In this document: positions 1 through 64,000 of the stretch, piece after piece
Layout of the letters: each line of letters opens with the position of its first letter
How positions within the stretch are numbered: the stretch's first letter is position 1
Assembly (NCBI GenBank): GCA_048938105.1
Contig: JBHLMN010000011.1
Coordinates: 143,709 to 207,708 of the forward strand
Length of the DNA: 64,000 nucleotides
Direction of reading: 5' to 3'
DNA from: Promethearchaeota archaeon
GTDB taxonomy: Archaea > Asgardarchaeota > Heimdallarchaeia > Hodarchaeales > Hodarchaeaceae
Notes under the pieces: model-generated
Told to the model about the DNA's origin: nothing
Seen by the model: only the letters and a program-made list of their open reading frames with translations
Database searches by the model: none
Position numbers and translations under genes: made by a program

Positions 1-400
1 TGAGTTTAACAATCTTCTGCAACTCTTTATGAAAATACTCAAGGGTTGATTCCTTGAGAGCCTCTTCAAGAGTAACCCACTTGTATTCGGAATGTTCCCA
101 ACTTAATTTCACTTCTCCTTCAAGATATTTCACCCAATAATAGATAAAGACCATGGGAACCTCTTGGCCACCTCTATAGAAACATGAAGTAGCGATTGGC
201 ATAACAACTTGAGCTTCAATTCCTACTTCTTCTTCTATCTCACGTAAAACTCCATTCTCGGGATTCTCATCCCTCTCTAGTCTTCCTGTGACTGGTTCCC
301 AAGTGTTTGGTGCAAAATCCTTATTGGAAGACCTTTTGAGAATTAAGAAGTGATTATTTTTCTCTATTATTGCAGCTAATCCAACATAGAATGTTTTCAT
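1..400 (-). CDS. NUDIX hydrolase (3' end runs off the window)
   Basis: Translated by hand from ATG at 400: MKTFYVGLAAIIEKNNHFLILKRS...GRLEGDENPENGVLREIEEEVG (Nudix box)...WEHSEYKWV. No stop before position 1. Absent from the ORF track. Confidence 0.9.
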   Translation of the reverse strand, partial: MKTFYVGLAAIIEKNNHFLILKRSSNKDFAPNTWEPVTGRLERDENPENGVLREIEEEVGIEAQVVMPIATSCFYRGGQEVPMVFIYYWVKYLEGEVKLSWEHSEYKWVTLEEALKESTLEYFHKELQKIVKL

Positions 401-535
401 GATATCCACTTTCTTCACTCTACATTGACTTAAGTTAAGAATAATGTTTTTATGCTTTTATGAGAAGATGTCCAAGTTGAAAAATCACCTTCTATCATTA
501 ATTTGAAAGGTACCTGACTAGGAGATATATCAAAA

Positions 536-1948
536 ATGGATCTTGTTGATTTTCGTAATAATGCACACCGAATAGTAGACTGGATGGTAAATTATCTAGA
601 AACAGTAGAGAAATATCCTGTGAAATCCCAAGTAAAACCTGGAGAGATAATCAATAAACTACCGTTAGAAGCACCAACTACCGGTGAAGACTTCGAGAAA
701 ATTTTCACTGATTTTGAAGAATTAATAATACCTGGAATAACTCATTGGCAGAGTCCTAATTTCTTTGCTTATTTTCCCGCTAATAGTTCTCATGCCTCAA
801 TTTTAGCAGAAATGCTGATGACAACTCTGGGCGCTCAATGCATGAGCTGGGAAACATCTCCAGCAGCAACTGAATTAGAAGAACGAGTTATGGAATGGTT
901 ACGGGATATGATCAGTTTACCCAAGGATTTCAGTGGAGTGATCCAGGACACCGCTTCAACATCAACAACCTGCTCTCTGTTAACAGCTCGAGAACAGCTC
1001 ACTAATTATGAAATTAACTCAACAGGGATGAATGATAAGGGTATCTTAACAGCATACTGTTCTACTGAAACCCATTCAAGTATTGAAAAAGCAGTTAAAA
1101 TAATTGGAATAGGTAAGGAGAACTTAAGGAAAATACCTGTGGATGAAAACTATGCTCTGCAATCAGAAGCCTTGAAAGAAGCTATCGAATCAGATATTAG
1201 TAATGATCTGAAACCAATGGCTGTCATCGCCACAATTGGGACAACGGGTTCTACAGCAATTGATCCCTTAAAAAAAATAGGGGAAATCTGTTCAAAACAT
1301 AAGATCTGGTTACATGTTGACGCAGCATTGGCTGGAACTGCACTACTCTTACCAGAATACCAATGGATGATTGAGGGAATCGAATATGCAGATACTTTTG
1401 TGTTCAATCCGCATAAATGGATGTTTACTAATTTTGACTGTTCTGCATATTTTATTAAAGATCCAAGGGCCTTAGTTCAAACTTTTGAGATCTTACCGGA
1501 GTATCTCAAAACTAAAGCAGAGGGAGTGAAGAATTTTCGAGACTGGGGATTGCAATTAGGCCGACGGTTTCGAGCTCTTAAACTGTGGTTTGTGATTAGA
1601 CACTTTGGAATAGAAGGATTACAACAAAAAGTTAGATTTCATATCAATCTTGCGAAATCTTTAAGCCAAAAAATTGAACAATCACCGAATTTTGAATTAT
1701 TAGCTCCAGTTCCTCTGAATACAATCTGTTTTAGATATAATCCACCTACTATCGATGTTGAAGAGGAATTAAATCGATTGAATGAAGAATTAATGCATCG
1801 ATTGAATAATACAGGAAAACTCTATATGACTCATACAAAATTAAATGGAAAATACACCCTCAGACTCGTCACAGGGCAAACATACACCCAAGAAAAGCAT
1901 GTAAACCAAGCATGGGCGTTAATACAAAAAGAAATACAGAAACTGTAG
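536..1948 (+). CDS. PLP-dependent group II decarboxylase, aromatic-L-amino-acid decarboxylase type
   Basis: PGITHWQSPNFFAYFP, SPAATELE, HVDAA, NPHKW (PLP lysine), GRRFRALKLWF. Confidence 0.93.
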   Translation: MDLVDFRNNAHRIVDWMVNYLETVEKYPVKSQVKPGEIINKLPLEAPTTGEDFEKIFTDFEELIIPGITHWQSPNFFAYFPANSSHASILAEMLMTTLGAQCMSWETSPAATELEERVMEWLRDMISLPKDFSGVIQDTASTSTTCSLLTAREQLTNYEINSTGMNDKGILTAYCSTETHSSIEKAVKIIGIGKENLRKIPVDENYALQSEALKEAIESDISNDLKPMAVIATIGTTGSTAIDPLKKIGEICSKHKIWLHVDAALAGTALLLPEYQWMIEGIEYADTFVFNPHKWMFTNFDCSAYFIKDPRALVQTFEILPEYLKTKAEGVKNFRDWGLQLGRRFRALKLWFVIRHFGIEGLQQKVRFHINLAKSLSQKIEQSPNFELLAPVPLNTICFRYNPPTIDVEEELNRLNEELMHRLNNTGKLYMTHTKLNGKYTLRLVTGQTYTQEKHVNQAWALIQKEIQKL

Positions 1949-1953
1949 CTTCA

Positions 1954-3006
1954 TTATGAGAATTTTACCCGTAATTGCGTTGCAAGAGCTTCAGGGGATT
2001 TAACAAGAATCTCTGTTCCTAAAAGTTTCTGTAAAAAGTAATCATCAGTACGATAATTCTCATATACATTCGATCGAGAGATAATTCGAACACTAATCCA
2101 GAACCATTCTTCTTCCTTGTCTAGTGAGCCTGAAAAGATGGTAAAATTAAAAGTGGAACAGCCGTTTTCTTCATAGAAAGAAAGAATATTTGAGATTCCT
2201 TCACCGAGAGACAAGGTATCCATATGAGACAATTGGAGAAAATTATTTTTGCCTAAGACAATTCCTTGGACTTCATTACTTCCTAATGGCGAGAAAGAAG
2301 TGATCCATTCAATATCTCCAGTTCTTCCAATGTATCGTTCAGCAGAGGTTTTTTCTAACTCAATCAGATCTTCCCAGTAATTCGAGTGGTTTTTCTTGTA
2401 ATACTGATGAGATCCTTTAAGCATTCTATTCAAGAATGTATAAGGAACATCTCCACCTAAAACTTGAATGTGTGGGTGAATAGCGCTAGCACCAGCGGGA
2501 AATAAATAGTTACAATTTATTGTCATATAACTAGGAGACTGTTTAACGGAAAATACACGTCGAATGAATTCCACACAGGCCTGAATCCCATCAACAAGTA
2601 TTTTGGGAGTAAAATCACTTAAATTTAAATAGTGAGCGTGAGTGAGAGCACATACCGCATGATATTCAGAAAGGGGAAAAAGATTAGGAAAAAGAGTAGC
2701 TTCACCAACAGATATCCTTCCCTCGGGGAGAAGCTCTGATGAATACTTAGGAGTGACCTTTTTTACTTTTTGAGGACACATAAAACAATTAGCTTGACTT
2801 TCTTGGGCTATTTCTTGAATCAAACTCTGATCTGTTTCACCAAAAAACATCTTCACCTTATCTTCCAGCACTTTTCCAACAATACTTAGAGTTCCAGTCA
2901 ATGGATCTTGACGATGTTCAATTAGGTGAATATCCTCTTGAAAACCTTTTAGGGGATTGAGAAATTTAGACTCTTTTCTAATGTATTTAAAATGAATTTT
3001 TGTCAA
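1954..3006 (-). CDS. GalT-like (galactose-1-phosphate uridylyltransferase/HIT superfamily) nucleotidyltransferase
   Basis: RQDPLTG, CFMC, FPNLFP, AGASAIHPHIQ (HxHxQ). Confidence 0.85.
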   Translation of the reverse strand: MTKIHFKYIRKESKFLNPLKGFQEDIHLIEHRQDPLTGTLSIVGKVLEDKVKMFFGETDQSLIQEIAQESQANCFMCPQKVKKVTPKYSSELLPEGRISVGEATLFPNLFPLSEYHAVCALTHAHYLNLSDFTPKILVDGIQACVEFIRRVFSVKQSPSYMTINCNYLFPAGASAIHPHIQVLGGDVPYTFLNRMLKGSHQYYKKNHSNYWEDLIELEKTSAERYIGRTGDIEWITSFSPLGSNEVQGIVLGKNNFLQLSHMDTLSLGEGISNILSFYEENGCSTFNFTIFSGSLDKEEEWFWISVRIISRSNVYENYRTDDYFLQKLLGTEILVKSPEALATQLRVKFS

Positions 3007-3318
3007 TTCTATCTATTTCCTGTGTTATTTTTAATAATCCTCAGATTATTCTGAAAATATAAAGTGGAATTTTTAAGCTATTAGAAATAATCTTCTTTGA
3101 GAAAAATATTTATCACAATCTAGTTCAATTCTAGCAGTAAAAGAAAATACACAAAGTGATCCTTCAAGGATGAAACGCCAGGGTTTGAAACTATCTTAGT
3201 AATTCTAGGACTATTCAGTCTAATAGCCATAATAAGGCGATGGCAAAGAAAGAACATACTATAATTATACCAGAGAGTATATCAAGTCTGGGTTCTGTAA
3301 ATTTACAAAATGGAACCC

Positions 3319-6300
3319 TTATATCCTCTTTTTTCTTTTTAGAATCTTCATAGAGCTTAATATAGTAATTACAAATAGAACTAGGATATATTCGAAACCT
3401 GAAGCACTTACCTTTATTGGTTCCGATACAGATTCTTCACCCACAATTATCACGAGAACTTCATCGCTTGCAACGTTTCCAGACGTATCCATGACTTCTA
3501 ATTCTATATTATGGGCACCGATTGCCCAACCTACTATGTACAGCGTGATTTCGTCTTCAGTCCAACTTTCTTCACGAATGACTGTACCATTCCGTTTAAT
3601 AGTGAGACTTGCAGGATGAAGGTCAAATACATCCCAAGTAATGTATGCACCTTCGTCTCCACTAACGAATCTACAATCAGCAACTCGAGTAATGGTTGGA
3701 GCAGTTGTATCAACAACTAATACGTAACTTGTACAACTATAAGAGAGCCCCTGTTGATCCTGTACAATGAGAATATACGTATGATTCCCCATTATAAGCC
3801 CATCTACAGAAACAATTAAGGTGGTTGTTTCAAGCGGCCCTGAATCTTCTAATTCTCCATCGAGGTACAATGAATAGCTATGAGGGTTCGCTTCAAGAAT
3901 TTCATAGACAAGCGAATTTCCAGTAGTTCCTTCAGAAAAAATAAGGTGGGGTGGAGCCTGTATATAGGGAGCAGCATAATCAGTCACCGTTACTATGATT
4001 GTATCTCTACCTATATTCCCAGATTCGTCATAAGCTAACAGAGTATAATTATATTCTTCTGGAGAATAATCAGTTATTCTCATGAAGACCACTGGTAGTT
4101 TATCCTTTAAGCTACCTTCGTCAACTTTTTCATCATTACAATAAACTTCAAAGCGATCCAGATGATGTTCAATTATTAACCATTCAAACCAATCTGGAGC
4201 TGAAAATGGATCAAATTGATATGATTTTAAGGGCCAGACATAAGGTGCTATAACATCATTTACTGTGACTTCAACTGATGAGTAGTCTGTATTACCACTA
4301 GTATCATTAACTTCGATTTTGAAAGTGAACTTTCCTGCTGTAAGGCTTGATTTGGGAATTGTAATATTATTGGAAGCTGATCCCCATCTATCTTCGATCA
4401 CTAATTGACCATCACGATATATTCGATAATAACCTGGATTCAAATCCTCAACTTGCCAGAATGGCAAAACAGTGTCCGATAAATTATGTTCAAAGACTGT
4501 AAAATCACTAGGTTCACTAAGAAATGTAGGAGCATCAATATCACGGAATTGATATGTCCAAGGATATGTGTTACTATTATTGGCTAAATCAAAGATAGTC
4601 AACTCAATCTCATTATCCCCAATAAGTAAGGGAAGTTCATCAGAATAGAAAATCAATGGTTGATCAGATTGCCATGTTCCCTCAACTTCAAGAACTGAAT
4701 TGATCCATAATTTATAATGGCTGGGGTATGAATCTGTTACAATAATAGAAAGATTTTCATTACGAGATTGATATCCTAAAGAACTTGGAAGTGGACTTGT
4801 AAATGTTGGAATTAGATTATCATTTGATGTAATTGTAACAAGAATCGTAGAAGAAGCAGAGTTATTATTAAAATCTTGTATAAATAATGTAAAATTATAA
4901 ACACCAGTCGTCAATGATCCAGGTTCTATTGGACATTCTATATGCCATAGTGGTTCTTCCCCAGCCCTTTGATACACTTTGTAATCATCTGATAGAAGAA
5001 GAGGATTCCCATTTAAGAAAATTGTAGCATTCCATAAAAATTCTTCTGTACAATCCCAATGAAGATGTTGGGTGAATTTAAAGTTCTCTGGAAACTCTAG
5101 ATCCAAGCTAGGCCCGATAATAGGTGATATATAATCAGTGGCGGTTATATTTACCCACAATTCAGTTGAAGCAATATTATCATTGGTATCATTAAACACT
5201 AATGTTATATTATGTAATCCTTCCATTAATTGATTTGAACCTGTTACAGGAACTTGAATTAAGTCGTCACTTGTCCAATTATAACTCGTGAATGGAGAAT
5301 TGTCAATAAAGATCTCTAGTTTATGAGGCCACTCATCATGAGCTATAACAGCTAATCCATGTGTTAAAGAGGAAGTTGGGTAGGTAACTAGTTTAGAAGG
5401 ATCACGTGGGAAGAGATGGGTGATACCAGGTGGTACATAATCTGGGGCATATACTGCAATAGATACATCACTCCCATGGAATATAGCAGTTTCTCCACTT
5501 CTTGTTGAGATTAAAAGAATACGAAAGTCATATGTTCCTTCTGGAACATCATCAGGGTTGGATATTCTTAATGTAACAATAACCTTATCTATGTCCATTG
5601 GCGCGATAGTCGTTGTGTTTTTGGGAATTATGAGATAATCATTCCAACCATCTGAAGCTATTATAAATGAATCAGGTACATTACCAAGATTTTTTACTTC
5701 TAGAGTGAAGTTTATTTCCCAATCTGCAAACATCACGGTATTATTCGGCCAAATAGCCGATTCAGCGTTATATGCTTCTGAGAAGTTAAGGTAAACTGTC
5801 TTTGTACGAGAAATTGTTGGAGATCGTACATTAGAAGCCTTGATTTCAAGTTCATAGAGGCCTGGAGATGGATAGATATCCTCTAAACTAAATGAAAAAC
5901 CAATTTCTCCATTATAATAATAACCCGATCCACTACCATAAGGATCCACAGAATGAACGTCTTTCCATGTGTAATTAGAGTCTCCAAGATTTAAAATAGC
6001 ATTAGTTTTAATAGTATCATTCATATTACCGTTGTTTCTACCATAATACCCTATTAAAACATCTTCACCAGCTTGCACTTGAATGATTTCTGAAGTTCCT
6101 TGTTCAAGGTCAAAACTAAAGTCGACAAGCTTAGGAACAGTTAAGGAAGCAGTTTTTGTGACAGTTGCATCAGTTAATTGAAAATGCTCCTTAGCTAAAC
6201 TAGTAGCGGAGATAGTAAAATCAACATCACCAGGGGGTACAGAAATCTGCTCTGGAGGGGAAACAACAAGATGGGCTGATGTCGGATAAGAACCAATGTT

Positions 6301-7959
6301 ATAGTAGGGGTCAGTCCGACCAACAAAGTCATAAGTGTAACCTGGAGGTAATTCAGAAACATCTAATTTAATTATATCTGATTTACCATAATCATTCCAC
6401 ATGGAAATATCATACATCTGATCATAAGGACGTATATTTGAAAGAACATCGAAACTTGAACGACTGGTCTCGCTAACCTGCATAGAAAAATCATAGACAT
6501 CTGATGACTCATAAGATACACCTGGAATCGAAAAAGAATCGTTGGAGCCTATTTGAATTGGAGCGTCTGGGTTATAATAAGTAAATCCTGGAAGATCAAA
6601 TTCCCAGGAGGGTAACCATTCGCTAAATGGTATTCTTATGTAGGGCTTTGATCCAGTAACAGGATTAGGTATTTTAAGATCGTCGAAATGAAACCATAAA
6701 TTAGGAACAGACCGTATTCGGTGGACATTTAAGACGAAATCATCAATATCAAGTGATAGAAGTTGATTTGTAGAAGTGTTTACCCTGAAATCGATACTTC
6801 GGGTTTCATTTGCTTCAGTCCAAATGATAGGTTTTTCTGGACCACCGTCGACTGTCAAACTAGCCGTGATAATTGATTTATCTAACGTTATATAGCCGAA
6901 ACCAATCCCAAATGAACAAATTTCATCAAGAATGAGCGTGTAAATTCCCCCTTTGTCTCGGATAAGATATGAGATATCGATACTCCCGGGAATATCAATT
7001 CTAGCTTCTCCTTCTCCAATTGGAGTAGTATAGTCATTAAATTCATGATAGTCATAAAAAATAGCGTTTACAGAGGCTAACACGAACCATTCCCATTTTG
7101 GAGGTTGAGGAATTGATTCCTCAACCCAAACATACCCAGTAACCCATTTCCACCAATCTTTTATCTTGAACGACTTCTTGACCAGTTGTGTAAGAGGTGG
7201 TTGTGGGAATAAAAATGTGGCTAAAAACCAGAGATTTAGATTTTCAATGTCAACTTTTACTTCAAATTCATGGAAGGTGGGATCGTCATAAGGGATGAGG
7301 GTGCAGTTTAGTGTATGAGTTGTGCCTTGAATGACTTCTTTCGGATATTGCACCTTTAATATCACCGGAAAACAGAAGTTAAATTTTACGAGAAACTTAC
7401 CTGTTACCATAAATTTTAATTTTGGGTGTTCTGTACGAATATGCTTCGTTATAGATTTATCTAGATCTATTTTCCATCTATACCCAATTATTATCTCCTC
7501 TTCTGCTGACAACATCTCAGGTTCAAACCCATCTTCAAGTTTAGAACGAATTGGAATGGTGATGTCTTGAAAACCAGAAGAGTTAGACCCCATAATTGTT
7601 ATTTCAGGTTTTCCCATTGTAGAGTGGTCTATTGAGTAACCATTGGTGTCTTCTTCATCATTAAAATCTAAGGTGTAATCATCAAGAAGTATATTTTCGA
7701 CCATTTCTTGATAATTTAATCCTTCCATGGAATTTGAAAGAAACGAAACGTCTTGAGGATCCCAAGTTTCCATTATAAGATCGGTAATCTCGTTTTCCGT
7801 TTGAGTTTCATCTGTAAAGTCATCCAAAATGGATTCTATCTCTTTTGCTGTAATTATAGGATTTGTCTGTTTTTTCGCCCCTACTCCTCCTAATTGAATG
7901 AGTAATAGGACTAGTAAGAAAATACCCCATGGTATTTTATTTAACTTGAATTTAATCAC
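3319..7959 (-). CDS. Giant cell-surface protein with CARDB/Ig-like domains and a PGF-CTERM-like anchor
   Basis: Signal peptide; NxGNxxD motifs; repeated D-x-x-P...W-x3-D...Y beta-sandwich units; C-terminal ASGFE + TM + KRKKR; GTG start overlaps the upstream TGA (GTGA). Confidence 0.8.
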   Translation of the reverse strand: MIKFKLNKIPWGIFLLVLLLIQLGGVGAKKQTNPIITAKEIESILDDFTDETQTENEITDLIMETWDPQDVSFLSNSMEGLNYQEMVENILLDDYTLDFNDEEDTNGYSIDHSTMGKPEITIMGSNSSGFQDITIPIRSKLEDGFEPEMLSAEEEIIIGYRWKIDLDKSITKHIRTEHPKLKFMVTGKFLVKFNFCFPVILKVQYPKEVIQGTTHTLNCTLIPYDDPTFHEFEVKVDIENLNLWFLATFLFPQPPLTQLVKKSFKIKDWWKWVTGYVWVEESIPQPPKWEWFVLASVNAIFYDYHEFNDYTTPIGEGEARIDIPGSIDISYLIRDKGGIYTLILDEICSFGIGFGYITLDKSIITASLTVDGGPEKPIIWTEANETRSIDFRVNTSTNQLLSLDIDDFVLNVHRIRSVPNLWFHFDDLKIPNPVTGSKPYIRIPFSEWLPSWEFDLPGFTYYNPDAPIQIGSNDSFSIPGVSYESSDVYDFSMQVSETSRSSFDVLSNIRPYDQMYDISMWNDYGKSDIIKLDVSELPPGYTYDFVGRTDPYYNIGSYPTSAHLVVSPPEQISVPPGDVDFTISATSLAKEHFQLTDATVTKTASLTVPKLVDFSFDLEQGTSEIIQVQAGEDVLIGYYGRNNGNMNDTIKTNAILNLGDSNYTWKDVHSVDPYGSGSGYYYNGEIGFSFSLEDIYPSPGLYELEIKASNVRSPTISRTKTVYLNFSEAYNAESAIWPNNTVMFADWEINFTLEVKNLGNVPDSFIIASDGWNDYLIIPKNTTTIAPMDIDKVIVTLRISNPDDVPEGTYDFRILLISTRSGETAIFHGSDVSIAVYAPDYVPPGITHLFPRDPSKLVTYPTSSLTHGLAVIAHDEWPHKLEIFIDNSPFTSYNWTSDDLIQVPVTGSNQLMEGLHNITLVFNDTNDNIASTELWVNITATDYISPIIGPSLDLEFPENFKFTQHLHWDCTEEFLWNATIFLNGNPLLLSDDYKVYQRAGEEPLWHIECPIEPGSLTTGVYNFTLFIQDFNNNSASSTILVTITSNDNLIPTFTSPLPSSLGYQSRNENLSIIVTDSYPSHYKLWINSVLEVEGTWQSDQPLIFYSDELPLLIGDNEIELTIFDLANNSNTYPWTYQFRDIDAPTFLSEPSDFTVFEHNLSDTVLPFWQVEDLNPGYYRIYRDGQLVIEDRWGSASNNITIPKSSLTAGKFTFKIEVNDTSGNTDYSSVEVTVNDVIAPYVWPLKSYQFDPFSAPDWFEWLIIEHHLDRFEVYCNDEKVDEGSLKDKLPVVFMRITDYSPEEYNYTLLAYDESGNIGRDTIIVTVTDYAAPYIQAPPHLIFSEGTTGNSLVYEILEANPHSYSLYLDGELEDSGPLETTTLIVSVDGLIMGNHTYILIVQDQQGLSYSCTSYVLVVDTTAPTITRVADCRFVSGDEGAYITWDVFDLHPASLTIKRNGTVIREESWTEDEITLYIVGWAIGAHNIELEVMDTSGNVASDEVLVIIVGEESVSEPIKVSASGFEYILVLFVITILSSMKILKRKKRI

Positions 7960-10900
7960 TTATAAAACCTCCTTTTTTCTCTAGCTCTACGTCTTGTTGC
8001 TACAATCAATAATAAAAGAGGAATAATAAAAAGGAATTCAAATCCTGGAGCAGATTGAGCTTTAGTTATGGTAGCAGTAACATCATCGAATGCGAAGTTC
8101 CCCGATACGTCGTAAACAACGCACCGAAAATGATATGTCCCCTCGCTATATTCAGATAGGTCTAGCGTAATATCTTCGCCAGACCAGCTACCACTTTTTA
8201 TGACTCCGCCATCTGGGAGTAAGAGAATTTCAAATCGTGAAGGATTATCATCAGAAACAACCCAGGTAATATTTATTTCGTGACCTACAGGAAAATCGTA
8301 ATCAGGAAGTAACAAAATCGTCGGTGGCGAGTTATCTCCTGTAACCGTCACATGAACGGTTTGGGAAGTAGATTGGTCGTAAATATCCCAAGCTTTGATT
8401 ACTATCACATAAGAACCAATATCCAAACCATCTAATGAATAAATAACTTGTCTATTTGGAATAACCCATATAACTTCCATGATAATTACCCCATCTTGAG
8501 ATATTGAGAAAGCTTTAGGATGTTCATCAAAAATATAGAATATTAGGGAGTTACCAATTGTGCCATGAGAAAATTCAACATCTGGTTGTTGAGAAATCAG
8601 AGGTGCTTCAATGTCAATCTCACTCCCTTTTACCACTCTTACAAGAACTTTACTTGAGGCATTGTTTCCTGCTTGATCCCAAACCGTTAAAGTAAATTCC
8701 CAAGTTCCTAGGGGGAGAGAAGTAAAATAATATTGAACAAGACCACTCTTAGTATAATCTTGAACAAGAACTAATGTACCATTTCGATGGATCATGAAAA
8801 ATTGAGGATTTTCATCATATACTTCCCAAATGATGATGCCATAGATATTTTCGGCAATCCTTAAGTCTGCAGGATGGCTTATTGTTGGTGAGGTAATATC
8901 AGGCAATAGAGGGAAAACTGTCACAGTTGTACTAGCAGAGAAATTATTCAGTTCAAGATCCCACAATGTGAGAGTAACTACCCAGATGCCAATATCTAAG
9001 CCATCTACTGATGTTGTAATATTTTCCCCACGCCAAGGGCTATAAAGAAGTTCAGTACCATTGATGACTGTTCTAAATGCATAGGGATGATCATCAGAGC
9101 AGTACCATGTTAAATTGTGGCCCGTTGACCCTTCTTCATATTCAATAGGATTGGGAGGAATAATTGTTGGTTGAGTACTATCTGGAACCTTATGAAACAC
9201 TGTAATAAATACAATACTAGAGTTATAATTTCCAGCTTCATCATATATGGTGCAGTTATATTTATATGTGCCTGCAGTCAAATTATCGAGTGATATTTCA
9301 ATATCATTACCAATCCAAGCTTGATCATAAATTTTGGTCTCATTCTCCCAGACTGTTGACCACCAAGGAGACCGATCGTCGGATCCAGACCAGACAATTG
9401 AATAACCGATATTACCCTCTTCAAAGCTAATATTATCAGGAGAAGAAATCCAGGGTGGAGTCTCATCAGGAGTAAGAGGAAGTACAGTGACCCATACTTC
9501 GTCGGATGTTCTCCTTCCGAAAATATTCTGAACAACACAAGTAAAGTTGTGTTTACCTTCTTGTAATCCATCTAGAGGCACAATAATTGAATCATCATAG
9601 TCGATGTCTTGTTGATAAATTGAATTATTTCGATAAACTGTATAGTTTGAAGGATAATCATCAACTATTGTCCAAAGAATAGTCCTACCGGTCGAACCAA
9701 AGAATATAGGAAAATCACTTGGGCCTGTGATAATAGGGTAAACATTAAGAATTGTAAAAGAGTTATCAGATGTATCCAAACTATTTAATGTCCCATCACT
9801 TGCATTAACAAGGATCTGATAAGTATCTCCATTTGGTACTGTCCGTGTATCCCAATCATAACTCGTTTCGGTCAACCCCTTCACAAATTCGACCCAATCA
9901 GATCCATCCCAGTAAGAAAGATTATAGGTCAAAGGATCTCCATCAGCGTCACTAGCAGTCCAGGTTACGGTCTCAATTCCCATCAACATTTCACCACCAT
10001 TGGGATAGAGGACTGTTACAACAGGAGGATCAGGATTATTAATTGTAAAGGAGGCATCGGAGGTATCACTACCAATCAATGCTCCATCACTTGCATTAAC
10101 TAGGATCTGATAGAAATTCCCATCTAGAACCATCAATGTGTCCCAGTCATAACTTGTGCTGGTCAATCCCGTTATTAATTCAATCCAATTTGATCCATCC
10201 CAGTAGGAGATATTAAAATGCAAGGAATCCCCATCAGCATCGCTTGCGGTCCAAGTAATAGTCTCAAATCCCATCAAAGTTTCACCACCATTGGGGTAGA
10301 TGACTGTAACGATAGGAGCATGGGGATTATCAATGGTAAACACTGCATCAGACTCGTCTTGCTCACTCAGTCTCCCATCATTCACTATGACACGAATTTT
10401 ATAGTTAGCACCATCTGGCACCGTCATAGTATCCCAGTCATAACTTGTGCTGGTCAATCCCATTATTAATTCGATCCAATTTGATCCATTCCAGTAAAAG
10501 AGATCAGATGTTAAGGAATCCCCATCGGGGTCACTCGCGGTCCAGGAAATGGTAATGGTTCCACTTAGCATTTCGCCACCATTGGGATAGGTGAGACTTA
10601 CTGTTGGGAGTTGTTCTGCTGTCAACCACTCAATAATGTTCGACGCTAGAATCTCATTATCACTATCATATAAATTGATGGTTCCATCACCATCTGTGTC
10701 ACTATTACTCCACAAATAACCTGCTCCAGGATATACAACTAGTCTTCCTGTACCTGCGATCCCTGAATCAAAAGCACTTATCACGGAAACTCCTGATGCT
10801 GTAGAATCATTCCCCCAAAATTTAGCAGTCCCATCAGTATCACACTTTATGAGGGGGATTTCCTCTGAGGGAGTAGATTCAAAGAAGCTGGGGGCATACA

Positions 10901-11474
10901 TTTCTACCCGAGACACCCCCTGCGTTATCGCATGAGAAAGGATGTTCGTATCATTAAAGATCACATAATTTTGGTTCCCACCAGCATAATCATTAGTATC
11001 ATAAATCCAGTCATCCCATCCTAACGGAAGAGTTCCATATCCGAATAGATCCCATAATAAGTCATTGGTAAAAGCACCATACTCAGCAGGTCCGCTTATT
11101 ATTAGCAAACTACCTCCAGACTGAAGCCACGCTTTAATTGCACTGTGTTCGGCGGAAGTATAATTAAAGATTTGTGTTGGAGCTGTAATAACCAGGACAT
11201 CAGCTTCGTTCAATACTGAAGCGTTAATGACATCACCCGAACCAAGTGTATCAACAATGTACCCATCGTTTTGCAGCATGGCAGCAAACTGAGAGTAGCT
11301 AGAGGAAATAGGCAAGTATGGATTATGAGCTTCATCGAAGAGAATCAACCCCTTGGCTCCTGGCGGGAGTACTGTACTGTTAGCTTGAGAGAACGTAAGT
11401 GAAGTAATTAAAAAAATTATAAAAACTAAATATTGCTTAATAATTGGTATTTTACTCATTCTTTCATACCTCAA
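7956..11474 (-). CDS. Cell-surface protein: GIFT/DUF4350-like N-domain, three YPNGGE Ig-like repeats, further Ig-like repeats, PGF-CTERM
   Basis: Signal peptide; ILFDEAHN...DVLVITAP...WLQSGGSLLI; three 97-aa repeats; APGFE + TM + RRRAREKRR. Confidence 0.85.
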   Translation of the reverse strand: MRYERMSKIPIIKQYLVFIIFLITSLTFSQANSTVLPPGAKGLILFDEAHNPYLPISSSYSQFAAMLQNDGYIVDTLGSGDVINASVLNEADVLVITAPTQIFNYTSAEHSAIKAWLQSGGSLLIISGPAEYGAFTNDLLWDLFGYGTLPLGWDDWIYDTNDYAGGNQNYVIFNDTNILSHAITQGVSRVEMYAPSFFESTPSEEIPLIKCDTDGTAKFWGNDSTASGVSVISAFDSGIAGTGRLVVYPGAGYLWSNSDTDGDGTINLYDSDNEILASNIIEWLTAEQLPTVSLTYPNGGEMLSGTITISWTASDPDGDSLTSDLFYWNGSNWIELIMGLTSTSYDWDTMTVPDGANYKIRVIVNDGRLSEQDESDAVFTIDNPHAPIVTVIYPNGGETLMGFETITWTASDADGDSLHFNISYWDGSNWIELITGLTSTSYDWDTLMVLDGNFYQILVNASDGALIGSDTSDASFTINNPDPPVVTVLYPNGGEMLMGIETVTWTASDADGDPLTYNLSYWDGSDWVEFVKGLTETSYDWDTRTVPNGDTYQILVNASDGTLNSLDTSDNSFTILNVYPIITGPSDFPIFFGSTGRTILWTIVDDYPSNYTVYRNNSIYQQDIDYDDSIIVPLDGLQEGKHNFTCVVQNIFGRRTSDEVWVTVLPLTPDETPPWISSPDNISFEEGNIGYSIVWSGSDDRSPWWSTVWENETKIYDQAWIGNDIEISLDNLTAGTYKYNCTIYDEAGNYNSSIVFITVFHKVPDSTQPTIIPPNPIEYEEGSTGHNLTWYCSDDHPYAFRTVINGTELLYSPWRGENITTSVDGLDIGIWVVTLTLWDLELNNFSASTTVTVFPLLPDITSPTISHPADLRIAENIYGIIIWEVYDENPQFFMIHRNGTLVLVQDYTKSGLVQYYFTSLPLGTWEFTLTVWDQAGNNASSKVLVRVVKGSEIDIEAPLISQQPDVEFSHGTIGNSLIFYIFDEHPKAFSISQDGVIIMEVIWVIPNRQVIYSLDGLDIGSYVIVIKAWDIYDQSTSQTVHVTVTGDNSPPTILLLPDYDFPVGHEINITWVVSDDNPSRFEILLLPDGGVIKSGSWSGEDITLDLSEYSEGTYHFRCVVYDVSGNFAFDDVTATITKAQSAPGFEFLFIIPLLLLIVATRRRAREKRRFYK
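9736..10608 (-). repeat. Three tandem 291-bp intragenic repeats (97 aa each)
   Basis: Anchor CCATTGGG(A/G)TAG at 9997, 10288 and 10579, an exact 291-bp period; outer boundaries approximate. Confidence 0.92.
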
Positions 11475-12085
11475 GAGACGAATTCCAAAAAATACTTATT
11501 TTTCCCGATTTTAAAAAACAATGAACTGAGAATATTTTGCTCCCAGATTAATCTTCTATAATACTTAAATTTTGATAGAAATCCTTTAATATCTCTATTC
11601 AATACTAATACCAGCAAAAATTCTTTTCACTAAGTCAAAATCACGGAGAAAATCAAAAATTAACAAAATTGACACCGAACAAGTGATATAGTTCTTAATC
11701 CCCGTCATGTACCTCCTTATTTGGCATCGAAACAAAGAACCCTCAACCATATTATAGAGAGATAATTTATTTTATTACTTAATGAAACGCGTACCTTTTG
11801 TACTTTGATTATTAAATATTTTTCCAAATGACTCAGGAAAAAGTCACTCGAATGATAGAGATAATGTGATGGTAAAGAAGGATATACATTAAATACCCTA
11901 TAGAATTACCATATTGGTACGATAATCATGGATATTAATGAAATAATTCGAAAATATAATATAACAAGTTAGTTTGAAAAAAGAGGGGGAATTATTGAAG
12001 AATCTCTCATTTTGGGAGATTATAAGCGATTTTGATAACTATATTTTCAGATTATTAACTCCATTTAGAAAGGTTGATGTAAATA

Positions 12086-12478
12086 ATGATCAATGTTGAA
12101 TTATCAATTTTTCAAATCATAAGTATAGGAATCTTTGGATTCATTTTCGGGTTATTTGAAATGATGACAAATGGGTTGTATCTGTTAACAAAGAATTATG
12201 AGCTACCAAAAAAACAACACGGAAAAGAATTACCTGCGGACGCGAGTACCTCAGAAATAAAACATAAAGTCATACAAATGATGATTCTTGGAATATTTCT
12301 TGTCATAATAGCTATCATCGCTACTGTAATATCTCCTCAGCTATTTGTGGTGGGAGCAACAGCAATATTGGTAAGTGGATTAATCGATTATGGGAAATAT
12401 AGAAAAAAAGACATGTTCATTGTATGGATTGGTCTAGCGAGTATTTGTGGTCTTTTCTCACTGATTCATACCGTTTAA
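12086..12478 (+). CDS. Hypothetical membrane protein (about 4 TM)
   Basis: 130-aa ORF with alternating hydrophobic segments. Confidence 0.7.
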   Translation: MINVELSIFQIISIGIFGFIFGLFEMMTNGLYLLTKNYELPKKQHGKELPADASTSEIKHKVIQMMILGIFLVIIAIIATVISPQLFVVGATAILVSGLIDYGKYRKKDMFIVWIGLASICGLFSLIHTV

Positions 12479-12545
12479 ACTTCAAAGATGGCTTGGATAA
12501 TATAGTGGGATTCGAAATCATGAAAAGCATTAGATTGCCTGACAT

Positions 12546-12800
12546 TTATCGTAAGGTATAATAACAACGACGTAAGTCCATCATGTCAGGAATTTGACCG
12601 ATTAACCCCGCATCCTTCAAATCACGAAGAGCATAGCGAACAGTCCGTGTAGAATATTTAGTTTGTTCTGTAATATCTTTAAACCGCATTTGTTTACCCG
12701 CTAATATTATGTTATACACCTTTTTAGATGAAGGAGGCATGTTTACAAACAATTTATTATTCATCGCCAATACATTAGCCATCGTAACGAAACCAACCAA
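12546..12800 (-). CDS. Small archaeal winged-HTH transcriptional regulator
   Basis: MPPSSKKVY...TKYSTRTVRYALRDLKDAGLI...DLRRCYY; true start may be a downstream ATG. Confidence 0.85.
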   Translation of the reverse strand: MVGFVTMANVLAMNNKLFVNMPPSSKKVYNIILAGKQMRFKDITEQTKYSTRTVRYALRDLKDAGLIGQIPDMMDLRRCYYTLR

Positions 12801-12951
12801 TTCTTATGTGTTAGAAAAATGATCTCAGATGCTGAGAATATGATCTCACTGGTATATATATAATTAACGATACATGAAAAGATGGTCGCATACATAGAAA
12901 CTGTTATATCATTCTTTTTGTATTGATTATGAATGGAGAGCCCTAATTCTC

Positions 12952-13659
12952 ATGACGAAATCTGACACTAGTTCCCATCAAAACAAGTACCAAGATATTA
13001 TTAATTACAAACCTGAAGTTCTAAAAATCATTAGTGATGAAGAAACCCTCAAACTCCTTTCAGACATCAATTACGAGAATGTGATGAGAATTTTAAGGAA
13101 AAAACCTATGACTGTTCAAGAGATCACAAAGGCTTTCAATATTATAGCTAAAACTTGTAGTAAGACTGAAAAGAAATCTGATAAATCAATTTACCGTTAT
13201 TTAAAGGTTCTTGAAGAGAAGAGGATGGTTGTTACCGCTGGTCAACGTGTGGTTATGGGTAAGACTGCTACTGAGAAGTTATACATGCCGACTGCTCGTA
13301 TCTTTCAACGAAAAGACATTGATTGGCAATCAGAAAGAGGTAAACAATGGGCAAACCGATTTGCTATTCTCATGCGTTATATGATCGAAGATGATGGTCA
13401 TGAACTATCTCTAAGTTGTATTCAGGAATTCTTTGAGAAGCTGACTAAAGGTAAAATAGAGGCTCTTGAAAGATTAGTTGAATCTGCTTCTGACGAAACA
13501 TTACAGCATATCAATGAAGGTGAATGGGAGGAGTTAGTTGAATTTGTTGATTGGGTATACATCTTTGGGTCATTGATGAGTCAACCTGAATTATTGAATC
13601 AGTTAAATGACTGTTTTACAAAATCCACACAAGGAGATTCACACAACAGAACCATATGA
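12952..13659 (+). CDS. Winged-HTH (ArsR-like) regulator, paralogue 1
   Basis: ILRKKPMTVQEI...KSDKSIYRYLKVLEE...AGQRVVMGKTATEKLY..TARIF. Confidence 0.8.
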   Translation: MTKSDTSSHQNKYQDIINYKPEVLKIISDEETLKLLSDINYENVMRILRKKPMTVQEITKAFNIIAKTCSKTEKKSDKSIYRYLKVLEEKRMVVTAGQRVVMGKTATEKLYMPTARIFQRKDIDWQSERGKQWANRFAILMRYMIEDDGHELSLSCIQEFFEKLTKGKIEALERLVESASDETLQHINEGEWEELVEFVDWVYIFGSLMSQPELLNQLNDCFTKSTQGDSHNRTI

Positions 13660-13678
13660 AATACTAAAGTTGATTCTC

Positions 13679-14368
13679 ATGACGAAATCTGGCCAACCGC
13701 AACAAAACAAGAAGTATCAAGATATTATCGATTATAAACCAGCAATTCTAAAGGTTCTAAGCGATGAAAAGACATTGAAGATGCTTGAGAATCCCAATTA
13801 CGAATTAATTATCCCAATTCTAAGGAAAGGAGCAATGACCGTTCAGGAAATTACAAATGCTTTCAACAATATAGCAGAAAAGTCTGATACTCTTGAAGTG
13901 AAGTCAGATAAATCAATTTATCGCTATTTAAAAGCTCTTGAGAAGCTAGGAATCGTAGCTACAGCCGGTCAGCGTGTAATCTTGGGAAAAACCGCTAGTG
14001 AAAAATTATACATGCGTACAGCCCGTGTATTCGAATTGAGGTTCAAATATATTGATTGGATGGGAGAAGAAGGAAATGAATGGGCTGAACGGTTCGGTAC
14101 ATTAGTTGGCCTTATGCTAAACATCAAACAGACCCCCTCTCTAAAATGTATCCAGGAATTTTTTGCTAAGTGGAATAGCGCAAGATCCACTGCAACTGAG
14201 AAACTGGCTTCAATCGTTCCCGATGATGAAATGGAAATTATAACAACATGTGACTTACGGGAATTGTCAGAAATTTTTGCCCGAGTATACATCTTCAGTA
14301 CACTAATGAATGATCCAAAGTTGTTGCAAGAACTTCGTATGTGTTTCAAAAATAGAAAGAAAGACTAA
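13679..14368 (+). CDS. Winged-HTH (ArsR-like) regulator, paralogue 2
   Basis: Clear paralogue of the upstream gene. Start moved from 13607 to 13679 because ATTCTCATGACGAAATCTG is duplicated at both starts. Confidence 0.8.
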   Translation: MTKSGQPQQNKKYQDIIDYKPAILKVLSDEKTLKMLENPNYELIIPILRKGAMTVQEITNAFNNIAEKSDTLEVKSDKSIYRYLKALEKLGIVATAGQRVILGKTASEKLYMRTARVFELRFKYIDWMGEEGNEWAERFGTLVGLMLNIKQTPSLKCIQEFFAKWNSARSTATEKLASIVPDDEMEIITTCDLRELSEIFARVYIFSTLMNDPKLLQELRMCFKNRKKD

Positions 14369-14411
14369 AAGAATAGTCATCTTTGAAGGGAGGTGAGGTT
14401 GTTACTCAATC

Positions 14412-15068
14412 ATGAAGGGTAAATCAGATACTAATGCTTGGAAAGAGTATTCTTTCCGCTTTTATATTCAACGACTTCAATATTTTGAAATTAAAATTTT
14501 AGGATTCAAACTATTAGTATTCCTATTAATACTTGGTAATCTATGGGGAGCTTTCATTGGTTTTATATACTATTTTGAAGTAATTGGGCTTACTCAATAT
14601 TCCCCCATCCTATGGATATTAATACCTGACTGTCCTATGGCCGCATTATTGTTATTGGGAGTATATATTCAATTTGATAATCAACGTTTTTCTAATTTTA
14701 ATTTTTTTGTATTCATCCAAGGTATTCGTGCAGCCATCATTACTTATCTGATTATATTAAACTTTGGGTCACTAGATATTGAAGTTGTGGTAATCGGCCA
14801 CTTTTTGTTACTTATTCAAGCAGTGGCTATATTACCTTTATTGTTAAATCTAAAATATACTAAAGGAACACTTGTTACTATTGGAATTACATTATTCAAC
14901 GATATATCTGATTTTTTCGGAATAATAGGAATAACTGAGCCTACTTTAGCCCAGCTACCTACTATTCAACCATTATTCTCTCCCTTTGTAACCATAGTTT
15001 TCGGGTTAGACATCTTTCTCATTCTTGTTGGTTTGGTTTTTGCTAGATTCATGAGTCAAGAGAATTAG
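14412..15068 (+). CDS. DUF1405-family membrane protein
   Basis: GFIYY...WILIPDCP motif, later ND..D.F, multiple TM segments. Confidence 0.75.
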   Translation: MKGKSDTNAWKEYSFRFYIQRLQYFEIKILGFKLLVFLLILGNLWGAFIGFIYYFEVIGLTQYSPILWILIPDCPMAALLLLGVYIQFDNQRFSNFNFFVFIQGIRAAIITYLIILNFGSLDIEVVVIGHFLLLIQAVAILPLLLNLKYTKGTLVTIGITLFNDISDFFGIIGITEPTLAQLPTIQPLFSPFVTIVFGLDIFLILVGLVFARFMSQEN

Positions 15069-15152
15069 AAAATCTCTAATTGCTATGATACTACAATTTT
15101 AAGGCGATAATTATTTAGATTAACAGCTTTTGTATTTTTTCTTGAATATTTT

Positions 15153-16133
15153 ATGGCAGCGCAACAAAATATTGTCCAAGAGCTTTTAGATAAGCTTTTT
15201 CAGGCAATTGTCACCTTTCTCAGGGAAATAGCGAATCCTATCAGCTTTATTGACAAGTATTTCATCTCAGAGGAAGGTTATAATATCTACAACACTATTG
15301 TGTATACTACGATTGGAATACTTGCTATATTCCTAATTGGAAAAATAATTTTCCGTATAAATCAAAAGGGTTTTGAACGATGGGGAGAAGATCATTTTAT
15401 ACCAGTTCAAATGGATTTAGAGTTTTTTGTTTCTATTTTACCGTATATCTTCATCGGTTCCACATTACGCGCTCTGCAAGATATTGCAGATCAAGATAAG
15501 ATTATCTCTCCCTATGAGATTTTTGGGCTCCGTCTTTTTGTTACACCATACGTTTACGTCATCACTATCCTATTAACCTTAACTATTGGACTTATATCAA
15601 TTTTTATCTCGCAAGAATATCTGCAAAATCTACAGCGATTTTCAAATTGGAGGTTCACCTTTCTATCGATTGGAATAATAATTGAAATCGTTTTATTCTT
15701 CCCAATTATTTTCCTGTTAACAGATCCTTATTACATCGGTGGTGGCTTAATTATTTTAGTCTTATCAGGCATTTTCGGGGTATTATTCTATCTTGTATCA
15801 ACTCAGCTTTCGCAACGTTATATTCCTGAAGCTGTAGTAAGACGAGAGGAGATATTAACGATGATAACACAAATGTTTGATGCTTTTAATACCGTCATTG
15901 CTATAGAATTCTTTAATTATCAGGAGAAACATTATTTACCTTCTATTCTATTTAATACCCCGTTTGGAGCTTGGCCTTTCTTATTGTTAAAATTTACTTT
16001 GATTTTATTATTTATTTATGCAGTTAGAGGGCTTGACAAAGAAGATACGCAAAACTGGTTACTATGGGTTGTGTTCTTACTTGGTCTAGCTACTGGAACA
16101 CGGGACTTTCTTCGGCTAGTAACCAATACCTGA
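15153..16133 (+). CDS. DUF63-family archaeal membrane protein
   Basis: GYNIYNTIVY, PYIFIGSTLRALQD, FVTP, QMFDA, YQEKH, LGLATGTRDFLR. Confidence 0.85.
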   Translation: MAAQQNIVQELLDKLFQAIVTFLREIANPISFIDKYFISEEGYNIYNTIVYTTIGILAIFLIGKIIFRINQKGFERWGEDHFIPVQMDLEFFVSILPYIFIGSTLRALQDIADQDKIISPYEIFGLRLFVTPYVYVITILLTLTIGLISIFISQEYLQNLQRFSNWRFTFLSIGIIIEIVLFFPIIFLLTDPYYIGGGLIILVLSGIFGVLFYLVSTQLSQRYIPEAVVRREEILTMITQMFDAFNTVIAIEFFNYQEKHYLPSILFNTPFGAWPFLLLKFTLILLFIYAVRGLDKEDTQNWLLWVVFLLGLATGTRDFLRLVTNT

Positions 16134-16161
16134 ACTACAGAAATCAAGGAAAGAACATTAA

Positions 16162-16713
16162 TCAGTCTGTTGTTTCGAGTTGTGATTCTATCTCCTTAGG
16201 TAATCCTCTAAAATAAGTGAGTAATAGATATACTTGTCCTCGATGATATTGTTCATGATCATAAAACGCCTCTAGCAATTCATAGACTTTCATTTCTTCG
16301 CCCCAAGGAGCTTGCACCTTTTTTTCATAAGCTGCATTTGGAGAATCGAGTAATATTTTTGTTTCTTTTTCAGTAGTTGAAGCAAGCTCTTTTAATCGTT
16401 CCAAACCAACATGATTAGCTTCTTCTAACCTAAAAAATCTATTTCCTACCCATTGTGCTGGGACAGCCTCAGCGATTTGAGGGCTTTGGAGATTAAAACT
16501 TTGATGTATATATCGTATCTCCGACGCGAGCATATGACGGATAATTTCATCGATAGCCCACTGATAGGGTTTTGGTCTTGTGATTATCCATTTTTCTTCT
16601 ACCTCTGATTTACTTAGTTCATTCCACATTATTGAATGCTGGTTCTCAATGCGTTCATATCTTTTCTTCCAAATAATTTTGTATTCATTAATTGGTTTAA
16701 TCTTCATCACCAA
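16162..16713 (-). CDS. DinB/YfiT-family protein
   Basis: IIRHMLASE and HEQYHRGQ histidine motifs. Confidence 0.85.
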   Translation of the reverse strand: MVMKIKPINEYKIIWKKRYERIENQHSIMWNELSKSEVEEKWIITRPKPYQWAIDEIIRHMLASEIRYIHQSFNLQSPQIAEAVPAQWVGNRFFRLEEANHVGLERLKELASTTEKETKILLDSPNAAYEKKVQAPWGEEMKVYELLEAFYDHEQYHRGQVYLLLTYFRGLPKEIESQLETTD

Positions 16714-16794
16714 ACCTATAAATCATATCCTTCTTGATTCTCAAACAGTCATTTTTTATTTAGTTTCTATTCAAAAGAACTGAAATTATCTAAA

Positions 16795-17364
16795 TCAGGT
16801 TTCTATCACTGGATTATATTCTGATTCATCCATTGAAAAAGTCCAAGCTATTGCCTCTTTACATGTTCTAACATGTGGAGGCACACGTAAAATGTAAGTT
16901 TCTCTAGTGGTTGAATCTTGAACCTTAACTACCATTAATGGCTCTTGATCTTTCCTAATTCGTAAAAGTAATAACTCTGATTCCCCATCAGTGTGTATTA
17001 TAGTTCCACCTAACTCCTCAACGAATCTTTTATAACCAAAATTTGATAGAAGGATTCTGCGGATTTCTACATTGCTGCATTTCAGAATATCTCTGGCTTT
17101 CAGCTCTTCCTTAAAGAATAGGAGATAGTCCTTAATAATATTCTGAATCCATTGTTCATCAAATGAAGTACACTTCTTTACGAAAAAGCTTTTCCAGCTA
17201 CTAATACGCTTCCCTTTCTTGTCGTACCAATGAACTTTCCCACTTCGTTCTATACCAAAGCTTTCATTTTGCTGAAGCCACAGGACTCCTCGCCATAAGC
17301 GGGATGGTATAAGTGTTTCATTATCTACGAGAGTTTTCAGTGATTCTTTTAGCTTTTTATCCAT
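16795..17364 (-). CDS. DUF6745-domain protein
   Basis: NVEIRR...GYKRF...V.DSTTRETYILRVPP..RTCKEAIAWTF...Y.P..ET. Probable start is the ATG at 17364, 1 bp after the upstream stop (ORF track starts at 17406). Confidence 0.8.
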   Translation of the reverse strand: MDKKLKESLKTLVDNETLIPSRLWRGVLWLQQNESFGIERSGKVHWYDKKGKRISSWKSFFVKKCTSFDEQWIQNIIKDYLLFFKEELKARDILKCSNVEIRRILLSNFGYKRFVEELGGTIIHTDGESELLLLRIRKDQEPLMVVKVQDSTTRETYILRVPPHVRTCKEAIAWTFSMDESEYNPVIET

Positions 17365-17365
17365 T

Positions 17366-17674
17366 CTAATCCATAACCCATTGTGACGATTCGGTTTCTG
17401 GATCATATTCTCGCTGACGAATCACCTCATAGATTCCAGGTTCTAAATCGATCGTTGCATGTTCTTCATGAACCAAAGTCGCTCCTTTGCTGGCTTTAAC
17501 AAATAACTGATCACCTGATGTTTGCGACCAAAACCTGAATACTTCTCCGTCCATAATTCTATGAGCGTGGCCAGTAGCTTCTCCTTCAAGAATTACATCA
17601 CTTTTAACACTCTTAGCTCGTTTTGGCAGTGATTTGACTTTTTTTAGTAAAAGATCTCCTTGTCTGACTATCAA
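17366..17674 (-). CDS. His-rich RQGD/GExTGHxH small beta protein, usual partner of DUF6745
   Basis: RQGDLL, EGEATGHAH, LVHEEH, PGIYEVIRQREY. Confidence 0.8.
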   Translation of the reverse strand: MIVRQGDLLLKKVKSLPKRAKSVKSDVILEGEATGHAHRIMDGEVFRFWSQTSGDQLFVKASKGATLVHEEHATIDLEPGIYEVIRQREYDPETESSQWVMD

Positions 17675-17825
17675 TTTCTCTCACACTACTTTTTATTTAT
17701 GATTTTCAGAGAAATTTAGAAATATTTTTGATTTTTTCTCTTCATTCACACTAGAATGAAATAATAGAGAAAATCAATCGTATAGCAGGTCTTAGGAAGT
17801 TCACAGCTTTACAATTCATACATTT

Positions 17826-18731
17826 TTAATCCGAAAATACACAGGGAAGAATTATATTAATAGAATTTTGAGTCATCCATAAGCGGCTATTGAAATAGGA
17901 GGTAAAAAATCGAAGATAATGTGCTACCAAGGGAAACCCTTGAGTTGAAGTCAATAGAAAATTATTTGGAACATTGAAGCTAACCCCAACGGAAAATTTA
18001 TTTATTATCTCTACCTCAAGAGTGAGAGGGACTCCCTGAAGCCATGTTAGCAGTGTAGAAAAGATATTATCTGGAAAATGAGAGCTACCCCAAATTTCAG
18101 GATTAGAAGTATCATAATTGTCTGTGGTCAAAGATGAAACCATATTGAATTGTGAACCAGTAGAATTTCGAAGATAATAGAAACTGGTTCTAAGAACTTC
18201 TGATAACGAAATAGGATATAGATTTGGAGGTTTGAGGAGTAATTGAATTAAATCAGAGACAATAATTGTCAAAATCTTTTGTCGGTATGCTGCACGACTA
18301 AACCTTTGTACAACTTTTTGATCCATAGATTCCATACTTCTCAATAGATAATGGCTCAAATCCATTAAAAGAGAGCTAGTACGTAACTCGTAAGTGAGGT
18401 CATCAACCCAATTTTCAATGATTGAAGAAAGGGGGGGTAGGATTGAGGAATAAAAGATTTTATAGGACTTAAGGGATATTGAATGAAGGTCTAGATGTAG
18501 TGAAAAAAGAGTTTTATTGCTAATTAATCGAGTACTAGGATGAATTCCAGTCATTTGGGCAAATGTTTGAGTAAAATAAAAAACATCATCATGATCCGTT
18601 GAAAGAATAATAAAAGGATTGAAAGGTTGAGAGTAAATAGTAGAAATATTATTTCTTCGATATACCTCTTTCATCCATAACGGAGTATTTATATGTCGAT
18701 CATTAGTTACATTTGAATCATTGTTTTTCAT
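17826..18731 (-). CDS. Hypothetical protein (possibly a degenerate sensor-kinase-like fold)
   Basis: 301-aa ORF; only a faint HisKA-like stretch (MDLSHYLLRS); no intact N/G boxes. Confidence 0.5.
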   Translation of the reverse strand: MKNNDSNVTNDRHINTPLWMKEVYRRNNISTIYSQPFNPFIILSTDHDDVFYFTQTFAQMTGIHPSTRLISNKTLFSLHLDLHSISLKSYKIFYSSILPPLSSIIENWVDDLTYELRTSSLLMDLSHYLLRSMESMDQKVVQRFSRAAYRQKILTIIVSDLIQLLLKPPNLYPISLSEVLRTSFYYLRNSTGSQFNMVSSLTTDNYDTSNPEIWGSSHFPDNIFSTLLTWLQGVPLTLEVEIINKFSVGVSFNVPNNFLLTSTQGFPLVAHYLRFFTSYFNSRLWMTQNSINIILPCVFSD

Positions 18732-18858
18732 AGTATTTACTCTCGATTATACTAGAAAACCTACAAGATCATTTACATTTCTAGAAAACTTTCTCGCGGA
18801 TTATGAGGATTCACAAGATTGTATTTTTTCATCTCATAAAGAGCTTTTTATTGAACCT

Positions 18859-20787
18859 TCAAGAATATTTGTATTTGAGGATTGATCGTTTTCTAATCAA
18901 AATAAATGCAGCAAGAGAAAACACAGAGAATAACCCAAATCCAGGTATTCTAGTAGTGGTTGATTTTTTTGATGATGTAATTGCGCTAGTGACAGTCCTA
19001 GTTTTTATGCCAACTTGCTTTAATAACTCTGTGAATGATTTAACAGCGCTTACAGCTTCTTTCGCTTGAATAAAAGAATCAGAGAAATTCATCGCTTTAA
19101 TAGAAGCCCAAGATTTCTCAATTTTTGTAACAACTTCTTGATTTTTATTAATCACCGCTTCAGGTGAAGTGAACGAATAAATTCCTCTCAAGGTCTCATA
19201 TTTATCAATTGTTTCAAAAAGTAACTGTTGTGCCAATAATGATTGCAGCCAATCTTTTTCAAACTTGCTGAAGTAGCTATTGACTGTATAATAACTCATT
19301 ATTGAATCAATAAAATCACCACACCAATATTCATTATGGTGAGGATGTGAAAATCCTAATGTGTGACCAGCTTCATGAATAATTACATCTGTAATTCCAT
19401 TTTTCGGAACAGCAGGCGTAACGGATGTATCCATAAGTCTCTCCCATTGATAACCGATCAATTGCCATCCCATCCCACCTAAACCACCAAATCGTGTCCC
19501 ATCATAGCTCATTACTGATCCATTCAACAGGAATACCAAGGTTGGAAAATTTATCCCATCAGGATGAATATCAACAAATTCATCTAAATTTTGGGATAAA
19601 TAATCAAAAACTGATTGAGGAGAACCTTCGGTTATTTCAATTTGGTTATAATCCTCAAACTGCTTTGATGCTAATTTGAATAATTTTTGAATAAAAGGGT
19701 AGTTTTCAAGAGAATACCAATGAACATTGACTTGAATATTAAAAAAAGGCAACAGATCTGTGATAGCTTCTCGAATATTATCTTTATTAACCACGAATTC
19801 CAAATCCTCCCTCTCATATAAAGAAGAACCTCGTGTGAAATTCTCAACTATCGCAATTTCAAAATAGTAATTTTCGTCAGTTGGGGCAATAGATAAGTAG
19901 GGACAGATCATAATATCATTTTTGAATAAATCATAGATAAAGTTATTTAGATATTCCTCTAAGGAGCTATCTGTTGAGTGAAATGTTTCGTAATGGGCAA
20001 TATAATCCTCCAAATCCTCAAGTACATAATTATTGTAAACAGAGAAGCTCTGCCAATAATAATCTGTATTCATCCAATCAAAATACCAAATGACATCTAA
20101 AGCGGAGGGATCAAAAAAAAGGATCCTAACATCACCATCTCCACCCCATCCAGCTACAGGGCGATCGGTTAGACCATTATAGTCACTAAACCAGCTTTTA
20201 GATTTTTGCCCTGTATCCATATCAATTTCTGATATATCAAACCAATGTTCGGTCATTCCTATATCTAATATGCTTAAGTTCAAGAAATAAATGCCATACG
20301 TCCAGCCATCATCAGGAATTTCTATGGGGGGATTATCATTCAAATAATTCTGGACTAATGTAGCATTTATTGAAACACCAGATCTATCATAAAAAATGTC
20401 TGATTTGATTCCATCAGTGGGATCAATATTATCCTCCTCTAATAATGTTATATTCAAAGCAGAGGTAACTCCACTAAAATTAGCGATGGTATTGATATAA
20501 TCAAGAAAATCAAGATAGTAATCGTTATTAGAGGAGATGATTTTCTTATGTATTAATATATCATATTCAGGTAAGAGATCGCTATAATTTGAGTAAATAT
20601 CATATGTTCCATCTAAGTGGATTATCCTGTTAATATCTAAAATATCTTGATCATAACCTATAAACACTAAATTGATGTTTATGTCAATTTTTCTTGTTTG
20701 ATAGGATGCTATAACATAACTCAAAGGATTAAGTAAACTATAAGTTACAGTAAGAAAAAATATGATCCAAAATGAAGCCTGTTTCAT
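18859..20787 (-). CDS. Surface-anchored metzincin zinc metalloprotease with PGF-CTERM
   Basis: Signal peptide; HEAGHTLGFSHPH (HExxHxxGxxH); Met-turn SIMSY; S/T-rich linker; IPGF + TM + RKR. Confidence 0.88.
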   Translation of the reverse strand: MKQASFWIIFFLTVTYSLLNPLSYVIASYQTRKIDININLVFIGYDQDILDINRIIHLDGTYDIYSNYSDLLPEYDILIHKKIISSNNDYYLDFLDYINTIANFSGVTSALNITLLEEDNIDPTDGIKSDIFYDRSGVSINATLVQNYLNDNPPIEIPDDGWTYGIYFLNLSILDIGMTEHWFDISEIDMDTGQKSKSWFSDYNGLTDRPVAGWGGDGDVRILFFDPSALDVIWYFDWMNTDYYWQSFSVYNNYVLEDLEDYIAHYETFHSTDSSLEEYLNNFIYDLFKNDIMICPYLSIAPTDENYYFEIAIVENFTRGSSLYEREDLEFVVNKDNIREAITDLLPFFNIQVNVHWYSLENYPFIQKLFKLASKQFEDYNQIEITEGSPQSVFDYLSQNLDEFVDIHPDGINFPTLVFLLNGSVMSYDGTRFGGLGGMGWQLIGYQWERLMDTSVTPAVPKNGITDVIIHEAGHTLGFSHPHHNEYWCGDFIDSIMSYYTVNSYFSKFEKDWLQSLLAQQLLFETIDKYETLRGIYSFTSPEAVINKNQEVVTKIEKSWASIKAMNFSDSFIQAKEAVSAVKSFTELLKQVGIKTRTVTSAITSSKKSTTTRIPGFGLFSVFSLAAFILIRKRSILKYKYS

Positions 20788-20837
20788 AGATCCACCAGAT
20801 TTACTTGTTTTTTATTTAAAACTATTAGTACCACTGT

Positions 20838-22157
20838 TTAAATATATTGAAGTAGAGAATTAGGGTACTGTTGTTTTATCTGTCGAAATACTATACAAGC
20901 AGGATATAAAATAATCAGCCCAATAATCCAGACAACAAAGGTTACAATGAGGGAAAACAAAAACGCGTTTGCGAATATTTTAACCAATAAAGTATAATGT
21001 GTTGTTTCACCAAACAAAATGACGCTCATTAGAAAAGGTACGGCCCCATAAAGGAGTAAATGAACACTATAAAAAAATAGTGGTGTAGATCCGAATAGAA
21101 CAATTGGAAAAGTCCCCTTTTGAAACCATTCCTGATCCTGAAAATAGAATGCCAAAGAAAGAACGAGGCACATACCACCAAGAGTCCAAAGAAGGAAACC
21201 AATACTCGGAGGGTATTTTGCCAAAAGAAAAAAAGTCTGTATTGTGAAAGCATCTGATCTTAAAACACCATTAGCTTCCCAAATTCCCAGATAGTTAATT
21301 GGCCACCCTTGTAAGAGTCTCAAGATGAAGAAAACTACAATAGTAACACTTCCAGCTACCGCGAGGTGTTTTGCAATGAGATGATTGTCTTCTGGTATTT
21401 TTTGTTTTCGCAACCAATGACCAAAAACAAAACCTAAACCCATAACTCCAAGCCACGGATCAAGTGGGTACAAACCATTAGGCCAGTTTGGCCAAAACGA
21501 GACTGTTAAAAGATAATCTCGGATACCTGTTGGTAACTGGTTAAAAATGATCCCCCAATAAAATATGGACATTTCTCTTCCTGAAAGCCCCATTATGAAA
21601 CTATCAATAAGAGGTTCCATGAATAGAAACAGGGAAAAACCCAATATGATTTTCCATGAAAGATTACGAGCAAAAGCAAAGATGATGAATCCAACCCCTA
21701 AAAGAGCAAGGACACCAAAATAAAAGGGAGCAGCATGGAAAGCCCAAGCAATGACAGTCCATTCAATCAGTAACAAAATTAATCCACGAATGACAAGATG
21801 TTTAGTTATTTCACTTTGAGGAACGCCTTTTTCTAAGCGCCTTGCTTCAAAAAGTACTATAGAAGTGCCAGCCAAGAAAATAAAAGTCGGAGCACACCAG
21901 TGCGTCACAAAACGAACCAAGAAATTAAGAAGATCACCTCCATACTCTGGACGGAAGAAATTTGTAAAAGCACCTGCTTCTTCACTCCAGGATGTTAATC
22001 CAGCACCAGTCCTACCTAGTCTTCCTACGTTCCAGAAAGTTGACGCATGATCAAGAGCCATTAAAATGATGGCTAGTCCACGAACAAAATCAATTGCAGC
22101 AATACGAGGAGTCGAAACAGCTTGTGCTATCCGTTCATTATCAATCAGGTTTGACAT
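20838..22157 (-). CDS. DUF1624 / heparan-alpha-glucosaminide N-acetyltransferase-like membrane protein
   Basis: RIAAIDFVRGLAIILMALDH, RFVTHWCAPTFIFLAG, KYPPS, PLFFYSVHL. Confidence 0.88.
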   Translation of the reverse strand: MSNLIDNERIAQAVSTPRIAAIDFVRGLAIILMALDHASTFWNVGRLGRTGAGLTSWSEEAGAFTNFFRPEYGGDLLNFLVRFVTHWCAPTFIFLAGTSIVLFEARRLEKGVPQSEITKHLVIRGLILLLIEWTVIAWAFHAAPFYFGVLALLGVGFIIFAFARNLSWKIILGFSLFLFMEPLIDSFIMGLSGREMSIFYWGIIFNQLPTGIRDYLLTVSFWPNWPNGLYPLDPWLGVMGLGFVFGHWLRKQKIPEDNHLIAKHLAVAGSVTIVVFFILRLLQGWPINYLGIWEANGVLRSDAFTIQTFFLLAKYPPSIGFLLWTLGGMCLVLSLAFYFQDQEWFQKGTFPIVLFGSTPLFFYSVHLLLYGAVPFLMSVILFGETTHYTLLVKIFANAFLFSLIVTFVVWIIGLIILYPACIVFRQIKQQYPNSLLQYI

Positions 22158-22422
22158 GTTTCCTCACCGATTATTAGAATAGACTGTTTTAGGATATTCG
22201 TTATCTTTTTTGATAGAATATATATTGAAGAAGTGAAACTATTTTTTGAAAGTTTGGATAGCGGAATTGATAAAGCAGGAGTTTCAATCATTATTTGATA
22301 CAGTCTGAAATAGGATTCGGAAAAATTAAGAGAAAAGAGATTCAAAGCATTTGAGTCAATTCCAATTCATAGACTTCAATGAAATAAGTTAAATATCAGA
22401 TTAAGCTCAAAATGCTCTATAT

Positions 22423-24062
22423 ATGAAGTTGAAATTCTTGTTTTTCAGAAGGTCTATGGGAAAGTTCTTTGTATTATTCATCTTGGTTACACTATTCCAT
22501 CCATGGATAATACAAAAATCATTAAATAGCACACCCAAGACTGTACAACAAGGTAAATTATCTAAATTCAATATTATAAACAAAATGAACAATGTAGAGG
22601 ACGACCTTGAGAATGTTCTTTCTATCACTCGTCATGATCCAGCAACAGTCCAAGAAGGGTTGACAATATTCGGTGTGTGGCGAGTAACGAGTCCTACTGT
22701 TGAAAATTTTTTGGACTCAATGATTATCATTACAGATATGGAAGGAAATGTTAAATCTTCACTACAATTCCCCCATATGAAGGGATTGTCTGGGATCCAG
22801 AATTCATCAATTCCACCACTTTTATCTATATTCTGACATCGAACAGCTTACAACTTTATAATATTCAAACAAAAAAGAGCGAAATCCTTCCTATCTCTCC
22901 TGGTCATCATGATGTGGAATATAATCCTATTTCTGACACATTTCTTACTGTATATTTCACACATTATGGATACTATGAGGATAAACCCTTACTATTTGAT
23001 GATATATATGAACATGATCGTGATGGGAATGTAATTTGGTTCTGGAACAGCAGCAGCCACATCCCATTCAATGAAACAGAATTTACTAAAGAAGCGTTTC
23101 TTGAACGATTCCAATGGACTCACGCTAATACTATCTTCTGGGACATTGAGGATCATGCTATCTACTATAATTGTAGACACTTAGATACTTTTTATAAAAT
23201 AGATTACCCCAGTGGTGAGATTCTTTGGTCAGCTGGAAGATTAGGTAATTTAAGGCTGTTTGACAAACAGGGGAACGAAAAACAGTGTTTATTCTATCAT
23301 AGTCACGCTGTGGAAGTAATTAGCCCCAACCATTACATTATTTTTGATAATGATTATTTTAATATCACTAGGGAAAACCCTAGAGAAGCAACAGGTGTTT
23401 CTCGTATGATCGAAGTCGTTGTTAATGAAGAATCAAAGACAATGAACGAAACATGGTCGTGGTCAGCGCCAACAGATTATTTTGGGGAAGTTTGGGGAGA
23501 TGCTGACCGTTTGCCAAATGGAAATCGGTTGGGAACTTTTGGTGTTCCTGACCATCCTGCTTATATTACTGAAGTAGACCCACAGGACAATATCGTCTGG
23601 GAACTAGCACTTGAACAAGCTAAATGGGATTATTTAGGAATTTATAATGCTGATCGGTTTTTTGAAGCTCCTTTAGTAGAAGTGGATCAAACAGAGTACA
23701 CAACTACCCCAGATGATGATTTAGTGTTCCAAGTTAAAGTATGGGATACTTTTAACACTAGGATAACTAGAAAAGGAACATTACGTATAGAAGAGAAGGA
23801 TAAGGTCTTAAAATCAATTGAATTCGAATTTCAACCCCACTGGCAAGAAACTCTCATTAATGTAAGTATCTTTGATCTTGGAAATAATGAACGAACATTA
23901 ACTCTTTCCATAACGAATGAAGATGACCTCAGTACTAAGATACCCATCGTAGTCAATGGAGGATCAGAGGATGCATCATTCGCGATTAAGACTGTTGTAG
24001 TTGGTCTTATTTCTTTAGCTTCAATACAAATAATCAGAAGAAAGAAAAAAATAACTTATTAA
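22423..24062 (+). pseudogene. Aryl-sulfate sulfotransferase (ASST)-family surface protein split by a single frameshift
   Basis: The frame of ORF 22914 is open upstream to about 22772 (PYEGIVWDPEFINSTT...PGHHDVEY). Adding one base at the C5 run 22770-22774 joins it to ORF 22423. Motifs HHD, WTHAN, HSHA, FDN, WGDADRLPNGN; C-terminal TM + RRKK. Confidence 0.82.
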
Positions 24063-24351
24063 AAGTTCTAGATCATAAAAAAAAGGAATAATCATACTTA
24101 ATCCAATTAAGACATCTTCCAATAAAATTATCACCCAAGCTCCCATAACACATATACCTTGGAAGTGGAATCCCTGAAGTTTGAGATCTGATAGAATGAG
24201 CGTCTTTAATGACTTTTTTTCGTTCATTATCAATAGAATTCAACAAAAAATAATTAAGAATTTGAAGGGCAATACCGTTCTAAGATTAACTGGAAAAATA
24301 TCCTATAAAAAAGGGAAAATTAAAACTCTAACTAAATAAGAAGGAAGATTT

Positions 24352-25197
24352 ATGCATCACAATCGAAGATTAAAGGAATTAGTTGGCATTATTGGTACTG
24401 GAAAAATGGGGAGCGCGCTTATTAGAGGATTATTAAAAGAAAACCTAGTGGAACCTGATCAAATATTTGCGTACGATATTTTATATGAAGATCTTATGGA
24501 ATTGGTCAAAGAAACTGGGATAAATGCAGCATTGAATAATCTACAGATAGTTGAACAATGCAGCATCATTTTTATCTGTGTTAAACCTCAAGTATTTGAG
24601 ACTACTCTTCAAAAACTCCAGACCCACTTCACTAACGATCATTTAGTTATATCGATTGCTGCAGGAGTTCCTTTAATGACTATTGAAAGATTAACTGGGA
24701 AGGCACGATGTGTTCGTATAATGCCAAATATGCCATTTCAGGTAGGAGAAGGTGCAGCAGGTTATAGTTTAGGAACCAGAAATGACAATCGAGACTCAGA
24801 AATTGTAGAACTTGTATTTGGCTCTTTAGGAAAGGTGTTTCAATTTCCTGAACACTTATTAGATGCAGTTACAGGACTTTCAGGTACAGGTCCTGCTTAT
24901 GTATTTGTTTTTATAGAAGCATTAGCTGATGGAGGAGTTTTAGCTGGATTATCTCGCCGTGAGGCTCTCATTTTGAGTGCACAAACCGTAATGGGCTCTG
25001 CTAAACTACTTCTGGAACAAAACGTGCATCCAGGAGTATTAAAAGATGCTATTATGTCTCCAGGTGGTACCACAGCTTCAGCATTACAATTAATGGAAGC
25101 ACGTGGTTTTCGTTCCATTTTAATTGATGCTGTGGAAGCTGCAACTAAAAAATCACAATTTTTAGGCCAAAATAATCTATTATTATCTGATCGTTGA
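24352..25197 (+). CDS. proC: Pyrroline-5-carboxylate reductase
   Basis: IGTGKMG, VKPQ, SIAAGV, RIMPN, TGLSGTGPAY, SPGGTT. Confidence 0.96.
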   Translation: MHHNRRLKELVGIIGTGKMGSALIRGLLKENLVEPDQIFAYDILYEDLMELVKETGINAALNNLQIVEQCSIIFICVKPQVFETTLQKLQTHFTNDHLVISIAAGVPLMTIERLTGKARCVRIMPNMPFQVGEGAAGYSLGTRNDNRDSEIVELVFGSLGKVFQFPEHLLDAVTGLSGTGPAYVFVFIEALADGGVLAGLSRREALILSAQTVMGSAKLLLEQNVHPGVLKDAIMSPGGTTASALQLMEARGFRSILIDAVEAATKKSQFLGQNNLLLSDR

Positions 25198-25336
25198 TCA
25201 ACGAATGGAACTGGATTCTTATTTAGGTTGTATCATGGTTCGCACCGCTCACGGTCACCTCTCATCGAAAGAAGAAGATTCGTGTTTATATTTACGCAAA
25301 ATATAATTTAATATCTTTATATCAGCTAAATAAATG

Positions 25337-26464
25337 TTAAGTACTCCTTATTTCAATATGTTTTACTTTTTCGATCCAAAAAGAGCCATGAAAGTTTTTT
25401 GCCACAATGCGAAGCCCAATCTCTGTTGATGTCATAATTATTGCTCTATCGTTATCGATTTCTTCTCCACTGAATTCTACTTGGTAACCATCAGAAGCAC
25501 TTAATTGAACTATAAAATGCTCAGTTTTAGGTTGAGCACGCTCTACGATAAAATATAAGGGGACTCCAGTATAGTTCTTTGTGGGAATATAGGTGACATC
25601 ACCAGTTAAATTCGCTTCAACTGTTATCTGTAAATCAAGGAAATCTGAATGATAGTAAGTGTATGGATTAAATACATCTCCAGATACTTCTGCAGAATAA
25701 CGGTTTTGAACGGTTAGGAAATAAAACACACCAATTTCGATTAGTACTATGACTATAATTATAATTATTCTCAGTATTTGGATTTGTTTCAGCTGATTAG
25801 GATCAGTCGGAGTCTTTCTCCAATTCAATATTGAAGATCTTTCAAAAAGTTTCCAAGTAGAGATTGACAAGAGCCCTCCAAGAAAAAAACCTGAAATAAA
25901 GCTTAAAAAACCGATAAAAACGATAAATAATAGCGGAATTTGAAAATTAAAGAAGAGTATCTGCTGAATAATGACATTTGATAAGCTAGAAAAACCTGCA
26001 GCTAAAGATAGAACAAATTTGTTTTGTGTTGATAAAAATACGATGATTAAAATCTCAATAATAAGTCCTTGAGTTCCAGATAAGACCACTACTAATATTC
26101 CATGAGCACTACCAGTAAAAAATTCAACAAATCCTTTTAAAATCCCTGCCATTAATGCGGTACCAACTTTTTGTTTTGTTAAGAGATAAATTAAGACTAT
26201 CCAAAAAACATGCATCCCACTCAAAATCTGTCCCCCCCCAAACGGAAGTCCAACTATATGATTGAGTAAATTCCCTAAATATCCGATAAATGTGCTAGAA
26301 ATTCCTCCCAATGCACTGAATAAGGCTATGATTACTAAATCACTCGTCTCATAATAACGAGTTGATTTTTTTCTCTTCTTTACTAGGTTCCCGTTGATCC
26401 AAGGGATTTTTGTTGTATGAAGGGGTTCAGGGATCTGTATTTTGGCTTCTTTCTCTTCTTCCAT
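25337..26464 (-). CDS. ECF transporter S-component (YkoE/ABC_cobalt-like) fused to a C-terminal molybdopterin-oxidoreductase-like domain
   Basis: DLVIIALFSALGG...KVGTALMAGILKGFVEFFTGSAHG...QGLIIE; extra TM; then VSGDV..P, YTGVPL, ASDGY, LRIV...WIEKV..I. Confidence 0.8.
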   Translation of the reverse strand: MEEEKEAKIQIPEPLHTTKIPWINGNLVKKRKKSTRYYETSDLVIIALFSALGGISSTFIGYLGNLLNHIVGLPFGGGQILSGMHVFWIVLIYLLTKQKVGTALMAGILKGFVEFFTGSAHGILVVVLSGTQGLIIEILIIVFLSTQNKFVLSLAAGFSSLSNVIIQQILFFNFQIPLLFIVFIGFLSFISGFFLGGLLSISTWKLFERSSILNWRKTPTDPNQLKQIQILRIIIIIVIVLIEIGVFYFLTVQNRYSAEVSGDVFNPYTYYHSDFLDLQITVEANLTGDVTYIPTKNYTGVPLYFIVERAQPKTEHFIVQLSASDGYQVEFSGEEIDNDRAIIMTSTEIGLRIVAKNFHGSFWIEKVKHIEIRST

Positions 26465-26466
26465 TT

Positions 26467-28050
26467 TTATCGTTCCAAAACTCGTAAAGATTTAACATAT
26501 TTCACCCATCGATACCCCGCTGAAGGCCAAATATGGAACCCTTCACCCAATGGAGAGGTGGCTTGACAATCATCATTACTGTACGCGCCATCAGGAGCCA
26601 GAAATACTATTCGAAAGCCATCAATCCATTCAGGCACAAAAGTTTCATTGTAAGAATAGGCAAGTATCATATCACCTTGAATAAATTTCCAAGAATTATT
26701 AGGAAAGATTACTGGGTAACTAAAATTCTGAATTAACCCATCCCACGCTTCGATCTCTAAGATATGATTAGGGGTCATTCCTCCCACAGTCTCCAAGAGA
26801 TCTCCTATTAAAACCCCCTTATATTCACCATAAGATCGCCAATTGCCATATTGGTTTTGAAAACTGCAATACCCACTCATTAAGCGAAATTCTAATTGTA
26901 AATCGGATATAGAAATAATATTGACAGATTGATTTTTAATTATCTCAATATCTGTAAGAGAGATTTTCTTTTTAAATTCTATTGGATTAACTGACCAATT
27001 TAACCATTTATTATCAAAGGTTATCTCAAGATAGTGATGAAACCCTCCCAATTCTTTAGATTCATGTAAAGCAGCCCCACCACCACCAGATGTTATAAAA
27101 TGTATATTTTCACGAATAGTATAATTATAGATATGAATATGACCAGAAAGAACAATTTTGACATTATTTTGGGTAAAAATCTTTAATAATAACTCACTTT
27201 GAGAATTATTTAAGAAATCATGCTCTTTTGAAGCACGAGGGTCGAATAAGGGAGTATGTGTAAAGATTATTTTTGGATATGTTGAGTAAATATTAAAAGA
27301 TTCTAAGAGAAAATCCATAGTAGACGATGTTAAAGATCCTGTTGATGAATCAAGCGAAATAAAGAGGAAATTTCCATATTTAAAACAATAATTTGATTCA
27401 CCAAAATGTTTTTGATATTGGATGCTAGAATTTTCGAATTTTATATCATGATTTCCAGGGGTAAAGAATACAGGCGCTGTAGAATTTCTCGTTATCTGTT
27501 GAACCTCATGAAATTGAAGAGGAGTGCCAAATGAAGTTATATCACCCAAATGAACGAGAAAAGAATAAGAATCATTGTTTAATTGACGGGTTAAGGTTTT
27601 ATATTTATGATAAAACCCTTGAGTGTCCCCTATAGCAGCTATCTTAAAAATGTCGTCCTGAATATCATTTTTTAGCACAATTTCTCGCTCTTGCTGAGGT
27701 TTACATAAAATTTTTAACGAAAGAAATGTAAAATTATAAACAGAATATTTTTCTTGATCCAACAATCCGTAAATTGTAAGATGTTCCGTTTGAATATTAG
27801 AAATTGATATATTTAGTGTTTTTTTTCTTTCTATTTTTATAGAACTGAACGATAAATTAAATCCTTGGTTCCAAATAAGAGCCTCTCTCGAGGTGGGATT
27901 ATAATCTAATAATGTACCGCCATTGATTTTAAATGGAAAATCAGTTGAATATTCTGAATCTTCCCAGAGAAGAAATAAAAAGAGAAAAGAAAGACTAAGA
28001 GATAAGATAAGTATTACTGAAAGACTTAATCCTATTACCCTTTTATTCAC
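26467..28050 (-). CDS. Membrane-anchored calcineurin-like metallophosphoesterase fused to a molybdopterin-oxidoreductase-like domain
   Basis: N-terminal TM; GDTQ, HLGD, PGNHD, HTP, SGHIH, TSGGGG; C-domain YKGVLI...AWDG...ILAY...FRIV...RWVKYVK. Confidence 0.85.
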   Translation of the reverse strand: MNKRVIGLSLSVILILSLSLSFLFLFLLWEDSEYSTDFPFKINGGTLLDYNPTSREALIWNQGFNLSFSSIKIERKKTLNISISNIQTEHLTIYGLLDQEKYSVYNFTFLSLKILCKPQQEREIVLKNDIQDDIFKIAAIGDTQGFYHKYKTLTRQLNNDSYSFLVHLGDITSFGTPLQFHEVQQITRNSTAPVFFTPGNHDIKFENSSIQYQKHFGESNYCFKYGNFLFISLDSSTGSLTSSTMDFLLESFNIYSTYPKIIFTHTPLFDPRASKEHDFLNNSQSELLLKIFTQNNVKIVLSGHIHIYNYTIRENIHFITSGGGGAALHESKELGGFHHYLEITFDNKWLNWSVNPIEFKKKISLTDIEIIKNQSVNIISISDLQLEFRLMSGYCSFQNQYGNWRSYGEYKGVLIGDLLETVGGMTPNHILEIEAWDGLIQNFSYPVIFPNNSWKFIQGDMILAYSYNETFVPEWIDGFRIVFLAPDGAYSNDDCQATSPLGEGFHIWPSAGYRWVKYVKSLRVLER

Positions 28051-28093
28051 TTGTCATACTCCCAAGGCTCTAATTTTACTATTATTACCCCAC

Positions 28094-30073
28094 CTAATTG
28101 GGAATGATAAGTATCTCTGCTATCGCATAGATCATCCTACTTGACTTAAATCCTAATCCGATCAAACGGAGTGGGGTATGCTTCTCATCTAATAAAACAC
28201 CGTTTCGCCTATAAGCAAGGATGATAGATTTATTATATGCAATCATTTGGCTGTCAAAATTTTTTGAATAGCCATCTTGAGCTTTAACCTGAACTATATA
28301 TCCTGTTGAAGCTAAATCGTCATTAAAATCATAATTAAACCCAGAATAGTGCGTTCCGCTGTCACCTCCGTCAAAAATGGCAACTATGACATATAATGGG
28401 ATCCCAACATAGGTTACATCCTTATCATCTTCAATAATTGTCAGAGAAGATTTGTGATGTTTACAACTGACTATAGTCAAATATTCTTCAGCAGTTAATA
28501 CAGCTGTATAACTTGAATTAATTTGGTTTGTTAAACTAATTGTCCAATGGAGAGTTGTTGTCGGGATATCGGTGATGATAATTGATTCTATTTTACTGAT
28601 CCATTGATCCATTGAAAGATCTGGTGATACCAACCTTACAGGAAACTCATCCTCGGGTAATGGGAGATTGTTTTTAACATGCGCTAAAATTAAGGAATTA
28701 TTTCGAGTTGTAATTGATGATGGAAGAGTTAAATTCGTTCCATCTGATGAAAAAATAGTAACATTGTATCCTTGAGCTGCCAGAGAGTCATTGAATGTAT
28801 AATGTTCACTACCATCATCTCCATCAACCATAGAGAGAGCGATCCACAAAGGCATACCTTCATAGGTAATTATTCGGCCAGCCTCAGAGTAAGTATGACT
28901 AACATTGTGAACATGATCTCCACAATAAACCACAGAATTGAAATCATCAAGACCAATGGATGTCTGAGAGACACCAGATAAAGTTATTGACCAGTCCGTA
29001 ATACCTGATCCTATTATTATTGTTTTAACATATTTTACCCAAAAATGACCCTCAGAAATAGGCCCTCCGGGACCAAGATAACCCATTCTAAAAGGTCCAC
29101 CATAATCGCTTTGAAGCGGTTCCCCATTTTCTTCATAAATTAATGTTAATGTGAGGTTTTCAAGTCCCCCATGGCCAATTTCAACTCCATTTTCGTCGAA
29201 AAGGGGAACATTTCCAAAGATTTGCGATTTAGTAAAAGTAAAATTATAAAAATCAATAGGTACAACCTTCATGGAAAAATTAGATGAAAAATCAAGTAAG
29301 AGATCTAAAGCAGCAGTCATGTTTACTCCTTTGTAATTGTATGGTCCAACAATAACCCCTGTTGTCTTCAAAAATGCCCCCGAAGCCTCGATAGAAGGAA
29401 GAAGTTGTAATTGAGAATGAGACAATGTAAATTTTTCATTAGGAGTTTCAAATGTGACTTTTTCATTTTCTCTGATAAATTCCAGTTTAGTAACCCATTT
29501 TGCCCAACGAACACTGGCAGCTGCATCCTTGTATTCTAATGATGCTGTTTTCCGTTGATCTTCCGTAGAATATTCCTCATCTGAGGGAAGAAAAACTATT
29601 CGTAACCCATCTTCCCATTTAGGGACTTTTGTATCGTTGAATTCATATGCTAAAATCATCTTTCCTTGAATTCCTTCCCATTCTGACGAGGGGTAAATGT
29701 TTTCATAAGTGAAGATTTGTGTATAATCATCTTCAGAAGTGACAGTCAATATATCACCCTGTTGAATTCCACCGACTTCTTCGGCTAAATCAGAGATTGG
29801 AACACCTCTATAAACCCCATTATGACGCCAATTCCCAAATGAATTCTGACATTTACTTGTTCCACTAATAGATGTTAACTCTTTTATATCTGTGAGAGTG
29901 AATTCTTTAGATTCCCCTGAGACTCCCAGTACTGTCAATCCAATTTCCTGGGTCATTTCTGGTTCAGTACAACCAGAAAGCAATCCAATCAATAGAAGCA
30001 AAAAACTGATTATTATAATAGACTTAAACCTCAAACTAGGTTCACCTATCATTTTCCTACTAAAAATTAACAC
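28094..30073 (-). CDS. Lipoprotein with four tandem molybdopterin-oxidoreductase-like domains
   Basis: Lipobox LLSGC; four units (YRGVPI, YKGVNM, YEGMPL, YVGIPL), each followed by D(G)Y-like, ILAY-like, P.R and W.K-like motifs. Confidence 0.85.
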   Translation of the reverse strand: MLIFSRKMIGEPSLRFKSIIIISFLLLLIGLLSGCTEPEMTQEIGLTVLGVSGESKEFTLTDIKELTSISGTSKCQNSFGNWRHNGVYRGVPISDLAEEVGGIQQGDILTVTSEDDYTQIFTYENIYPSSEWEGIQGKMILAYEFNDTKVPKWEDGLRIVFLPSDEEYSTEDQRKTASLEYKDAAASVRWAKWVTKLEFIRENEKVTFETPNEKFTLSHSQLQLLPSIEASGAFLKTTGVIVGPYNYKGVNMTAALDLLLDFSSNFSMKVVPIDFYNFTFTKSQIFGNVPLFDENGVEIGHGGLENLTLTLIYEENGEPLQSDYGGPFRMGYLGPGGPISEGHFWVKYVKTIIIGSGITDWSITLSGVSQTSIGLDDFNSVVYCGDHVHNVSHTYSEAGRIITYEGMPLWIALSMVDGDDGSEHYTFNDSLAAQGYNVTIFSSDGTNLTLPSSITTRNNSLILAHVKNNLPLPEDEFPVRLVSPDLSMDQWISKIESIIITDIPTTTLHWTISLTNQINSSYTAVLTAEEYLTIVSCKHHKSSLTIIEDDKDVTYVGIPLYVIVAIFDGGDSGTHYSGFNYDFNDDLASTGYIVQVKAQDGYSKNFDSQMIAYNKSIILAYRRNGVLLDEKHTPLRLIGLGFKSSRMIYAIAEILIIPN

Positions 30074-30353
30074 CTGATAGTATATATTTTGATAAAATCA
30101 GGTCGAAGGGATGGTATTGAATTGAGATTTATTAAATTATTTAAGACCAAGTTCTTTTACTCCGACAACACTTAATTCTATCCTTAAAATTTACCTTTCA
30201 ACATGTTAAAGAACATACTTGATCAAATAGAATAAATTATCTAATTGATGATTCTTAGGTTATTTAAATCGACCCTGTTGAGAGGAATATCTTTAAAATG
30301 GAGAAGTATAGCAGAAAAATTCAAAATCTAAACAATAAAGGAGAATGTAAGAT

Positions 30354-30626
30354 ATGGTATATGATATAAAATTGAAAGTAATAAAACAAGAAGGGTATTG
30401 CAACGCAGGACATGAATTAGGGGACGAAATATTCATTTCTTTTGAGAAGAACAAGATAAAAGGGAAAATATGTTTACATGCCTTATATTCGGTGTTACCA
30501 AAAGTATATGCTATGGCATATGGTGCTGAATTTCCATGGTTGGAAGAGCCAGATGTAAATACACACGCGTGTCCTGACGCCCAGAATCCTTTAGTCTTCG
30601 AAGTAAGAAGAATCAGAAAAACTTAA
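30354..30626 (+). CDS. TIGR04076-family small Cys-rich protein
   Basis: GYCNAGHELGD, ICLHAL, ACPDAQNPLVFEV. Confidence 0.85.
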   Translation: MVYDIKLKVIKQEGYCNAGHELGDEIFISFEKNKIKGKICLHALYSVLPKVYAMAYGAEFPWLEEPDVNTHACPDAQNPLVFEVRRIRKT

Positions 30627-30641
30627 TCGCTGTATCACTCG

Positions 30642-31835
30642 TTATAGAACAGGCTCAATTTTCGATTTAATAATTATCCCACGTTTGTTCAGTTCCCTTT
30701 CAAAAATGTCAAATTGGACGTCATTCACAGGAGAAAGAATTCCTTTTTTGGTAATTTGGCCATTTCCTACCATTTGTGCACCAATACTTACTGTATAACC
30801 GACTGTACGACTCATTGCAGTGAAACCTGTTTTTAAATCACGTTTATCAACTAATTGATAGATTATTCGAGTCTTTTTGCCTTGTTTCTTGCCAACAACC
30901 TCAATATGTAATATAGCAAGATCTCTTTCATTTGCTTCTAATTGAAGGTGGGGTGCAAGAATTTTAGCAAGGAATGTTCGTCGGTTAATTTTTGTACCAT
31001 CAATCTCAATTTGTTCATTATCTAAAAGGTGAAGATCCACAACCTTTTTCCAAAATGAGCAATGGCCAGGCCAGCGCATTGTATACCTCCCCATTTGTTT
31101 AATTGATTTGAACTTTTTAGATTTTTCTTCAATACCAATTGATTGGAGGTATTGGAGAGCATCCCCATTTGGAAATGCTTCTAATGTTCCAATATCCTCA
31201 ATATTAATTTCATGGATATTTTCTGAATTAAATATTTCATTTTCTTTTATTGTAACAATTTCACCATTCCTAATTATTCTACTCTTACGAAAATAGGTAT
31301 GCAATACTCCTTCAAAACTCCAGGTGACTTTATATTTCAATGGATTATTAGCAGCTTCCAAAGTAGGAATACCAGCACCATAACTATTTATAACTTCGAT
31401 GTCTTCCAATCCTTTAATTGCTTGTCCTAGTAGTACAAGATCTATTCCTGGATCTAATCCAAATTCAGGTAAAACTGTGATTCCTTTACGTTTAGCTTCT
31501 CCTTCTAAAGCCCTTATTTGGGGAGTAACAGAAAGAGTATTGATTAAGTTTAAACCAAATTTGACTGCAGAAATCGCAATTCTCTCCAAGAACGGTATAG
31601 GGAGTAAATCAATAACAATATCAGGCTTTAAAGACATTAGCTGGTTGATATGATCTTGATTATTTGCATCTAAGAATTCACACCGTACTTTGGAATATTG
31701 GTTATGTTTCACCAATTGTTTTAGTGTATTGATTTCTTTATCTGCAGCAATGATCTCACTTATAGAATCACTATTTACAAGGTCATGGAGTGCAACTTTG
31801 CCTTGTAAACCAACACCAAGAAGGAGAACTTTCAT
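30642..31835 (-). CDS. Saccharopine dehydrogenase / lysine 6-dehydrogenase family protein
   Basis: LLGVGLQG, FGLDPGID, NPLKYKVTWS, TMRWPGH, TAMSRTVG. Confidence 0.9.
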   Translation of the reverse strand: MKVLLLGVGLQGKVALHDLVNSDSISEIIAADKEINTLKQLVKHNQYSKVRCEFLDANNQDHINQLMSLKPDIVIDLLPIPFLERIAISAVKFGLNLINTLSVTPQIRALEGEAKRKGITVLPEFGLDPGIDLVLLGQAIKGLEDIEVINSYGAGIPTLEAANNPLKYKVTWSFEGVLHTYFRKSRIIRNGEIVTIKENEIFNSENIHEINIEDIGTLEAFPNGDALQYLQSIGIEEKSKKFKSIKQMGRYTMRWPGHCSFWKKVVDLHLLDNEQIEIDGTKINRRTFLAKILAPHLQLEANERDLAILHIEVVGKKQGKKTRIIYQLVDKRDLKTGFTAMSRTVGYTVSIGAQMVGNGQITKKGILSPVNDVQFDIFERELNKRGIIIKSKIEPVL

Positions 31836-31930
31836 AGGTGCGATTTCTGAGAATTCTTTTAAAAATGATTTTTCTAAGAACTCTTAACATTTCTTCAAAA
31901 GAAAGCTTCTAAAAAAAAAACTTAAACAGA

Positions 31931-32620
31931 ATGATCAGGGATGAACCCATGATAGAATCCATCAGGAAAATGATTCATTTTCTATTATTTTACCCAATAT
32001 ATTATTACATTTGGTTTAATTTGCTGGGAAAAGATCTCTTAAAAAATTCGCTATTAATACTTATTATAATAATCTTTTTCGGAATAAACTTGCTAGATAT
32101 TGCTATAAGACCAATGAGTGACCCCGAAGAGCTTAAAGATAAATATACTATAATAATATTACTCTTTTTCCTTGGTGGGCCTTTGATTTTGTTACTAGCG
32201 TTTTATGAAAATCAGGCAATCATTTCTCAATATCTACCAATTTATGATAATCTTCTAGTAAGCTATTTGGGAATAATATTAATGATAATAGGTGGGATAA
32301 TTATGCTGAGTAGCCGATATTATCTGAATAAGTATAGCTACGGTGGGGGATCATTATCGGAGGAAAAAGAACAGACATTACTCACGAAAGGCATGTTTAA
32401 AATCATTAGACATCCAATCTATGCAGGAGGATTAATAGTTACAATTGGATTGGAATTGGCTTTTCGAAGCCTGATTATATTATCTCTCCATACAATAATT
32501 TTTTTTATAATATTTCGTGATCGAATGAAACGTGAAGAAATAGTATTACTCAACAAATTTGGAGACGAATATAGAGAGTATATCAATAAAACGAAGAGAT
32601 TAATACCATACATCTATTAA
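31931..32620 (+). CDS. Isoprenylcysteine carboxyl methyltransferase (ICMT/PEMT)-family membrane methyltransferase
   Basis: LLTKGMFKIIRHPIYAG, REE..L..KFGDEYREY...TKRLIP. Confidence 0.88.
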   Translation: MIRDEPMIESIRKMIHFLLFYPIYYYIWFNLLGKDLLKNSLLILIIIIFFGINLLDIAIRPMSDPEELKDKYTIIILLFFLGGPLILLLAFYENQAIISQYLPIYDNLLVSYLGIILMIIGGIIMLSSRYYLNKYSYGGGSLSEEKEQTLLTKGMFKIIRHPIYAGGLIVTIGLELAFRSLIILSLHTIIFFIIFRDRMKREEIVLLNKFGDEYREYINKTKRLIPYIY

Positions 32621-32662
32621 ACTTCTACATGCTGTCAGATTGTTTGAGTTGAATACACTGAA

Positions 32663-33445
32663 ATGATGAGGATTCAAAAACTTATAACAACGACGATACA
32701 ACATTTAATGAAATATCCAAACATAGGAAAAGCCTGTGCGAATTTTTTTGGATACATAGAAGTTCCCATATTAGAATTCAGAAGAGTAGTTGACAAATAT
32801 TTCCGGCCAGGATTCTATAATCAAACAAGTCCAGTTTATAGTCGTTTTTATGGAAGTAGAATTATCCCGATCAAGACAGCATTAGAAGGAACCTACACTA
32901 TTTCACCAACAGAAGAAATCCTTGAAATAATTAAGAGAATTCCAGTATTAGCAATAGGTTATTGTTATTGTCGAACGATTTACCAAAATTGTAATAATCC
33001 AAAATGGACTTGTATTCACGTTGGAAAAGCCAAAAAATTATCTGAAATTAGTAAAAAAACACCTCTGAGATCAAGTAATTACGAGGAAGTTGAAAAAATC
33101 CTTCGAAAAGCTGATGAATTAGGTTTGGTTCATCAATTGATTACGGCTCCCAATAAAAATTATTTCTATGTCATTTGTAACTGCTGCCCTTGTTGTTGCA
33201 CTGTGTTACGAACCGCCAAACGCATATCTAATAGAAGTATGATAATAAAAAGCCACTTTATTGCAGTCCAGGATGAAAATAAATGTAAAAACTGTAAAGT
33301 GTGTGTCAGTCGGTGTTATTTTAACGCAAGAGTTATAATTAATGATAAAATGAAGTTTTATCAAGAGAATTGTGTCGGATGTGGATTATGTGTAAGCTCT
33401 TGTAGTCATGATGCGATAGAATTAAAACGACGAAGAAGTATATGA
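32663..33445 (+). CDS. 4Fe-4S dicluster-domain protein
   Basis: CYCR, ICNCCPCCC, CKNCKVCVSRC, CVGCGLCVSSC. Confidence 0.9.
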   Translation: MMRIQKLITTTIQHLMKYPNIGKACANFFGYIEVPILEFRRVVDKYFRPGFYNQTSPVYSRFYGSRIIPIKTALEGTYTISPTEEILEIIKRIPVLAIGYCYCRTIYQNCNNPKWTCIHVGKAKKLSEISKKTPLRSSNYEEVEKILRKADELGLVHQLITAPNKNYFYVICNCCPCCCTVLRTAKRISNRSMIIKSHFIAVQDENKCKNCKVCVSRCYFNARVIINDKMKFYQENCVGCGLCVSSCSHDAIELKRRRSI

Positions 33446-33456
33446 AGATGAGCTTA

Positions 33457-33477
33457 AATTCAGCCGAGGGCTGAATT
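33457..33477. terminator. Perfect 9-bp hairpin between convergent genes (possible terminator)
   Basis: AATTCAGCC-GAG-GGCTGAATT, 11 bp after the stop at 33445. Confidence 0.4.
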
Positions 33478-33590
33478 ATCGTTTATTAATTATATGGGTG
33501 ATGAAACATTAGTAACAGTTACAGCCAAGAGAATTTCTGTAATCGAGAAAAGTATTATTTTTGATTTATCTAACTCCTCAAGACGAGAAA

Positions 33591-34409
33591 TTATGCCCGA
33601 TTTTGGAGAGAAGACTGGGAGGAAAGATGTTTTAGTCCCCAGACAATGATCACAATAGCAATTGAAATTCCAGCGGCGGAAAATATGATATTAATTGCTT
33701 CGGAGAACGTGAGGGCGGCACCAAGCATAAGAATGCCTAATCCAATAGCCAAGAAAAATAACGGATCATGAGAGGATTGAAGGGAAAAATAGTAGGTTAA
33801 AATCAAAGCAACTATCACAAAACCAACAGGAAAAATAATGTCTATAGCCCCTTCGATTATCATAGAAAGACCAATTGTGAGAATAGAAAAGGCAATCGCC
33901 ACATAAAACGACGGATGACGAGAAGACTCAAGAGAGTAATAATATACAAGAGTCACTCCAACCGCTACAAAACCAGTGGGGAGAATAATATGAGTAGCGC
34001 CTTCAATCATTAAAGAAATCCCAATTGTTAATATACCAAATATAATTGCTATAAAAAAGGAAAAATCACGAGAGGATTGACGGGAGGCGAGAAAGACACT
34101 AGCTATACCAAAGACCATGAACATCAAAGGAAGAACAATATCAATGGAATCAGGAATAAGAGTCGATATGGAAAATGCGATTATACAAATTCCAGCCGCT
34201 AAGGCAACATAATAACTGAGTTGGGTCTTTTGTTGTGGGGACAACCGACGAAATATGAGAGGTTCGCGTACAAGCTGCTGACGGGCTTGTTTCTTCAATA
34301 TTTCAGTCTCACTGAGAGCTGATTGAGTAATATGTAAATTACTACCACACACGGAACAAAATATTGATCCATCCTCATTTTTAGAACCACATTTTTCACA
34401 GAAAACCAT
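33591..34409 (-). CDS. Zinc-ribbon membrane protein with about four 50-aa TM-hairpin repeats
   Basis: FCEKCG...FCSVCG; repeats SSRDFSFFIAI / SSRHPSFYVAI / SSHDPLFFLAI with a 150-bp period. Confidence 0.8.
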   Translation of the reverse strand: MVFCEKCGSKNEDGSIFCSVCGSNLHITQSALSETEILKKQARQQLVREPLIFRRLSPQQKTQLSYYVALAAGICIIAFSISTLIPDSIDIVLPLMFMVFGIASVFLASRQSSRDFSFFIAIIFGILTIGISLMIEGATHIILPTGFVAVGVTLVYYYSLESSRHPSFYVAIAFSILTIGLSMIIEGAIDIIFPVGFVIVALILTYYFSLQSSHDPLFFLAIGLGILMLGAALTFSEAINIIFSAAGISIAIVIIVWGLKHLSSQSSLQNRA

Positions 34410-34680
34410 ATTCAGGACTCCTTACAAGTTATTTCAAGAAATAATAGCTTGAAAAGGTTATATAAGCCACAGTAGACATTAATCAACGTTAATTTAAAAG
34501 ACCTAATTTAAAGGCAATCATAATCCCTCAATTCAATTCTAATACTGAAAAAAGATTATTAAATCATGAATATTCGTCAGATAATTCTGACCATATAAGA
34601 AATAGTGAAATGAATTCATTTCTTCTATCAAATTCACTACATTTATATAAAAAAAGATCCGTTATTTCGTTAATACTTAT

Positions 34681-35574
34681 ATGGAGGCTAACAGTATGAG
34701 TAATGATTCTGAAGAAAGAATAAACGAAGATGATATTTCCATCATTAGAGTATTTATTACCAAACATTCACTCATTTTATTCTTTCTCCTAAGTTATCTA
34801 CTCATGTTTCTACCCGTAGTCTTAATATTTTTTAGATTTTTACCTCTTTTAGATTCATTGTTTTTCTTAATTGCAATATGGAGTCCAACAATTTCCGCTG
34901 TATTTCTTATAGGAATAATTAATGGCCAGATTGGCATCAGGAAGCTTTTCAATGGATGGTTCATTTGGAAAGTTTCCTTGTTCTGGTATTTTGCTGCTGT
35001 TATACTTATTCTAGGACCATTTATTGTTGCATTAATTACTATTCTCTTGGGGGAGGAACCAACAGGAATAGATCCAAGTATGACCATACCTACATTAGTG
35101 CTAGCTTTGATAGTTACTATTCACAACGGCCCTTTGTGTGAAGAAACAGGTTGGCGAGGTTTCGCTCTACCAAAAATAGAATCAAGGTATGGAGCTCTGG
35201 GAGCTAGCGTTATTTTAGGAATTTTATGGGCATTTTGGCATCTCCCATTATATTTAATCGAGGAGCGAATAAATTTCGTTATATTTGTGCCATTATGTTT
35301 AGCAATTACAATATTAATGACTTGGGCTTATAACAATACAAATGGGAGTCTATTTATTACATTTCTATTCCATTTTTGCTTTAATTTTAGTGCTGGCTGG
35401 ATTACAGGCTATTTAGGCTTAATGGAACCAATGCTGTATTATATTAGCGGAGGAGTAATGATTTCAATATATGTTATTTTGATTATCCTAGTTGAAAAAC
35501 CTGCTAAGTTCTCAAGAAAACCAGCTTCAGAACTACCATTTTTATTTGATACGAATTTATTAGGATCTTTCTGA
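34681..35574 (+). CDS. CPBP (Abi / type II CAAX protease) intramembrane metalloprotease
   Basis: EETGWRG, WAFWHLP, GSL...FHFCFN. Confidence 0.92.
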   Translation: MEANSMSNDSEERINEDDISIIRVFITKHSLILFFLLSYLLMFLPVVLIFFRFLPLLDSLFFLIAIWSPTISAVFLIGIINGQIGIRKLFNGWFIWKVSLFWYFAAVILILGPFIVALITILLGEEPTGIDPSMTIPTLVLALIVTIHNGPLCEETGWRGFALPKIESRYGALGASVILGILWAFWHLPLYLIEERINFVIFVPLCLAITILMTWAYNNTNGSLFITFLFHFCFNFSAGWITGYLGLMEPMLYYISGGVMISIYVILIILVEKPAKFSRKPASELPFLFDTNLLGSF

Positions 35575-35660
35575 GGAATTTTTGTTTCTAACATGATATA
35601 TACTGTAGATACACTTCCTGTTAGCAAGGAAATCTGAGCTTTCCCCTACAATAAAAAGGA

Positions 35661-35984
35661 TCAATCACGTTCGGCCTTTGATAGTTCCAAAGCAGTGCCT
35701 CGAATGCAATAATAGTCCCAGCGGAGAGACATAGTCTTTGTTATAGGGCATTGACCGCATAAACAGCCCTTTTGCTCCTTTATGACCGAGCTTTTCCCTA
35801 AAGCACAAAATGCGAGAGCTGTTTCTCCTGTTCCTTGATTGGTTGGGCATTTACTGCAATAATCTTTGCAGATATACAATACATTCTCAGATGCTCTCTC
35901 CCGATCTGTATCAGACATAACAGCCAACATCTTAAATTTCTCTTCAAATGTGGCTGTAGGGAATCTTTCATCGTTATTTGTCAT
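35661..35984 (-). CDS. DUF2769-family Cys-rich protein
   Basis: CSKCPT, FCALGKS, KGCLCGQCPI, YYCIRG. Confidence 0.82.
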   Translation of the reverse strand: MTNNDERFPTATFEEKFKMLAVMSDTDRERASENVLYICKDYCSKCPTNQGTGETALAFCALGKSSVIKEQKGCLCGQCPITKTMSLRWDYYCIRGTALELSKAERD

Positions 35985-36085
35985 TTAAAACACTCATTTT
36001 TAATCAGGTCGAAATATATCTTTCTAAACATGAAAATATACCTTTAAACAAAGAAACCAAACTTATAGACGAGAATAGTGATTGC

Positions 36086-36107
36086 TTTCACATGAATTCG
36101 TGTGAAA
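36086..36107. promoter_or_regulatory. Near-perfect 22-bp palindrome, candidate transcription-factor operator
   Basis: TTTCACATGAATTCGTGTGAAA (one mismatched pair) between the divergent DUF2769 and CDF genes. Confidence 0.45.
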
Positions 36108-36223
36108 ATTTAAATGGATTTGTCATGAACAAATCTTGCATATGAATGAAACTATACTATTCATAAGTTATCATATCTTTCTGTGAAATATACTTATTTA
36201 TCTAAAAGAAAAGGGATGTCTGT

Positions 36224-37957
36224 TTGTTGTTGAAAGAGATATGGCAAACGTCTTATTTACGCCCGATTTTGATTTATTTAATCATTTCTGTTAGTATAAT
36301 TACAATTGAGATAATATTCATAGGTGAAATCTTTTGGGGATTTTGGATATCTTGGTTAGGGTCATTTTTTGTTGCACGCTATGCATTAAAAGCCCTAGAT
36401 GAACTGTTCAATCAATTTCATGTTACAAATAAACTCAGGAATTTAATAAATCCCTGGATGTTTGCGATTGTTGTATTCATATATTTCAGTTTGATTACTT
36501 TTACTGGATATTTTACTGGAACTGAAGGATCTGCTGCTATTATCAGTAACGTTCTTCTTATGATTTTTATTTTTTTAATAATTATTTCTATTAATCCAGC
36601 AATCCGGATATTTGCAGTAGCATTTCATCGACGGAAGACTGAAATTTTTCCCATTAATCGAATCGAATATGCTGCCATGCGCTGTTTAAAAACTGGTGAT
36701 TACAGTTTTCTGAATTTAAAGAAAAAACTGAAAAATATTTTCAATATTTTCATTCCAAACTTGTATTTTGACGATGAGACATCAGCAGCAGCGATTTATC
36801 ATTTATGTGGCCTTCGGTATGCTGACATTAAAGATAATATTGTTTCATTAACTCAAGATGGAAAAGAACAAATTTTAATCTGGGAAGAGACATTAGAAAC
36901 ACACGATGAAGGTTTTAAAAGGATATTAAATAGTCAAAGTGTTTTAATCAGATCTTTCACATTTTTGTTAGCCCTAAGCCTTCTAAAGATCTTTATTGGC
37001 TTTTTCAATTCAGAATCATTATTCGTTGATGGATTTGAGAATTTCCTCGATGTTATAGCAGTAGTTTTAATTAGTTTAGGTATTAAATACGATAAAGAGA
37101 AAATGGTAAACATCATTATTGCTGGACTAATGTCATTTACAGCGATAACGCTTTTTTATGATTCTTTCTTATTGTTATTTCAGCCAGAACCTATTTCTAA
37201 TTCAATTATTATTATTAGTATTTCTATCATTTCGATTTTTTTGAATACATACCTTCGTACTTTAAAAAATTTCGTAGGGAAAAAGAATCGTAACTCCTCT
37301 CTTGTTGCTAGTGCCATTGATAGTAAAATTAATATTTATATATCTCTAGGTGTGATAATAGGGGCTTTATGCTCAGATTTTGGAACATCCTTTAATATTC
37401 CCGAACTTTATTACTTAGACGCCATAATAGCAATTATTATTACGTTCTTTATTGTGAAGGAGGTCTTTGAGATTATTACAGAATTCATAACAGGACAAGA
37501 AGAGGAGATAGATTATGAGAGTTTTCAAATGAGATATGAACAGACGTTTGAGGAATATATCAGTAAATGGATAATATCAATCCTTTATAAGGGCGAAGAT
37601 GGTGAATTTTCACCTGAGCGATTAAATCAGCACTTTCAAAATTCATTGAAAAAAGGCGAAGAGATATATTCGGACTTCGCTCACTTTGGGTTATACATTT
37701 TTCAGGAAAAAGGGATAGGCTTTATAATCAACAAATTACTTGATCAGAAGTTAATTAATTTATCACAAGAAAAAAAATTAGCAATTACTGAGAAAGGTAA
37801 GTATTTGTACAAAGAATTTTATTCTAAACAACTTATAGAGGATATAGTAGATCCTTTTGATTTTTTCTTTGAATATGAGTACGATATTAGTAATTTATTT
37901 AAAAGAAAGAAAGAAGTTCAAACGAAATTTGGAACACAGATCCCTGTAACATCTTAG
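36224..37957 (+). CDS. Divergent cation diffusion facilitator (CDF)-type membrane protein with extra TM and wHTH-like domains
   Basis: LLKIFIGFFNSESLFVDGFENFLD, VGKKNRNSSLVASAIDS, YLDAIIAIII; wing-like LTQDGK and ITEKGK. Confidence 0.72.
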   Translation: MLLKEIWQTSYLRPILIYLIISVSIITIEIIFIGEIFWGFWISWLGSFFVARYALKALDELFNQFHVTNKLRNLINPWMFAIVVFIYFSLITFTGYFTGTEGSAAIISNVLLMIFIFLIIISINPAIRIFAVAFHRRKTEIFPINRIEYAAMRCLKTGDYSFLNLKKKLKNIFNIFIPNLYFDDETSAAAIYHLCGLRYADIKDNIVSLTQDGKEQILIWEETLETHDEGFKRILNSQSVLIRSFTFLLALSLLKIFIGFFNSESLFVDGFENFLDVIAVVLISLGIKYDKEKMVNIIIAGLMSFTAITLFYDSFLLLFQPEPISNSIIIISISIISIFLNTYLRTLKNFVGKKNRNSSLVASAIDSKINIYISLGVIIGALCSDFGTSFNIPELYYLDAIIAIIITFFIVKEVFEIITEFITGQEEEIDYESFQMRYEQTFEEYISKWIISILYKGEDGEFSPERLNQHFQNSLKKGEEIYSDFAHFGLYIFQEKGIGFIINKLLDQKLINLSQEKKLAITEKGKYLYKEFYSKQLIEDIVDPFDFFFEYEYDISNLFKRKKEVQTKFGTQIPVTS

Positions 37958-38038
37958 TTCAGTCAATGGAGCGATTATATAAAGTAAAAGATAGAAATAT
38001 TAAATTAACAGTCTCAAACCTTTTAGAAATGATGGAAT

Positions 38039-38992
38039 ATGACCCCTGAAATTACTCCCTCTGAGCCAGAAATTGATAAGGTTGAATTAGAAAAAAAGGG
38101 TTTAGCTTTCTACAACTGGGCAAAAAAGAATATTAAGAAACAACAACACAAGTCCACAATCTCCAAGTATAAAAGAGGATTAGAGTGGGATGAAAAACAA
38201 TTAAATGGAACTGAAACTGTAGAAGATATTAATTCGGAATTTACTCCTAAGAAGACAATAATAGACATTAAAGAAAAACGATTTCGAACACGATTTTCGC
38301 ATTTCTCACTTCGTACATTACTTCCAACGATAAGTCTTTCTATTGCTATTACTGCTCCAATCACTTTTCCTTGGTTATTTGAATTCATAATACCCGATAT
38401 ATTGACAATTATCCCGCCTTTTCTGGCAAATATTATAAAAGATATAATTAATTTCATTCAGTCCTTTCTGACGATGTTCTCTTGGGTTGAACCAATAATT
38501 GATTTCTTCATGCAGATTGCAGCTACTTTTAATCCATTTTTGGTTTATATGGCTATAATGTATATTCTAAACTCAACAGAAATTGTACATGATGAACATT
38601 ATGAAGACCCACTAGCTGATCCTTCTAATATACCTTCATCAGCAGATTTTTTCGCTTCTGACTTTCAAATGAAATTTAATTTGAGTTTCTCTGAGATTGC
38701 AGTTTTCCTTTTTCTAATCTCATTCTTTATTTCATTGTTTTTAGTAATAAGACGAGAAAAATGGTTATTGTATGAATTTTTAACTACAAAAGACGAAAAT
38801 AAATATTTGGAAGAGATTGAAAAAGCTTTTATTGGTTACTATAAGGATAAAGGGTATGAGGAAGTCAACTACATCAAAAGTAGATTCTCTGAATCACCAA
38901 AATTGAATTTTCTTGCCTATTTAGTGAAATTCAGTCCAATTTTTTCCTTTGTTATTCCAGTAGTATTAGCAGTAATCTTTTTGATTCTCTAA
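38039..38992 (+). CDS. Hypothetical membrane protein
   Basis: 317-aa ORF with a charged N-terminus and several TM segments. Confidence 0.65.
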   Translation: MTPEITPSEPEIDKVELEKKGLAFYNWAKKNIKKQQHKSTISKYKRGLEWDEKQLNGTETVEDINSEFTPKKTIIDIKEKRFRTRFSHFSLRTLLPTISLSIAITAPITFPWLFEFIIPDILTIIPPFLANIIKDIINFIQSFLTMFSWVEPIIDFFMQIAATFNPFLVYMAIMYILNSTEIVHDEHYEDPLADPSNIPSSADFFASDFQMKFNLSFSEIAVFLFLISFFISLFLVIRREKWLLYEFLTTKDENKYLEEIEKAFIGYYKDKGYEEVNYIKSRFSESPKLNFLAYLVKFSPIFSFVIPVVLAVIFLIL

Positions 38993-39395
38993 TAGTAGTA
39001 AGAAAACAGGGAAAAGACTTGATATGAGGGTACTCAACTTTAGGTTAACATATAGGAAGTCGTGATAGCTAAAATTATACCAGAGAGAAAGATGAAGTGA
39101 GTCCTAATCATATAACAGACCTATATAAGAGATAACAATTCCAGTGGCAATGAAAAATCCAGAAAAAAGATTAGCTTAACAGTTTTTACCAAACTTTAAT
39201 CTAGTTTTGCTAAGTTGTCTGATAACTCTTCTTGTTTATATTCATTAAGCAATCTAGGTATGAATCTCCATTTCTTTTACCTTAGTTCTAGTATGAATAG
39301 ATTTTAAGCTGGAAAAATGAGTATTCTTGTGGATTCCTGAAGTTTTTTTCCAATCTGAATCAGCTTTTAATTCAATGACCTGAAAGTCGTATGCT

Positions 39396-39920
39396 TCAAT
39401 TTACTTTATTATTAATAATTGTATTTACTAGTAAGGCTAATTTATGAAAAGCCTTCTCCACATTTTCACCTGTCAGAGCTGAAGTACTGAAGTGATCTCC
39501 AATATTTGAATGATGTTTTAAAAAATCCTTCACATCATGATATGAGACTGCCACCGATTCTCTCAAATCTACTTTATTTCCGATCAGAATTAAAGGAATT
39601 TCCCCTGCAACGTCTTGGATATCCTCTATCCATGAGGCTCGAAGATTATCTAGAGTTTTAGGTAATGTGAGGTCGAATACCAAGAAAGCCCCTTGTGTGC
39701 CATTGAAAAATCTTTGTCGAAATTTGCGAAACGATGTCTGGCCTGCGACATCCCAGATTTGTAACAATACTTCATAATTATCGACAATTAACTGCTTTAT
39801 ATATATTTTAACACCTATTGTTGCTTTGTAATCACCTGTAAAGTATCCAGTAACAAAACGATTGATTAATGAGGTCTTACCAACACCTTCATCTCCCGCT
39901 AGTACGATTTTATAGTTCAT
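39396..39920 (-). CDS. Rab-like small GTPase
   Basis: GDEGVGKT, YKATIG, WDVAGQ, NKVD, TSAL. Confidence 0.95.
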   Translation of the reverse strand: MNYKIVLAGDEGVGKTSLINRFVTGYFTGDYKATIGVKIYIKQLIVDNYEVLLQIWDVAGQTSFRKFRQRFFNGTQGAFLVFDLTLPKTLDNLRASWIEDIQDVAGEIPLILIGNKVDLRESVAVSYHDVKDFLKHHSNIGDHFSTSALTGENVEKAFHKLALLVNTIINNKVN

Positions 39921-40278
39921 TATAATCCCCTTACATTCATTTAACGATTCTCAGAAGTTGTCTAATCTTCTCATCACCATATCTAAACTGAATTTCATTT
40001 TATTAAACTATTTTTCATTTGTTTAAAATGTAATTACAAAAATCCAAACAAATAGCCTTTATAACATCTCCAGTTAATTCTTATGCTGAAAGAACATCGT
40101 TTATCAATCAACCTTCTATACACTAATATAATCTTGAGTTATATGACTACTTCTGTATGTTTTGACTTAAATTATAACATATATCCCAAAATGTTAGGTA
40201 TTAAATAACACATTTGTATGAATATCATAATCAGATATAAGATTTGCAGAAAAATAACTCTAGATAAAAAAATTCGCT

Positions 40279-40695
40279 CTATATATTCTTAAACTTTCTC
40301 GCAGTTAAGACAAGCTCCTTAATGTCGGATGGTAATTTTTTATTTTGCCGTGATGTTTCTTCAACCGCTGATTTACCAACATTTTTCGCAGCTTTCAAAG
40401 CATATAAGACTGCTACTAATGAATGGTCTGCCATATGAGCAGTAGCAACAATGTGTCCAACAGAACGTGCTACTGTGATTGCTCCTAATGAAGCTTTTTG
40501 CGTCACCCACAGAAGTATTTCCTCGAATCCACCCCTTAGCCACATTTAGAGCTTTATTTAGTCTTTCATCTATTTTTTCACCGAAAAAATACAATACATG
40601 CTCTGCACAATCGCATACCCATTTAATTAAATGATCATGCTGCGTTTTTTTAGAGGCCCACCGCGATGTTTTGCACTAAATCGTTTATCTCGCAT
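40279..40695 (-). pseudogene. Imm5-like (putative immunity family) pseudogene with at least two frameshifts
   Basis: Three frames give MRDKRFSAKHRGGPLKK / QHDHLIKWVCDCAEHVL...VGDA / KASLGAITVARSVGHIVATAHMADH...YALKA. Shifts lie at an A7 run (about 40645-40651) and near 40500. Confidence 0.75.
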
Positions 40696-40761
40696 TTTCG
40701 CTTTTCTCTGCTTCGTTTCCAATACCGTTAAATCTTTTAAAATTAGGTATAATCTTAATTA

Positions 40762-41541
40762 ATGAGAGTGTTTAAAGTGACCGTTAGTAAACCTAGAATG
40801 TTTCTTAAATTATTAAGATTATGGTTATGGTCCATCCTAAAACGAGGCTGGTACCTCCCAGAGATTTCAGAAATTACTGCTGATGAGCTATTCGATCGCA
40901 TGAATTCTAATAGTCTTCCATTATTATTTGATCTTCGGGATCAAGTAGAATTTTATGGTAATGGAGAATACAAATATGAAAAATATGGACACATACCGAA
41001 TTCTAAATGGATCCGCCTTATGGAACTCTCATCCCAACTCAAGGAGCTTCAAGAATTTAAAAACAATGAAATAGTCACGATTTGTCAGGGTGGAGGGATG
41101 TCTTTGGTAGCAGTCCAAATTATGGTTGAAGCAGGATTTACTGATGTTAAGAGTTTAAAGGGCGGAATTAAAGGTTGGAAAAAGCAAGGATATCCCCTTA
41201 TTAGAACAACTGAAGATGTACTTCACCTTGCGGATATTAAAATTGGTTCTTTCCAAGAGAATTCTAAAATAATTGAAGAAAATCTCCCTTTGGGTATAAA
41301 ATATAGTGGTCAAGTCGATTATAGTATAGATGCTCGTGGTTTAAGCTGTCCTCAGCCTATTATGAGATCTGTAAAAGTGATGAGGAAACTAAAAATTGGT
41401 CAAGTCTTTGAAATTCTAACAACTGATCCTGGTAGTAAAGCTGATATTCCTGCTTGGATCCGTTCTACTGGACAAGAACTCTTATCATTTGAAGAATTTG
41501 ATACTAAAGAATTCCGTTTTCTTGTTAAGCGAATGAAATAA
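40762..41541 (+). CDS. Rhodanese-TusA(SirA) fusion sulfurtransferase
   Basis: GHIPNS, ICQGGGMS, LKGGIKGW; then DARGLSCPQP, TTDPGSKADIPAW. Confidence 0.92.
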   Translation: MRVFKVTVSKPRMFLKLLRLWLWSILKRGWYLPEISEITADELFDRMNSNSLPLLFDLRDQVEFYGNGEYKYEKYGHIPNSKWIRLMELSSQLKELQEFKNNEIVTICQGGGMSLVAVQIMVEAGFTDVKSLKGGIKGWKKQGYPLIRTTEDVLHLADIKIGSFQENSKIIEENLPLGIKYSGQVDYSIDARGLSCPQPIMRSVKVMRKLKIGQVFEILTTDPGSKADIPAWIRSTGQELLSFEEFDTKEFRFLVKRMK

Positions 41542-41738
41542 AAGTAAAAATCAATTGGTAGTGTGAAAATCTTACTATCTTAAGATATAACATGATCAAT
41601 TTCTTATCACAGAGTCAATGTTAAACAATTAGAATAAATCCCTAAAAAGTATGTTATGGCGATGTTACGTACTCATTAACCACCCAAAAAGTATAGGGAT
41701 AAAGAGAGAGAAAAAGTAGCAACCAAGGGGATCAATAC

Positions 41739-42305
41739 ATGGAATTACTAAAAATTATCCTGATAGGAGATGGGTCAGTGGGAAAAACCTCAATCCGTGA
41801 ACGTTATCTAGGACAGGGGTTTCCCATGCAATATTTACCTACATTAGGAGCAGATTTTTCAGTAAAAGATGAGATAATCGATGGGGAAAAGATAAGCTTC
41901 CAAATCTGGGATCTTGCAGGGCAACCTGTCTTTGAGACGATCAGAAAGATGTACTATCGAGGCGCAAGAGGTGCTTTCATTGTATGTGATGTTAGTAATC
42001 CTGAATCAGTGATGAATATACATAATTGGGTAGATGAATTGTGGAGAAATAATGGGCATGGGCCAATTCCATTTGTGATTCTAGGAAACAAGATAGACCT
42101 AAGATACACTGGAAAGTACTGTATACCAGATCAAACGTTACAAGGAATAGCTAGAGGAATAACAATAACAATAGGGGAAGCATTACAGTTTAAGGTGACC
42201 TATTTACCTACTAGTGCTAAAACAGGAGAAAATATCACTCAGGCGTTCAAACAGCTAGGAATGCAAGTAGCATCACACAAAATGTATCATTCACAATATG
42301 CATAA
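41739..42305 (+). CDS. Rab-like small GTPase
   Basis: GDGSVGKT, YLPTLG, WDLAGQ, YYRGA, NKID, TSAK. Confidence 0.95.
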   Translation: MELLKIILIGDGSVGKTSIRERYLGQGFPMQYLPTLGADFSVKDEIIDGEKISFQIWDLAGQPVFETIRKMYYRGARGAFIVCDVSNPESVMNIHNWVDELWRNNGHGPIPFVILGNKIDLRYTGKYCIPDQTLQGIARGITITIGEALQFKVTYLPTSAKTGENITQAFKQLGMQVASHKMYHSQYA

Positions 42306-42500
42306 AGTGCCTTTAAAAATGCCCATTCGAGACGATTGGAGCTTTTATTCGAAATAAATGACTTAGAAAACCTAGGAAAACTCTTTTCACTCCCAGAAAA
42401 GACATCATTGATAATAGTATGTCAAACCTTACAAACATTGTTTCTTGAATTGAAGCTATTTATCGATATTAGAACTCCATATGTAAAAAGGATGAAATAA

Positions 42501-43478
42501 ATGGAAAAAACTAGTAATGAAAAAAAGAAAATGACAGCAGTAGCATGGACAGGTTATGGATCACCAGAGGTTCTTAAACTTGAAAGAATAGATATACCTA
42601 CTCCCAAGAACAACGAAGTTCTAATAAAAATATATGCAACAACAGTGCACAGAGGAGATACGAGAATGCGCAAGCTAGATGTTGGAGGCTCTTTTTTTGC
42701 TCCTCTTTTGGCGCGGATATATTTTGGTATCAGAACGCCTAAGATGAGATTAGGCATGGAACTAGCTGGAGAGATAGTGGAAGTTGGAACAGATGTTACC
42801 AAATTTAAGATTGGTGACAAAGTATGGGCAACTACTCTGTGGTCTGGTTTTGGAGGATATGCAGAATATAAGACAATGAAAGAAGACAAAGAACTTACTT
42901 TAATGCCAACTAATATGACTTTTGAAGAAGCTGCAGTTATCCCTGCTGGAGGAATTACCGCATTAGGAATTATCAAAATGGCAAACATCCAGAGAGGACA
43001 AAAAATGCTCATTTATGGTGCTTCTGGAAGTGTAGGAGCATTTGCTGTTCAACTTGCTAAATCACTCGGTGCTGAAGTTACTGGAGTATGTAGTACTTCA
43101 AACTTAGAATTAGTAAAATCTCTAGGTGCAGATAAAGTGATTGATTACAAAACCACTGATTTCACTGACTTAAATGAAACCTATGATGTCATCTTTGATG
43201 CTGTCAATTTATTTAAAGGCGATTATAAGAAATCATTAAAAGAAACAGGAATCTATCTTAATGTTGATAAGTCTTCAGATAAAATAAAGAAAAAAGATGC
43301 GCTTCCCCTTCTTAAAGATCTCAAAAAAATTTGTGAGGTTGGAAAGCTAAAAGCAGTGATCGATAGAACCTATAATTTGGATCAAATTGTCGAAGCTCAT
43401 CGTTATGTAGATACTGGAAGAAAGAAAGGAAATATAGTTGTTACTGTTGTGGGGGGAAAATCAGACATACAGTTTTAA
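42501..43478 (+). CDS. Zinc-free MDR-family NAD(P)-dependent oxidoreductase (quinone-reductase-like)
   Basis: YGSPEVL, LGMELAG, GGYAEY, GASGSVG, LGADKVIDY, GRKKGNIV. Confidence 0.92.
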   Translation: MEKTSNEKKKMTAVAWTGYGSPEVLKLERIDIPTPKNNEVLIKIYATTVHRGDTRMRKLDVGGSFFAPLLARIYFGIRTPKMRLGMELAGEIVEVGTDVTKFKIGDKVWATTLWSGFGGYAEYKTMKEDKELTLMPTNMTFEEAAVIPAGGITALGIIKMANIQRGQKMLIYGASGSVGAFAVQLAKSLGAEVTGVCSTSNLELVKSLGADKVIDYKTTDFTDLNETYDVIFDAVNLFKGDYKKSLKETGIYLNVDKSSDKIKKKDALPLLKDLKKICEVGKLKAVIDRTYNLDQIVEAHRYVDTGRKKGNIVVTVVGGKSDIQF

Positions 43479-43509
43479 TCTTATAGAGAGAACCTCATAG
43501 AAGGAAGAT

Positions 43510-43725
43510 TTGAACAATTATGATAGTATCTACCTCTGGTCTTTTGGATCCACGAGAATTGTTAACAACACTTTCTTTAATGATGGTATTTATTTAAGTT
43601 CATATAACTCTACTAAAGAGGAATTACTTTCTTATACAGGTATGAGTAATTCGATTAAAGACCTTCCTTTGTGGTATTTCCCCATAGATCTTAAAGTTCT
43701 AATAGGAGAAAAAAGTAATCAGTAA
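43510..43725 (+). pseudogene. Fragment of a NosD/CASH beta-helix protein
   Basis: NNYDSIYLWSFGSTRIVNNTFFNDGIYL resembles a PbH repeat; no signal peptide; only 71 aa. Confidence 0.5.
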
Positions 43726-43825
43726 ACCCATGATTAACGGTATCATAGCTGTTAGAATTTATGGCTGTTACTTCACGAAGGGAAATGAAGGTTTAATTAC
43801 ATAATTAATTGCTATAGGCTATTGT

Positions 43826-44803
43826 TTATACTGATTTACGACGTCTAATGCTGAAGAGGAGTAAGCCAAAGATAATAAGAAACAAAAATATTCTGAATAA
43901 CATTGCATTATCGATAATTGGTGTAAAAACAGGTGAAGAAAAACTACTCGTGTCTATTTCACTTGTAGAAAAAGGACTGATCTCTGTTGGATTAACATCA
44001 GAATAGGAAAGATAGATGTCTCCTTCGCCATTATCGTTGCAGAAATTTTTAGTTCGAGTCACAAAACTAGAGTCAAGGAGAGAAATACCATACTCACCAT
44101 TGTTGTTGCAGGTGTTGTTTGTGAGAGTCGAAAAACCAGAAGAAATAAGAGTGATACCAGATTCATCATTATTGTTACAGGTGTTGTTGGCTACTGTGGA
44201 AGAACCAGATGCGTAAAGGGTGATTCCATCCAAATTGTCTTTACAGGTGTTGTTAGTAAGAGTCGAAAAAGGAGAATCTCCAAGTATGATTCCATCACCA
44301 ATATTATTGTTGCAAGTATTGTTGGCCACAATGGAAGATCTAGAACTGTAAAGATAGATACCAGCGACACCATTGTTGTTACAGATGTTGTCGAGAATAG
44401 TAGGAGTTCCAGCGGTAACATCTTCCACAATAATACCATGATTTGTTGCACTATCAATCCAACAATTCTGGACGCAAAAATGTTTCGTTGTTCCTCTAAT
44501 AGAGATTCCGTGAGTTGAAGACCCTGTGATATTCCAGTTAGCAAGTAAATATGGGTCATTAATCAATCCTATACCACTAACTGCAATAACAGCTAAGTCA
44601 CTATCATTATTGACAGTAATCGGGGCATGATACGAATAGCCCTTAGTAATTGATCGATTAACCGAATTGAATCTAGGTTCTGGATTCTTTTGTTTAGCTT
44701 CAACACTCTGGTAGAGCATTTTTAATCCAGAACTGATGAGTAATAAACCGATTAACATAGAAAAGATGATTTTTCTATTACATATCCTTTCCCACATCAC
44801 CAA
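43826..44803 (-). CDS. Secreted NosD/CASH right-handed beta-helix protein with a C-terminal TM anchor
   Basis: HAPITVNNDSDL..G.G...DPY; repeats GI.L..S..ST..NNTC.NN; TM + RRRK. Confidence 0.88.
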   Translation of the reverse strand: MVMWERICNRKIIFSMLIGLLLISSGLKMLYQSVEAKQKNPEPRFNSVNRSITKGYSYHAPITVNNDSDLAVIAVSGIGLINDPYLLANWNITGSSTHGISIRGTTKHFCVQNCWIDSATNHGIIVEDVTAGTPTILDNICNNNGVAGIYLYSSRSSIVANNTCNNNIGDGIILGDSPFSTLTNNTCKDNLDGITLYASGSSTVANNTCNNNDESGITLISSGFSTLTNNTCNNNGEYGISLLDSSFVTRTKNFCNDNGEGDIYLSYSDVNPTEISPFSTSEIDTSSFSSPVFTPIIDNAMLFRIFLFLIIFGLLLFSIRRRKSV

Positions 44804-44866
44804 TCAATCACTCAGTAGAAAAAACAACTATAAATAGAATCACTGAGAGTTAAAAAATTTTCGCTG
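44728..44866. repeat. Dispersed repeat A, copy 1 (promoter and 5' end of the beta-helix gene)
   Basis: Aligns by eye with 53190-53329 (CAGAACTGA..AGTAATA, GAAAAGATGATTTTTC, TCCCACATCA, AATCAATCACT, GTAGAAAAAACAAC, GAGAGTTAA, TTCGCTG). Confidence 0.85.
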
Positions 44867-45008
44867 CTTTTCCAGTTATCTTATTTTTCTAGCCCAAGCT
44901 CTAGTCTTACTCAATGTTCCTTTTCAGATTGTTAGGTGGTGATCCAAACACAAGTTCCTCTCCCATTATTTCACATCAAAGGAGTAAGCATTATACACAT
45001 ATCACTTG

Positions 45009-46472
45009 TCAAGTGACATTCTCTCCAAAGAATGCCTCCAAGTCGTTAAGTAAGAATTCTAGTGCTTTTTCCTTTATTTTCTCCATAGTTACGGAATCAG
45101 TAGTTTCTTCTGCGAACTCGACTAGAAGATTAAGTTTACCAGAACATGTCACTACTCCTAGAACCAGATCAACAAGAGCTAATGGAAATCCTCCGCCTGG
45201 ATTAAATATCAATCTATCTAATTCTAATGATCCATATGTTCTCGGAAAATCTAATCGAGTAAGGTTTGTAATAGCCATTCCGAGAAAAGGTTTGTCTAGT
45301 GAATCCATCTTCTGTCTTTTGAGAATTGAGGAAACAACATCATCTTGCTTACTGAAAGTAGTGAGTTTATCATAGCGTGGAGAATCTGAAGAAACATATC
45401 TTCCAATCATTTTGAATCCTAGTGATTCTAAAATAGCTGGATCAAGATAGCACCAGGTCAAGGGTTCCTTGAAAAGATCTTTATTTGTGTACCGGTTTTT
45501 TAGAGTCTGATTTAATTTTCGTGCATTTTCCCAGAAACTCTTTTTCTCATTGTACTTGAAATCATGAGTGATACCACTCGCAAAATAACCCATAGCTTCT
45601 CCACTTGGAGTTTGAAGTCGATCTCTTATACTACCAGCGACCATAACATTGGAATTAACTTTATTGCCTTTAATGATAGACTGAGCAGCTATAAAGGCAG
45701 ACATCAATGCTGTATTTATGGTAACTCCTTCTTTTTTACATTTAGCAACTAAAGTGAAAGTATCAGTTTCTGAAAGTTCAACAGAGATCATTTGATGGGT
45801 AAAGGTTTTCCAATAAGCTTCATTAAGGCTTTCATAATCTATTTGATTGAAAAATATCGGATTACTAGCCCATTTCTTATTAATCCTATTGATGAAATAT
45901 TTGACAATTCGATTCATAGAGACTTTTTGAGGAAAATTATCTTCATCAAAAGGAACAGGGTTGGGTAAAACTTCCACCTCTTGAGTGGGATTTCCAAGGT
46001 ATGTCATAATATCTCTTGTAAGATAAGCCAAAGACATTCCATCACATATAATATGGTGGCAGACCATCAATAACTCTGAAACGGATTTTGAATTAACAAG
46101 AATAAAACGAATAGCTGGACGTTCTTCAAATTGGAACGGTATCTTACATGATTGATAATATATAGACTTCCAGTGTTCTGGGGATTCTCGAGAGATAATG
46201 GTTATAGGAATTTCTTTTATTCCATCAGAGGAAAACCATGGTGTACCAGAGTCATCGATATGGATACGTACTCGCAGATTAGCATGCCTTTGTTGTGCTT
46301 TCTTAATAGCATCTTTTAGGGAAGATTCAGAAACTTCTCCTTTAATCCGAGCGATCATGGTAACTATAGAATAGGGAGAATGACTGAAAATTCGTTCCAA
46401 TGGAGTAATCTTTCTATAAATCTGATCGATTTTTTCTAATGTCGTAATTTTCTCTGAATTCATGCTTTTCAC
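45009..46472 (-). CDS. Stand-alone condensation-domain / CoA-dependent acyltransferase (PapA5/alcohol acetyltransferase-like)
   Basis: RHANLRVRI, HHIICDG (HHxxxDG), ITNL. Confidence 0.85.
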   Translation of the reverse strand: MKSMNSEKITTLEKIDQIYRKITPLERIFSHSPYSIVTMIARIKGEVSESSLKDAIKKAQQRHANLRVRIHIDDSGTPWFSSDGIKEIPITIISRESPEHWKSIYYQSCKIPFQFEERPAIRFILVNSKSVSELLMVCHHIICDGMSLAYLTRDIMTYLGNPTQEVEVLPNPVPFDEDNFPQKVSMNRIVKYFINRINKKWASNPIFFNQIDYESLNEAYWKTFTHQMISVELSETDTFTLVAKCKKEGVTINTALMSAFIAAQSIIKGNKVNSNVMVAGSIRDRLQTPSGEAMGYFASGITHDFKYNEKKSFWENARKLNQTLKNRYTNKDLFKEPLTWCYLDPAILESLGFKMIGRYVSSDSPRYDKLTTFSKQDDVVSSILKRQKMDSLDKPFLGMAITNLTRLDFPRTYGSLELDRLIFNPGGGFPLALVDLVLGVVTCSGKLNLLVEFAEETTDSVTMEKIKEKALEFLLNDLEAFFGENVT

Positions 46473-46727
46473 AACTTTACCATTTTGAGCGATGGAAAAT
46501 CATAGAACTGTACCGTTACTGTTCGTAATGAGAATTGAAGGTTAATTGCCTTCCAAATTCTTTTTGTTAATAATTTTTACTGAATTAATAAATCAATTTC
46601 ATCCATATTGCACACAAAAAAAAATATAAATATGTAATAACCAACATTAAAAGAGGTGTTATTCACTAATTTTGAATAGTTGAATTCTATAATGGGAAAT
46701 ACAATCTACAAGAAAAAGTGAGCTTTT

Positions 46728-48785
46728 ATGACCTTCAAGAGCACAAAAAATCAATACTTAAAATTAATTATTCTTTTATTTATTTTTACTTCGATTTTTC
46801 AATTTATAACCTCCGCTAATCACCCGATTACAAAAAATTATTATGCGTCAGATCTAGGGGTTCGAACTGATCTGAAATTATTTTCAAATAAAGCTACTTC
46901 AAATTCTAATCAATGGACGATTATGGCAATTGTTAATGCTGAAGCGATATTTGGAGAACATGCTGCTTTGGATTGTTTACAAGAACTTGAAGATGGCTTT
47001 ATACTCGGTTCAGGTATTGAAGTTGTTGCTTTAGTTGATCGTATCCCTGGTTATGACAGTTCAAATGGTAATTGGACAAACTCGCGCTATTATCATATTG
47101 TTCCAGATAATGACACAAGAGTAATTAGTTCCGAGCTCATTCAGGAATACAATGAATTAAACCTTGGTAATCCTAATACTTACAGAAATTTTGTACTTTG
47201 GGCTCAAAGTACATATCCTGCTGAAAAATATGCTCTCACCTATATCGGCCATGGTGGTGCGGTAAGTGGCTTTAGTTTTGATATTTCTAACCAGGATCAT
47301 CTAACTCTCGATGAATTTCAGCAAGCAATGTCTGGCCTCTATGTGGATGTTGTTGTTCTTGATTCATGTAAAATGGGTACTCTTGAACTGGCCTATGAAT
47401 CTCGTACATTCACAGATTATATTGTATTTTCCGAGCAATTTTCTGTAACGGAAGGCCTTGATTACAAAGCTTTTATTGAAGAATTATGTAACAAACCTTC
47501 AATGGAACCTTTAGAATTAGCAGAAATTATAGCTCGTACATCTCTGGAATGGTACACATGGAAATGGGATCTTACACATTCAGTGGTAAATTGCTCTGCA
47601 CTTACACCATTTGTTAATGAACTGTCAAAACTTTCAGTCGAATTAAACAATCTCCTTCCACAAGAAATAACTAGAATAGCAGATATTAGATTATCCGCAT
47701 ATTCACTTGATCATTCTTACTTAGATTTAGGATCATTTCTAAATACCCTCCATTACAATTTTAGCAATAATATATTGATTCAGGATCTCACACAATCATT
47801 AATTGAGCTTTATGATGATATTATTCTATTCAATTATGTAGATGCTTATGCTCAAAACGCTACAGGATTAACCATTTTCTATCCGCAAGATGCTAAGTCA
47901 TTAACGAACATATTTGATTTATCCAGCTATATGAATGCAACAAATTTCTTAGATTTTGATTCTCTAGATTTCCTTAGAGATTGTCTCTGGGATGAATTTT
48001 TGTATAAATATTTACTAAATGCTCCATTAGTAAAAGAACAATTTGTACCAATTGTTAACATTGAGCCGGAAACTCCTATCAATGTCGATATCTCCCCTGA
48101 ATATTCCTCGAGAAAATACAAAATCGAAATCAATACTCCCACTGCTTATCATTTTACTCTAGATGTACAAGATGGTGATCCTAGAATGACCGTCGAAAAG
48201 TCTACTTCAGGTGGACATAGCCTAGGACACCTAGGATATCTGTTTTCCGATGTGCAAAATCCTGAACAAGATATATCTGAAGATATTGTTCATTGGTTTG
48301 AAACAGGTTCTTACATAATAGAGATACAGAGTTGGACTCCATTTGCAAATGGAACTTTATTCGTGAAACAAGAGCCAATACAAAATTTAACCCTAGATGT
48401 AACAATCAAGGGTGAATTCCCTCCTAGAAGAGCAGTTACTCCTCCTATTAAAACAATATATAATTATTATATGATAATGTTTGATGGAGGTAGTTATGAG
48501 CTACTATTAGATATTTCTGATCACGGCCTTTTACATGTTAAAATGTGGGACCAAACAAGATCATCTTTAAAGAAGGAGTTCTATGGAAATGAGGGGGAAG
48601 ATTTTCTGTATCCTTTTACTCTGGACGATTCAGAAATACTTCTGCTGGAATTTGCATGTTATGAATGGACAGGTTCATATGAATTAAGTGTAATAAAAAC
48701 AAAAAGGCCTATATCTATTAATTACTCATTTATTGCAGTTCTAGTATGTTTAGGCATCGTTTCACTTATAAGGAAACAAAGATAA
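46728..48785 (+). CDS. Clostripain-family (C11) cysteine peptidase, surface anchored
   Basis: Signal peptide; WTIMA, ELNLGNP, YPAEKYAL..IGHGGA (His), LDSCKMGTLE (Cys); C-terminal beta domains, TM + RKQR. Confidence 0.9.
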   Translation: MTFKSTKNQYLKLIILLFIFTSIFQFITSANHPITKNYYASDLGVRTDLKLFSNKATSNSNQWTIMAIVNAEAIFGEHAALDCLQELEDGFILGSGIEVVALVDRIPGYDSSNGNWTNSRYYHIVPDNDTRVISSELIQEYNELNLGNPNTYRNFVLWAQSTYPAEKYALTYIGHGGAVSGFSFDISNQDHLTLDEFQQAMSGLYVDVVVLDSCKMGTLELAYESRTFTDYIVFSEQFSVTEGLDYKAFIEELCNKPSMEPLELAEIIARTSLEWYTWKWDLTHSVVNCSALTPFVNELSKLSVELNNLLPQEITRIADIRLSAYSLDHSYLDLGSFLNTLHYNFSNNILIQDLTQSLIELYDDIILFNYVDAYAQNATGLTIFYPQDAKSLTNIFDLSSYMNATNFLDFDSLDFLRDCLWDEFLYKYLLNAPLVKEQFVPIVNIEPETPINVDISPEYSSRKYKIEINTPTAYHFTLDVQDGDPRMTVEKSTSGGHSLGHLGYLFSDVQNPEQDISEDIVHWFETGSYIIEIQSWTPFANGTLFVKQEPIQNLTLDVTIKGEFPPRRAVTPPIKTIYNYYMIMFDGGSYELLLDISDHGLLHVKMWDQTRSSLKKEFYGNEGEDFLYPFTLDDSEILLLEFACYEWTGSYELSVIKTKRPISINYSFIAVLVCLGIVSLIRKQR

Positions 48786-48840
48786 ATTTATAGACTAACG
48801 GTAACATAAAATATAAATCAGCAGTGATTAATGAGAAAAA

Positions 48841-49182
48841 ATGGAAAATCAAAATATGGATCAGGACATAAGCTATAAAGAACGGCTATTCTGTGAATTG
48901 ATCCTTCGTCAAAGTGGGGCAGCTCGGTTTTCAAGGATTGCAGCCGATACTTTAGGAAAGATCTTGAAACGAGATTTTAACTTTAAAGAATTCCCTTCTG
49001 TGATTATAAAAAAAGATCCAGAAACAGGAATAAGTTTTGGAAGACTAGAAGATGCCGAGGTTGAAATTGCACAAGTAGCTACAAAGATTGCCAAAAAAGC
49101 TGTTAATTATGCCCAGCAAAAGGGACGAAGAACAGTAAAGGTTTCGGATATTGAAACAGTTGCCTCAGAGGTAAAAAAATAA
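48841..49182 (+). CDS. Archaeal histone-fold protein with a 34-aa insertion
   Basis: ILRQSGAARFSRIAADTLGKIL-[34 aa]-AQVATKIAKKAVNYAQQKGRRTVKVSDI matches the HMf-type GA.R.S..A...L and A...GR.T.K..DI patterns. Confidence 0.82.
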   Translation: MENQNMDQDISYKERLFCELILRQSGAARFSRIAADTLGKILKRDFNFKEFPSVIIKKDPETGISFGRLEDAEVEIAQVATKIAKKAVNYAQQKGRRTVKVSDIETVASEVKK

Positions 49183-49419
49183 TAAATGATGAACTTGAGT
49201 TTTGATCCTAATGAAGATGGAAAGCTTTACTTTCGCTTTATAAATTCTGAATGTCTTCAAACCTTAGTTAATAGACATTATCCGTATCAATATCAGTATT
49301 TCTATAGACTTAACCGACGACTTGTTCCGAAAAGAATCTGATACAGGAATAATTTTTATATCATTGATGTCTTATTATATACTAGCTATTCTAAAGTATT
49401 AAAAATTAATCTATTAAGA

Positions 49420-50727
49420 GTGGATTATGTGAAAGTAGCAATTATCGGATCGGGAATAGGTGGGTGTTCTGCAGCATACTTTTTAAAGGAGCTAATACCT
49501 GAATCTATTGATATTACTATTTTTGAGAGTAATAACAAAATTGGAGGACGTTTACTTAACAGAAAAATAAACCCAGTAGTAGTAGAATTAGGAGGAACTT
49601 TCTTTCATTCAGTGAATTTAAATGTGCAATATCTTGTAGAAAAGCTTTCCTTAGAGAAAGAAGAGTTCATTTTACCTAAAATAGGGGTCTGGAATGGATC
49701 AAAATTCATCTATAAATCTAGTTCCACGACTCTAGTAACTAATCTCAAATTATTACTTCGGTATCGAAGAAGTGCGCTAAATTTATTGAGTTTATTAAAG
49801 AGAGCAAAGCAAGAAATATTAAGTGTTTATGCAAATGATAGATTAGACAAGCATTATAAAACGTGTGAGGAATTATTTGGATCCCCTTTCCTTCTAGATT
49901 GTACCAGAAAAACCTTGGAAGAAGTTCTCAATGAAAATGGAATATCTTCAAAACTAATTAAAGAAATAATAGAACCAGGTACTAGGTATATTTATCATCA
50001 AGACATCGACATTGATGGTTTTGCAGGGATTACGACGATAATAGCTTCTGACGGTTCTCCGATTTATAAAATAAAAAATGGAAATGTTCAACTTAATAAA
50101 GCTCTTCTAAAATCAGCAAATGCTAATGTTAAATTAAATCAAAGAATTGTTAAAATAAATAGAATCGAAAATAAAGCTTTCTTATTAACAACACAACAAG
50201 GGGACTCAGAAGAATATGATGCGGTTATTATAGCAGCACCCTTAGAACAAGCAGATATAGAATTTGAGAATTTAGCTATACCTGATTTAGAGAAAAGAGA
50301 ATTTCGTAAAATCTATATAAAGCTCATTGAAGGCCAATTAAATCCAGAGTATTTTGGAATGACTAATGTTTTAGAGATACCTGAATTGTTACTCACTACT
50401 GCTGATTTTACAGGCCCTTTCGATAATCTTGAAACTTTAGGGAAGTCTAAAGCAGGAAACTTTGTGTATAATCTCTTCTCTCCTCGTCCTATCCCAGAGG
50501 ATTTAGTCGAAAAAATGTTTAGAGAATGTGTAATTGAAGAAGATTTCCACTGGAAATATGCCCATCCAATACCCAAACCAGCTACCCAGAATTTTCAACC
50601 GTTTTTGTTAGAGACTCGGCTTTTTTATATCAATACTGTGGAGTCCGTAGCTTCAACAATGGAGACAATGACTGTAGCTGCCAAAAATGCTGTTTTATTA
50701 TTAAAGAAAGAGTTGGAAAAAGAATAA
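49420..50727 (+). CDS. Prenylcysteine oxidase/lyase (PCYOX1-like) FAD-dependent enzyme
   Basis: KVAIIGSGIGGCSAAYFL, ELGGTFFHSVNLN, IGVWNG, KLLLRY, YDAVIIAAPL, FYINTVESVASTMETMTVAAKNAVLL. Confidence 0.85.
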   Translation: MDYVKVAIIGSGIGGCSAAYFLKELIPESIDITIFESNNKIGGRLLNRKINPVVVELGGTFFHSVNLNVQYLVEKLSLEKEEFILPKIGVWNGSKFIYKSSSTTLVTNLKLLLRYRRSALNLLSLLKRAKQEILSVYANDRLDKHYKTCEELFGSPFLLDCTRKTLEEVLNENGISSKLIKEIIEPGTRYIYHQDIDIDGFAGITTIIASDGSPIYKIKNGNVQLNKALLKSANANVKLNQRIVKINRIENKAFLLTTQQGDSEEYDAVIIAAPLEQADIEFENLAIPDLEKREFRKIYIKLIEGQLNPEYFGMTNVLEIPELLLTTADFTGPFDNLETLGKSKAGNFVYNLFSPRPIPEDLVEKMFRECVIEEDFHWKYAHPIPKPATQNFQPFLLETRLFYINTVESVASTMETMTVAAKNAVLLLKKELEKE

Positions 50728-51184
50728 CATTGAGGGTGATCTTCTTGGAAAATTGTTTTCATCCTTATATGTGGTTTAATGATTTAATAAGGATTTTTTT
50801 CTTGATATTTAGAAAATATTAAAGGACCTGTTGTTTCTCAGGAAATTGTGTTATTAGAAACAGTTTCATAATGTAATATATCTAAATAGCAATCGCATTT
50901 TCTTATATAACAGATGTGCAATAACCAACGTTTCTTCAGAACTGTTCTTTTACTTTTATTGAAAGAATCATTACTTTTCCTATAATGAAAATCATCTTGA
51001 CAAAATGATATGTCAAAATTAATTTTTAGGTTGTTTGACTAGTACTCTTTTCTAACAACGTTTTTTTTATAAATCAGCATTAATTAATTTGCGTTTTCTA
51101 TATGTGTTTGAATTCCGACTTGGCTAGTATGTAGCCCTGCTAATATATAATCTCAATGCATACTCACTAAAGTGGTGTCATAAA

Positions 51185-51496
51185 GTGACAATTTTTAGCC
51201 GTATCTTCGGGAGATTCTTTAAGTTACAACCTACTGAAACTCATGATGTAGCTGTCGAGCGCGACATCGAGGTACCGATGCCAGACGGTGTTGTTCTACT
51301 AGCTGATTTCTATTATCCCCGTAAGGGAGGTAAACGCCCGATCATACTCGTTCGATCACCTTACGGTAGAACAAGTTTTTTTGGTCTCTTTTATGGTCGA
51401 CTCCTCGCAAAACGCGGCTTTCAAGTGCTGACGGATAATCAGGTAGAACTCAGTATTATAGCTACATGTATCAAAATATTGGTTGGTCAAGAATAG
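51185..51496 (+). pseudogene. Truncated CocE/NonD-family hydrolase (N-terminal fragment only)
   Basis: VPMPDGVVLLADFYYP...ILVRSPYGR...LAKRGFQVL, after which similarity ends before the catalytic serine; locally higher GC. Confidence 0.85.
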
Positions 51497-51613
51497 TCGC
51501 TCATGAAGAATGTTGGTAATTCATAAGTTTTCGGAAGAAAACAAATGAGTTGAAATAACTCAAATTGATTAAGGTTATCCGTTATCAGAAATTTTACAGC
51601 ATGTCAGTATAAT

Positions 51614-52966
51614 CTATGTTAAAGATCCTTGACTTTTTCTGAGTGGATCGGCATTGACAAAGAAGTAGAATAATACCGCTGCTATAAAGATAAATATGCC
51701 ACATATAGGACCCCAGAGGATTAATCCAATAGTATATTCTTGCCCTGCAACTAGAGGAAGAATCTCTTTATCGACTAAAATGCCTGTGAGAACCACGGCT
51801 CCTGCCTGAAAAATATTTAATGGCAAGCCAAAAAAGCCAGTATAATGACCTGCACGGGCTTCACTGGTATCTCTTTCATCTTTTTCAATAATATCAGCCA
51901 TAATCGCGTAAGGTAATATGAAATAACCTGACATTCCGACTGCAAGAAGTAGAGCAAAAATTATTCCCTGAATTAATAGTGGTAATGGTATAATGCCTTG
52001 TCCTACAACCAGAGTCGTTGGTAACACTAATGCAAGATAAAATTGAGACACAAGGTATGTTTTAGTTTTTGAATAACGATTTGAGAAGTATCCCCAAAAA
52101 ATAAACAGTACAATAATAGTTCCAAACAAACTTATTCCAAAAATAATGTACTCTGTTACATTGAGTTGTAGTACATCATCAATATAAACCAAAACTATTG
52201 TTGCAAGTGAAGTAAGCCCTATGGTATGGATACCATTCACCAAAATCCATGAAACATAGTTTCTATTAGATAATATAATTTTAAGCTCTCTTAAAGGATT
52301 TGGAGGAGGGATATTTTTTCGGGCGGGATCTGGAACCAAGAAAATACTTGGTAGATAGAACAATAATTCAAGACCTGCAATGATCAATACACAAATTAAA
52401 AGGATGATTCCTGCGGAGCCTAGGATGTCCGCTGTTTCAGGATCACCAATTAATGAGGGTAAGAGAAATCCAAGCCCAGTTCCAACAAGGTTTCCAATGA
52501 AATTTGCAGTATTTTGATAACCGGAAACTTCAATTCTTTCGGATTCAGGAACTACTTCAGGCATCCAAGCTTGAAAAGGTGTTGTTAAAAGGGCATAAGA
52601 AGCCTGAAAACCAGATCCAAAAATCGCCAGATAAAGAAATACAAGGAATTCATTACCTAAAGGGACAAATAATTGTGGGGAGAACTGCATTATAAAAAAG
52701 AATGCCAAGATAGGAGTAAAGAATATCACCCAAATTCTTCGCCTGCCAAATCGATTGTTTGGGGTAATATCACTTAAATAACCACTTAACCAAGAAGCAA
52801 TAGCTATTGAAAGTTTTCCCATTCCTCCTGCCAAACCAGTATAAAATCCTGACAATGCGAAGTACTTAATATAAACATATAATGTAAAAAGAGACACTAA
52901 ATTCAACATTACACTACTGCCAAAACGTCCCATCCCATAATAGATTTTTTGTCTTTGATTCAGCAA
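51614..52966 (-). CDS. MFS transporter, GPH (melibiose/glucuronide:cation symporter) family
   Basis: GYLSD..NRFGRRRIW, PFQAWMPE, MADIIEKDE..TSEARAGHYTG; about 12 TM. Confidence 0.92.
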   Translation of the reverse strand: MLNQRQKIYYGMGRFGSSVMLNLVSLFTLYVYIKYFALSGFYTGLAGGMGKLSIAIASWLSGYLSDITPNNRFGRRRIWVIFFTPILAFFFIMQFSPQLFVPLGNEFLVFLYLAIFGSGFQASYALLTTPFQAWMPEVVPESERIEVSGYQNTANFIGNLVGTGLGFLLPSLIGDPETADILGSAGIILLICVLIIAGLELLFYLPSIFLVPDPARKNIPPPNPLRELKIILSNRNYVSWILVNGIHTIGLTSLATIVLVYIDDVLQLNVTEYIIFGISLFGTIIVLFIFWGYFSNRYSKTKTYLVSQFYLALVLPTTLVVGQGIIPLPLLIQGIIFALLLAVGMSGYFILPYAIMADIIEKDERDTSEARAGHYTGFFGLPLNIFQAGAVVLTGILVDKEILPLVAGQEYTIGLILWGPICGIFIFIAAVLFYFFVNADPLRKSQGSLT

Positions 52967-53107
52967 TTTAAAGCTTCCTAAAATGAGTAGAGGAGTGAAA
53001 TTAATCTGAAAGTCTTAAACTTTTTGTCAATGGCCATTAATTTTAGAACTAATATTTTTATAAAATCAGATTTAATCAGTTTATAACAGACATCTTATCC
53101 TTTGTTG

Positions 53108-53188
53108 TCCTGAAAATTATTTGAAATACCTAATTTCTCTTTTTAAATTAAAAATGGAATGAAATCCTTAATTCTTTTCATATAGTGG
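53108..53188. repeat. Dispersed repeat B, copy 1
   Basis: TCCTGAAAAT...AATACC...TTAAAAATGGAATGAA..CTTA.TTCTTTTCATATA.TGG shared with about 56441-56511. Confidence 0.8.
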
Positions 53189-53189
53189 T

Positions 53190-53329
53190 CCAGAACTGAC
53201 TAGTAATAGACCAATCACCCAAGAAAAGATGATTTTTCGATTATATATTCTATCCCACATCATTAATCAATCACTTGGTAGAAAAAACAACGATAAAAAG
53301 GATCATTGAGAGTTAAGAAATGTTCGCTG
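53190..53329. repeat. Dispersed repeat A, copy 2 (orphan promoter and signal-peptide stub)
   Basis: Diverged copy of 44728-44866; the minus strand reads MMWDRIYNRKIIFSWVIGLLLVSSG, then similarity stops. Confidence 0.85.
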
Positions 53330-53634
53330 ATTGAAATAATGAATCCTTAAAATATTGTAATCCTATAGAATGGCAGGATTATCCATCTCCATCTCTAACC
53401 AGTCAAAATTCAGAATATAATAGAGAAAAGGAACCAGAAGGGTGAGTAATAAGCCAATTGCTGCTTGACCTAGATATATACTCAAAATGGGAAATGGAGT
53501 CAGGGATTAGAAAAACTCAGCTTTAATAAAGTTAAAACCAAGTAAAAGTAATAAATTTCTAAAAGAAAAATACACTTGATTTCCTAATTCAACTCAGTAA
53601 TGTATGAAATTCAATAAAGGATGAACGATCGATT

Positions 53635-53910
53635 ATGGGTATTCAAGAAATAGAAGAGTTGATCGAGCAGGCGAACTATAAGCAGGCTTTAGAAAAAATA
53701 GCTGAATTACCCCAAGAGGAGAAGCTTGATGGAATAATCCTGAAATGTCAGATCTAAACACGCCAGGGAGAGCTAAACGAAGGATTAAAAGTAGGAAAGG
53801 AAGCAGTCCAAGAAAGTCAACAGAAAGGGACAGAGATTCAGAAATTAAACGCCCTGATCTGTCTGAATAAGGGAAGACTTCCCTCCTCACTACAATCACC
53901 TTTTACTTGA
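53635..53910 (+). pseudogene. TPR-like protein N-terminal remnant with an in-frame stop
   Basis: MGIQEIEELIEQANYKQALEKI...ILKCQI*(TAA 53755-53757)TRQGELNEGLKVGKEAVQESQ...LNALICL, truncated where the structured element begins. Confidence 0.65.
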
Positions 53911-54140
53911 GACGATTACTTAGAGTAGAGCTGTTCGACTTCGGGTTGGTTCATTCACATCGTGAACCCTAAGAGATCCGTGAGAAACAGTCTGCGGTAC
54001 CGATGATGGTACGGCTAGAACAATTCAGCTGACCGTCGGCTTTAGATCTCTGTGTGCTTTCTATGAAAATTATACCAATTCCGCTCCGTTAGTTTCCACG
54101 ATTCATCTACCGATCATAGACCGATGGTTTTCTCACGGAC
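53869..54140 (-). ncRNA. Unidentified GC-rich structured RNA-like or non-autonomous element, long copy
   Basis: Several hairpins, an 11-bp long-range inverted repeat (53977-53987 / 54129-54139), G-U pairs favouring the minus strand, and a partial second copy at 60937-61021. Confidence 0.55.
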
Positions 54141-55082
54141 TACTATAAATTTCGATTGCAAATTTAAGATGAAATAGATACCAATTATCCAAAAAGAATA
54201 AGGGATTATAACTATTAATCCTGTCTCGATTCCCCATGAATTACCAATTAACCATATCGGGCCATTTAGAGTTGTTTGCGCACCAAAAATACTGTCAGAC
54301 ACCCATCCAGAAAGATTGTATAATTCTGTTGCGAAGAGATCATGTGCAAAATGTAAGCAAATTGGATAAATCAATGACTGAGTTTTTAAATATGCATACG
54401 CTAAGATTACGCCGGGAAATAACAGCATTATAAATAAGATCACTAAATTCACCCCTTCAGCTTCATTTGACAATAGATGTACCGCTGAAAAAAGGATTGC
54501 ACTCACAATAATTGCATATTTTTCATTAACAGCTTCCGAAATTTTAGTAACTAAGAAACCACGAAAAGTTAATTCTTCAAAGAATGCAACAAATAAATTA
54601 AGAGCGAGAGCAATAAAAATAAGGCTTGATAGAGATAAGAAATCAGTATTATTCCATTTCCAAGTCTCTACTACAAGAAAATTCATATTAGTTTCGATCA
54701 AAAACACGCTACTTAATCCCACAAAAGAAACACCAACACCAACAAAAACTAGTATGGGAATCTCTTTTTTCTTATAGAGATGAAAATATTCTCTCAAATG
54801 CTTATTCACAATTAATTTAATTGCTAAAAACCAAAACAAAAGCGAAAATATGGCAATAAATCCTCGTGTAAAAATCGGGTAGAAATAATATTCTAAAAGC
54901 AGGTTATTTATTATTTGTTCAAGTAATCTTCTTGTAAAAGAAGCAATTACACCAATTATCGCCTGTAACAAAAAATAGGTCATAAATAACAACAAAAAAA
55001 TGCCACAAATTACAAATGAACCCCTTAACGATTCAGATTTATACTCACGAATCCATATAACAACATTTTGCAGCTTACTCAT
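54114..55082 (-). CDS. CPBP (Abi / type II CAAX protease) intramembrane metalloprotease
   Basis: EELTFRG, FSAVH, SL..PICLHFAHD, GNSWGIETG. Confidence 0.92.
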   Translation of the reverse strand: MSKLQNVVIWIREYKSESLRGSFVICGIFLLLFMTYFLLQAIIGVIASFTRRLLEQIINNLLLEYYFYPIFTRGFIAIFSLLFWFLAIKLIVNKHLREYFHLYKKKEIPILVFVGVGVSFVGLSSVFLIETNMNFLVVETWKWNNTDFLSLSSLIFIALALNLFVAFFEELTFRGFLVTKISEAVNEKYAIIVSAILFSAVHLLSNEAEGVNLVILFIMLLFPGVILAYAYLKTQSLIYPICLHFAHDLFATELYNLSGWVSDSIFGAQTTLNGPIWLIGNSWGIETGLIVIIPYSFWIIGIYFILNLQSKFIVVREKTIGL

Positions 55083-55519
55083 GAGATTTCAAATGATTTT
55101 CTTACTGATAAGGAGATAAATACTTTCGCTTTCATAAAAAGAAAGAAAATCAATATTGTTTGAATTCTTTAAATCCTTCCAATCTGTTGGTTTCTATGGT
55201 TTCTTATTATTCGGAATCATATATCCCTCGGTTGTGGTACTAATTCTTCGCTCTATGACTCTAATAATTGATGAATACATTACAATCCTGCTAGTCCTCG
55301 CAGTCTCATCGAAAACTAGATCATGAACACCACAAAATCATTGGTCAACACTTCTCGGAGATGCTCCAGGAAATTATTATAATCATGTTTGGACTTTAGA
55401 TCAAACACAATCAGCTAATGATGGTAAAATTACAGAAAACTTCAACATTTTCCTCTTTTTACTTGACATTATTATAATAACAATTTAAGGAAAAAAAAGT
55501 AGAAAAAAGAACTGATCAT

Positions 55520-56344
55520 TTATTCTTCTTCAGGTTCCATTATTTTCTTTTTGATTTTTTCCAATATCTCTTTGAGTTCATCCTTATTGAGTTCACCCGA
55601 TTCTCCTATCTTTTGAACGATTGTATCCACTTCTGTTTTAGCTGATGTTAGCACATTCAATCGATTCTGTGTCTTTTTTATCCGCTTTTTTAGAGAGGAC
55701 CTGTATCCCTGGAAGTAGTCCAAAGCATCCTCCTTGGATTGAAAGTCATCGATCTCTGCAACCATCTTTCGATACAATCTTGGCCGAGCGAATGGATGAC
55801 CATATTTTTCTGGGGGAGCTAACTCCGAAAAGAAGGCAAATTTGGTTGCCCATTTTTCTTTTAATTCATCTAGATGCTCTTTTCCCTTCAGGGTTATGAG
55901 ATATTTCTTCTGTGCTCTACCGTCAATGACTGATTCAGCTGTTTCAACGAAATTTTTTTCTTCTAATTTTCTTAAAATACGAATGACATTACTTCTGGGG
56001 ATTCTGTATTTTTCTTGAATTTGATACCCTGTTATACCCTCTGTATGATCAGCTAACATTGTTAAGATGAAGAAGTTCTTTAGATCTCTAAAAGCACTTC
56101 GACTTAAGGGGAAGGAAGGTATAAATGGTCCATGGTGACCAGAAAAGTCGAAAAATGGCGGTCTATGACGCCTCCTAGATCTAAATGGCGGTGGAGGGGG
56201 TGAATCATGGTACTTTCCCATCATAAATGGAAAATTATATCTAAAGAACCCTTTTGGGAAGTGAAAATAGTCTTCACTTGAAGGAGAAGGATGAAACTCA
56301 TCATTTGGTATTATATCTTCGTTATTATTCAATTTCAACACCAA
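55520..56344 (-). CDS. PadR-family transcriptional regulator with a Pro/Phe/His-rich N-terminus and coiled-coil C-terminus
   Basis: FILTML...GITGYQI...VIRILRKLEEKNFV...GRAQKKYLITLKGKEHL. Confidence 0.85.
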   Translation of the reverse strand: MVLKLNNNEDIIPNDEFHPSPSSEDYFHFPKGFFRYNFPFMMGKYHDSPPPPPFRSRRRHRPPFFDFSGHHGPFIPSFPLSRSAFRDLKNFFILTMLADHTEGITGYQIQEKYRIPRSNVIRILRKLEEKNFVETAESVIDGRAQKKYLITLKGKEHLDELKEKWATKFAFFSELAPPEKYGHPFARPRLYRKMVAEIDDFQSKEDALDYFQGYRSSLKKRIKKTQNRLNVLTSAKTEVDTIVQKIGESGELNKDELKEILEKIKKKIMEPEEE

Positions 56345-56371
56345 TTAGAGATAGGAAATACTACTTTTTAA

Positions 56372-56411
56372 ATGTGTCCATACTGAACATATGTAAAGTC
56401 ATAACATATGT
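56372..56411. promoter_or_regulatory. Candidate PadR operator (tandem ATGT-Nx-ACAT)
   Basis: ATGT-N11-ACAT (56372-56390) abuts ATGT-N9-ACAT (56391-56407); AACATATGT is repeated at 56386 and 56403, just upstream of the padR-like gene. Confidence 0.5.
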
Positions 56412-56440
56412 CTAAATTCTAATCATCTTAATATTTGCTA

Positions 56441-56511
56441 TCCTGAAAATACCCTACTTTCTATTTTTAGTTAAAAATGGAATGAAGCGCTTAGTTCTTT
56501 TCATATAATGG
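56441..56511. repeat. Dispersed repeat B, copy 2
   Basis: Similar to 53108-53188, same orientation. Confidence 0.8.
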
Positions 56512-57043
56512 ATATATTCTTCCCCAAATTTGTTAATCATTACTTCCTCTTCTTTTTTACCTATGTTCCGCATTGGTATTCAAACATCAGAACCTCTGAG
56601 AGAATCACATGCCGCAGCATATGCTTTAGGTGTATTATTTTCTTATAAAAAAGCGTAAAAATCATACTTCATGCAAATTGCCATAGAAAAGTAAGAAAGG
56701 AAGTGAATGACAGAAGAAGAGAAGAAAAAGTATCTTGTTCACAGGTTGTATCTAGGAGAAATTTTTCAAGCTTGTTAATCTTAGCTTTCAAAAATGAGAT
56801 CTTTCTTTCATGAATAAGAAACCAGTTAATCAGGATAAGAGAATCATCAAATTAAGAGCCAACAGATAGTTAGAATTGATTTGGAAAAAAGTAAGCACGA
56901 AAATCCCAAAGATTGCGATTCCACAAACGATAAGAGGTACTTGGATCAGGAGGAGGAATCGTTTAAAGCTGGTAAAACTATAACAAATAATATCAATTTA
57001 AGATATTTCTTCTTCAAAGTACGAACTAAAGATGTGAAAAAGA

Positions 57044-59608
57044 ATGATTAGGGAAAAATCAAGTTTATTGTTTGTTTGTGGTCTAATATGCTTAATATTC
57101 TCTACAGTGATTACTGATCTAAATACTAATAAGACTGTAACATTAGAAGATCATTGTAATAGAGATTTTGATCCAGATTTTCGCGTTACTTTCATTTCTC
57201 ATAGTGAAATAATAATCCATAATGATACAGATTTTCACAATCAGGCTATTATAGAAAATTGGGAGGGAAGTGGAATAATTACAGATCCATATGTTATTTC
57301 CAACTATAATATCACCTCACGTGGAGGAGCAGGAATTCAGATATCAAATACTTCTGTCTTTTTTCAATTAGAAAATAACATCATTTCTAATTCAACTGAT
57401 AGTGAAATAGGTGCATTTCATCTGGAGAAGGTAACTAATGGAATATTGATCAATAATACTGCTAAGAATTGTTACAGAGGTTTCTATTTAAATACAACAG
57501 ATGGTATTACCATCACTAGAAATCATGCAGAAAGTAATACATATGGATATAATATCATTAACAGCAATAATACAGTTATCAATAGAAATACCGCTAAAGA
57601 GAATTTCTCCGGGTTTTATTGGGATCGTGGTACTAACAATGAAATAATTAATAATTCGGTTCAGACTAATACCTATGGTTTTTTCTTATTTGATATGTGG
57701 CAGAGTACCATTAATGAAAATACTGCCACAAGGAATAATGATGGTTATTATCTTCAAGATCTATATAATTGTACCTTTAAAGCAAATTATGCTGAAAACC
57801 ACACCCAACGTGGATTGTTTATGTTTTCTGTACAAAATTGTACTTTTAGTAGAAATATAGTAACTAAAAGCCAAAGTCATGGTGTTTCAATTTTATATTG
57901 TAGATTAAACTCATTTAAGAAAAATTGGGTGTCTTTTTGTAATGAATCTGGATTTTACATGATGGATGGAGTCAATAACAGCTTTGAGGAAAATATGGCT
58001 AAACAAAACAACCATTCTGGTTTTTACCTTCATTATTCGGAAAATAACACACTCCTCCAAAATACAGCAGATGAGAATAAGTATGGGTTTACATTAGAAT
58101 CGTCACAGGGGAATTTTATTGACAGAAATCTTGCACAAAACAACATCGCATCAGGGTTTAATCTAATTAGTGAAAATAATACTCTTAGGTGGAATTCAGC
58201 GATAACCAACAAGCTTTATGGTGTTAACTTAACATCCACAAGTGGATTCAACATAATAACGTGGAATGCATTCTTTAACAACAATAATGGTGGGATTCAA
58301 GTTTATGATTCGGGTAGCAATAATATCATCCAGTTCAACCATTATGATGACCATCTTACACCAGATTCATCTGTTGATGGCTATGTCGATTTACCGTACA
58401 ATATTACTGGATCAGCTGACAATAAAGATCCGAATCCTCGTATTGCACCCATTTGGATCAATGATAACGCTGATTTTATTGATTTTGGTTTTGAAGGCAC
58501 AGGAACCATTAATGATCCTTATAGAATAGAAGGTTTTGTATTTATAAGTGAAAAAACTGATTTAATTTCTATTCAAAATACAACGATGCATTTTAATCTT
58601 TATAGAAATATTCTTAGAAGTAATGGTTATTCAGGAATCGTACTCAGCAATGTGCAACACGGATCTATCATAAATAATACAATTACATACTGCTCGTCAG
58701 GAATCTATATCCAGTCAGGGAGTAAAGAAATCAAGATTAAAAATAACTTACTTAGAAATAACTTTTATGCCCTTTACCTCCTTGAATCGAGTTTAAATCA
58801 GCTTCAAGACAATCTCATTATTCGAAATACGCTTCACGGTATTGTTCTAACTGGTTCAAGCAGTAATACGGTAATTGACAATATTTGTATTAGAAATCAA
58901 GGTGTTGGTATCTTAATGAGTTCTTCTGCCAATTTTAATTCGATCATTCATAACATCATTTTTGCAAACATCCTTTGTAACGCTCTAGATGAGTCAAATG
59001 AAGGTAATTACTGGCTATCTAATGCCTTTGGAGGTCATCCTGGAAGCCAGCCTTACTGGATACAGGGAAAAGTTGGAGCTGTTGATTTAGAACCAAATTT
59101 TGTAGATACCGATTCAGATAGCATACCAGATTGGTATGAAACCATAATCGGGTTAAGTTTGACTACAAATGATAGTTATTTAGATTTGGATGTTGATGGT
59201 TTACCAAATATCTGGGAATATTTAATGGAACTAAATGCAACTGATGCTCTAGATGCAGATTTAGATCCTGATGGAGATCATTTTACGAACCTAGAAGAAT
59301 TTTCATATGGAATGGATCCCCATGTTTTTAATGAAGATTTACCATCAGATCTCCCACCACTGGTCACGGTAACCGAAACGATAACCGAAACTTATAATGT
59401 AACTGTTATAAGAAACAACACTTTACGTACAATAATAACTGTTAAAGAAACAAGTACTGTCACATCACCTTTGGAAGCAACAACAACGACAACAAAAGAA
59501 GCGTCAAGTCCAGGCTTTGAGCTAGGATTAGTTATTTTCATTATCATTTGTGGGACATTATATAAAGTCAGTCTAAGAAAGAAACCTCCCAATTCTGAAA
59601 GAAAATAA
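57044..59608 (+). CDS. Surface protein with two NosD/CASH beta-helix regions, DxDxDG calcium-binding repeats and PGF-CTERM
   Basis: Two G.G...DPY caps; many N.A..N..GF.L repeats; DTDSDSIPDWYE, DLDVDGLPNIWE, DPDGDHFTNLEEF; Thr-rich linker; SPGFE + TM + RKK. Confidence 0.9.
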   Translation: MIREKSSLLFVCGLICLIFSTVITDLNTNKTVTLEDHCNRDFDPDFRVTFISHSEIIIHNDTDFHNQAIIENWEGSGIITDPYVISNYNITSRGGAGIQISNTSVFFQLENNIISNSTDSEIGAFHLEKVTNGILINNTAKNCYRGFYLNTTDGITITRNHAESNTYGYNIINSNNTVINRNTAKENFSGFYWDRGTNNEIINNSVQTNTYGFFLFDMWQSTINENTATRNNDGYYLQDLYNCTFKANYAENHTQRGLFMFSVQNCTFSRNIVTKSQSHGVSILYCRLNSFKKNWVSFCNESGFYMMDGVNNSFEENMAKQNNHSGFYLHYSENNTLLQNTADENKYGFTLESSQGNFIDRNLAQNNIASGFNLISENNTLRWNSAITNKLYGVNLTSTSGFNIITWNAFFNNNNGGIQVYDSGSNNIIQFNHYDDHLTPDSSVDGYVDLPYNITGSADNKDPNPRIAPIWINDNADFIDFGFEGTGTINDPYRIEGFVFISEKTDLISIQNTTMHFNLYRNILRSNGYSGIVLSNVQHGSIINNTITYCSSGIYIQSGSKEIKIKNNLLRNNFYALYLLESSLNQLQDNLIIRNTLHGIVLTGSSSNTVIDNICIRNQGVGILMSSSANFNSIIHNIIFANILCNALDESNEGNYWLSNAFGGHPGSQPYWIQGKVGAVDLEPNFVDTDSDSIPDWYETIIGLSLTTNDSYLDLDVDGLPNIWEYLMELNATDALDADLDPDGDHFTNLEEFSYGMDPHVFNEDLPSDLPPLVTVTETITETYNVTVIRNNTLRTIITVKETSTVTSPLEATTTTTKEASSPGFELGLVIFIIICGTLYKVSLRKKPPNSERK

Positions 59609-59855
59609 AACATCCTCCTACCTAAAAGTTTTGAAGTCATTTTTGAGTATAACCAACGTGTAAGTAAAATTAACGTACTTTCAAGAAAAAAGGATCAAGT
59701 CTCCAAACATCAACATATCTCGCTTTATTTCTTCTAGTACGGCGCAGCTTTCATGCATATAAAACGCTAGTCTTAACCAACGTTGTTCAAAAAAAATGAT
59801 AAAGGAATAGTTTTTCCCTTAAAAATAAGAATAGAAAGATCAATTCATTTAAAAC

Positions 59856-60653
59856 TTAAATTGAGAATAAATTGATTAAAGCATAACAAGATAATACAAC
59901 ATTGAAACCCAAGAATAAACTAAAAAAGACGATGGTAGCAACTCTCAAATTATGTTTTTCTTCTTGATGCTTGAGTTGAGCTTCTTTTTGATTTTGAACT
60001 AGCCCTAAATTAAACATAAAAGGTTCTTTCCATACCAAAAAACACAAAACACCTGTTATTGTTCCAATCAAGTGAACTGTGTTTGTAAATCCGAAAAATG
60101 AAAAAAGATCATTTGCTTGAGGATCAATAAACAAAATTATTGTTATGGTCCAAGCCCAAATTGACATAATTGCTGTAAATAGGAATAGGGGATCCTTAAG
60201 TGCTCTTCTTTTGTCGTTTTTCCATTCCTTGTAGAGAATTATTGCAATAAAAATCCAAAAACTGTAAAGCATACCTGATGAGCCAAATCCAACGGTAGAT
60301 ATAGTTAAAGCATAAATTGCAACAAAGAAACTTGAGAGGAAGCACATGATAATAAATCTGGATGTTCCAATTACTCTTTCAACAATTGTACCCATTATAA
60401 CCAAATTCACAAGATTTGTAATTAAATGGAACCAAGATGGTAAATTTCTCCCACCATGACCAAATTGGCACGCAAAATACTTAATAAATTCTATAATATT
60501 AAATTGTTCAAGATTCGGGAGAAAAAATGTTTTCATTTCATTATAGTCTAGAAGAAGGGGGAATGTTATAATTAAGCAGCTTAAACCAAAAAGTAATGTT
60601 CCCCATGGTACAAGCATATCTTTCTTGAATAAGAGGGGTTTTAGAAGTGACAT
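59856..60653 (-). CDS. Rhomboid-family intramembrane serine protease
   Basis: FGHG..WFHLITN, VERVIG, GFGSSG (Ser), VHLIGTITG (His). Confidence 0.85.
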   Translation of the reverse strand: MSLLKPLLFKKDMLVPWGTLLFGLSCLIITFPLLLDYNEMKTFFLPNLEQFNIIEFIKYFACQFGHGGRNLPSWFHLITNLVNLVIMGTIVERVIGTSRFIIMCFLSSFFVAIYALTISTVGFGSSGMLYSFWIFIAIILYKEWKNDKRRALKDPLFLFTAIMSIWAWTITIILFIDPQANDLFSFFGFTNTVHLIGTITGVLCFLVWKEPFMFNLGLVQNQKEAQLKHQEEKHNLRVATIVFFSLFLGFNVVLSCYALINLFSI

Positions 60654-60936
60654 CCGAAGTCATTTAATAGAGACTCTAAATATGATTTTTGGATAATGCA
60701 ATATTCATCCTTGAAAAGACAGAATTCACAGATAATACTCACTAATAAAGTAACAGGGAATTGTTGGTTTCCTCAAGATTATTTATCAATGTAAATTCCT
60801 TTTACAATTGCTAAGCAAATGGTTAAGGATTTCCTAATGCTACTCGTAACTTATACCTTCGTATATATTTTTCTTAACCTAACCAACGTTAAACGACATT
60901 CCATATATTGTTATCATAATAAAAAAAGAAAAAATC

Positions 60937-61021
60937 AAGGAAAACCTCCCTCCTCACGAGAAACCCCCTCCAGGAAGATAATAGGATTAATACTTAGTAT
61001 AGAGCTGTTCAACTTCGGGTT
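60937..61021 (-). repeat. Partial second copy of the 53869-54140 structured element
   Basis: TACTTAGTATAGAGCTGTTCAACTTCGGGTT matches 53917-53947 at 28/31 positions; TCCCTCCTCAC block also shared. Confidence 0.85.
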
Positions 61022-61160
61022 AGATCAAGATATAGAGGGCAGCAATACCAAAAATGATACCAAAGGAAAAATTGAACAAGTTGGGGGCACCAATGACCAT
61101 AGTGCTAATACAACAATCAACGAAGAAACGATAGTGCAAAAGTTCCAGAAATCATCTTTT

Positions 61161-61622
61161 CTACAGTGTGGTTAGAATCTGACTTATATCTTTCCCCCAA
61201 TGGGCAGCACGCTCCAGTTCTCCCTCTTTCAACGGACCTTTTCTACCCTTAACAAAGAAAGGTTCTGGAGAGGCAATGAGAATCCCCCCTTTCTTCTTCA
61301 GACTCTTAGCTATTTTGCCTGCAGCATAACCAAAGATTTTGACCAATCTGGTCGATAGCCTGGTATCGAAGGTAGCAACATTGATATCTTTAATAGCAGA
61401 GTCAGAAATGTTGTTAAGAAAGTCTCGCATCGATTCTGTAGGACTACCCGCATGAGTAGGGGAACCAATAATGAGGAACTTCACTTCCGCTAATTTGTCT
61501 GGATTCACATCACTTACTCGAACTAATTCAACATCCATTTGGGAGTTGAGAGCATTACCAATCGCTTGGGCCACTTGTTCTGTATTACCATAAACCGAAT
61601 CGTAAATTATCAATCCATTCAT
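61161..61622 (-). CDS. Flavodoxin
   Basis: YDSVYGNTEQVA, IGSPTHAG, ATFDTR, GPLKEGELERA. Confidence 0.93.
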   Translation of the reverse strand: MNGLIIYDSVYGNTEQVAQAIGNALNSQMDVELVRVSDVNPDKLAEVKFLIIGSPTHAGSPTESMRDFLNNISDSAIKDINVATFDTRLSTRLVKIFGYAAGKIAKSLKKKGGILIASPEPFFVKGRKGPLKEGELERAAHWGKDISQILTTL

Positions 61623-61771
61623 AGAGATATACCTTCAATCCGATTCTAAAGAGGTCAATCAAAAAAAAATAGAAGTGACTTTTAATTATTTGTTTGAATC
61701 ATTCCAGAATGTCATTACTGATGAAGGAGTAACAGATCACCTAAGGTATTATAGAATAAATCCCAGTCCTT

Positions 61772-62359
61772 CTAAAGGGTAACCTGAAGGTAAGGAAAGT
61801 TTTGAACATTATAAAATTTAAGAATAGTACGACCTAGGGTTTCAAATACCTCATTGATATTATAACCAGTAAGCGCAGAAGTAGACAAAAAGGGAAGTGA
61901 TTTTAAGGGAGTTTTATGCTTGAGATTCTCAATAAAATCCTTAATTTCGTTAGGATCAATTGTACTTTGCAGATCAGCTTTATTTCCAACTACCAAGAAG
62001 GGAATGACGTAATTTATATTAGACATTATTTCGTTTATCCATTTCTGTAAATGATGTAAGGTTTGAGGGGAAGTAAAATCAAATACCATAATTATCGCAC
62101 GGGATCCTTTATAGAAACTAACTCTCACAAACTCAAAATGGGGTTGCCCAGCAATATCCCAGATCTGAAAATTTATTACAGAATTTTCTATGGTTATTCT
62201 TTTGACTGCAATTGCCATTCCGATCGTTGGTTTATATCCAACTTGAAACCTCTCTTCTGTTTGAAGAAATCGTTCTAAGATGGTAGATTTCCCTACTCCA
62301 CCATCCCCAACTAAACAGACCTTGTACAAGGGCTCCTGATTTCCTTTATAAAGATCCAT
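61772..62359 (-). CDS. Rab-like small GTPase
   Basis: GDGGVGKS, YKPTIG, WDIAGQ, NKAD, TSAL. Confidence 0.95.
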   Translation of the reverse strand: MDLYKGNQEPLYKVCLVGDGGVGKSTILERFLQTEERFQVGYKPTIGMAIAVKRITIENSVINFQIWDIAGQPHFEFVRVSFYKGSRAIIMVFDFTSPQTLHHLQKWINEIMSNINYVIPFLVVGNKADLQSTIDPNEIKDFIENLKHKTPLKSLPFLSTSALTGYNINEVFETLGRTILKFYNVQNFPYLQVTL

Positions 62360-63199
62360 TTTAGTTCATTCCACTTTAAAACATATGAATATGGAGATTG
62401 ATTTCAAAAAGGTTACTAGATAACCCACCCGTTAATTATTCACATGACCAATAAGGAATGTTTTCTAAACAAAATGACCTTATTTGAGCCCTTTTAATCC
62501 TTCATCTTAATAGCATTCCATGCTATCTCACAGGCTTCAGTAATATGATTCTCATCCATGGTAAATACTACCTCAAAGTGGAAGTTTAGTAAAGTGATAA
62601 TCGGGAAAAAAGGCGAATGATGTCAGAAGTGGAATTGGGAGATCCTAGATAATTTGTTCTTTTATACCCCGTTGAAAAAGATTTGTAACATAATTATACA
62701 ATTTAGAATCTTCATGTTTGATAACTTATCCAACGTTCACTGACATCTTATTAATTAACTTTTAATTAGTAGATTAATCAAAAAATACTGTGTGTTATGA
62801 ACTCATTTTTGCTAGGAGGGCCTGCACATATGTGCGCATCTGTCTTCCCAATGGTCACAATTCACGACCAACAAATACCATAATTAAATTGACCATCAGA
62901 AAAATGATCACACATTGAATGATTTTGGGCTTGTTAACTGCTCATCCATTAAATTCTGGGCGTCAGTAAATCGTTCTTGTTCAATTAATGTGTCTATATG
63001 TTGATATAAGGTAAAAAAGTCCATATTAACTAATGTCGACACGAATCAGTATAAAATTTTATGTAAAAAACTGATTGGTTTACTCATTCAACTCTGGATC
63101 TAATTTAACATACATTAATAAATCAGCAGAAATCTAATATTGAAATCATACCTAAATTGATTCAAAATTCAAAAAGAACAGGGTGGAACCATAAAACAG

Positions 63200-63787
63200 G
63201 TGTTAGATTTGGAGAATAAAGCAAGTGATATTGTTAGCAACAAAAAATCAAGATTAGAATCGATTAATGATTATTTCTCCAAGTTAGCAGAGGCAGAGCT
63301 AAGCGATGAAATCTCAGTTGCAGATATTGGAGCGTCTATTTTTCTATTAGTAGTTAATGGCTTACTTGGATTGTACTTCATTGCTCATCAGGCGGAGGCG
63401 ACAGGCTTTTTCACCCCTAAGTTCAGTACATTAGAGATGGTCTTGCTTTATGGAATATTGATTTACTGGATTACAACATCAGTATTAATATTAATAGGTC
63501 AAAAACATCCGTCACGAAACCTAGATACTTATGGTGGACTCTTATTTGCGTCTTTTGCTATTCTTTGGCTCCTATTAGTTTTTCCATTTGATTTCACTCA
63601 TTTTGCAGATGTTTGGCAACCAGAATTCCTCAAGTTTCTAGTTCAGTGGATTTCTAATGAAATCGCGTGGGTGTTACTAGTTCTACTCTTTATCGTTCAC
63701 ATATTTTTTACTATATTTTCAATGATATTAAAGTGGTATGTGCTCAAAGCACAAGCACAAAGAAAACTTGGTGAAAAAAATGAATAA
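63200..63787 (+). CDS. Hypothetical membrane protein (about 4 TM)
   Basis: 195-aa hydrophobic ORF; TGFFT and [10 protein letters not shown] segments. Confidence 0.7.
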
Positions 63788-63800
63788 TAGTAAGGAAAAA

Positions 63801-64000
63801 ATGAAAGCAATAATTTACGAAGAATTTGGACCTCCTGAGGTACTAAAGGTTGTAGAAGTCGACAAACCTACTCCGAAGAAAAATGAGGTTTTAATCCGAA
63901 ATTATGCCACAACAATTGGTTATGGGGAAATTATTGCTCGGAATTTTAGAAATGTATCCCCAAGTAAATTTGCAATGCCTTTTTTATTTTGGTTGATTGC
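63801..64000 (+). CDS. MDR-family NAD(P)-dependent oxidoreductase (partial, runs off the window)
   Basis: Translated by hand: [38 protein letters not shown]; paralogous to 42501..43478. Confidence 0.88.

Follow-up and report, generated by a model that had tools for sequence, protein, structure and literature searches.

Three adjoining genes of a Hodarchaeota-like archaeon probably encode the substrate-specific half of a dedicated group I ECF importer for salvage of the metal-loaded Mo/W-pterin cofactor, a reading to which we give a probability of about three in four. The core of this idea, a non-catalytic receptor system of sulfite oxidase fold that imports a Mo/W-pterin cofactor, was the original prediction for this DNA, and it is supported by the fold of the domains, the linkage of the genes and the mutual exclusion of the system with moaC and moeA; ligand binding and a relay between the proteins are what we infer from these results.

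Six domains of one fold in three genes

The three genes lie on the minus strand of the window (the whole 64-kb stretch of DNA that was analysed), with gaps of 43 and 2 bp between them (Table 1). Of the six sulfite-oxidase-fold domains that they encode, a lipoprotein has four, and a membrane-anchored metallophosphoesterase and a YkoE-like ECF S-component have one each. The ORF coordinates agree with the co-oriented layout first proposed, and Pfam PF00174 stretches and structure models agree with the four/one/one distribution. The GC content of the cassette is similar to that of its flanks, a promoter and terminator scan of the cassette gave matches at chance level and, as first noted, no haem partner was found among the adjoining genes.

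Table 1. Features of the cassette, with positions in the window
Feature	Position	Strand	Basis
Lipoprotein, four tandem sulfite-oxidase-fold domains D1-D4, candidate surface capture protein	28094..30073	-	ORF, Pfam, model
Lipobox LSGC, residues 32-35, behind hydrophobic signal segment	29969..29980	-	sequence
Domain D1, QNxxGNWR type	29468..29947	-	sequence alignment
Domain D2, GxxxKxTG..GP type, without cysteine	29006..29464	-	sequence alignment, VIA
Domain D3, C-x(1-6)-H(H) motif behind first helix and HYxFN insertion	28565..28999	-	sequence alignment
Domain D4, duplicate of D3, 31% identical	28097..28549	-	sequence comparison
N-terminally anchored calcineurin-like metallophosphoesterase with D1-type domain, 527 aa	26467..28050	-	ORF, Pfam
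Hydrophobic N-terminal anchor of phosphoesterase	27964-28038	-	sequence
Metallophosphoesterase domain	26983..27651	-	Pfam, homologue alignment
D1-type sulfite-oxidase-fold domain of phosphoesterase	26470..26958	-	42% identity to lipoprotein D1
S-component fusion, 375 aa	25337..26464	-	ORF, Pfam, model
Six-helix YkoE/PF09819 S-component part	25829-26350	-	Pfam, model
Seventh membrane helix	25709-25780	-	model
Outward-facing sulfite-oxidase-fold domain	25340-25705	-	topology inferred from model and positive-inside rule

Read from its GTG start the lipoprotein has 659 aa (the database gene call begins 13 codons later), and its lipobox Cys is kept in close homologues. Pfam finds four PF00174 stretches in it (E 2e-19); searched against the PDB by sequence alone, its best match is only SorT, at E about 0.8. 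The AlphaFold models of the lipoprotein (pLDDT 90.5) and of the S-component fusion (pLDDT 88.6) match sulfite dehydrogenase SorA, YedY/MsrP and PruR in Foldseek/VIA, bearing out the predicted fold, with Z 16.0 and rmsd 2.4 over 131 residues for domain D2 and Z 15.3 and rmsd 1.9 over 122 residues for the outer domain of the S-component (both VIA). The structure models cover these two proteins, and the fold of the phosphoesterase's domain was assigned by its identity to D1, 42% over 146 residues (E 8e-39) where most other domain pairs are near 20-30%, a striking likeness already remarked upon in the prediction. D1 is also the domain type most often encoded beside the S gene. The sequence signature thought to be common to all six domains is only partly shared, since the S-component domain lacks ILAY and D4 lacks the terminal Trp.

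In the second protein Pfam recognises an intact Metallophos domain and a weak PF00174 stretch. All five metal-binding motifs of the calcineurin-like family are present, the first as D-x-Q, and D142, D170, GNHD (199-202), H265, H304 and H306 are found in 50/50 or 51/51 homologues. Searches for its subfamily reached no NCBIfam cut-off, gave no PDB match and placed it in generic clusters only in the Atlas.

Automatic annotation gives proteins of the lipoprotein type names such as 'YedYZ catalytic subunit', and the conserved motifs of D3-type domains (C-x(1-6)-H(H) and HYxFN, with counts of 42 and 38 among 61 such domains), present in D3 and D4, would also suit a lipoprotein that is itself an enzyme at the surface, active as an oxidoreductase or binding metal, with only a secondary link to the transporter. 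This is highly improbable. Aligned with the host genome's own two sulfite-oxidase-family enzymes, both of which contain Cys, none of the six domains (0/6) appears to have the catalytic cysteine in register: D2 and the S-component outer domain have no Cys at all, the single Cys of D1 is not conserved among homologues, and that of D3 seems out of register with the Mo ligand. NCBIfam scores of 26.7 bits for SorT, 23.7 for SoxC and 14 for SorA fall far below the respective cut-offs of 570, 420 and 600, and domains of this kind are also joined to a transporter subunit and to a phosphoesterase.

Cofactor-dependent enzymes and missing synthesis genes

To our knowledge, the Mo/W-pterin cofactor is generally treated as made by each prokaryote itself. 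The host genome (99% complete) encodes about 19 enzymes dependent on it, namely 13 of the AOR family, most with the usual motifs, 4 of the XDH family and 2 true sulfite-oxidase-family enzymes, and a MocA-like gene adjoins the XDH genes. Profile searches of this genome gave no match to MoaC, MoeA, MoaE or the C-terminal part of MoaA, and tblastn with MoeA, MoaC, MoaB, MoaE and TupA from the same genus and from Thorarchaeota found none of them, the neighbour genes of these queries matching at 50-74%. Judged by its gene content, the host is thus probably unable to make the cofactor by known genes and needs it ready-made.

Among 300 Asgard genomes at least 80% complete, 72 carry the S-component fusion and 128 MoaC, with an overlap of 0, and 134 carry MoeA, with an overlap of 1 (MoeA is absent in 71/72 carriers); these counts include kin and are not independent. 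The co-occurrence check suggested at the outset thus shows that presence of the cassette excludes moaC and moeA in Asgards. Six genera hold both carriers and MoaC-positive members, and from such genera the number of independent switches was estimated; two MoaC-positive congeners have the cassette's flanking genes directly side by side. AORs number 2-13 in each of the 71 other carriers. A TupA-like gene is found in 21/22 MoaC-positive genomes compared to 1/56 carriers. The TupA query was used here instead of PF12849, which mixes PstS and TupA, and WtpA, absent from all 80 genomes, was uninformative. Since tupABC, moa and moe form a single operon in Thorarchaeota, a single event in each lineage may account for their loss. 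Neither MoaC nor the S-component fusion is present in about 100 of the 300 genomes; AORs occur in all nine of these tested, so some live without either.

Linkage of the genes is kept across archaea and Bacillota, as the prediction would have it. Outside the Asgards MoaC is absent in 21/23 archaeal carriers; it is kept in 10/12 bacterial carriers, suggesting that there the system complements synthesis. Bacterial versions include one in Anoxynatronum buryatiense. Five bacterial operons of this system are immediately preceded by the Moco/Tuco riboswitch (RF01055), and a riboswitch scan of 14 bacterial loci gave RF01055 matches only and no TPP riboswitch. In other lineages an APH-like kinase is linked to the cassette, which suggests dephosphorylation followed by rephosphorylation in those lineages. 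No such linked kinase was found in the host genome or its genus, a weak match on one host contig proving to be Rio2-like.

These distributions bear on two further explanations. An importer of tungstate, molybdate or a chelated metal that replaces TupABC, the cofactor being made by unknown genes, would account for the mutual exclusion with TupA; oxyanion transporters, too, belong to the regulon of this riboswitch (PMC2408646), and the Cys/His motifs of D3 and D4 could bind metal. It would leave unexplained the missing pterin pathway, the phosphoesterase and the vitamin-type YkoE-like pocket, and we give it a very slim chance. Import of a metal-free precursor or breakdown product (cPMP, MPT or an oxidised pterin), which unrecognised enzymes would complete or repair in the cell, would fit the fold, the riboswitch and the loss of moaA and moaC; PruR-type pockets hold small pterins, and the APH-like kinase linked elsewhere would represent internal processing. 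We consider this unlikely, since with MoeA missing from nearly all carriers, TupA from 55/56, and MoaE and MoaB from the host, there is no known way to add the dithiolene sulfur or the metal.

The S-component and its energising module

The S-component matches PF09819 (E 4e-15), and its closest relative is YkoE (E 3e-13; PDB 5EDL, Z 23.7, rmsd 3.5 over 185 residues). Of the thiamine contacts of YkoE, the equivalents of Glu77 and Gln95 are kept (Glu114 and Gln132). This likeness, together with the absence of ThiC from 80/80 genomes, is what one would expect of an importer of thiamine/HMP, or of a non-Moco pterin, for instance a precursor of folate or methanopterin, with the phosphoesterase dephosphorylating the vitamin. 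We regard such a substrate as very unlikely: in S-component homologues Trp49 is replaced by His (37/37), Asp131 by Gln (37/37) and Tyr46 by Ala or Ser, and the riboswitch found with bacterial operons is of the Moco/Tuco and not the TPP type. Moreover, the controls for thiamine (ThiC, 0/80) and GTP cyclohydrolase (GCHY-1, carriers 50/56 compared to 18/22 MoaC-positive genomes) do not track the S-component fusion, and MoaC does.

In 57/58 evaluable related loci a fused AA' gene and a T gene follow the S gene, so the energising module is dedicated and not the shared one originally envisaged. The observation that no ECF A or T genes lie nearby holds for the 64-kb window; they are present elsewhere in the genome, where the orthologous AA'-T (contig C36:8875-11100) has 69-74% identity and the same flanking genes. 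By identity and gene order, this is the displaced dedicated (group I) module of the host, left behind on C36. Of the remaining two ECF T genes, one lies in a CbiMNQO-like cluster and one in a separate S-A-A-T cluster, so that neither is part of the cognate module. A SerK-like ParB kinase encoded directly behind the T gene on C36 was considered as a substitute kinase; it also occurs in MoaC-positive congeners, which argues for a housekeeping neighbour.

Proposed route and comparison with known systems

In the salvage of metal-loaded cofactor that we propose, the lipid-anchored four-domain lipoprotein would bind and shield cofactor from dead cells or neighbours, and the anchored phosphoesterase, its D1 domain gripping the pterin end, would trim the phosphate end. 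The outer domain of the S-component would hand the ligand to the membrane pocket, where the conserved Glu114 and Gln132 may recognise the pterin by its aminopyrimidine ring. The AA'-T on C36 would drive release inside, where AORs would use the cofactor directly and the MocA-like enzyme would remake MCD for the XDH-family enzymes. The phosphoesterase could either cleave the nucleotide off MGD/MCD to give the MPT form, which we favour for the host genome at about 55:45, or remove the phosphate, with rephosphorylation later. In the predicted relay of capture, dephosphorylation and import, the middle step is one option of two, the linked kinase not having been found in this genus and the MocA-like enzyme requiring phosphorylated cofactor. 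Against the proposal, free Moco is unstable, the pocket of an S-component is small for the bis-pterin W cofactor, and toppling of the S-component would have to be possible with an extra helix tethered to it.

More broadly, and somewhat less firmly, it seems likely that Mo/W-cofactor auxotrophs make up a large part of the Asgard archaea, Hodarchaeales among them, and obtain intact metal-loaded cofactor by cross-feeding, using a dedicated ECF system equipped with surface capture domains and a trimming enzyme. On this view the cofactor would be a vitamin shared among microbes, and the system its first prokaryotic transporter. If true, a transporter and binding proteins can be named for the cofactor, and genomes with a dozen tungstoenzymes but no moa or moe genes are explained. 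A growth requirement is also predicted, which could help to bring Hodarchaeales, Thorarchaeia and Hermodarchaeia into culture. In research on Moco deficiency, proteins able to bind and stabilise Moco would be of interest, and the bacterial versions, that of A. buryatiense among them, make the reading directly testable.

Our literature search, in which subscription journals were thinly covered, found no ECF or Moco uptake system, uptake being described only for nematodes. In Caenorhabditis elegans, dietary protein-bound Moco is reported to pass between organisms and replace synthesis (bioRxiv 10.1101/2020.10.08.332338; PMC9793310); that route belongs to an animal ingesting bacteria and involves no ECF system, unlike the cassette. 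In the Moco/Tuco riboswitch paper (Regulski et al. 2008, PMC2408646), two P3-lacking RNAs of S. wolfei precede 'putative sulphite oxidase' genes, which are read as enzymes, salvage being unmentioned.

The cassette domains share with the sulfite oxidase family (SorA 2BLF, SoxC 2XTS, YedY/MsrP 1XDQ; PF00174) the core fold and the motifs Y/W-x-G-V-x-L, D-G-Y, I-L-A-Y, R-L-V and W-V-K. They differ in having no in-register Mo-ligating Cys, dimerisation domain or haem partner, and identity is 14-23%. PruR (PDB 7KOS, 7KOU, 7KOM, 7KP2, 7RKB; PMC11194511) is likewise an extracytoplasmic, Cys-less domain of this fold (Z 13-16) and, as it binds pterins, sets a non-catalytic precedent. A D-G-Y motif and a late Trp are invariant in the S-component outer domain, and the invariant D325, Y327 and W363 of that domain may correspond to the pterin contacts N102, Y104 and W160 of PruR. 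PruR consists of one domain, is encoded in an operon with DcpA or a DTB regulator, acts as regulator of the diguanylate cyclase DcpA and binds small pterins other than Moco; its pocket is described as too short for Moco (PMC11194511), which counts against the proposed ligand. The cassette domains occur in tandem or are joined to a transport or hydrolase part and neighbour ECF genes, with no DcpA or PW motif seen.

The closest transporter is YkoEDC, the group I ECF thiamine/HMP transporter of Bacillus subtilis (YkoE PDB 5EDL; PMC5037267), which has the S family PF09819 in common with the cassette and, like the relatives of the latter, fused AA' and T encoded with S, riboswitch control and the Glu77/Gln95 pair. 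The cassette departs from it in the replacement of Trp49, Tyr46 and Asp131, in the Moco/Tuco instead of THI riboswitch of its bacterial relatives, and in the location of the host's AA'-T on another contig; to the YkoEDC plan it adds a seventh membrane helix, an outer sulfite-oxidase-fold domain, a lipoprotein and a phosphoesterase.

Fold of the three-gene cassette

The ORF call bore out the three co-oriented genes of the original prediction, with their 43- and 2-bp gaps, in a genome (G000) of 5.85 Mb that is 99% complete and 7% contaminated. Going by the names of its homologues, G000 belongs with Hodarchaeota-like Asgard archaea. In the predicted model of the S-fusion (pLDDT 88.6) six helices match YkoE (5EDL; Z 23.7). 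They are followed by one more membrane helix, the seventh, and by a C-terminal domain whose match to SorA has Z 15.3 at an rmsd of 1.9 over 122 residues; SoxC, PruR and YedY are further structural matches of this domain. The lipoprotein model (pLDDT 90.5) repeats one topology four times, the same as in the outer domain of the S-fusion, and its repeats match PruR (Z 16.0, domain 2) and sulfite oxidases. The sulfite-oxidase fold, first proposed from a sequence signature, is thus recovered in the predicted models of both proteins.

Coordinates of the cassette genes and other features (window positions unless a contig, C, of G000 or a related locus, L, is named)
Feature	Location	Strand	Content
First gene, lipoprotein	28094-30073	minus	four PF00174 stretches (Pfam)
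Second gene, phosphoesterase	26467-28050	minus	Metallophos, weak PF00174 stretch (Pfam)
Third gene, S-fusion	25337-26464	minus	PF09819 (Pfam)
TIGR04076 family protein	30354-30626		small, Cys-containing; divergent from lipoprotein
Arylsulfotransferase-family gene	22423-24062		broken into ORFs of 137 and 382 aa
Ig-repeat surface protein	7956-11474		large; N-terminal IFT52 GIFT-like domain (weak match)
Condensation domain protein	45009-46472		stand-alone, NRPS-type (PF00668, E 4e-21)
Orthologous AA'-T	C36:8875-11100
SerK-like free serine kinase	C36 (L018:8180-8920)		E 6e-18 to PDB 5X0B
Second S-component	C14:220791-221489 (L016:6789-7478)		PF09819, 45% identical to the window's
Sulfite-oxidase-family enzymes	C35:46529-47335; C4:176045-177082		membrane-anchored, Cys-containing

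Profile comparisons connect all cassette domains mutually and with the two Cys-containing sulfite-oxidase-family enzymes of G000, one of which has a multi-helix C-terminal membrane region. The domain types are D1, common to lipoprotein and phosphoesterase (42% identity), D2, the duplicate pair D3/D4 (31% identity) and the S-type. As judged by alignment, no conserved Cys in any cassette domain lines up with the Mo ligand; a different Cys/His motif occurs in D3/D4 and is present in 42/61 D3-type domains. The lipobox, the N-terminal anchor (found in 45/50 homologous phosphoesterases) and the seventh helix predict that all six domains face outward. Proteins of 1100-3100 aa elsewhere (P0141, P0143, P0159, P0164, P0216, L133, L140) hold up to eight or nine such domains, some with CARDB/SLH modules, and may form a variable surface capture array. 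In the closest relative, locus L080, the arylsulfotransferase-family gene is unbroken, one ORF of about 560 aa, and its split in the window probably reflects a frameshift or sequencing error.

Gene linkage and the displaced AA'-T module

Among 80 related loci from Asgards, Thermoplasmata, Hadarchaeota, Theionarchaea and Bacillota, a sulfite-oxidase-fold gene lies upstream of the S gene in 61/69, the phosphoesterase gene precedes it in 42 and the complete three-gene order occurs in 27, so the predicted linkage extends across archaeal groups and Bacillota. Downstream of the S gene come a fused AA' gene and a T gene in 57/58 evaluable loci. The sole exception is L080 (82%), whose arrangement beside proC is identical to the window's; the split is therefore not an assembly error. 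The orthologous AA'-T of G000, on C36, is 69-74% identical to the pair following S in locus L012 and has the same flanking genes, the S gene alone being missing, and in two MoaC-positive congeners these flanking genes directly adjoin with no cassette between. This makes the module a dedicated one that has been displaced, not a shared one as originally predicted.

Several neighbours were recorded. The SerK-like kinase on C36, kept across the genus, is adjoined by ThyX and a nucleotidyltransferase-like gene. The C14 S-component, which may share the C36 module, lacks both the seventh helix and the outer domain and differs at some pocket residues; in several congeners an AOR gene lies 6-13 kb from it. 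In Hodarchaeota the cassette has an AOR and a ThiS/MoaD gene a few kb upstream, and in Thorarchaeota loci among L013, L121, L128, L139 and L148 a molybdopterin oxidoreductase gene sits inside it, between kinase and phosphoesterase. The TIGR04076 protein was rejected as a member, other genes occupying its position in L080.

Cofactor synthesis and the probable cargo

The proposed check against moaC gave a clear pattern in 300 Asgard genomes, each at least 80% complete: the S-fusion occurs in 72 (full in 68, truncated at a contig end in 4), MoaC occurs in 128, and no genome has both (Fisher p 2e-21, overstated as kin are not independent). Family f11 has 44 genomes with the S-fusion, 22 with MoaC, none with both and 5 with neither, and six genera (g1, g21, g27, g47, g53, g57) hold both states. 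MoeA, in 134/300, overlaps with the S-fusion only in G079; that genome has TupA as well and may combine synthesis and salvage routes. All 71 carriers besides G000 encode 2-13 AORs. Between 56 carriers and 22 MoaC-positive relatives, TupA-like proteins number 1/56 against 21/22 and the phosphoesterase fusion 54/56 (any match; full-length in 42) against 0/22, whereas the controls ThiC (0 in both) and GCHY-1 (50/56 against 18/22) do not track the S-fusion. Thus, among the pathways tested, the exclusion is specific to Mo/W-cofactor synthesis. Outside Asgards, 21/23 archaeal carriers are without MoaC (genomes of unknown completeness, with no control set), and 10/12 bacterial carriers keep it.

Two other groups were seen. 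S-component homologues that are more remote (E about 1e-11 to 1e-23) occur in family f14 (92 genomes) and may represent a second salvage system; MoaC is present in 11/46 genomes holding them against 33/46 without. Most genomes of families f3 and f7 are without MoaC, MoeA and S-fusion, and each of seven tested has 5-9 AORs.

In G000 the AOR family has 13 genes, the majority with its usual motifs, and the XDH family has four, near which lies a MocA-like gene. G000 also encodes the two sulfite-oxidase-family enzymes; no DMSO-reductase-family gene was found in it. A search for MoaC, MoeA, MoaE and the C-terminal domain of MoaA likewise found none in this genome. MoeA (two queries), MoaC, MoaB, MoaE and TupA sequences taken from operons of the same genus and of Thorarchaeota had no match in it and MoaA only a 26% radical-SAM match, while neighbours of the query genes matched at 50-74%. 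Metal-loaded cofactor would be the simplest cargo, because carriers are without metal insertion, tungstate transporter and pterin steps.

The Glu/Gln pair that binds the thiamine aminopyrimidine in YkoE (PMC5037267) is kept in the S-component pocket. YkoE Trp49, Tyr46 and Asp131 are replaced by invariant His, Ala/Ser and Gln. These changes beside the kept pair fit a change of ligand, because pterin too contains an aminopyrimidine ring. PruR is a precedent for pterin binding by this fold without a Cys (PMC11194511), although its pocket is reported to be too short to take Moco (PMC11194511; PMC13259868). In bacterial loci L100, L107, L114, L136 and L154 the first gene is immediately preceded by the Moco/Tuco riboswitch RF01055, as expected for salvage turned off when cofactor is plentiful (PMC2408646). 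We put the probability that the system serves Mo/W-cofactor salvage at about 75%.

Phosphoesterase, kinase and known systems

The phosphoesterase is probably active, because its metal-binding motifs are all invariant among homologues; family cut-offs, a PDB search and a cluster atlas assigned no subfamily. Linkage to an APH/RIO-like kinase gene was seen in 33 loci, among them Thermoplasmata, Thorarchaeota and one Syntrophomonas; the kinase occurs in 33/34 Thorarchaeota carriers against 0/19 MoaC-positive Thorarchaeota. This supports a scheme in which phosphate is removed outside the cell and restored inside it, as happens in thiamine and riboflavin salvage. In G000's genus, however, this kinase was not found, and half of the carriers there have no phosphoesterase; in most of family f17 the kinase occurs and the phosphoesterase does not. 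The phosphorylated MPT form is what AOR, sulfite-oxidase enzymes and MocA all require, so in G000 the phosphoesterase might instead cleave the nucleotide from MGD/MCD, which is at least as likely as dephosphorylation. The phosphoesterase is accessory to a core of S-fusion, AA'-T and D1-type domain.

The cassette is a real feature, with a probable substrate undescribed for a known kind of transporter; no paper in our literature search, of incomplete coverage, dealt with uptake of Mo/W-pterin cofactor by prokaryotes. New here are the near-perfect exclusion with moaC/moeA/tupA, backed by controls, the finding that the AA'-T module is displaced, and the observation that phosphoesterase and kinase are uncoupled in G000's lineage. 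By the defining tests of each, the cassette is distinct from YkoE, PruR and the sulfite oxidases; it would work like YkoEDC with PruR-like capture domains added.

Follow-up and report, generated by a model that had tools for sequence, protein, structure and literature searches.

The gene under study lies in a window of 64,000 nucleotides, the whole stretch of DNA that was analysed, and is carried on a 208-kb contig of a 5.85-Mb assembly. It occupies positions 48841–49182 of the + strand, where the open reading frame is intact, begins with ATG and encodes 113 amino acids followed by a stop codon (sequence and list of open reading frames). Assignment of the whole gene to a histone-fold protein is based on this reading frame, on a match to the Pfam archaeal histone family above its cut-off, on a split match to histones in the Protein Data Bank (PDB) and on 10 intact alleles. 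A putative TATA-like A/T-rich box, read from the sequence, is located 23–31 nt 5′ of the start codon (48810–48818, +). Homology between this genome and a second genome that carries the full gene (G050) spans only 48812 to the stop codon of the histone gene.

The upstream neighbour (46728–48785, +) encodes a clostripain-family (peptidase C11) protein of 685 residues, in which a signal-like segment lies at the N terminus and a hydrophobic anchor at the C terminus. Other neighbours encode an MFS transporter, a Ras-family GTPase and a prenylcysteine-lyase homologue. No conserved neighbourhood or mobile context was detected around the histone gene, and the neighbours are ordinary accessory genes that differ between genomes. 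A 51-residue reading frame, which starts 4 nt past the histone stop codon (49186–49341, +; TAATAAATGATG) and has no significant match in Pfam (weakest E-value 0.28), can probably be dismissed as a gene: its DNA sequence is conserved neither in G050 nor in the congener G063, with homology either stopping at the stop codon or beginning at approximately 49300. Within 13 kb, the Ras-family small GTPase (41739–42305), the prenylcysteine-lyase homologue (49420–50727) and an Rce1-like CAAX-type protease (54114–55082) occur together; Rce1-like proteins in prokaryotes usually serve other roles. A prenylcysteine-lyase homologue with 92% identity is present in G063 (L038:2758-4065, contig C35) in a different neighbourhood and, because homology there starts only at approximately 49300, the histone gene and this neighbour were not inherited as a block.

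The protein is a minor paralogue in its genome, which also encodes approximately nine canonical singlet histones, one doublet histone and two longer proteins that match the histone fold. The doublet comprises 142 residues (G000:C14:223649-224059, L007/L008). Also observed were a 376-residue protein with an N-terminal histone fold and an additional domain (G000:C2:52106-52267, L011) and a 90-residue variant with N- and C-terminal extensions (L004).

The 113-residue protein has a pI of 9.3 (10.2 for the core), and all its segments are given here on the + strand. The N-terminal tail is composed of residues 1–11 (48841–48873); it is short and acidic (net charge −3), as anticipated in the original prediction, is disordered in the AF2 model and differs in length among alleles. 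Helix α1 (residues 12–24, 48874–48912) is defined by the AF2 model and by alignment with the canonical histones of the genome. Loop L1 (residues 25–31, 48913–48933), which contains G26 and the sprocket arginine R29 in an R-F-S motif, is invariant in 11 sequences. The first half of α2, α2a (residues 32–42, 48934–48966), aligns without gaps to canonical α2 up to L42, and the second half, α2b (residues 77–93, 49069–49119), is delimited by the Pfam match, the split PDB match and the alignment. Between them lies the insert (residues 43–76, 48967–49068), located by the split PDB match, the alignments and the AF2 models. Loop L2 (residues 94–100, 49120–49140; K-G-R-R-T-V-K) carries the RKTV-type motif, including T98 of the R-T pair, as aligned with canonical histones, and helix α3 (residues 101–113, 49141–49179; alignment and AF2 model) contributes D103, the partner of R96 in the R-D clamp.

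In the AF2 model, the ends of the insert lengthen both half-helices (residues 43–45 and 72–76), and residues 46–71 form a hydrophobic-rich loop that may contain a hairpin. A β-hairpin-like insert had been predicted from the letters alone, and strands do appear in one model, that of the orthologue P0004 (residues 59–61 and 69–71, equivalent to 55–57 and 65–67, approximately I55-K57 and S65-G67, in the window protein), although that model is of low confidence. The candidate hairpin is composed of residues 54–67 (49000–49041), with strands V-I-I-K-K and I-S-F-G flanking a D-P-E-T-G turn.

By sequence, the protein is a histone. The Pfam family PF00808 matches residues 78–106 only (24.8 bits against a cut-off of 21.4), and a phmmer search of the PDB yields a split match to the Pyrococcus histone HPhA (PDB entry 1KU5, E-value 6e-5), in which residues 20–43 correspond to HPhA residues 14–37 and residues 77–106 to HPhA residues 37–66. 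The split recurs with the Asgard histone HHoB; with both proteins, the N-terminal half aligns as a second stretch that is weak on its own. The split thus corresponds to 33–34 inserted residues and no loss of canonical ones. When the protein is aligned by MAFFT with seven canonical histones encoded in its own genome, to which it shows 29–40% identity, a single block of 34 gap columns opens. Insert-free Bathyarchaeia-type histones from metagenomes read LAKLL followed directly by EAYGAKIAKKAV, and the variant reads LGKIL, the insert and then AQVATKIAKKAV; from this register the insert is K43–I76 (nt 48967–49068). Residues 12–42 and 77–113 therefore constitute a match to archaeal HMf-type histones, interrupted by a single clean insertion in the middle of α2, and the proposal that removal of residues 43–76 restores a gap-free HMf-type sequence is borne out by these comparisons. 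In histones α2 is an uninterrupted helix of approximately 30 residues, which crosses the α2 of the partner chain in an interleaved dimer; here its sequence is broken after 11 residues by the 34 extra ones.

The DNA-contact signature of archaeal nucleosomal histones, as defined in the main text of PMC13260811, comprises the L1 ‘RV’ sprocket arginine, the L2 ‘RKTV’ motif, the R-T pair and the R-D clamp. These elements are present as R29-F30 (Phe standing in for Val), R96-R97-T98-V99 and D103, the last located seven residues past R96, and are invariant or nearly so among alleles; the R.S (R29-F30-S31) and GR.T.K..D (G95, R96, R97, T98 through D103) motifs noted at the outset are intact. The stacking glycine of L1 (G26) is kept, as is a basic residue (R23) at the position of HMfB K13. 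In the alignment, L20 occupies the position of HMfB R10, and Y90, Q93 and T106 occupy those of HMfB L46, H49 and L62, where residues of the dimer–dimer four-helix bundle are changed. We take HMfB L46 and L62 to be dimer–dimer interface residues. The combination found in hypernucleosome-forming histones, namely L46, H49 and L62 together with the α1 DNA contact R10, is absent from the variant. Residues 10, 19, 53 and 54 are DNA contacts and residue 49 is a capstone marker in the analysis of Stevens et al. (PMC7776873), who excluded histones with large insertions from modelling. The residue pattern fits a protein that would touch DNA through one L1–L2 site without polymerising.

The structure was predicted with AF2 from an alignment that included canonical histones (pLDDT 81, pTM 0.77). 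The model contains four helices (residues 12–24, 32–45, 72–93 and 101–112) with pLDDT above 90, connected in the middle by a low-confidence loop (residues 46–71; insert pLDDT approximately 55). Residues 29–30 of L1 and 98–99 of L2 are all β-bridge residues of the single chain, with isolated bridges also at residues 59 and 63; residues 29–30 are taken to pair with 98–99 within the chain. In an open histone chain, α2 separates L1 from L2, with one loop at each of its ends, and the two are unable to touch. Pairing of L1 with L2 in one chain would therefore mean that the chain is folded back.

Structural neighbours were identified with Foldseek and, among 48,161 chains, with VIA-align, and the two agree. 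The nearest are the lid domains of RuvBL proteins (Z-scores of 8.7 and 8.1, and r.m.s.d. of 2.7 and 2.1 Å over 75 and 72 residues), together with the N-domain of the DNA polymerase epsilon B subunit (Z-score 7.5, 75 of 75 residues), numerous further AAA+ lids, and doublet histones (Z-scores 7.2–7.9), all within the range of 7–9 that helical bundles can reach through a common arrangement. A single chain of HHoB, the canonical Asgard histone closest by sequence, superposes badly (TMq 0.27, r.m.s.d. 13 Å). The ESM Atlas model of the exact sequence (pTM 0.77) again has AAA+ lids and doublet histones as neighbours. By predicted shape, the protein thus resembles an AAA+ lid bundle. The original prediction had expected modelling to return a histone fold; the classical open fold was not obtained, and the two confident models instead break α2 into a closed bundle. 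For P0004, AF2 with an alignment of four orthologues only (pLDDT 52, pTM 0.45) keeps the four helices and lacks an L1–L2 bridge. Because orthologues alone do not give a confident closed form, that form leans on contacts contributed by canonical histones, in which they are intermolecular. The closed form comes from monomer-only predictions, and a predictor may satisfy such intermolecular contacts within one chain.

Our leading, though tentative, reading, to which we would give somewhat less than even weight, is that the insert acts as a long hinge by which the chain is un-swapped into a closed monomer with one DNA site, unable to propagate a polymer. The insert, placed mid-α2 at the junction of the two helix–strand–helix halves, would allow the chain to fold back on itself rather than pair with a second chain in an interleaved, domain-swapped dimer. 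The α1–L1–α2a half would pack on its own α2b–L2–α3 half and L1 would pair with its own L2, giving a closed four-helix bundle with AAA+ lid topology, the equivalent of one half of a histone dimer. One L1–L2 DNA-binding site (R29, R96/R97, T98 and D103) would remain in such a monomer, together with at most one dimer–dimer face; binding to DNA, or docking on a histone stack, would be open to it, but propagation of a hypernucleosome would not. The hydrophobic-rich insert, possibly as a hairpin, may cover the surface bared by the missing partner.

The closed monomer is favoured by the domain-swap hinge hypothesis and by an engineered insertion in the hinge of HMfB. Alva et al. (PMC1847821) proposed that the histone fold arose from an AAA+ C-domain by shortening of the hinge, which forced a three-dimensional domain swap, and state as a general rule of domain swapping that longer hinges favour closed monomers. 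As summarized in the review PMC8508939, placing Gly-Thr-Pro in the HMfB hinge abolished dimerization and gave a stable monomer with the properties of a four-helix bundle; in nature, according to the same review (2021), there is no extant monomeric histone. The natural insert at this junction is eleven times longer than the engineered one. The gene, its homology, the position and conservation of the insert and the retained motifs are established by the comparisons above; the closed monomer is deduced from the predictions and the engineered precedent, and any role on DNA or chromatin is putative. Against it, a hinge needs only a few residues, far fewer than 34, and an insert with conserved hydrophobic residues probably does more than link; moreover, either connectivity could give rise to the same globular dimer.

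The strongest competing explanation, which we consider possible but doubtful, is an open, swapped dimer, formed with a second copy or with a canonical paralogue, in which the halves of α2 remain roughly collinear and each chain extrudes a hairpin of 26–34 residues near the dimer centre. That hairpin would block gyre stacking, fill the interior of the superhelix or serve as a binding module on display. In favour of such a dimer, every core position of the histone fold is kept, as are the L1 and L2 motifs, and the insert, with its many conserved hydrophobic residues, may have the structure of a hairpin and be more than a hinge. The dependence of the closed form on canonical histones in the alignment also speaks for the open dimer, and the changes at the positions of HMfB 46, 49 and 62 fit a capstone-like variant. 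On the other side stand the closed forms given by two predictors with a pTM of 0.77, the loss of HMfB dimerization that, in the review’s summary, followed a hinge insertion of only three residues, and the rule that longer hinges favour closed monomers. The original prediction had envisaged a variant that caps or blocks stacking or displays a module. As an intact dimer this idea is disfavoured, both confident models being closed; capping survives in the form of a closed monomer, which would have one dimer–dimer face where a dimer has two.

The distribution of the gene is narrow. A word-indexed search of 5.8 billion proteins recovered three further clusters at 90% identity, which are 81–86% identical to the window protein. 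An exhaustive comparison by phmmer with 1.84 billion representatives at 50% identity recovered one cluster, the family’s own, and no donor protein family for the insert; its only other match, P0005, is a low-complexity repeat protein and was rejected as spurious both as a relative and as a source of the insert. Cluster look-up gives 11 sequences in all; 10 of them are intact, come from metagenome-assembled genomes of Heimdall-group Asgard archaea and fall into four 90%-identity clusters. The insert is exactly 34 residues long in 10 of 10 intact alleles, with no indel or stop anywhere; 18 of its positions are invariant and the changes are mostly conservative (V/M, I/V, D/E/N and E/D). Among whole genomes, searches of 21 species of the genus found the full gene in 2 and insert DNA in 3, and the full gene did not occur in the 378 other Asgard genomes searched; the same insert, a search for which in Asgard proteomes had been proposed, was thus found. 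Outside G050 and G063, the contigs recovered from JGI metagenomes and GTDB genomes carry canonical histones, all of them insert-free. Comparison of this genome with G050, a single pair, gives a dN/dS of 0.35 for the insert (4 synonymous and 6 non-synonymous changes) and 0.42 for the fold, with dS of approximately 0.21 throughout; values are 0.3–0.5, below 1 in every segment. Smith–Waterman comparison of the insert with the N-terminal half, the C-terminal half and the canonical histones gives scores no better than those of shuffles (P of approximately 0.1 or worse), and thus no sign of internal duplication as its origin.

The third genome, G063, retains a 109-nt stretch (contig C39, JBHLKY010000039.1; L016:1502-1610) that corresponds to 48968–49076 (+) of the window, shares 94% identity with the insert in each of the two full genes, and sits between unrelated genes without the histone halves. 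The one non-intact allele, P0011 (90 residues), contains the N-terminal half and the insert and continues past V79 into foreign sequence (IAQV, then IYNQCFC and a stop). Both share an identical 3′ junction, and G063 additionally lacks everything before K43, so that the G063 fragment is a remnant after two successive truncations and the gene is decaying in the G063 lineage. An insert-only mobile unit or donor locus in G063 was considered first and rejected in the light of P0011, which shares the junction yet keeps the N-terminal half. The 5′ breakpoint in G063 falls within approximately 3 nt of the insert boundary, which we regard, with some reservation, as a coincidence.

This patchy occurrence, the different neighbourhood in each genome, the truncated copies and the dN/dS of 0.3–0.5 would suit a young, dispensable paralogue under weak constraint, whose insertion would be a tolerated accident and which itself would do little or nothing and be on its way out. 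The patchiness, the decay in one lineage and a dN/dS only moderately below 1 likewise weigh against the closed monomer. We nevertheless judge dispensability an unlikely account of the gene, since ten alleles in four clusters remain open without indel or stop, dN/dS stays below 1 in every segment at a dS of approximately 0.21, the DNA-binding signature residues are invariant, and the fold signature is still kept at only 29–40% identity to the canonical paralogues.

Less probable still is a protein-binding rather than DNA-binding role in the manner of AAA+ lids. The structural neighbours of the models are such lids, the DNA-contact arginine of α1 and the polymerization residues are lost, and Alva et al. 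(PMC1847821) argue that the bridge ancestrally bound proteins. By sequence, the protein lies outside the lid families, with no match to the Pfam AAA_lid families at E-values up to 1, and its reading frame stands alone without a P-loop ATPase core. The complete and invariant L1/L2 signature of sprocket arginine, R-T pair and R-D clamp, the basic pI of protein and core, and the lack of a conserved partner gene nearby argue against this role.

Excision of the 102 nt from the mRNA as an in-frame intervening sequence, either an archaeal bulge–helix–bulge intron or another type, which would leave an ordinary histone of 79 residues as the mature protein, is suggested by a length divisible by three whose removal gives a gap-free histone, but is highly improbable: predicted RNA folds of the region do not stand out in either of two genomes (z-scores of −1.15 and −0.79) with no pairing of the ends in the minimum-free-energy folds, the best bulge–helix–bulge motif at the boundaries (3-nt bulges, 4-bp helix) scores 9/10 and is equalled by 30% of shuffles, the segment is single-copy in this genome, and it remains open at constant length in 10 alleles, with mostly conservative replacements and a dN/dS like that of its flanks. 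We conclude from these sequence comparisons that the insert is a translated insertion with nothing supporting splicing, in agreement with the preference originally expressed. The gene is a real, translated paralogue of archaeal nucleosomal histones, known from a small number of species within a single Heimdall-group Asgard genus.

Comparison with known proteins places the variant closest to HMf-type histones (HMfB, HPhA (PDB entry 1KU5), HHoB (PDB entry 9QV5); PF00808), which it resembles in both halves, in the L1 glycine, sprocket arginine, RKT-type L2, R-T pair and R-D clamp, and in basic charge. It differs from them in the 34-residue mid-α2 insert, in the lack of an N-terminal proline motif and in the changed equivalents of R10, L46, H49 and L62; HMf-type histones have an extended open fold, whereas the variant is predicted to be otherwise. 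The engineered monomeric HMfB carrying Gly-Thr-Pro (Hadjithomas and Moudrianakis 2011, as summarized in PMC8508939) is expected to be a closed four-helix-bundle monomer, as proposed here for the variant; in the terms of that summary, its insert is artificial and three residues long, whereas the variant carries a natural, conserved insert of 34 residues, part of which is probably structured. The two confident models have the topology of AAA+ lids (RuvBL1/2, FtsH, Rpt, ORC/Cdc6, Lon and Clp) and of the N-domain of the polymerase epsilon B subunit, in which two helix–strand–helix units of one chain pack into a four-helix bundle with one β-bridge. Unlike the lids, the variant is a stand-alone protein of 113 residues without an ATPase domain and is derived secondarily from a histone rather than from an ATPase.

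Doublet histones (Methanopyrus kandleri (PDB entry 1F1E), Marseilleviridae (PDB entry 7N8N) and the SOS histone domain) have a complete L1–L2 pair in one chain, as is predicted for the variant; their two full folds in approximately 140–200 residues mimic a whole dimer, whereas the one fold of the variant would mimic half. The capstones of Methanobacteriales (Stevens et al. 2020, PMC7776873) are also minor paralogues in multi-histone genomes, have a changed residue 49 and are predicted to stop oligomer extension. Capstones are dimers of ordinary length with an acidic or hydrophobic residue 49, whereas the variant has Gln at this position and its proposed mechanism is a changed chain topology. 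The five archaeal histone clusters described in the main text of PMC13260811 comprise basic or acidic singlets, doublets, miniatures and quadruplets. The words ‘insert’ and ‘insertion’ are absent from the main texts of that paper and of Schwab et al. 2024 (PMC11390915), which describe no class with an α2 insertion; within these texts, the variant is uncatalogued, as had been claimed.

The histone fold is the classic example of an evolutionarily fixed domain swap, and direct support for this has so far come only from an engineered hinge insertion. If the closed monomer is correct, a natural, conserved hinge insertion would let the domain-swap hypothesis be tested on a real protein, from the archaeal group closest to eukaryotes. 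The fullest form of this reading, in which the protein is the first natural monomeric histone, a reversed three-dimensional domain swap and an obligate half-dimer cap that terminates the chains of Asgard hypernucleosomes, is conceivable but should be held with more doubt than belief. The narrow and patchy distribution of the gene, which is dispensable in some species, limits its general importance. Should the protein still form a swapped dimer, it would remain a variant absent from these catalogues, with a structured loop exposed at the dimer centre; as a closed monomer, it would represent a new way to limit histone polymerization, through chain topology rather than through interface residues.

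Follow-up and report, generated by a model that had tools for sequence, protein, structure and literature searches.

A leaderless prenylcysteine oxidase-family flavoprotein gene in a Hodarchaeales archaeon

The gene, its product and its family

The gene described here lies in a 64,000-nucleotide stretch of DNA from a Promethearchaeota archaeon (GCA_048938105.1 JBHLMN010000011.1:143709-207708), referred to below as the window. It is a single open reading frame on the plus strand (positions 49420 to 50727) that encodes a flavoprotein of the prenylcysteine oxidase (PCYOX) family, 435 aa in length. The start codon is GTG; a second in-frame GTG at position 49429 fits the starts of aligned homologues better and would give a product of 432 aa. 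The gene is present in a single copy in the host genome. It is under purifying selection, with a dN/dS of 0.19 against the copy in G072, another genome of the same genus, and of ~0.10 against the copy in G068.

A sequence-only reading of the window had taken the product for a full-length homologue of PCYOX1, closer to that enzyme than to a generic amine oxidase, and both parts of this assignment were borne out. The Pfam profile Prenylcys_lyase (PF07156) matched the protein with an E value of 1.8e-60 and a score of 205 bits, where the curated cut-off is 27 bits, and the match ran from position 3 to position 356 of the 363 positions of the profile. The Amino_oxidase profile of Pfam scored 67 bits, below the 205 bits of PF07156, and the other Pfam matches, to generic flavin amine-oxidase and Rossmann families (NAD_binding_8), were all weaker, leaving PF07156 as the best profile. 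NCBIfam has no specific model for this protein; the only hits, far below their cut-offs, came from models of protoporphyrinogen oxidases and comparable enzymes and covered just the N-terminal FAD motif. Among sequences in the PDB, the best match was 9fxq, the ancestral mammalian PCYOX1 (E = 1e-45, residues 5 to 427), with the runner-up at E = 7e-11.

The structural comparison led to the same family. An AlphaFold2 model of the window protein, calculated with 40 family members in the alignment, reached a pLDDT of 94.2 and a pTM of 0.92, and it superposed on 9fxq with TM scores of 0.90/0.85 and an rmsd of 2.7 Å at 26% sequence identity. Against nicotine and monoamine oxidases, the TM score was ~0.68 at best. 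Flavin amine oxidases (NicA2, pseudooxynicotine oxidase, MAO, and protoporphyrinogen oxidase) have the same superfamily fold and FAD domain as the window protein; however, they align with it at TM scores of ~0.6-0.7 and 12-17% identity, and their sequence matches seldom extend beyond the N-terminal FAD motif. Collectively, these results confirm that the open reading frame encodes a member of the prenylcysteine oxidase/farnesylcysteine lyase family (PF07156). In the automatic annotation of JGI, metagenomic proteins of this kind already bear the name 'prenylcysteine oxidase/farnesylcysteine lyase'.

The window protein shares with mammalian PCYOX1 and PCYOX1-like (9fxq; Barone et al. 2024, PMC11530802) the Pfam family, the two-domain fold, the Rossmann FAD motif, and the C-terminal motif. 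The FAD dinucleotide-binding motif is GSGIGG (residues 10 to 15; codons 49447 to 49464, plus strand), lies within the NAD_binding_8 and Amino_oxidase matches, and contains two glycines, G12 and G15, that are invariant among the 40 aligned family members. At the other end of the protein, the C-terminal family motif YINTVESVASTMETMTVAAKNAVLL (residues 403 to 427; 50626 to 50700, plus strand) could be aligned to PCYOX1; across the same 40 members, E415 is invariant, Y403 is nearly so, and most sequences retain N405, E408, and S412. The remaining motifs quoted in the sequence-only reading (H..NL, G.WNG, and KL..RY) are likewise present and aligned, HSVNL in the window protein corresponding to HPLNL in PCYOX1, GVWNG to GIYNG, and KLLLRY to KLLWHY.

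Individual residues were mapped to PCYOX1 by alignment to 9fxq, with the PDB chain numbering offset by 20 from the numbering of the paper. Tyr192 (codon 49993 to 49995, plus strand) is the equivalent of the essential Tyr221 of PCYOX1, whose Y221A mutant is inactive (PMC11530802), and it is kept in 38 of the 40 aligned members. At the position of PCYOX1 Tyr433, which is dispensable and is occupied by His in PCYOX1-like (PMC11530802), the window protein has His382 (codon 50563 to 50565, plus strand), as PCYOX1-like does. Histidine is found at this position only in the window protein and its two closest relatives, and most other members have Tyr. In PCYOX1, Tyr221 and the Tyr433 position are the residues tied to the cysteine head group (PMC11530802). 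A third position concerns the tunnel for the lipid: Val234 of PCYOX1 lines the isoprenoid cavity, is Met in PCYOX1-like, and blocks catalysis when replaced by Trp (PMC11530802). Its counterpart in the window protein is Thr205 (codon 50032 to 50034, plus strand). The host genus (f1) and the Bathyarchaeia clade have Thr, Ala, or Ser at this position, which is occupied by Val or Ile in eukaryotes, in bacteria, and in most copies from f5 and f6, two other families of the host's class. With Thr205 in place of Val234, the chain preference of the window protein may differ from that of PCYOX1.

As the sequence-only reading had noted, a signal peptide is absent, and the Rossmann GxGxxG begins as early as residue 10. 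Nearly all prokaryotic family members start 7 to 22 residues before this motif, and most eukaryotic members bear leaders of 27 to 78 residues, several of them hydrophobic. Compared with PCYOX1, the archaeal protein lacks both a signal peptide and a retention signal and is ~50 residues shorter. Plant FCLY and the other eukaryotic PF07156 proteins are ~30% identical to it over the full length and have the same conserved columns, but mostly carry the leaders described above. The PF07156 proteins of Bathyarchaeia, other Heimdallarchaeia, haloarchaea, Chloroflexota, and Acidobacteriota are leaderless, are 415 to 450 aa long, and retain the same conserved residues, and they are rare in each group. 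Since the archaeal protein has no leader, it is most likely cytoplasmic.

Host genome and gene neighborhood

In eukaryotes, PCYOX cleaves the thioether of S-prenylcysteine to cysteine, an aldehyde, and H2O2, and a signal peptide directs it to the secretory/lysosomal pathway. To our knowledge, the enzyme is known only as the last disposal step of prenylated eukaryotic proteins. The genome that contains the window is 5.85 Mb in size, 99% complete, and 7% contaminated. The organism is an Asgard archaeon, a member of the Hodarchaeales, and 72 Ras-family matches were found in its genome, in line with the Asgard-like origin read from the window.

The sequence-only reading had further linked the gene to turnover of S-isoprenoid cysteine, from endogenous lipid-modified cysteines or from scavenged material, and had pointed to the alpha and beta subunits of protein prenyltransferase as the genes to look for. 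Neither was credibly found. The PPTA repeat of the alpha subunit had no match in the 99% complete host genome. PF00432, the beta-subunit family, gave two marginal matches, and both were rejected as beta subunits: one is the thioester (TED) domain of an alpha-2-macroglobulin, and the other is a marginal 275-aa toroid protein scoring 30 bits. Inspection of the C termini of 71 Ras-type GTPases of the host genome revealed no CaaX, CC, or CXC ends; a Cys occurs within the last five residues in two of the 71, at positions -5 and -2. Over 3816 host open reading frames, Cys stands at position -4 in 24 (0.63%), below the overall Cys frequency of 1.0%. These findings give no sign of a protein-prenylation cycle in the host, and turnover of prenylated proteins was therefore not upheld as a source of substrate.

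The host genome also contains 16 Rce1-like CPBP matches and 25 ICMT-family matches. Both families are common in prokaryotes, including the control genomes. The 25 ICMT-like copies were considered as a linked pathway and rejected, their density being ~3.1/Mb in PCYOX-positive and ~2.7/Mb in PCYOX-negative genomes of the genus. An Rce1-like CPBP gene at 54114 to 55082, 3.4 kb downstream of PCYOX, was rejected as a pathway partner as well; the genome has 16 such paralogues, and no homologue was found near PCYOX in 22 other loci.

Neither a haem-copper oxidase nor a catalase was found in the host genome. A cytochrome bd quinol oxidase is encoded, which makes exposure of the host to low O2 plausible. 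Near-identical DNA is present in sediment and mangrove metagenomes, and no RNA dataset with it is listed.

The surroundings of the gene are variable. In the 22 other loci, no homologue of any other window gene from the 39- to 61-kb interval was found close to PCYOX, and the neighborhood is not conserved even within the host genus. The G072 genome shares 92.5% DNA identity with the window only over positions 49300 to 50770, a block made up of the gene, the 120 bp that precede it, and the 43 bp that follow, at a dS between the two PCYOX copies of 0.20. Other genes common to the host genome and G072 are 66 to 86% identical and are located elsewhere. This looks like a gene-sized relocation or a recent exchange within the genus, which we treat as a lead. 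The shared block begins with an A/T-rich upstream region (49300 to 49419, plus strand), which is probably the PCYOX promoter, a putative promoter of its own that would move with the gene.

Downstream of PCYOX, at a distance of 887 bp, lies a convergent transporter gene of the MFS_2 family (51614 to 52966, minus strand; Pfam MFS_2, E = 1e-28). This gene is a possible functional partner of PCYOX. Its orthologues in G068 and G073 are on contigs other than those of their PCYOX genes, so that the neighbor is not conserved as an orthologue. A transporter gene nevertheless adjoins PCYOX in five of six loci of the genus, namely, MFS_2 in the window and MFS_1, EamA, and two ABC exporters in the others, and an MFS gene follows the PCYOX copy of a Blastocatellia genome. 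The adjacency hints at a small-molecule theme but is suggestive only; the transporter families differ and are very common and one of the genes is convergent, and the arrangement could be due to chance.

In contrast to the transporters of the host genus, a UbiA prenyltransferase gene adjoins PCYOX in G042 and G043 (both f5), in G055 (f6), and in one Bathyarchaeia genome, and a ~365-aa protein that belongs to no known family recurs in the G042 and G055 loci. The UbiA neighbors in these three other archaeal lineages could indicate that the enzyme acts not in the salvage of cysteine conjugates but in the metabolism of isoprenoid or quinone-type lipids. The archaeal branch might, on this account, have moved to a non-cysteine substrate, such as an isoprenoid amine or an intermediate (a thioether or an alcohol) produced by a UbiA-type prenyltransferase. 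The altered tunnel residue in the f1 and Bathyarchaeia clades and the oxidation of amines by the wider superfamily are consistent with such a change. However, the residues of the cysteine head group, Y192 and His or Tyr at position 382, are kept (PMC11530802), the host genome contains no close homologue of the UbiA genes or the ~365-aa partner of those loci, and the Bathyarchaeia UbiA is unrelated at the blastp level to the UbiA genes of f5 and f6. We therefore regard a different chemistry as decidedly unlikely.

Distribution and phylogeny of the family

PF07156 is rare and patchy in prokaryotes and is most frequent in Heimdallarchaeia. Within the Asgard phylum, 13 of 399 genomes contained a match (12 of 399 over the cut-off), and 12 of these 13 belong to the host's class. 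Inside that class the gene was found in 6/21 genomes of the host genus, 2/3 of family f5, 4/12 of family f6, and 0/31 of family f4. Bathyarchaeia accounted for 7 positive genomes of 301 and haloarchaea for 4 of 301, and in Chloroflexota (1/301 over the cut-off) and Acidobacteriota (1/301) the seed genome was the only one. The named prokaryotic hosts of the family comprise at least these groups. No match was found in 14 control model genomes. A phmmer search of 1.84 billion cluster representatives returned 305 sequences at an E value of 1e-30 or below, many of them eukaryotic by name or by leader.

The family is thus neither Asgard specific nor widespread in bacteria, and this distribution is not that of a eukaryotic signature protein, which would be broad in Asgard archaea and approximately absent from other prokaryotes. 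The candidacy of the gene as a eukaryotic signature protein, put forward from the window sequence, is not supported, given its presence in only 13/399 Asgard genomes and also in Bathyarchaeia, in haloarchaea, and in a few bacteria, and given the sister position of Bathyarchaeia described below. The same reading had named nesting among widespread bacterial homologues as an outcome that would speak against it; bacterial copies proved to be rare and to form a separate clade.

The distribution also bears on lipid-modified cysteines of lipoproteins, which had been offered as an endogenous source of substrate. PCYOX would then cleave the S-archaeol-cysteine left by proteolysis of the organism's own lipobox proteins. 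Haloarchaea are rich in lipoproteins, and lipoproteins are anchored at the external side of the membrane. With its two chains, archaeol, a glyceryl thioether, takes up more room than a prenyl chain and also differs from it in its chemistry. Such recycling predicts abundance of the gene in haloarchaea, yet only 4 of 301 genomes have it; 15 of the 21 genomes of the host genus are likewise without it, and the enzyme is predicted to be cytoplasmic, on the other side of the membrane from the anchor. Archaeal lipoproteins do bear archaeol thioether linked to cysteine, which speaks for this source, but few lipoproteins are predicted in Asgard archaea (PMC12462473). Altogether, recycling of the host's own lipoproteins appears very improbable.

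In a FastTree phylogeny of 193 sequences, the window protein grouped with sequences from its own genus in a well-supported clade, the sister of which was a Bathyarchaeia clade. A second, unrooted tree of 74 labeled sequences was calculated with IQ-TREE under LG+C20 PMSF, using a short search and SH-aLRT support only. All archaeal copies but those of Halorubrum, comprising Asgard f1, f5, and f6, Bathyarchaeia, and two unassigned sequences, formed one group with an SH-aLRT of 95. This group adjoins Amoebozoa-type sequences within a set, supported at 98, that includes fungi, Creolimax, Rhizamoeba, and Polysphondylium; farther out come plants, animals, and algae. Plant FCLY and the other eukaryotic members lie in the eukaryote grade and outside the archaeal clade. 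Bacteria and Halorubrum, in separate groups, are split from all other sequences with a support of 98, so that they and the archaeal clade occupy opposite ends of the tree. The resulting layout, archaea, then a eukaryote grade, then bacteria, was the same in a free LG+F+G4 tree. The archaeal clade is deep, with ~33 to 36% identity between the f1, f5, and f6 proteins.

Constrained topologies were compared by AU tests, in which the saved trees were evaluated under LG+F+G4, a weaker model than the PMSF mixture. Forcing eukaryotes to be monophyletic cost 20 lnL units relative to the PMSF tree (p-AU, 0.19) and 42 relative to the free LG tree (p-AU, 0.064). Forcing monophyly of Asgard sequences without Bathyarchaeia cost 58 lnL units (p-AU, 0.050). 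When COG2907-like flavoproteins of Methylophilaceae were added as an outgroup, they joined the tree within the fungi through a branch 2.18 substitutions per site in length; this position is prone to long-branch attraction, and given the length of the branch, the root that it places inside eukaryotes was not trusted.

The unrooted trees are compatible with vertical inheritance as well as with transfer, whether as vertical descent from archaea to eukaryotes, as an ancient transfer from eukaryotes to archaea, or as separate transfers from eukaryotes to both prokaryote groups. The best-supported single event suggested by the trees is an exchange of PCYOX between Hodarchaeales and Bathyarchaeia. 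It is also conceivable that the Heimdallarchaeia-centered archaeal clade was the vertical source of eukaryotic PCYOX and that Bathyarchaeia and bacteria acquired the gene secondarily. The placement of the archaeal copies as one group beside eukaryotes, with bacteria beyond the eukaryote grade, fits this scenario, as do the failure of the tests to reject eukaryote monophyly, the depth of the archaeal clade, and the high prevalence in the host's class compared with 1 to 2% or less elsewhere. Set against it, most of the Asgard genomes that were searched lack the gene, all 31 of f4 in the same class among them, the window clade is sister to Bathyarchaeia, Asgard monophyly carries the penalty given above, no prenylation machinery was found in the host genome, and the outgroup root, for all its proneness to long-branch attraction, falls inside eukaryotes. 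We consider such a vertical origin unlikely. Within archaea, the best reading of the gene is as an accessory, horizontally mobile one.

Proposed function and significance

On balance, we lean toward a reading in which the archaeal protein is a soluble, cytoplasmic flavin thioether oxidase or dehydrogenase that acts on free compounds of the S-isoprenoid-cysteine type, in salvage or detoxification and not in the turnover of the host's own prenylated proteins. The long, S-linked isoprenoid-type chain of a free cysteine would sit in the hydrophobic tunnel of the protein, the carbon beside the sulfur would be oxidized by hydride transfer to FAD, and hydrolysis would then free cysteine together with an aldehyde of the lipid. 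Either O2 or another acceptor would reoxidize the flavin. The substrate would not be a breakdown product of the cell's own CaaX proteins but, more likely, an imported or adventitious compound of this type, and the enzyme would serve as an accessory one.

The host differs from that of PCYOX1 in having no detectable protein prenyltransferase, CaaX proteins, catalase, or haem-copper oxidase. Because the last two are missing from the genome, an oxidase that produces H2O2 in the cytoplasm would be awkward. A dehydrogenase mode of action is only a guess.

A literature search largely confined to open journals revealed no paper that deals with PF07156 proteins from Asgard archaea or any other archaeal group, and no characterized prokaryotic member of the family appears in the papers that were found.

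Of the archaeal classes, Heimdallarchaeia are usually put closest to eukaryotes. Their prevalence of PCYOX, together with an archaeal clade that stands beside eukaryotes, bears on a possible archaeal origin of this piece of the lipid-modification cycle. A deep, Heimdallarchaeia-centered clade may represent the ancestral stock of eukaryotic PCYOX, with the clearing of S-isoprenoid cysteine compounds, first at work in an archaeon that had isoprenoid lipids, inherited by the earliest eukaryotes and later recruited, by addition of a signal peptide, for prenylated proteins; this is a doubtful prospect in our estimation, but if true, catabolism of lipid-cysteine thioethers would predate protein prenylation. 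Since the gene is rare and mobile and its host gives no sign of prenylation, it says little as yet on the origin of eukaryotes, and the finding as it stands amounts to a well-supported annotation but does not count as evidence on eukaryogenesis. For the family itself, a leaderless, conserved PCYOX in archaea without visible protein prenylation implies that PF07156 proteins have an unstudied prokaryotic substrate, probably some S-linked isoprenoid-cysteine compound.

GTPases and ICMT-like and Rce1-like paralogues

Across the whole genome holding the window (G000), 72 matches to Ras-superfamily GTPases were found, examples being C52:423336-423824 and, in the window, C61:183140-183619, C61:185459-185977 and C61:205528-206031 (contig coordinates). 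None of the 71 G000 GTPases whose C-termini were read ended in a CaaX, CC or CXC motif. ICMT-family (PF04140; 25 matches) and Rce1-like CPBP (PF02517; 16 matches) proteins form large paralogue families in this genome, with members in the window at about 32357-32548 (+), 35092-35388 (+) and 54114-55082 (-). Throughout the genus, the number of ICMT-like genes ranged from 3 to 25 per genome, irrespective of the presence of PCYOX. A weak "prenyltransferase" match in G000 proved spurious, as it stemmed from the TED domain of a 1989-aa ORF with alpha-2-macroglobulin domains (A2M, TED, MG10) outside the window (locus L017, G000:C61:26927-30325).

The PCYOX homologues of two further families of Heimdallarchaeia each sit in a cluster with a UbiA prenyltransferase (locus L053 of genome G042, 9392-11507; locus L061 of genome G055, 5606-10165). 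A ~365-aa protein is also encoded there, once or twice per cluster; its copies are 30-45% identical among themselves and gave no Pfam match. No close homologue of either the cluster UbiA or the ~365-aa protein was found in G000.

Surroundings of the PCYOX gene

Directly upstream of the PCYOX gene (49420-50727, +) lies a 113-aa ORF (48841-49182, +), which the PF00808 histone-fold profile matched only towards the C-terminus (residues 78-106; E=2.7e-5), a pattern consistent with a histone that carries an internal insertion. The window also encodes, at 46728-48785 (+), a 685-aa protein of the clostripain family (Peptidase_C11) that has a hydrophobic segment near its N-terminus and a hydrophobic anchor at its C-terminus. 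Its gene is adjoined by that of a 487-aa stand-alone Condensation-domain (PF00668) protein (45009-46472, -).

Between the PCYOX gene and the MFS gene, which are 887 bp apart, lies a 103-aa ORF (51185-51496, +) matching only the first ~55 profile positions of Peptidase_S15 (CocE/NonD-type alpha/beta hydrolase); it is probably a gene remnant. A dispersed intergenic repeat with units of ~30-60 bp was also observed, one copy lying just 3' of the PCYOX gene (about 50903-50965) and another at about 59629-59659. Its units recur with 91-100% identity on many contigs in three same-genus genomes.

A gene-sized identity block within the genus

Window positions 49300-50770 are 92.5% identical at the DNA level to positions 2639-4109 of the PCYOX locus on contig C35 of the same-genus genome G072 (L055). 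The block extends beyond the PCYOX gene by just 120 bp on the 5' side and 43 bp on the 3' side, and its flanks are unrelated. Genes otherwise common to the two genomes are 66-86% identical. For the two PCYOX copies, dS is 0.20. On this sequence comparison, the PCYOX gene may have undergone a recent, gene-sized exchange within the genus.
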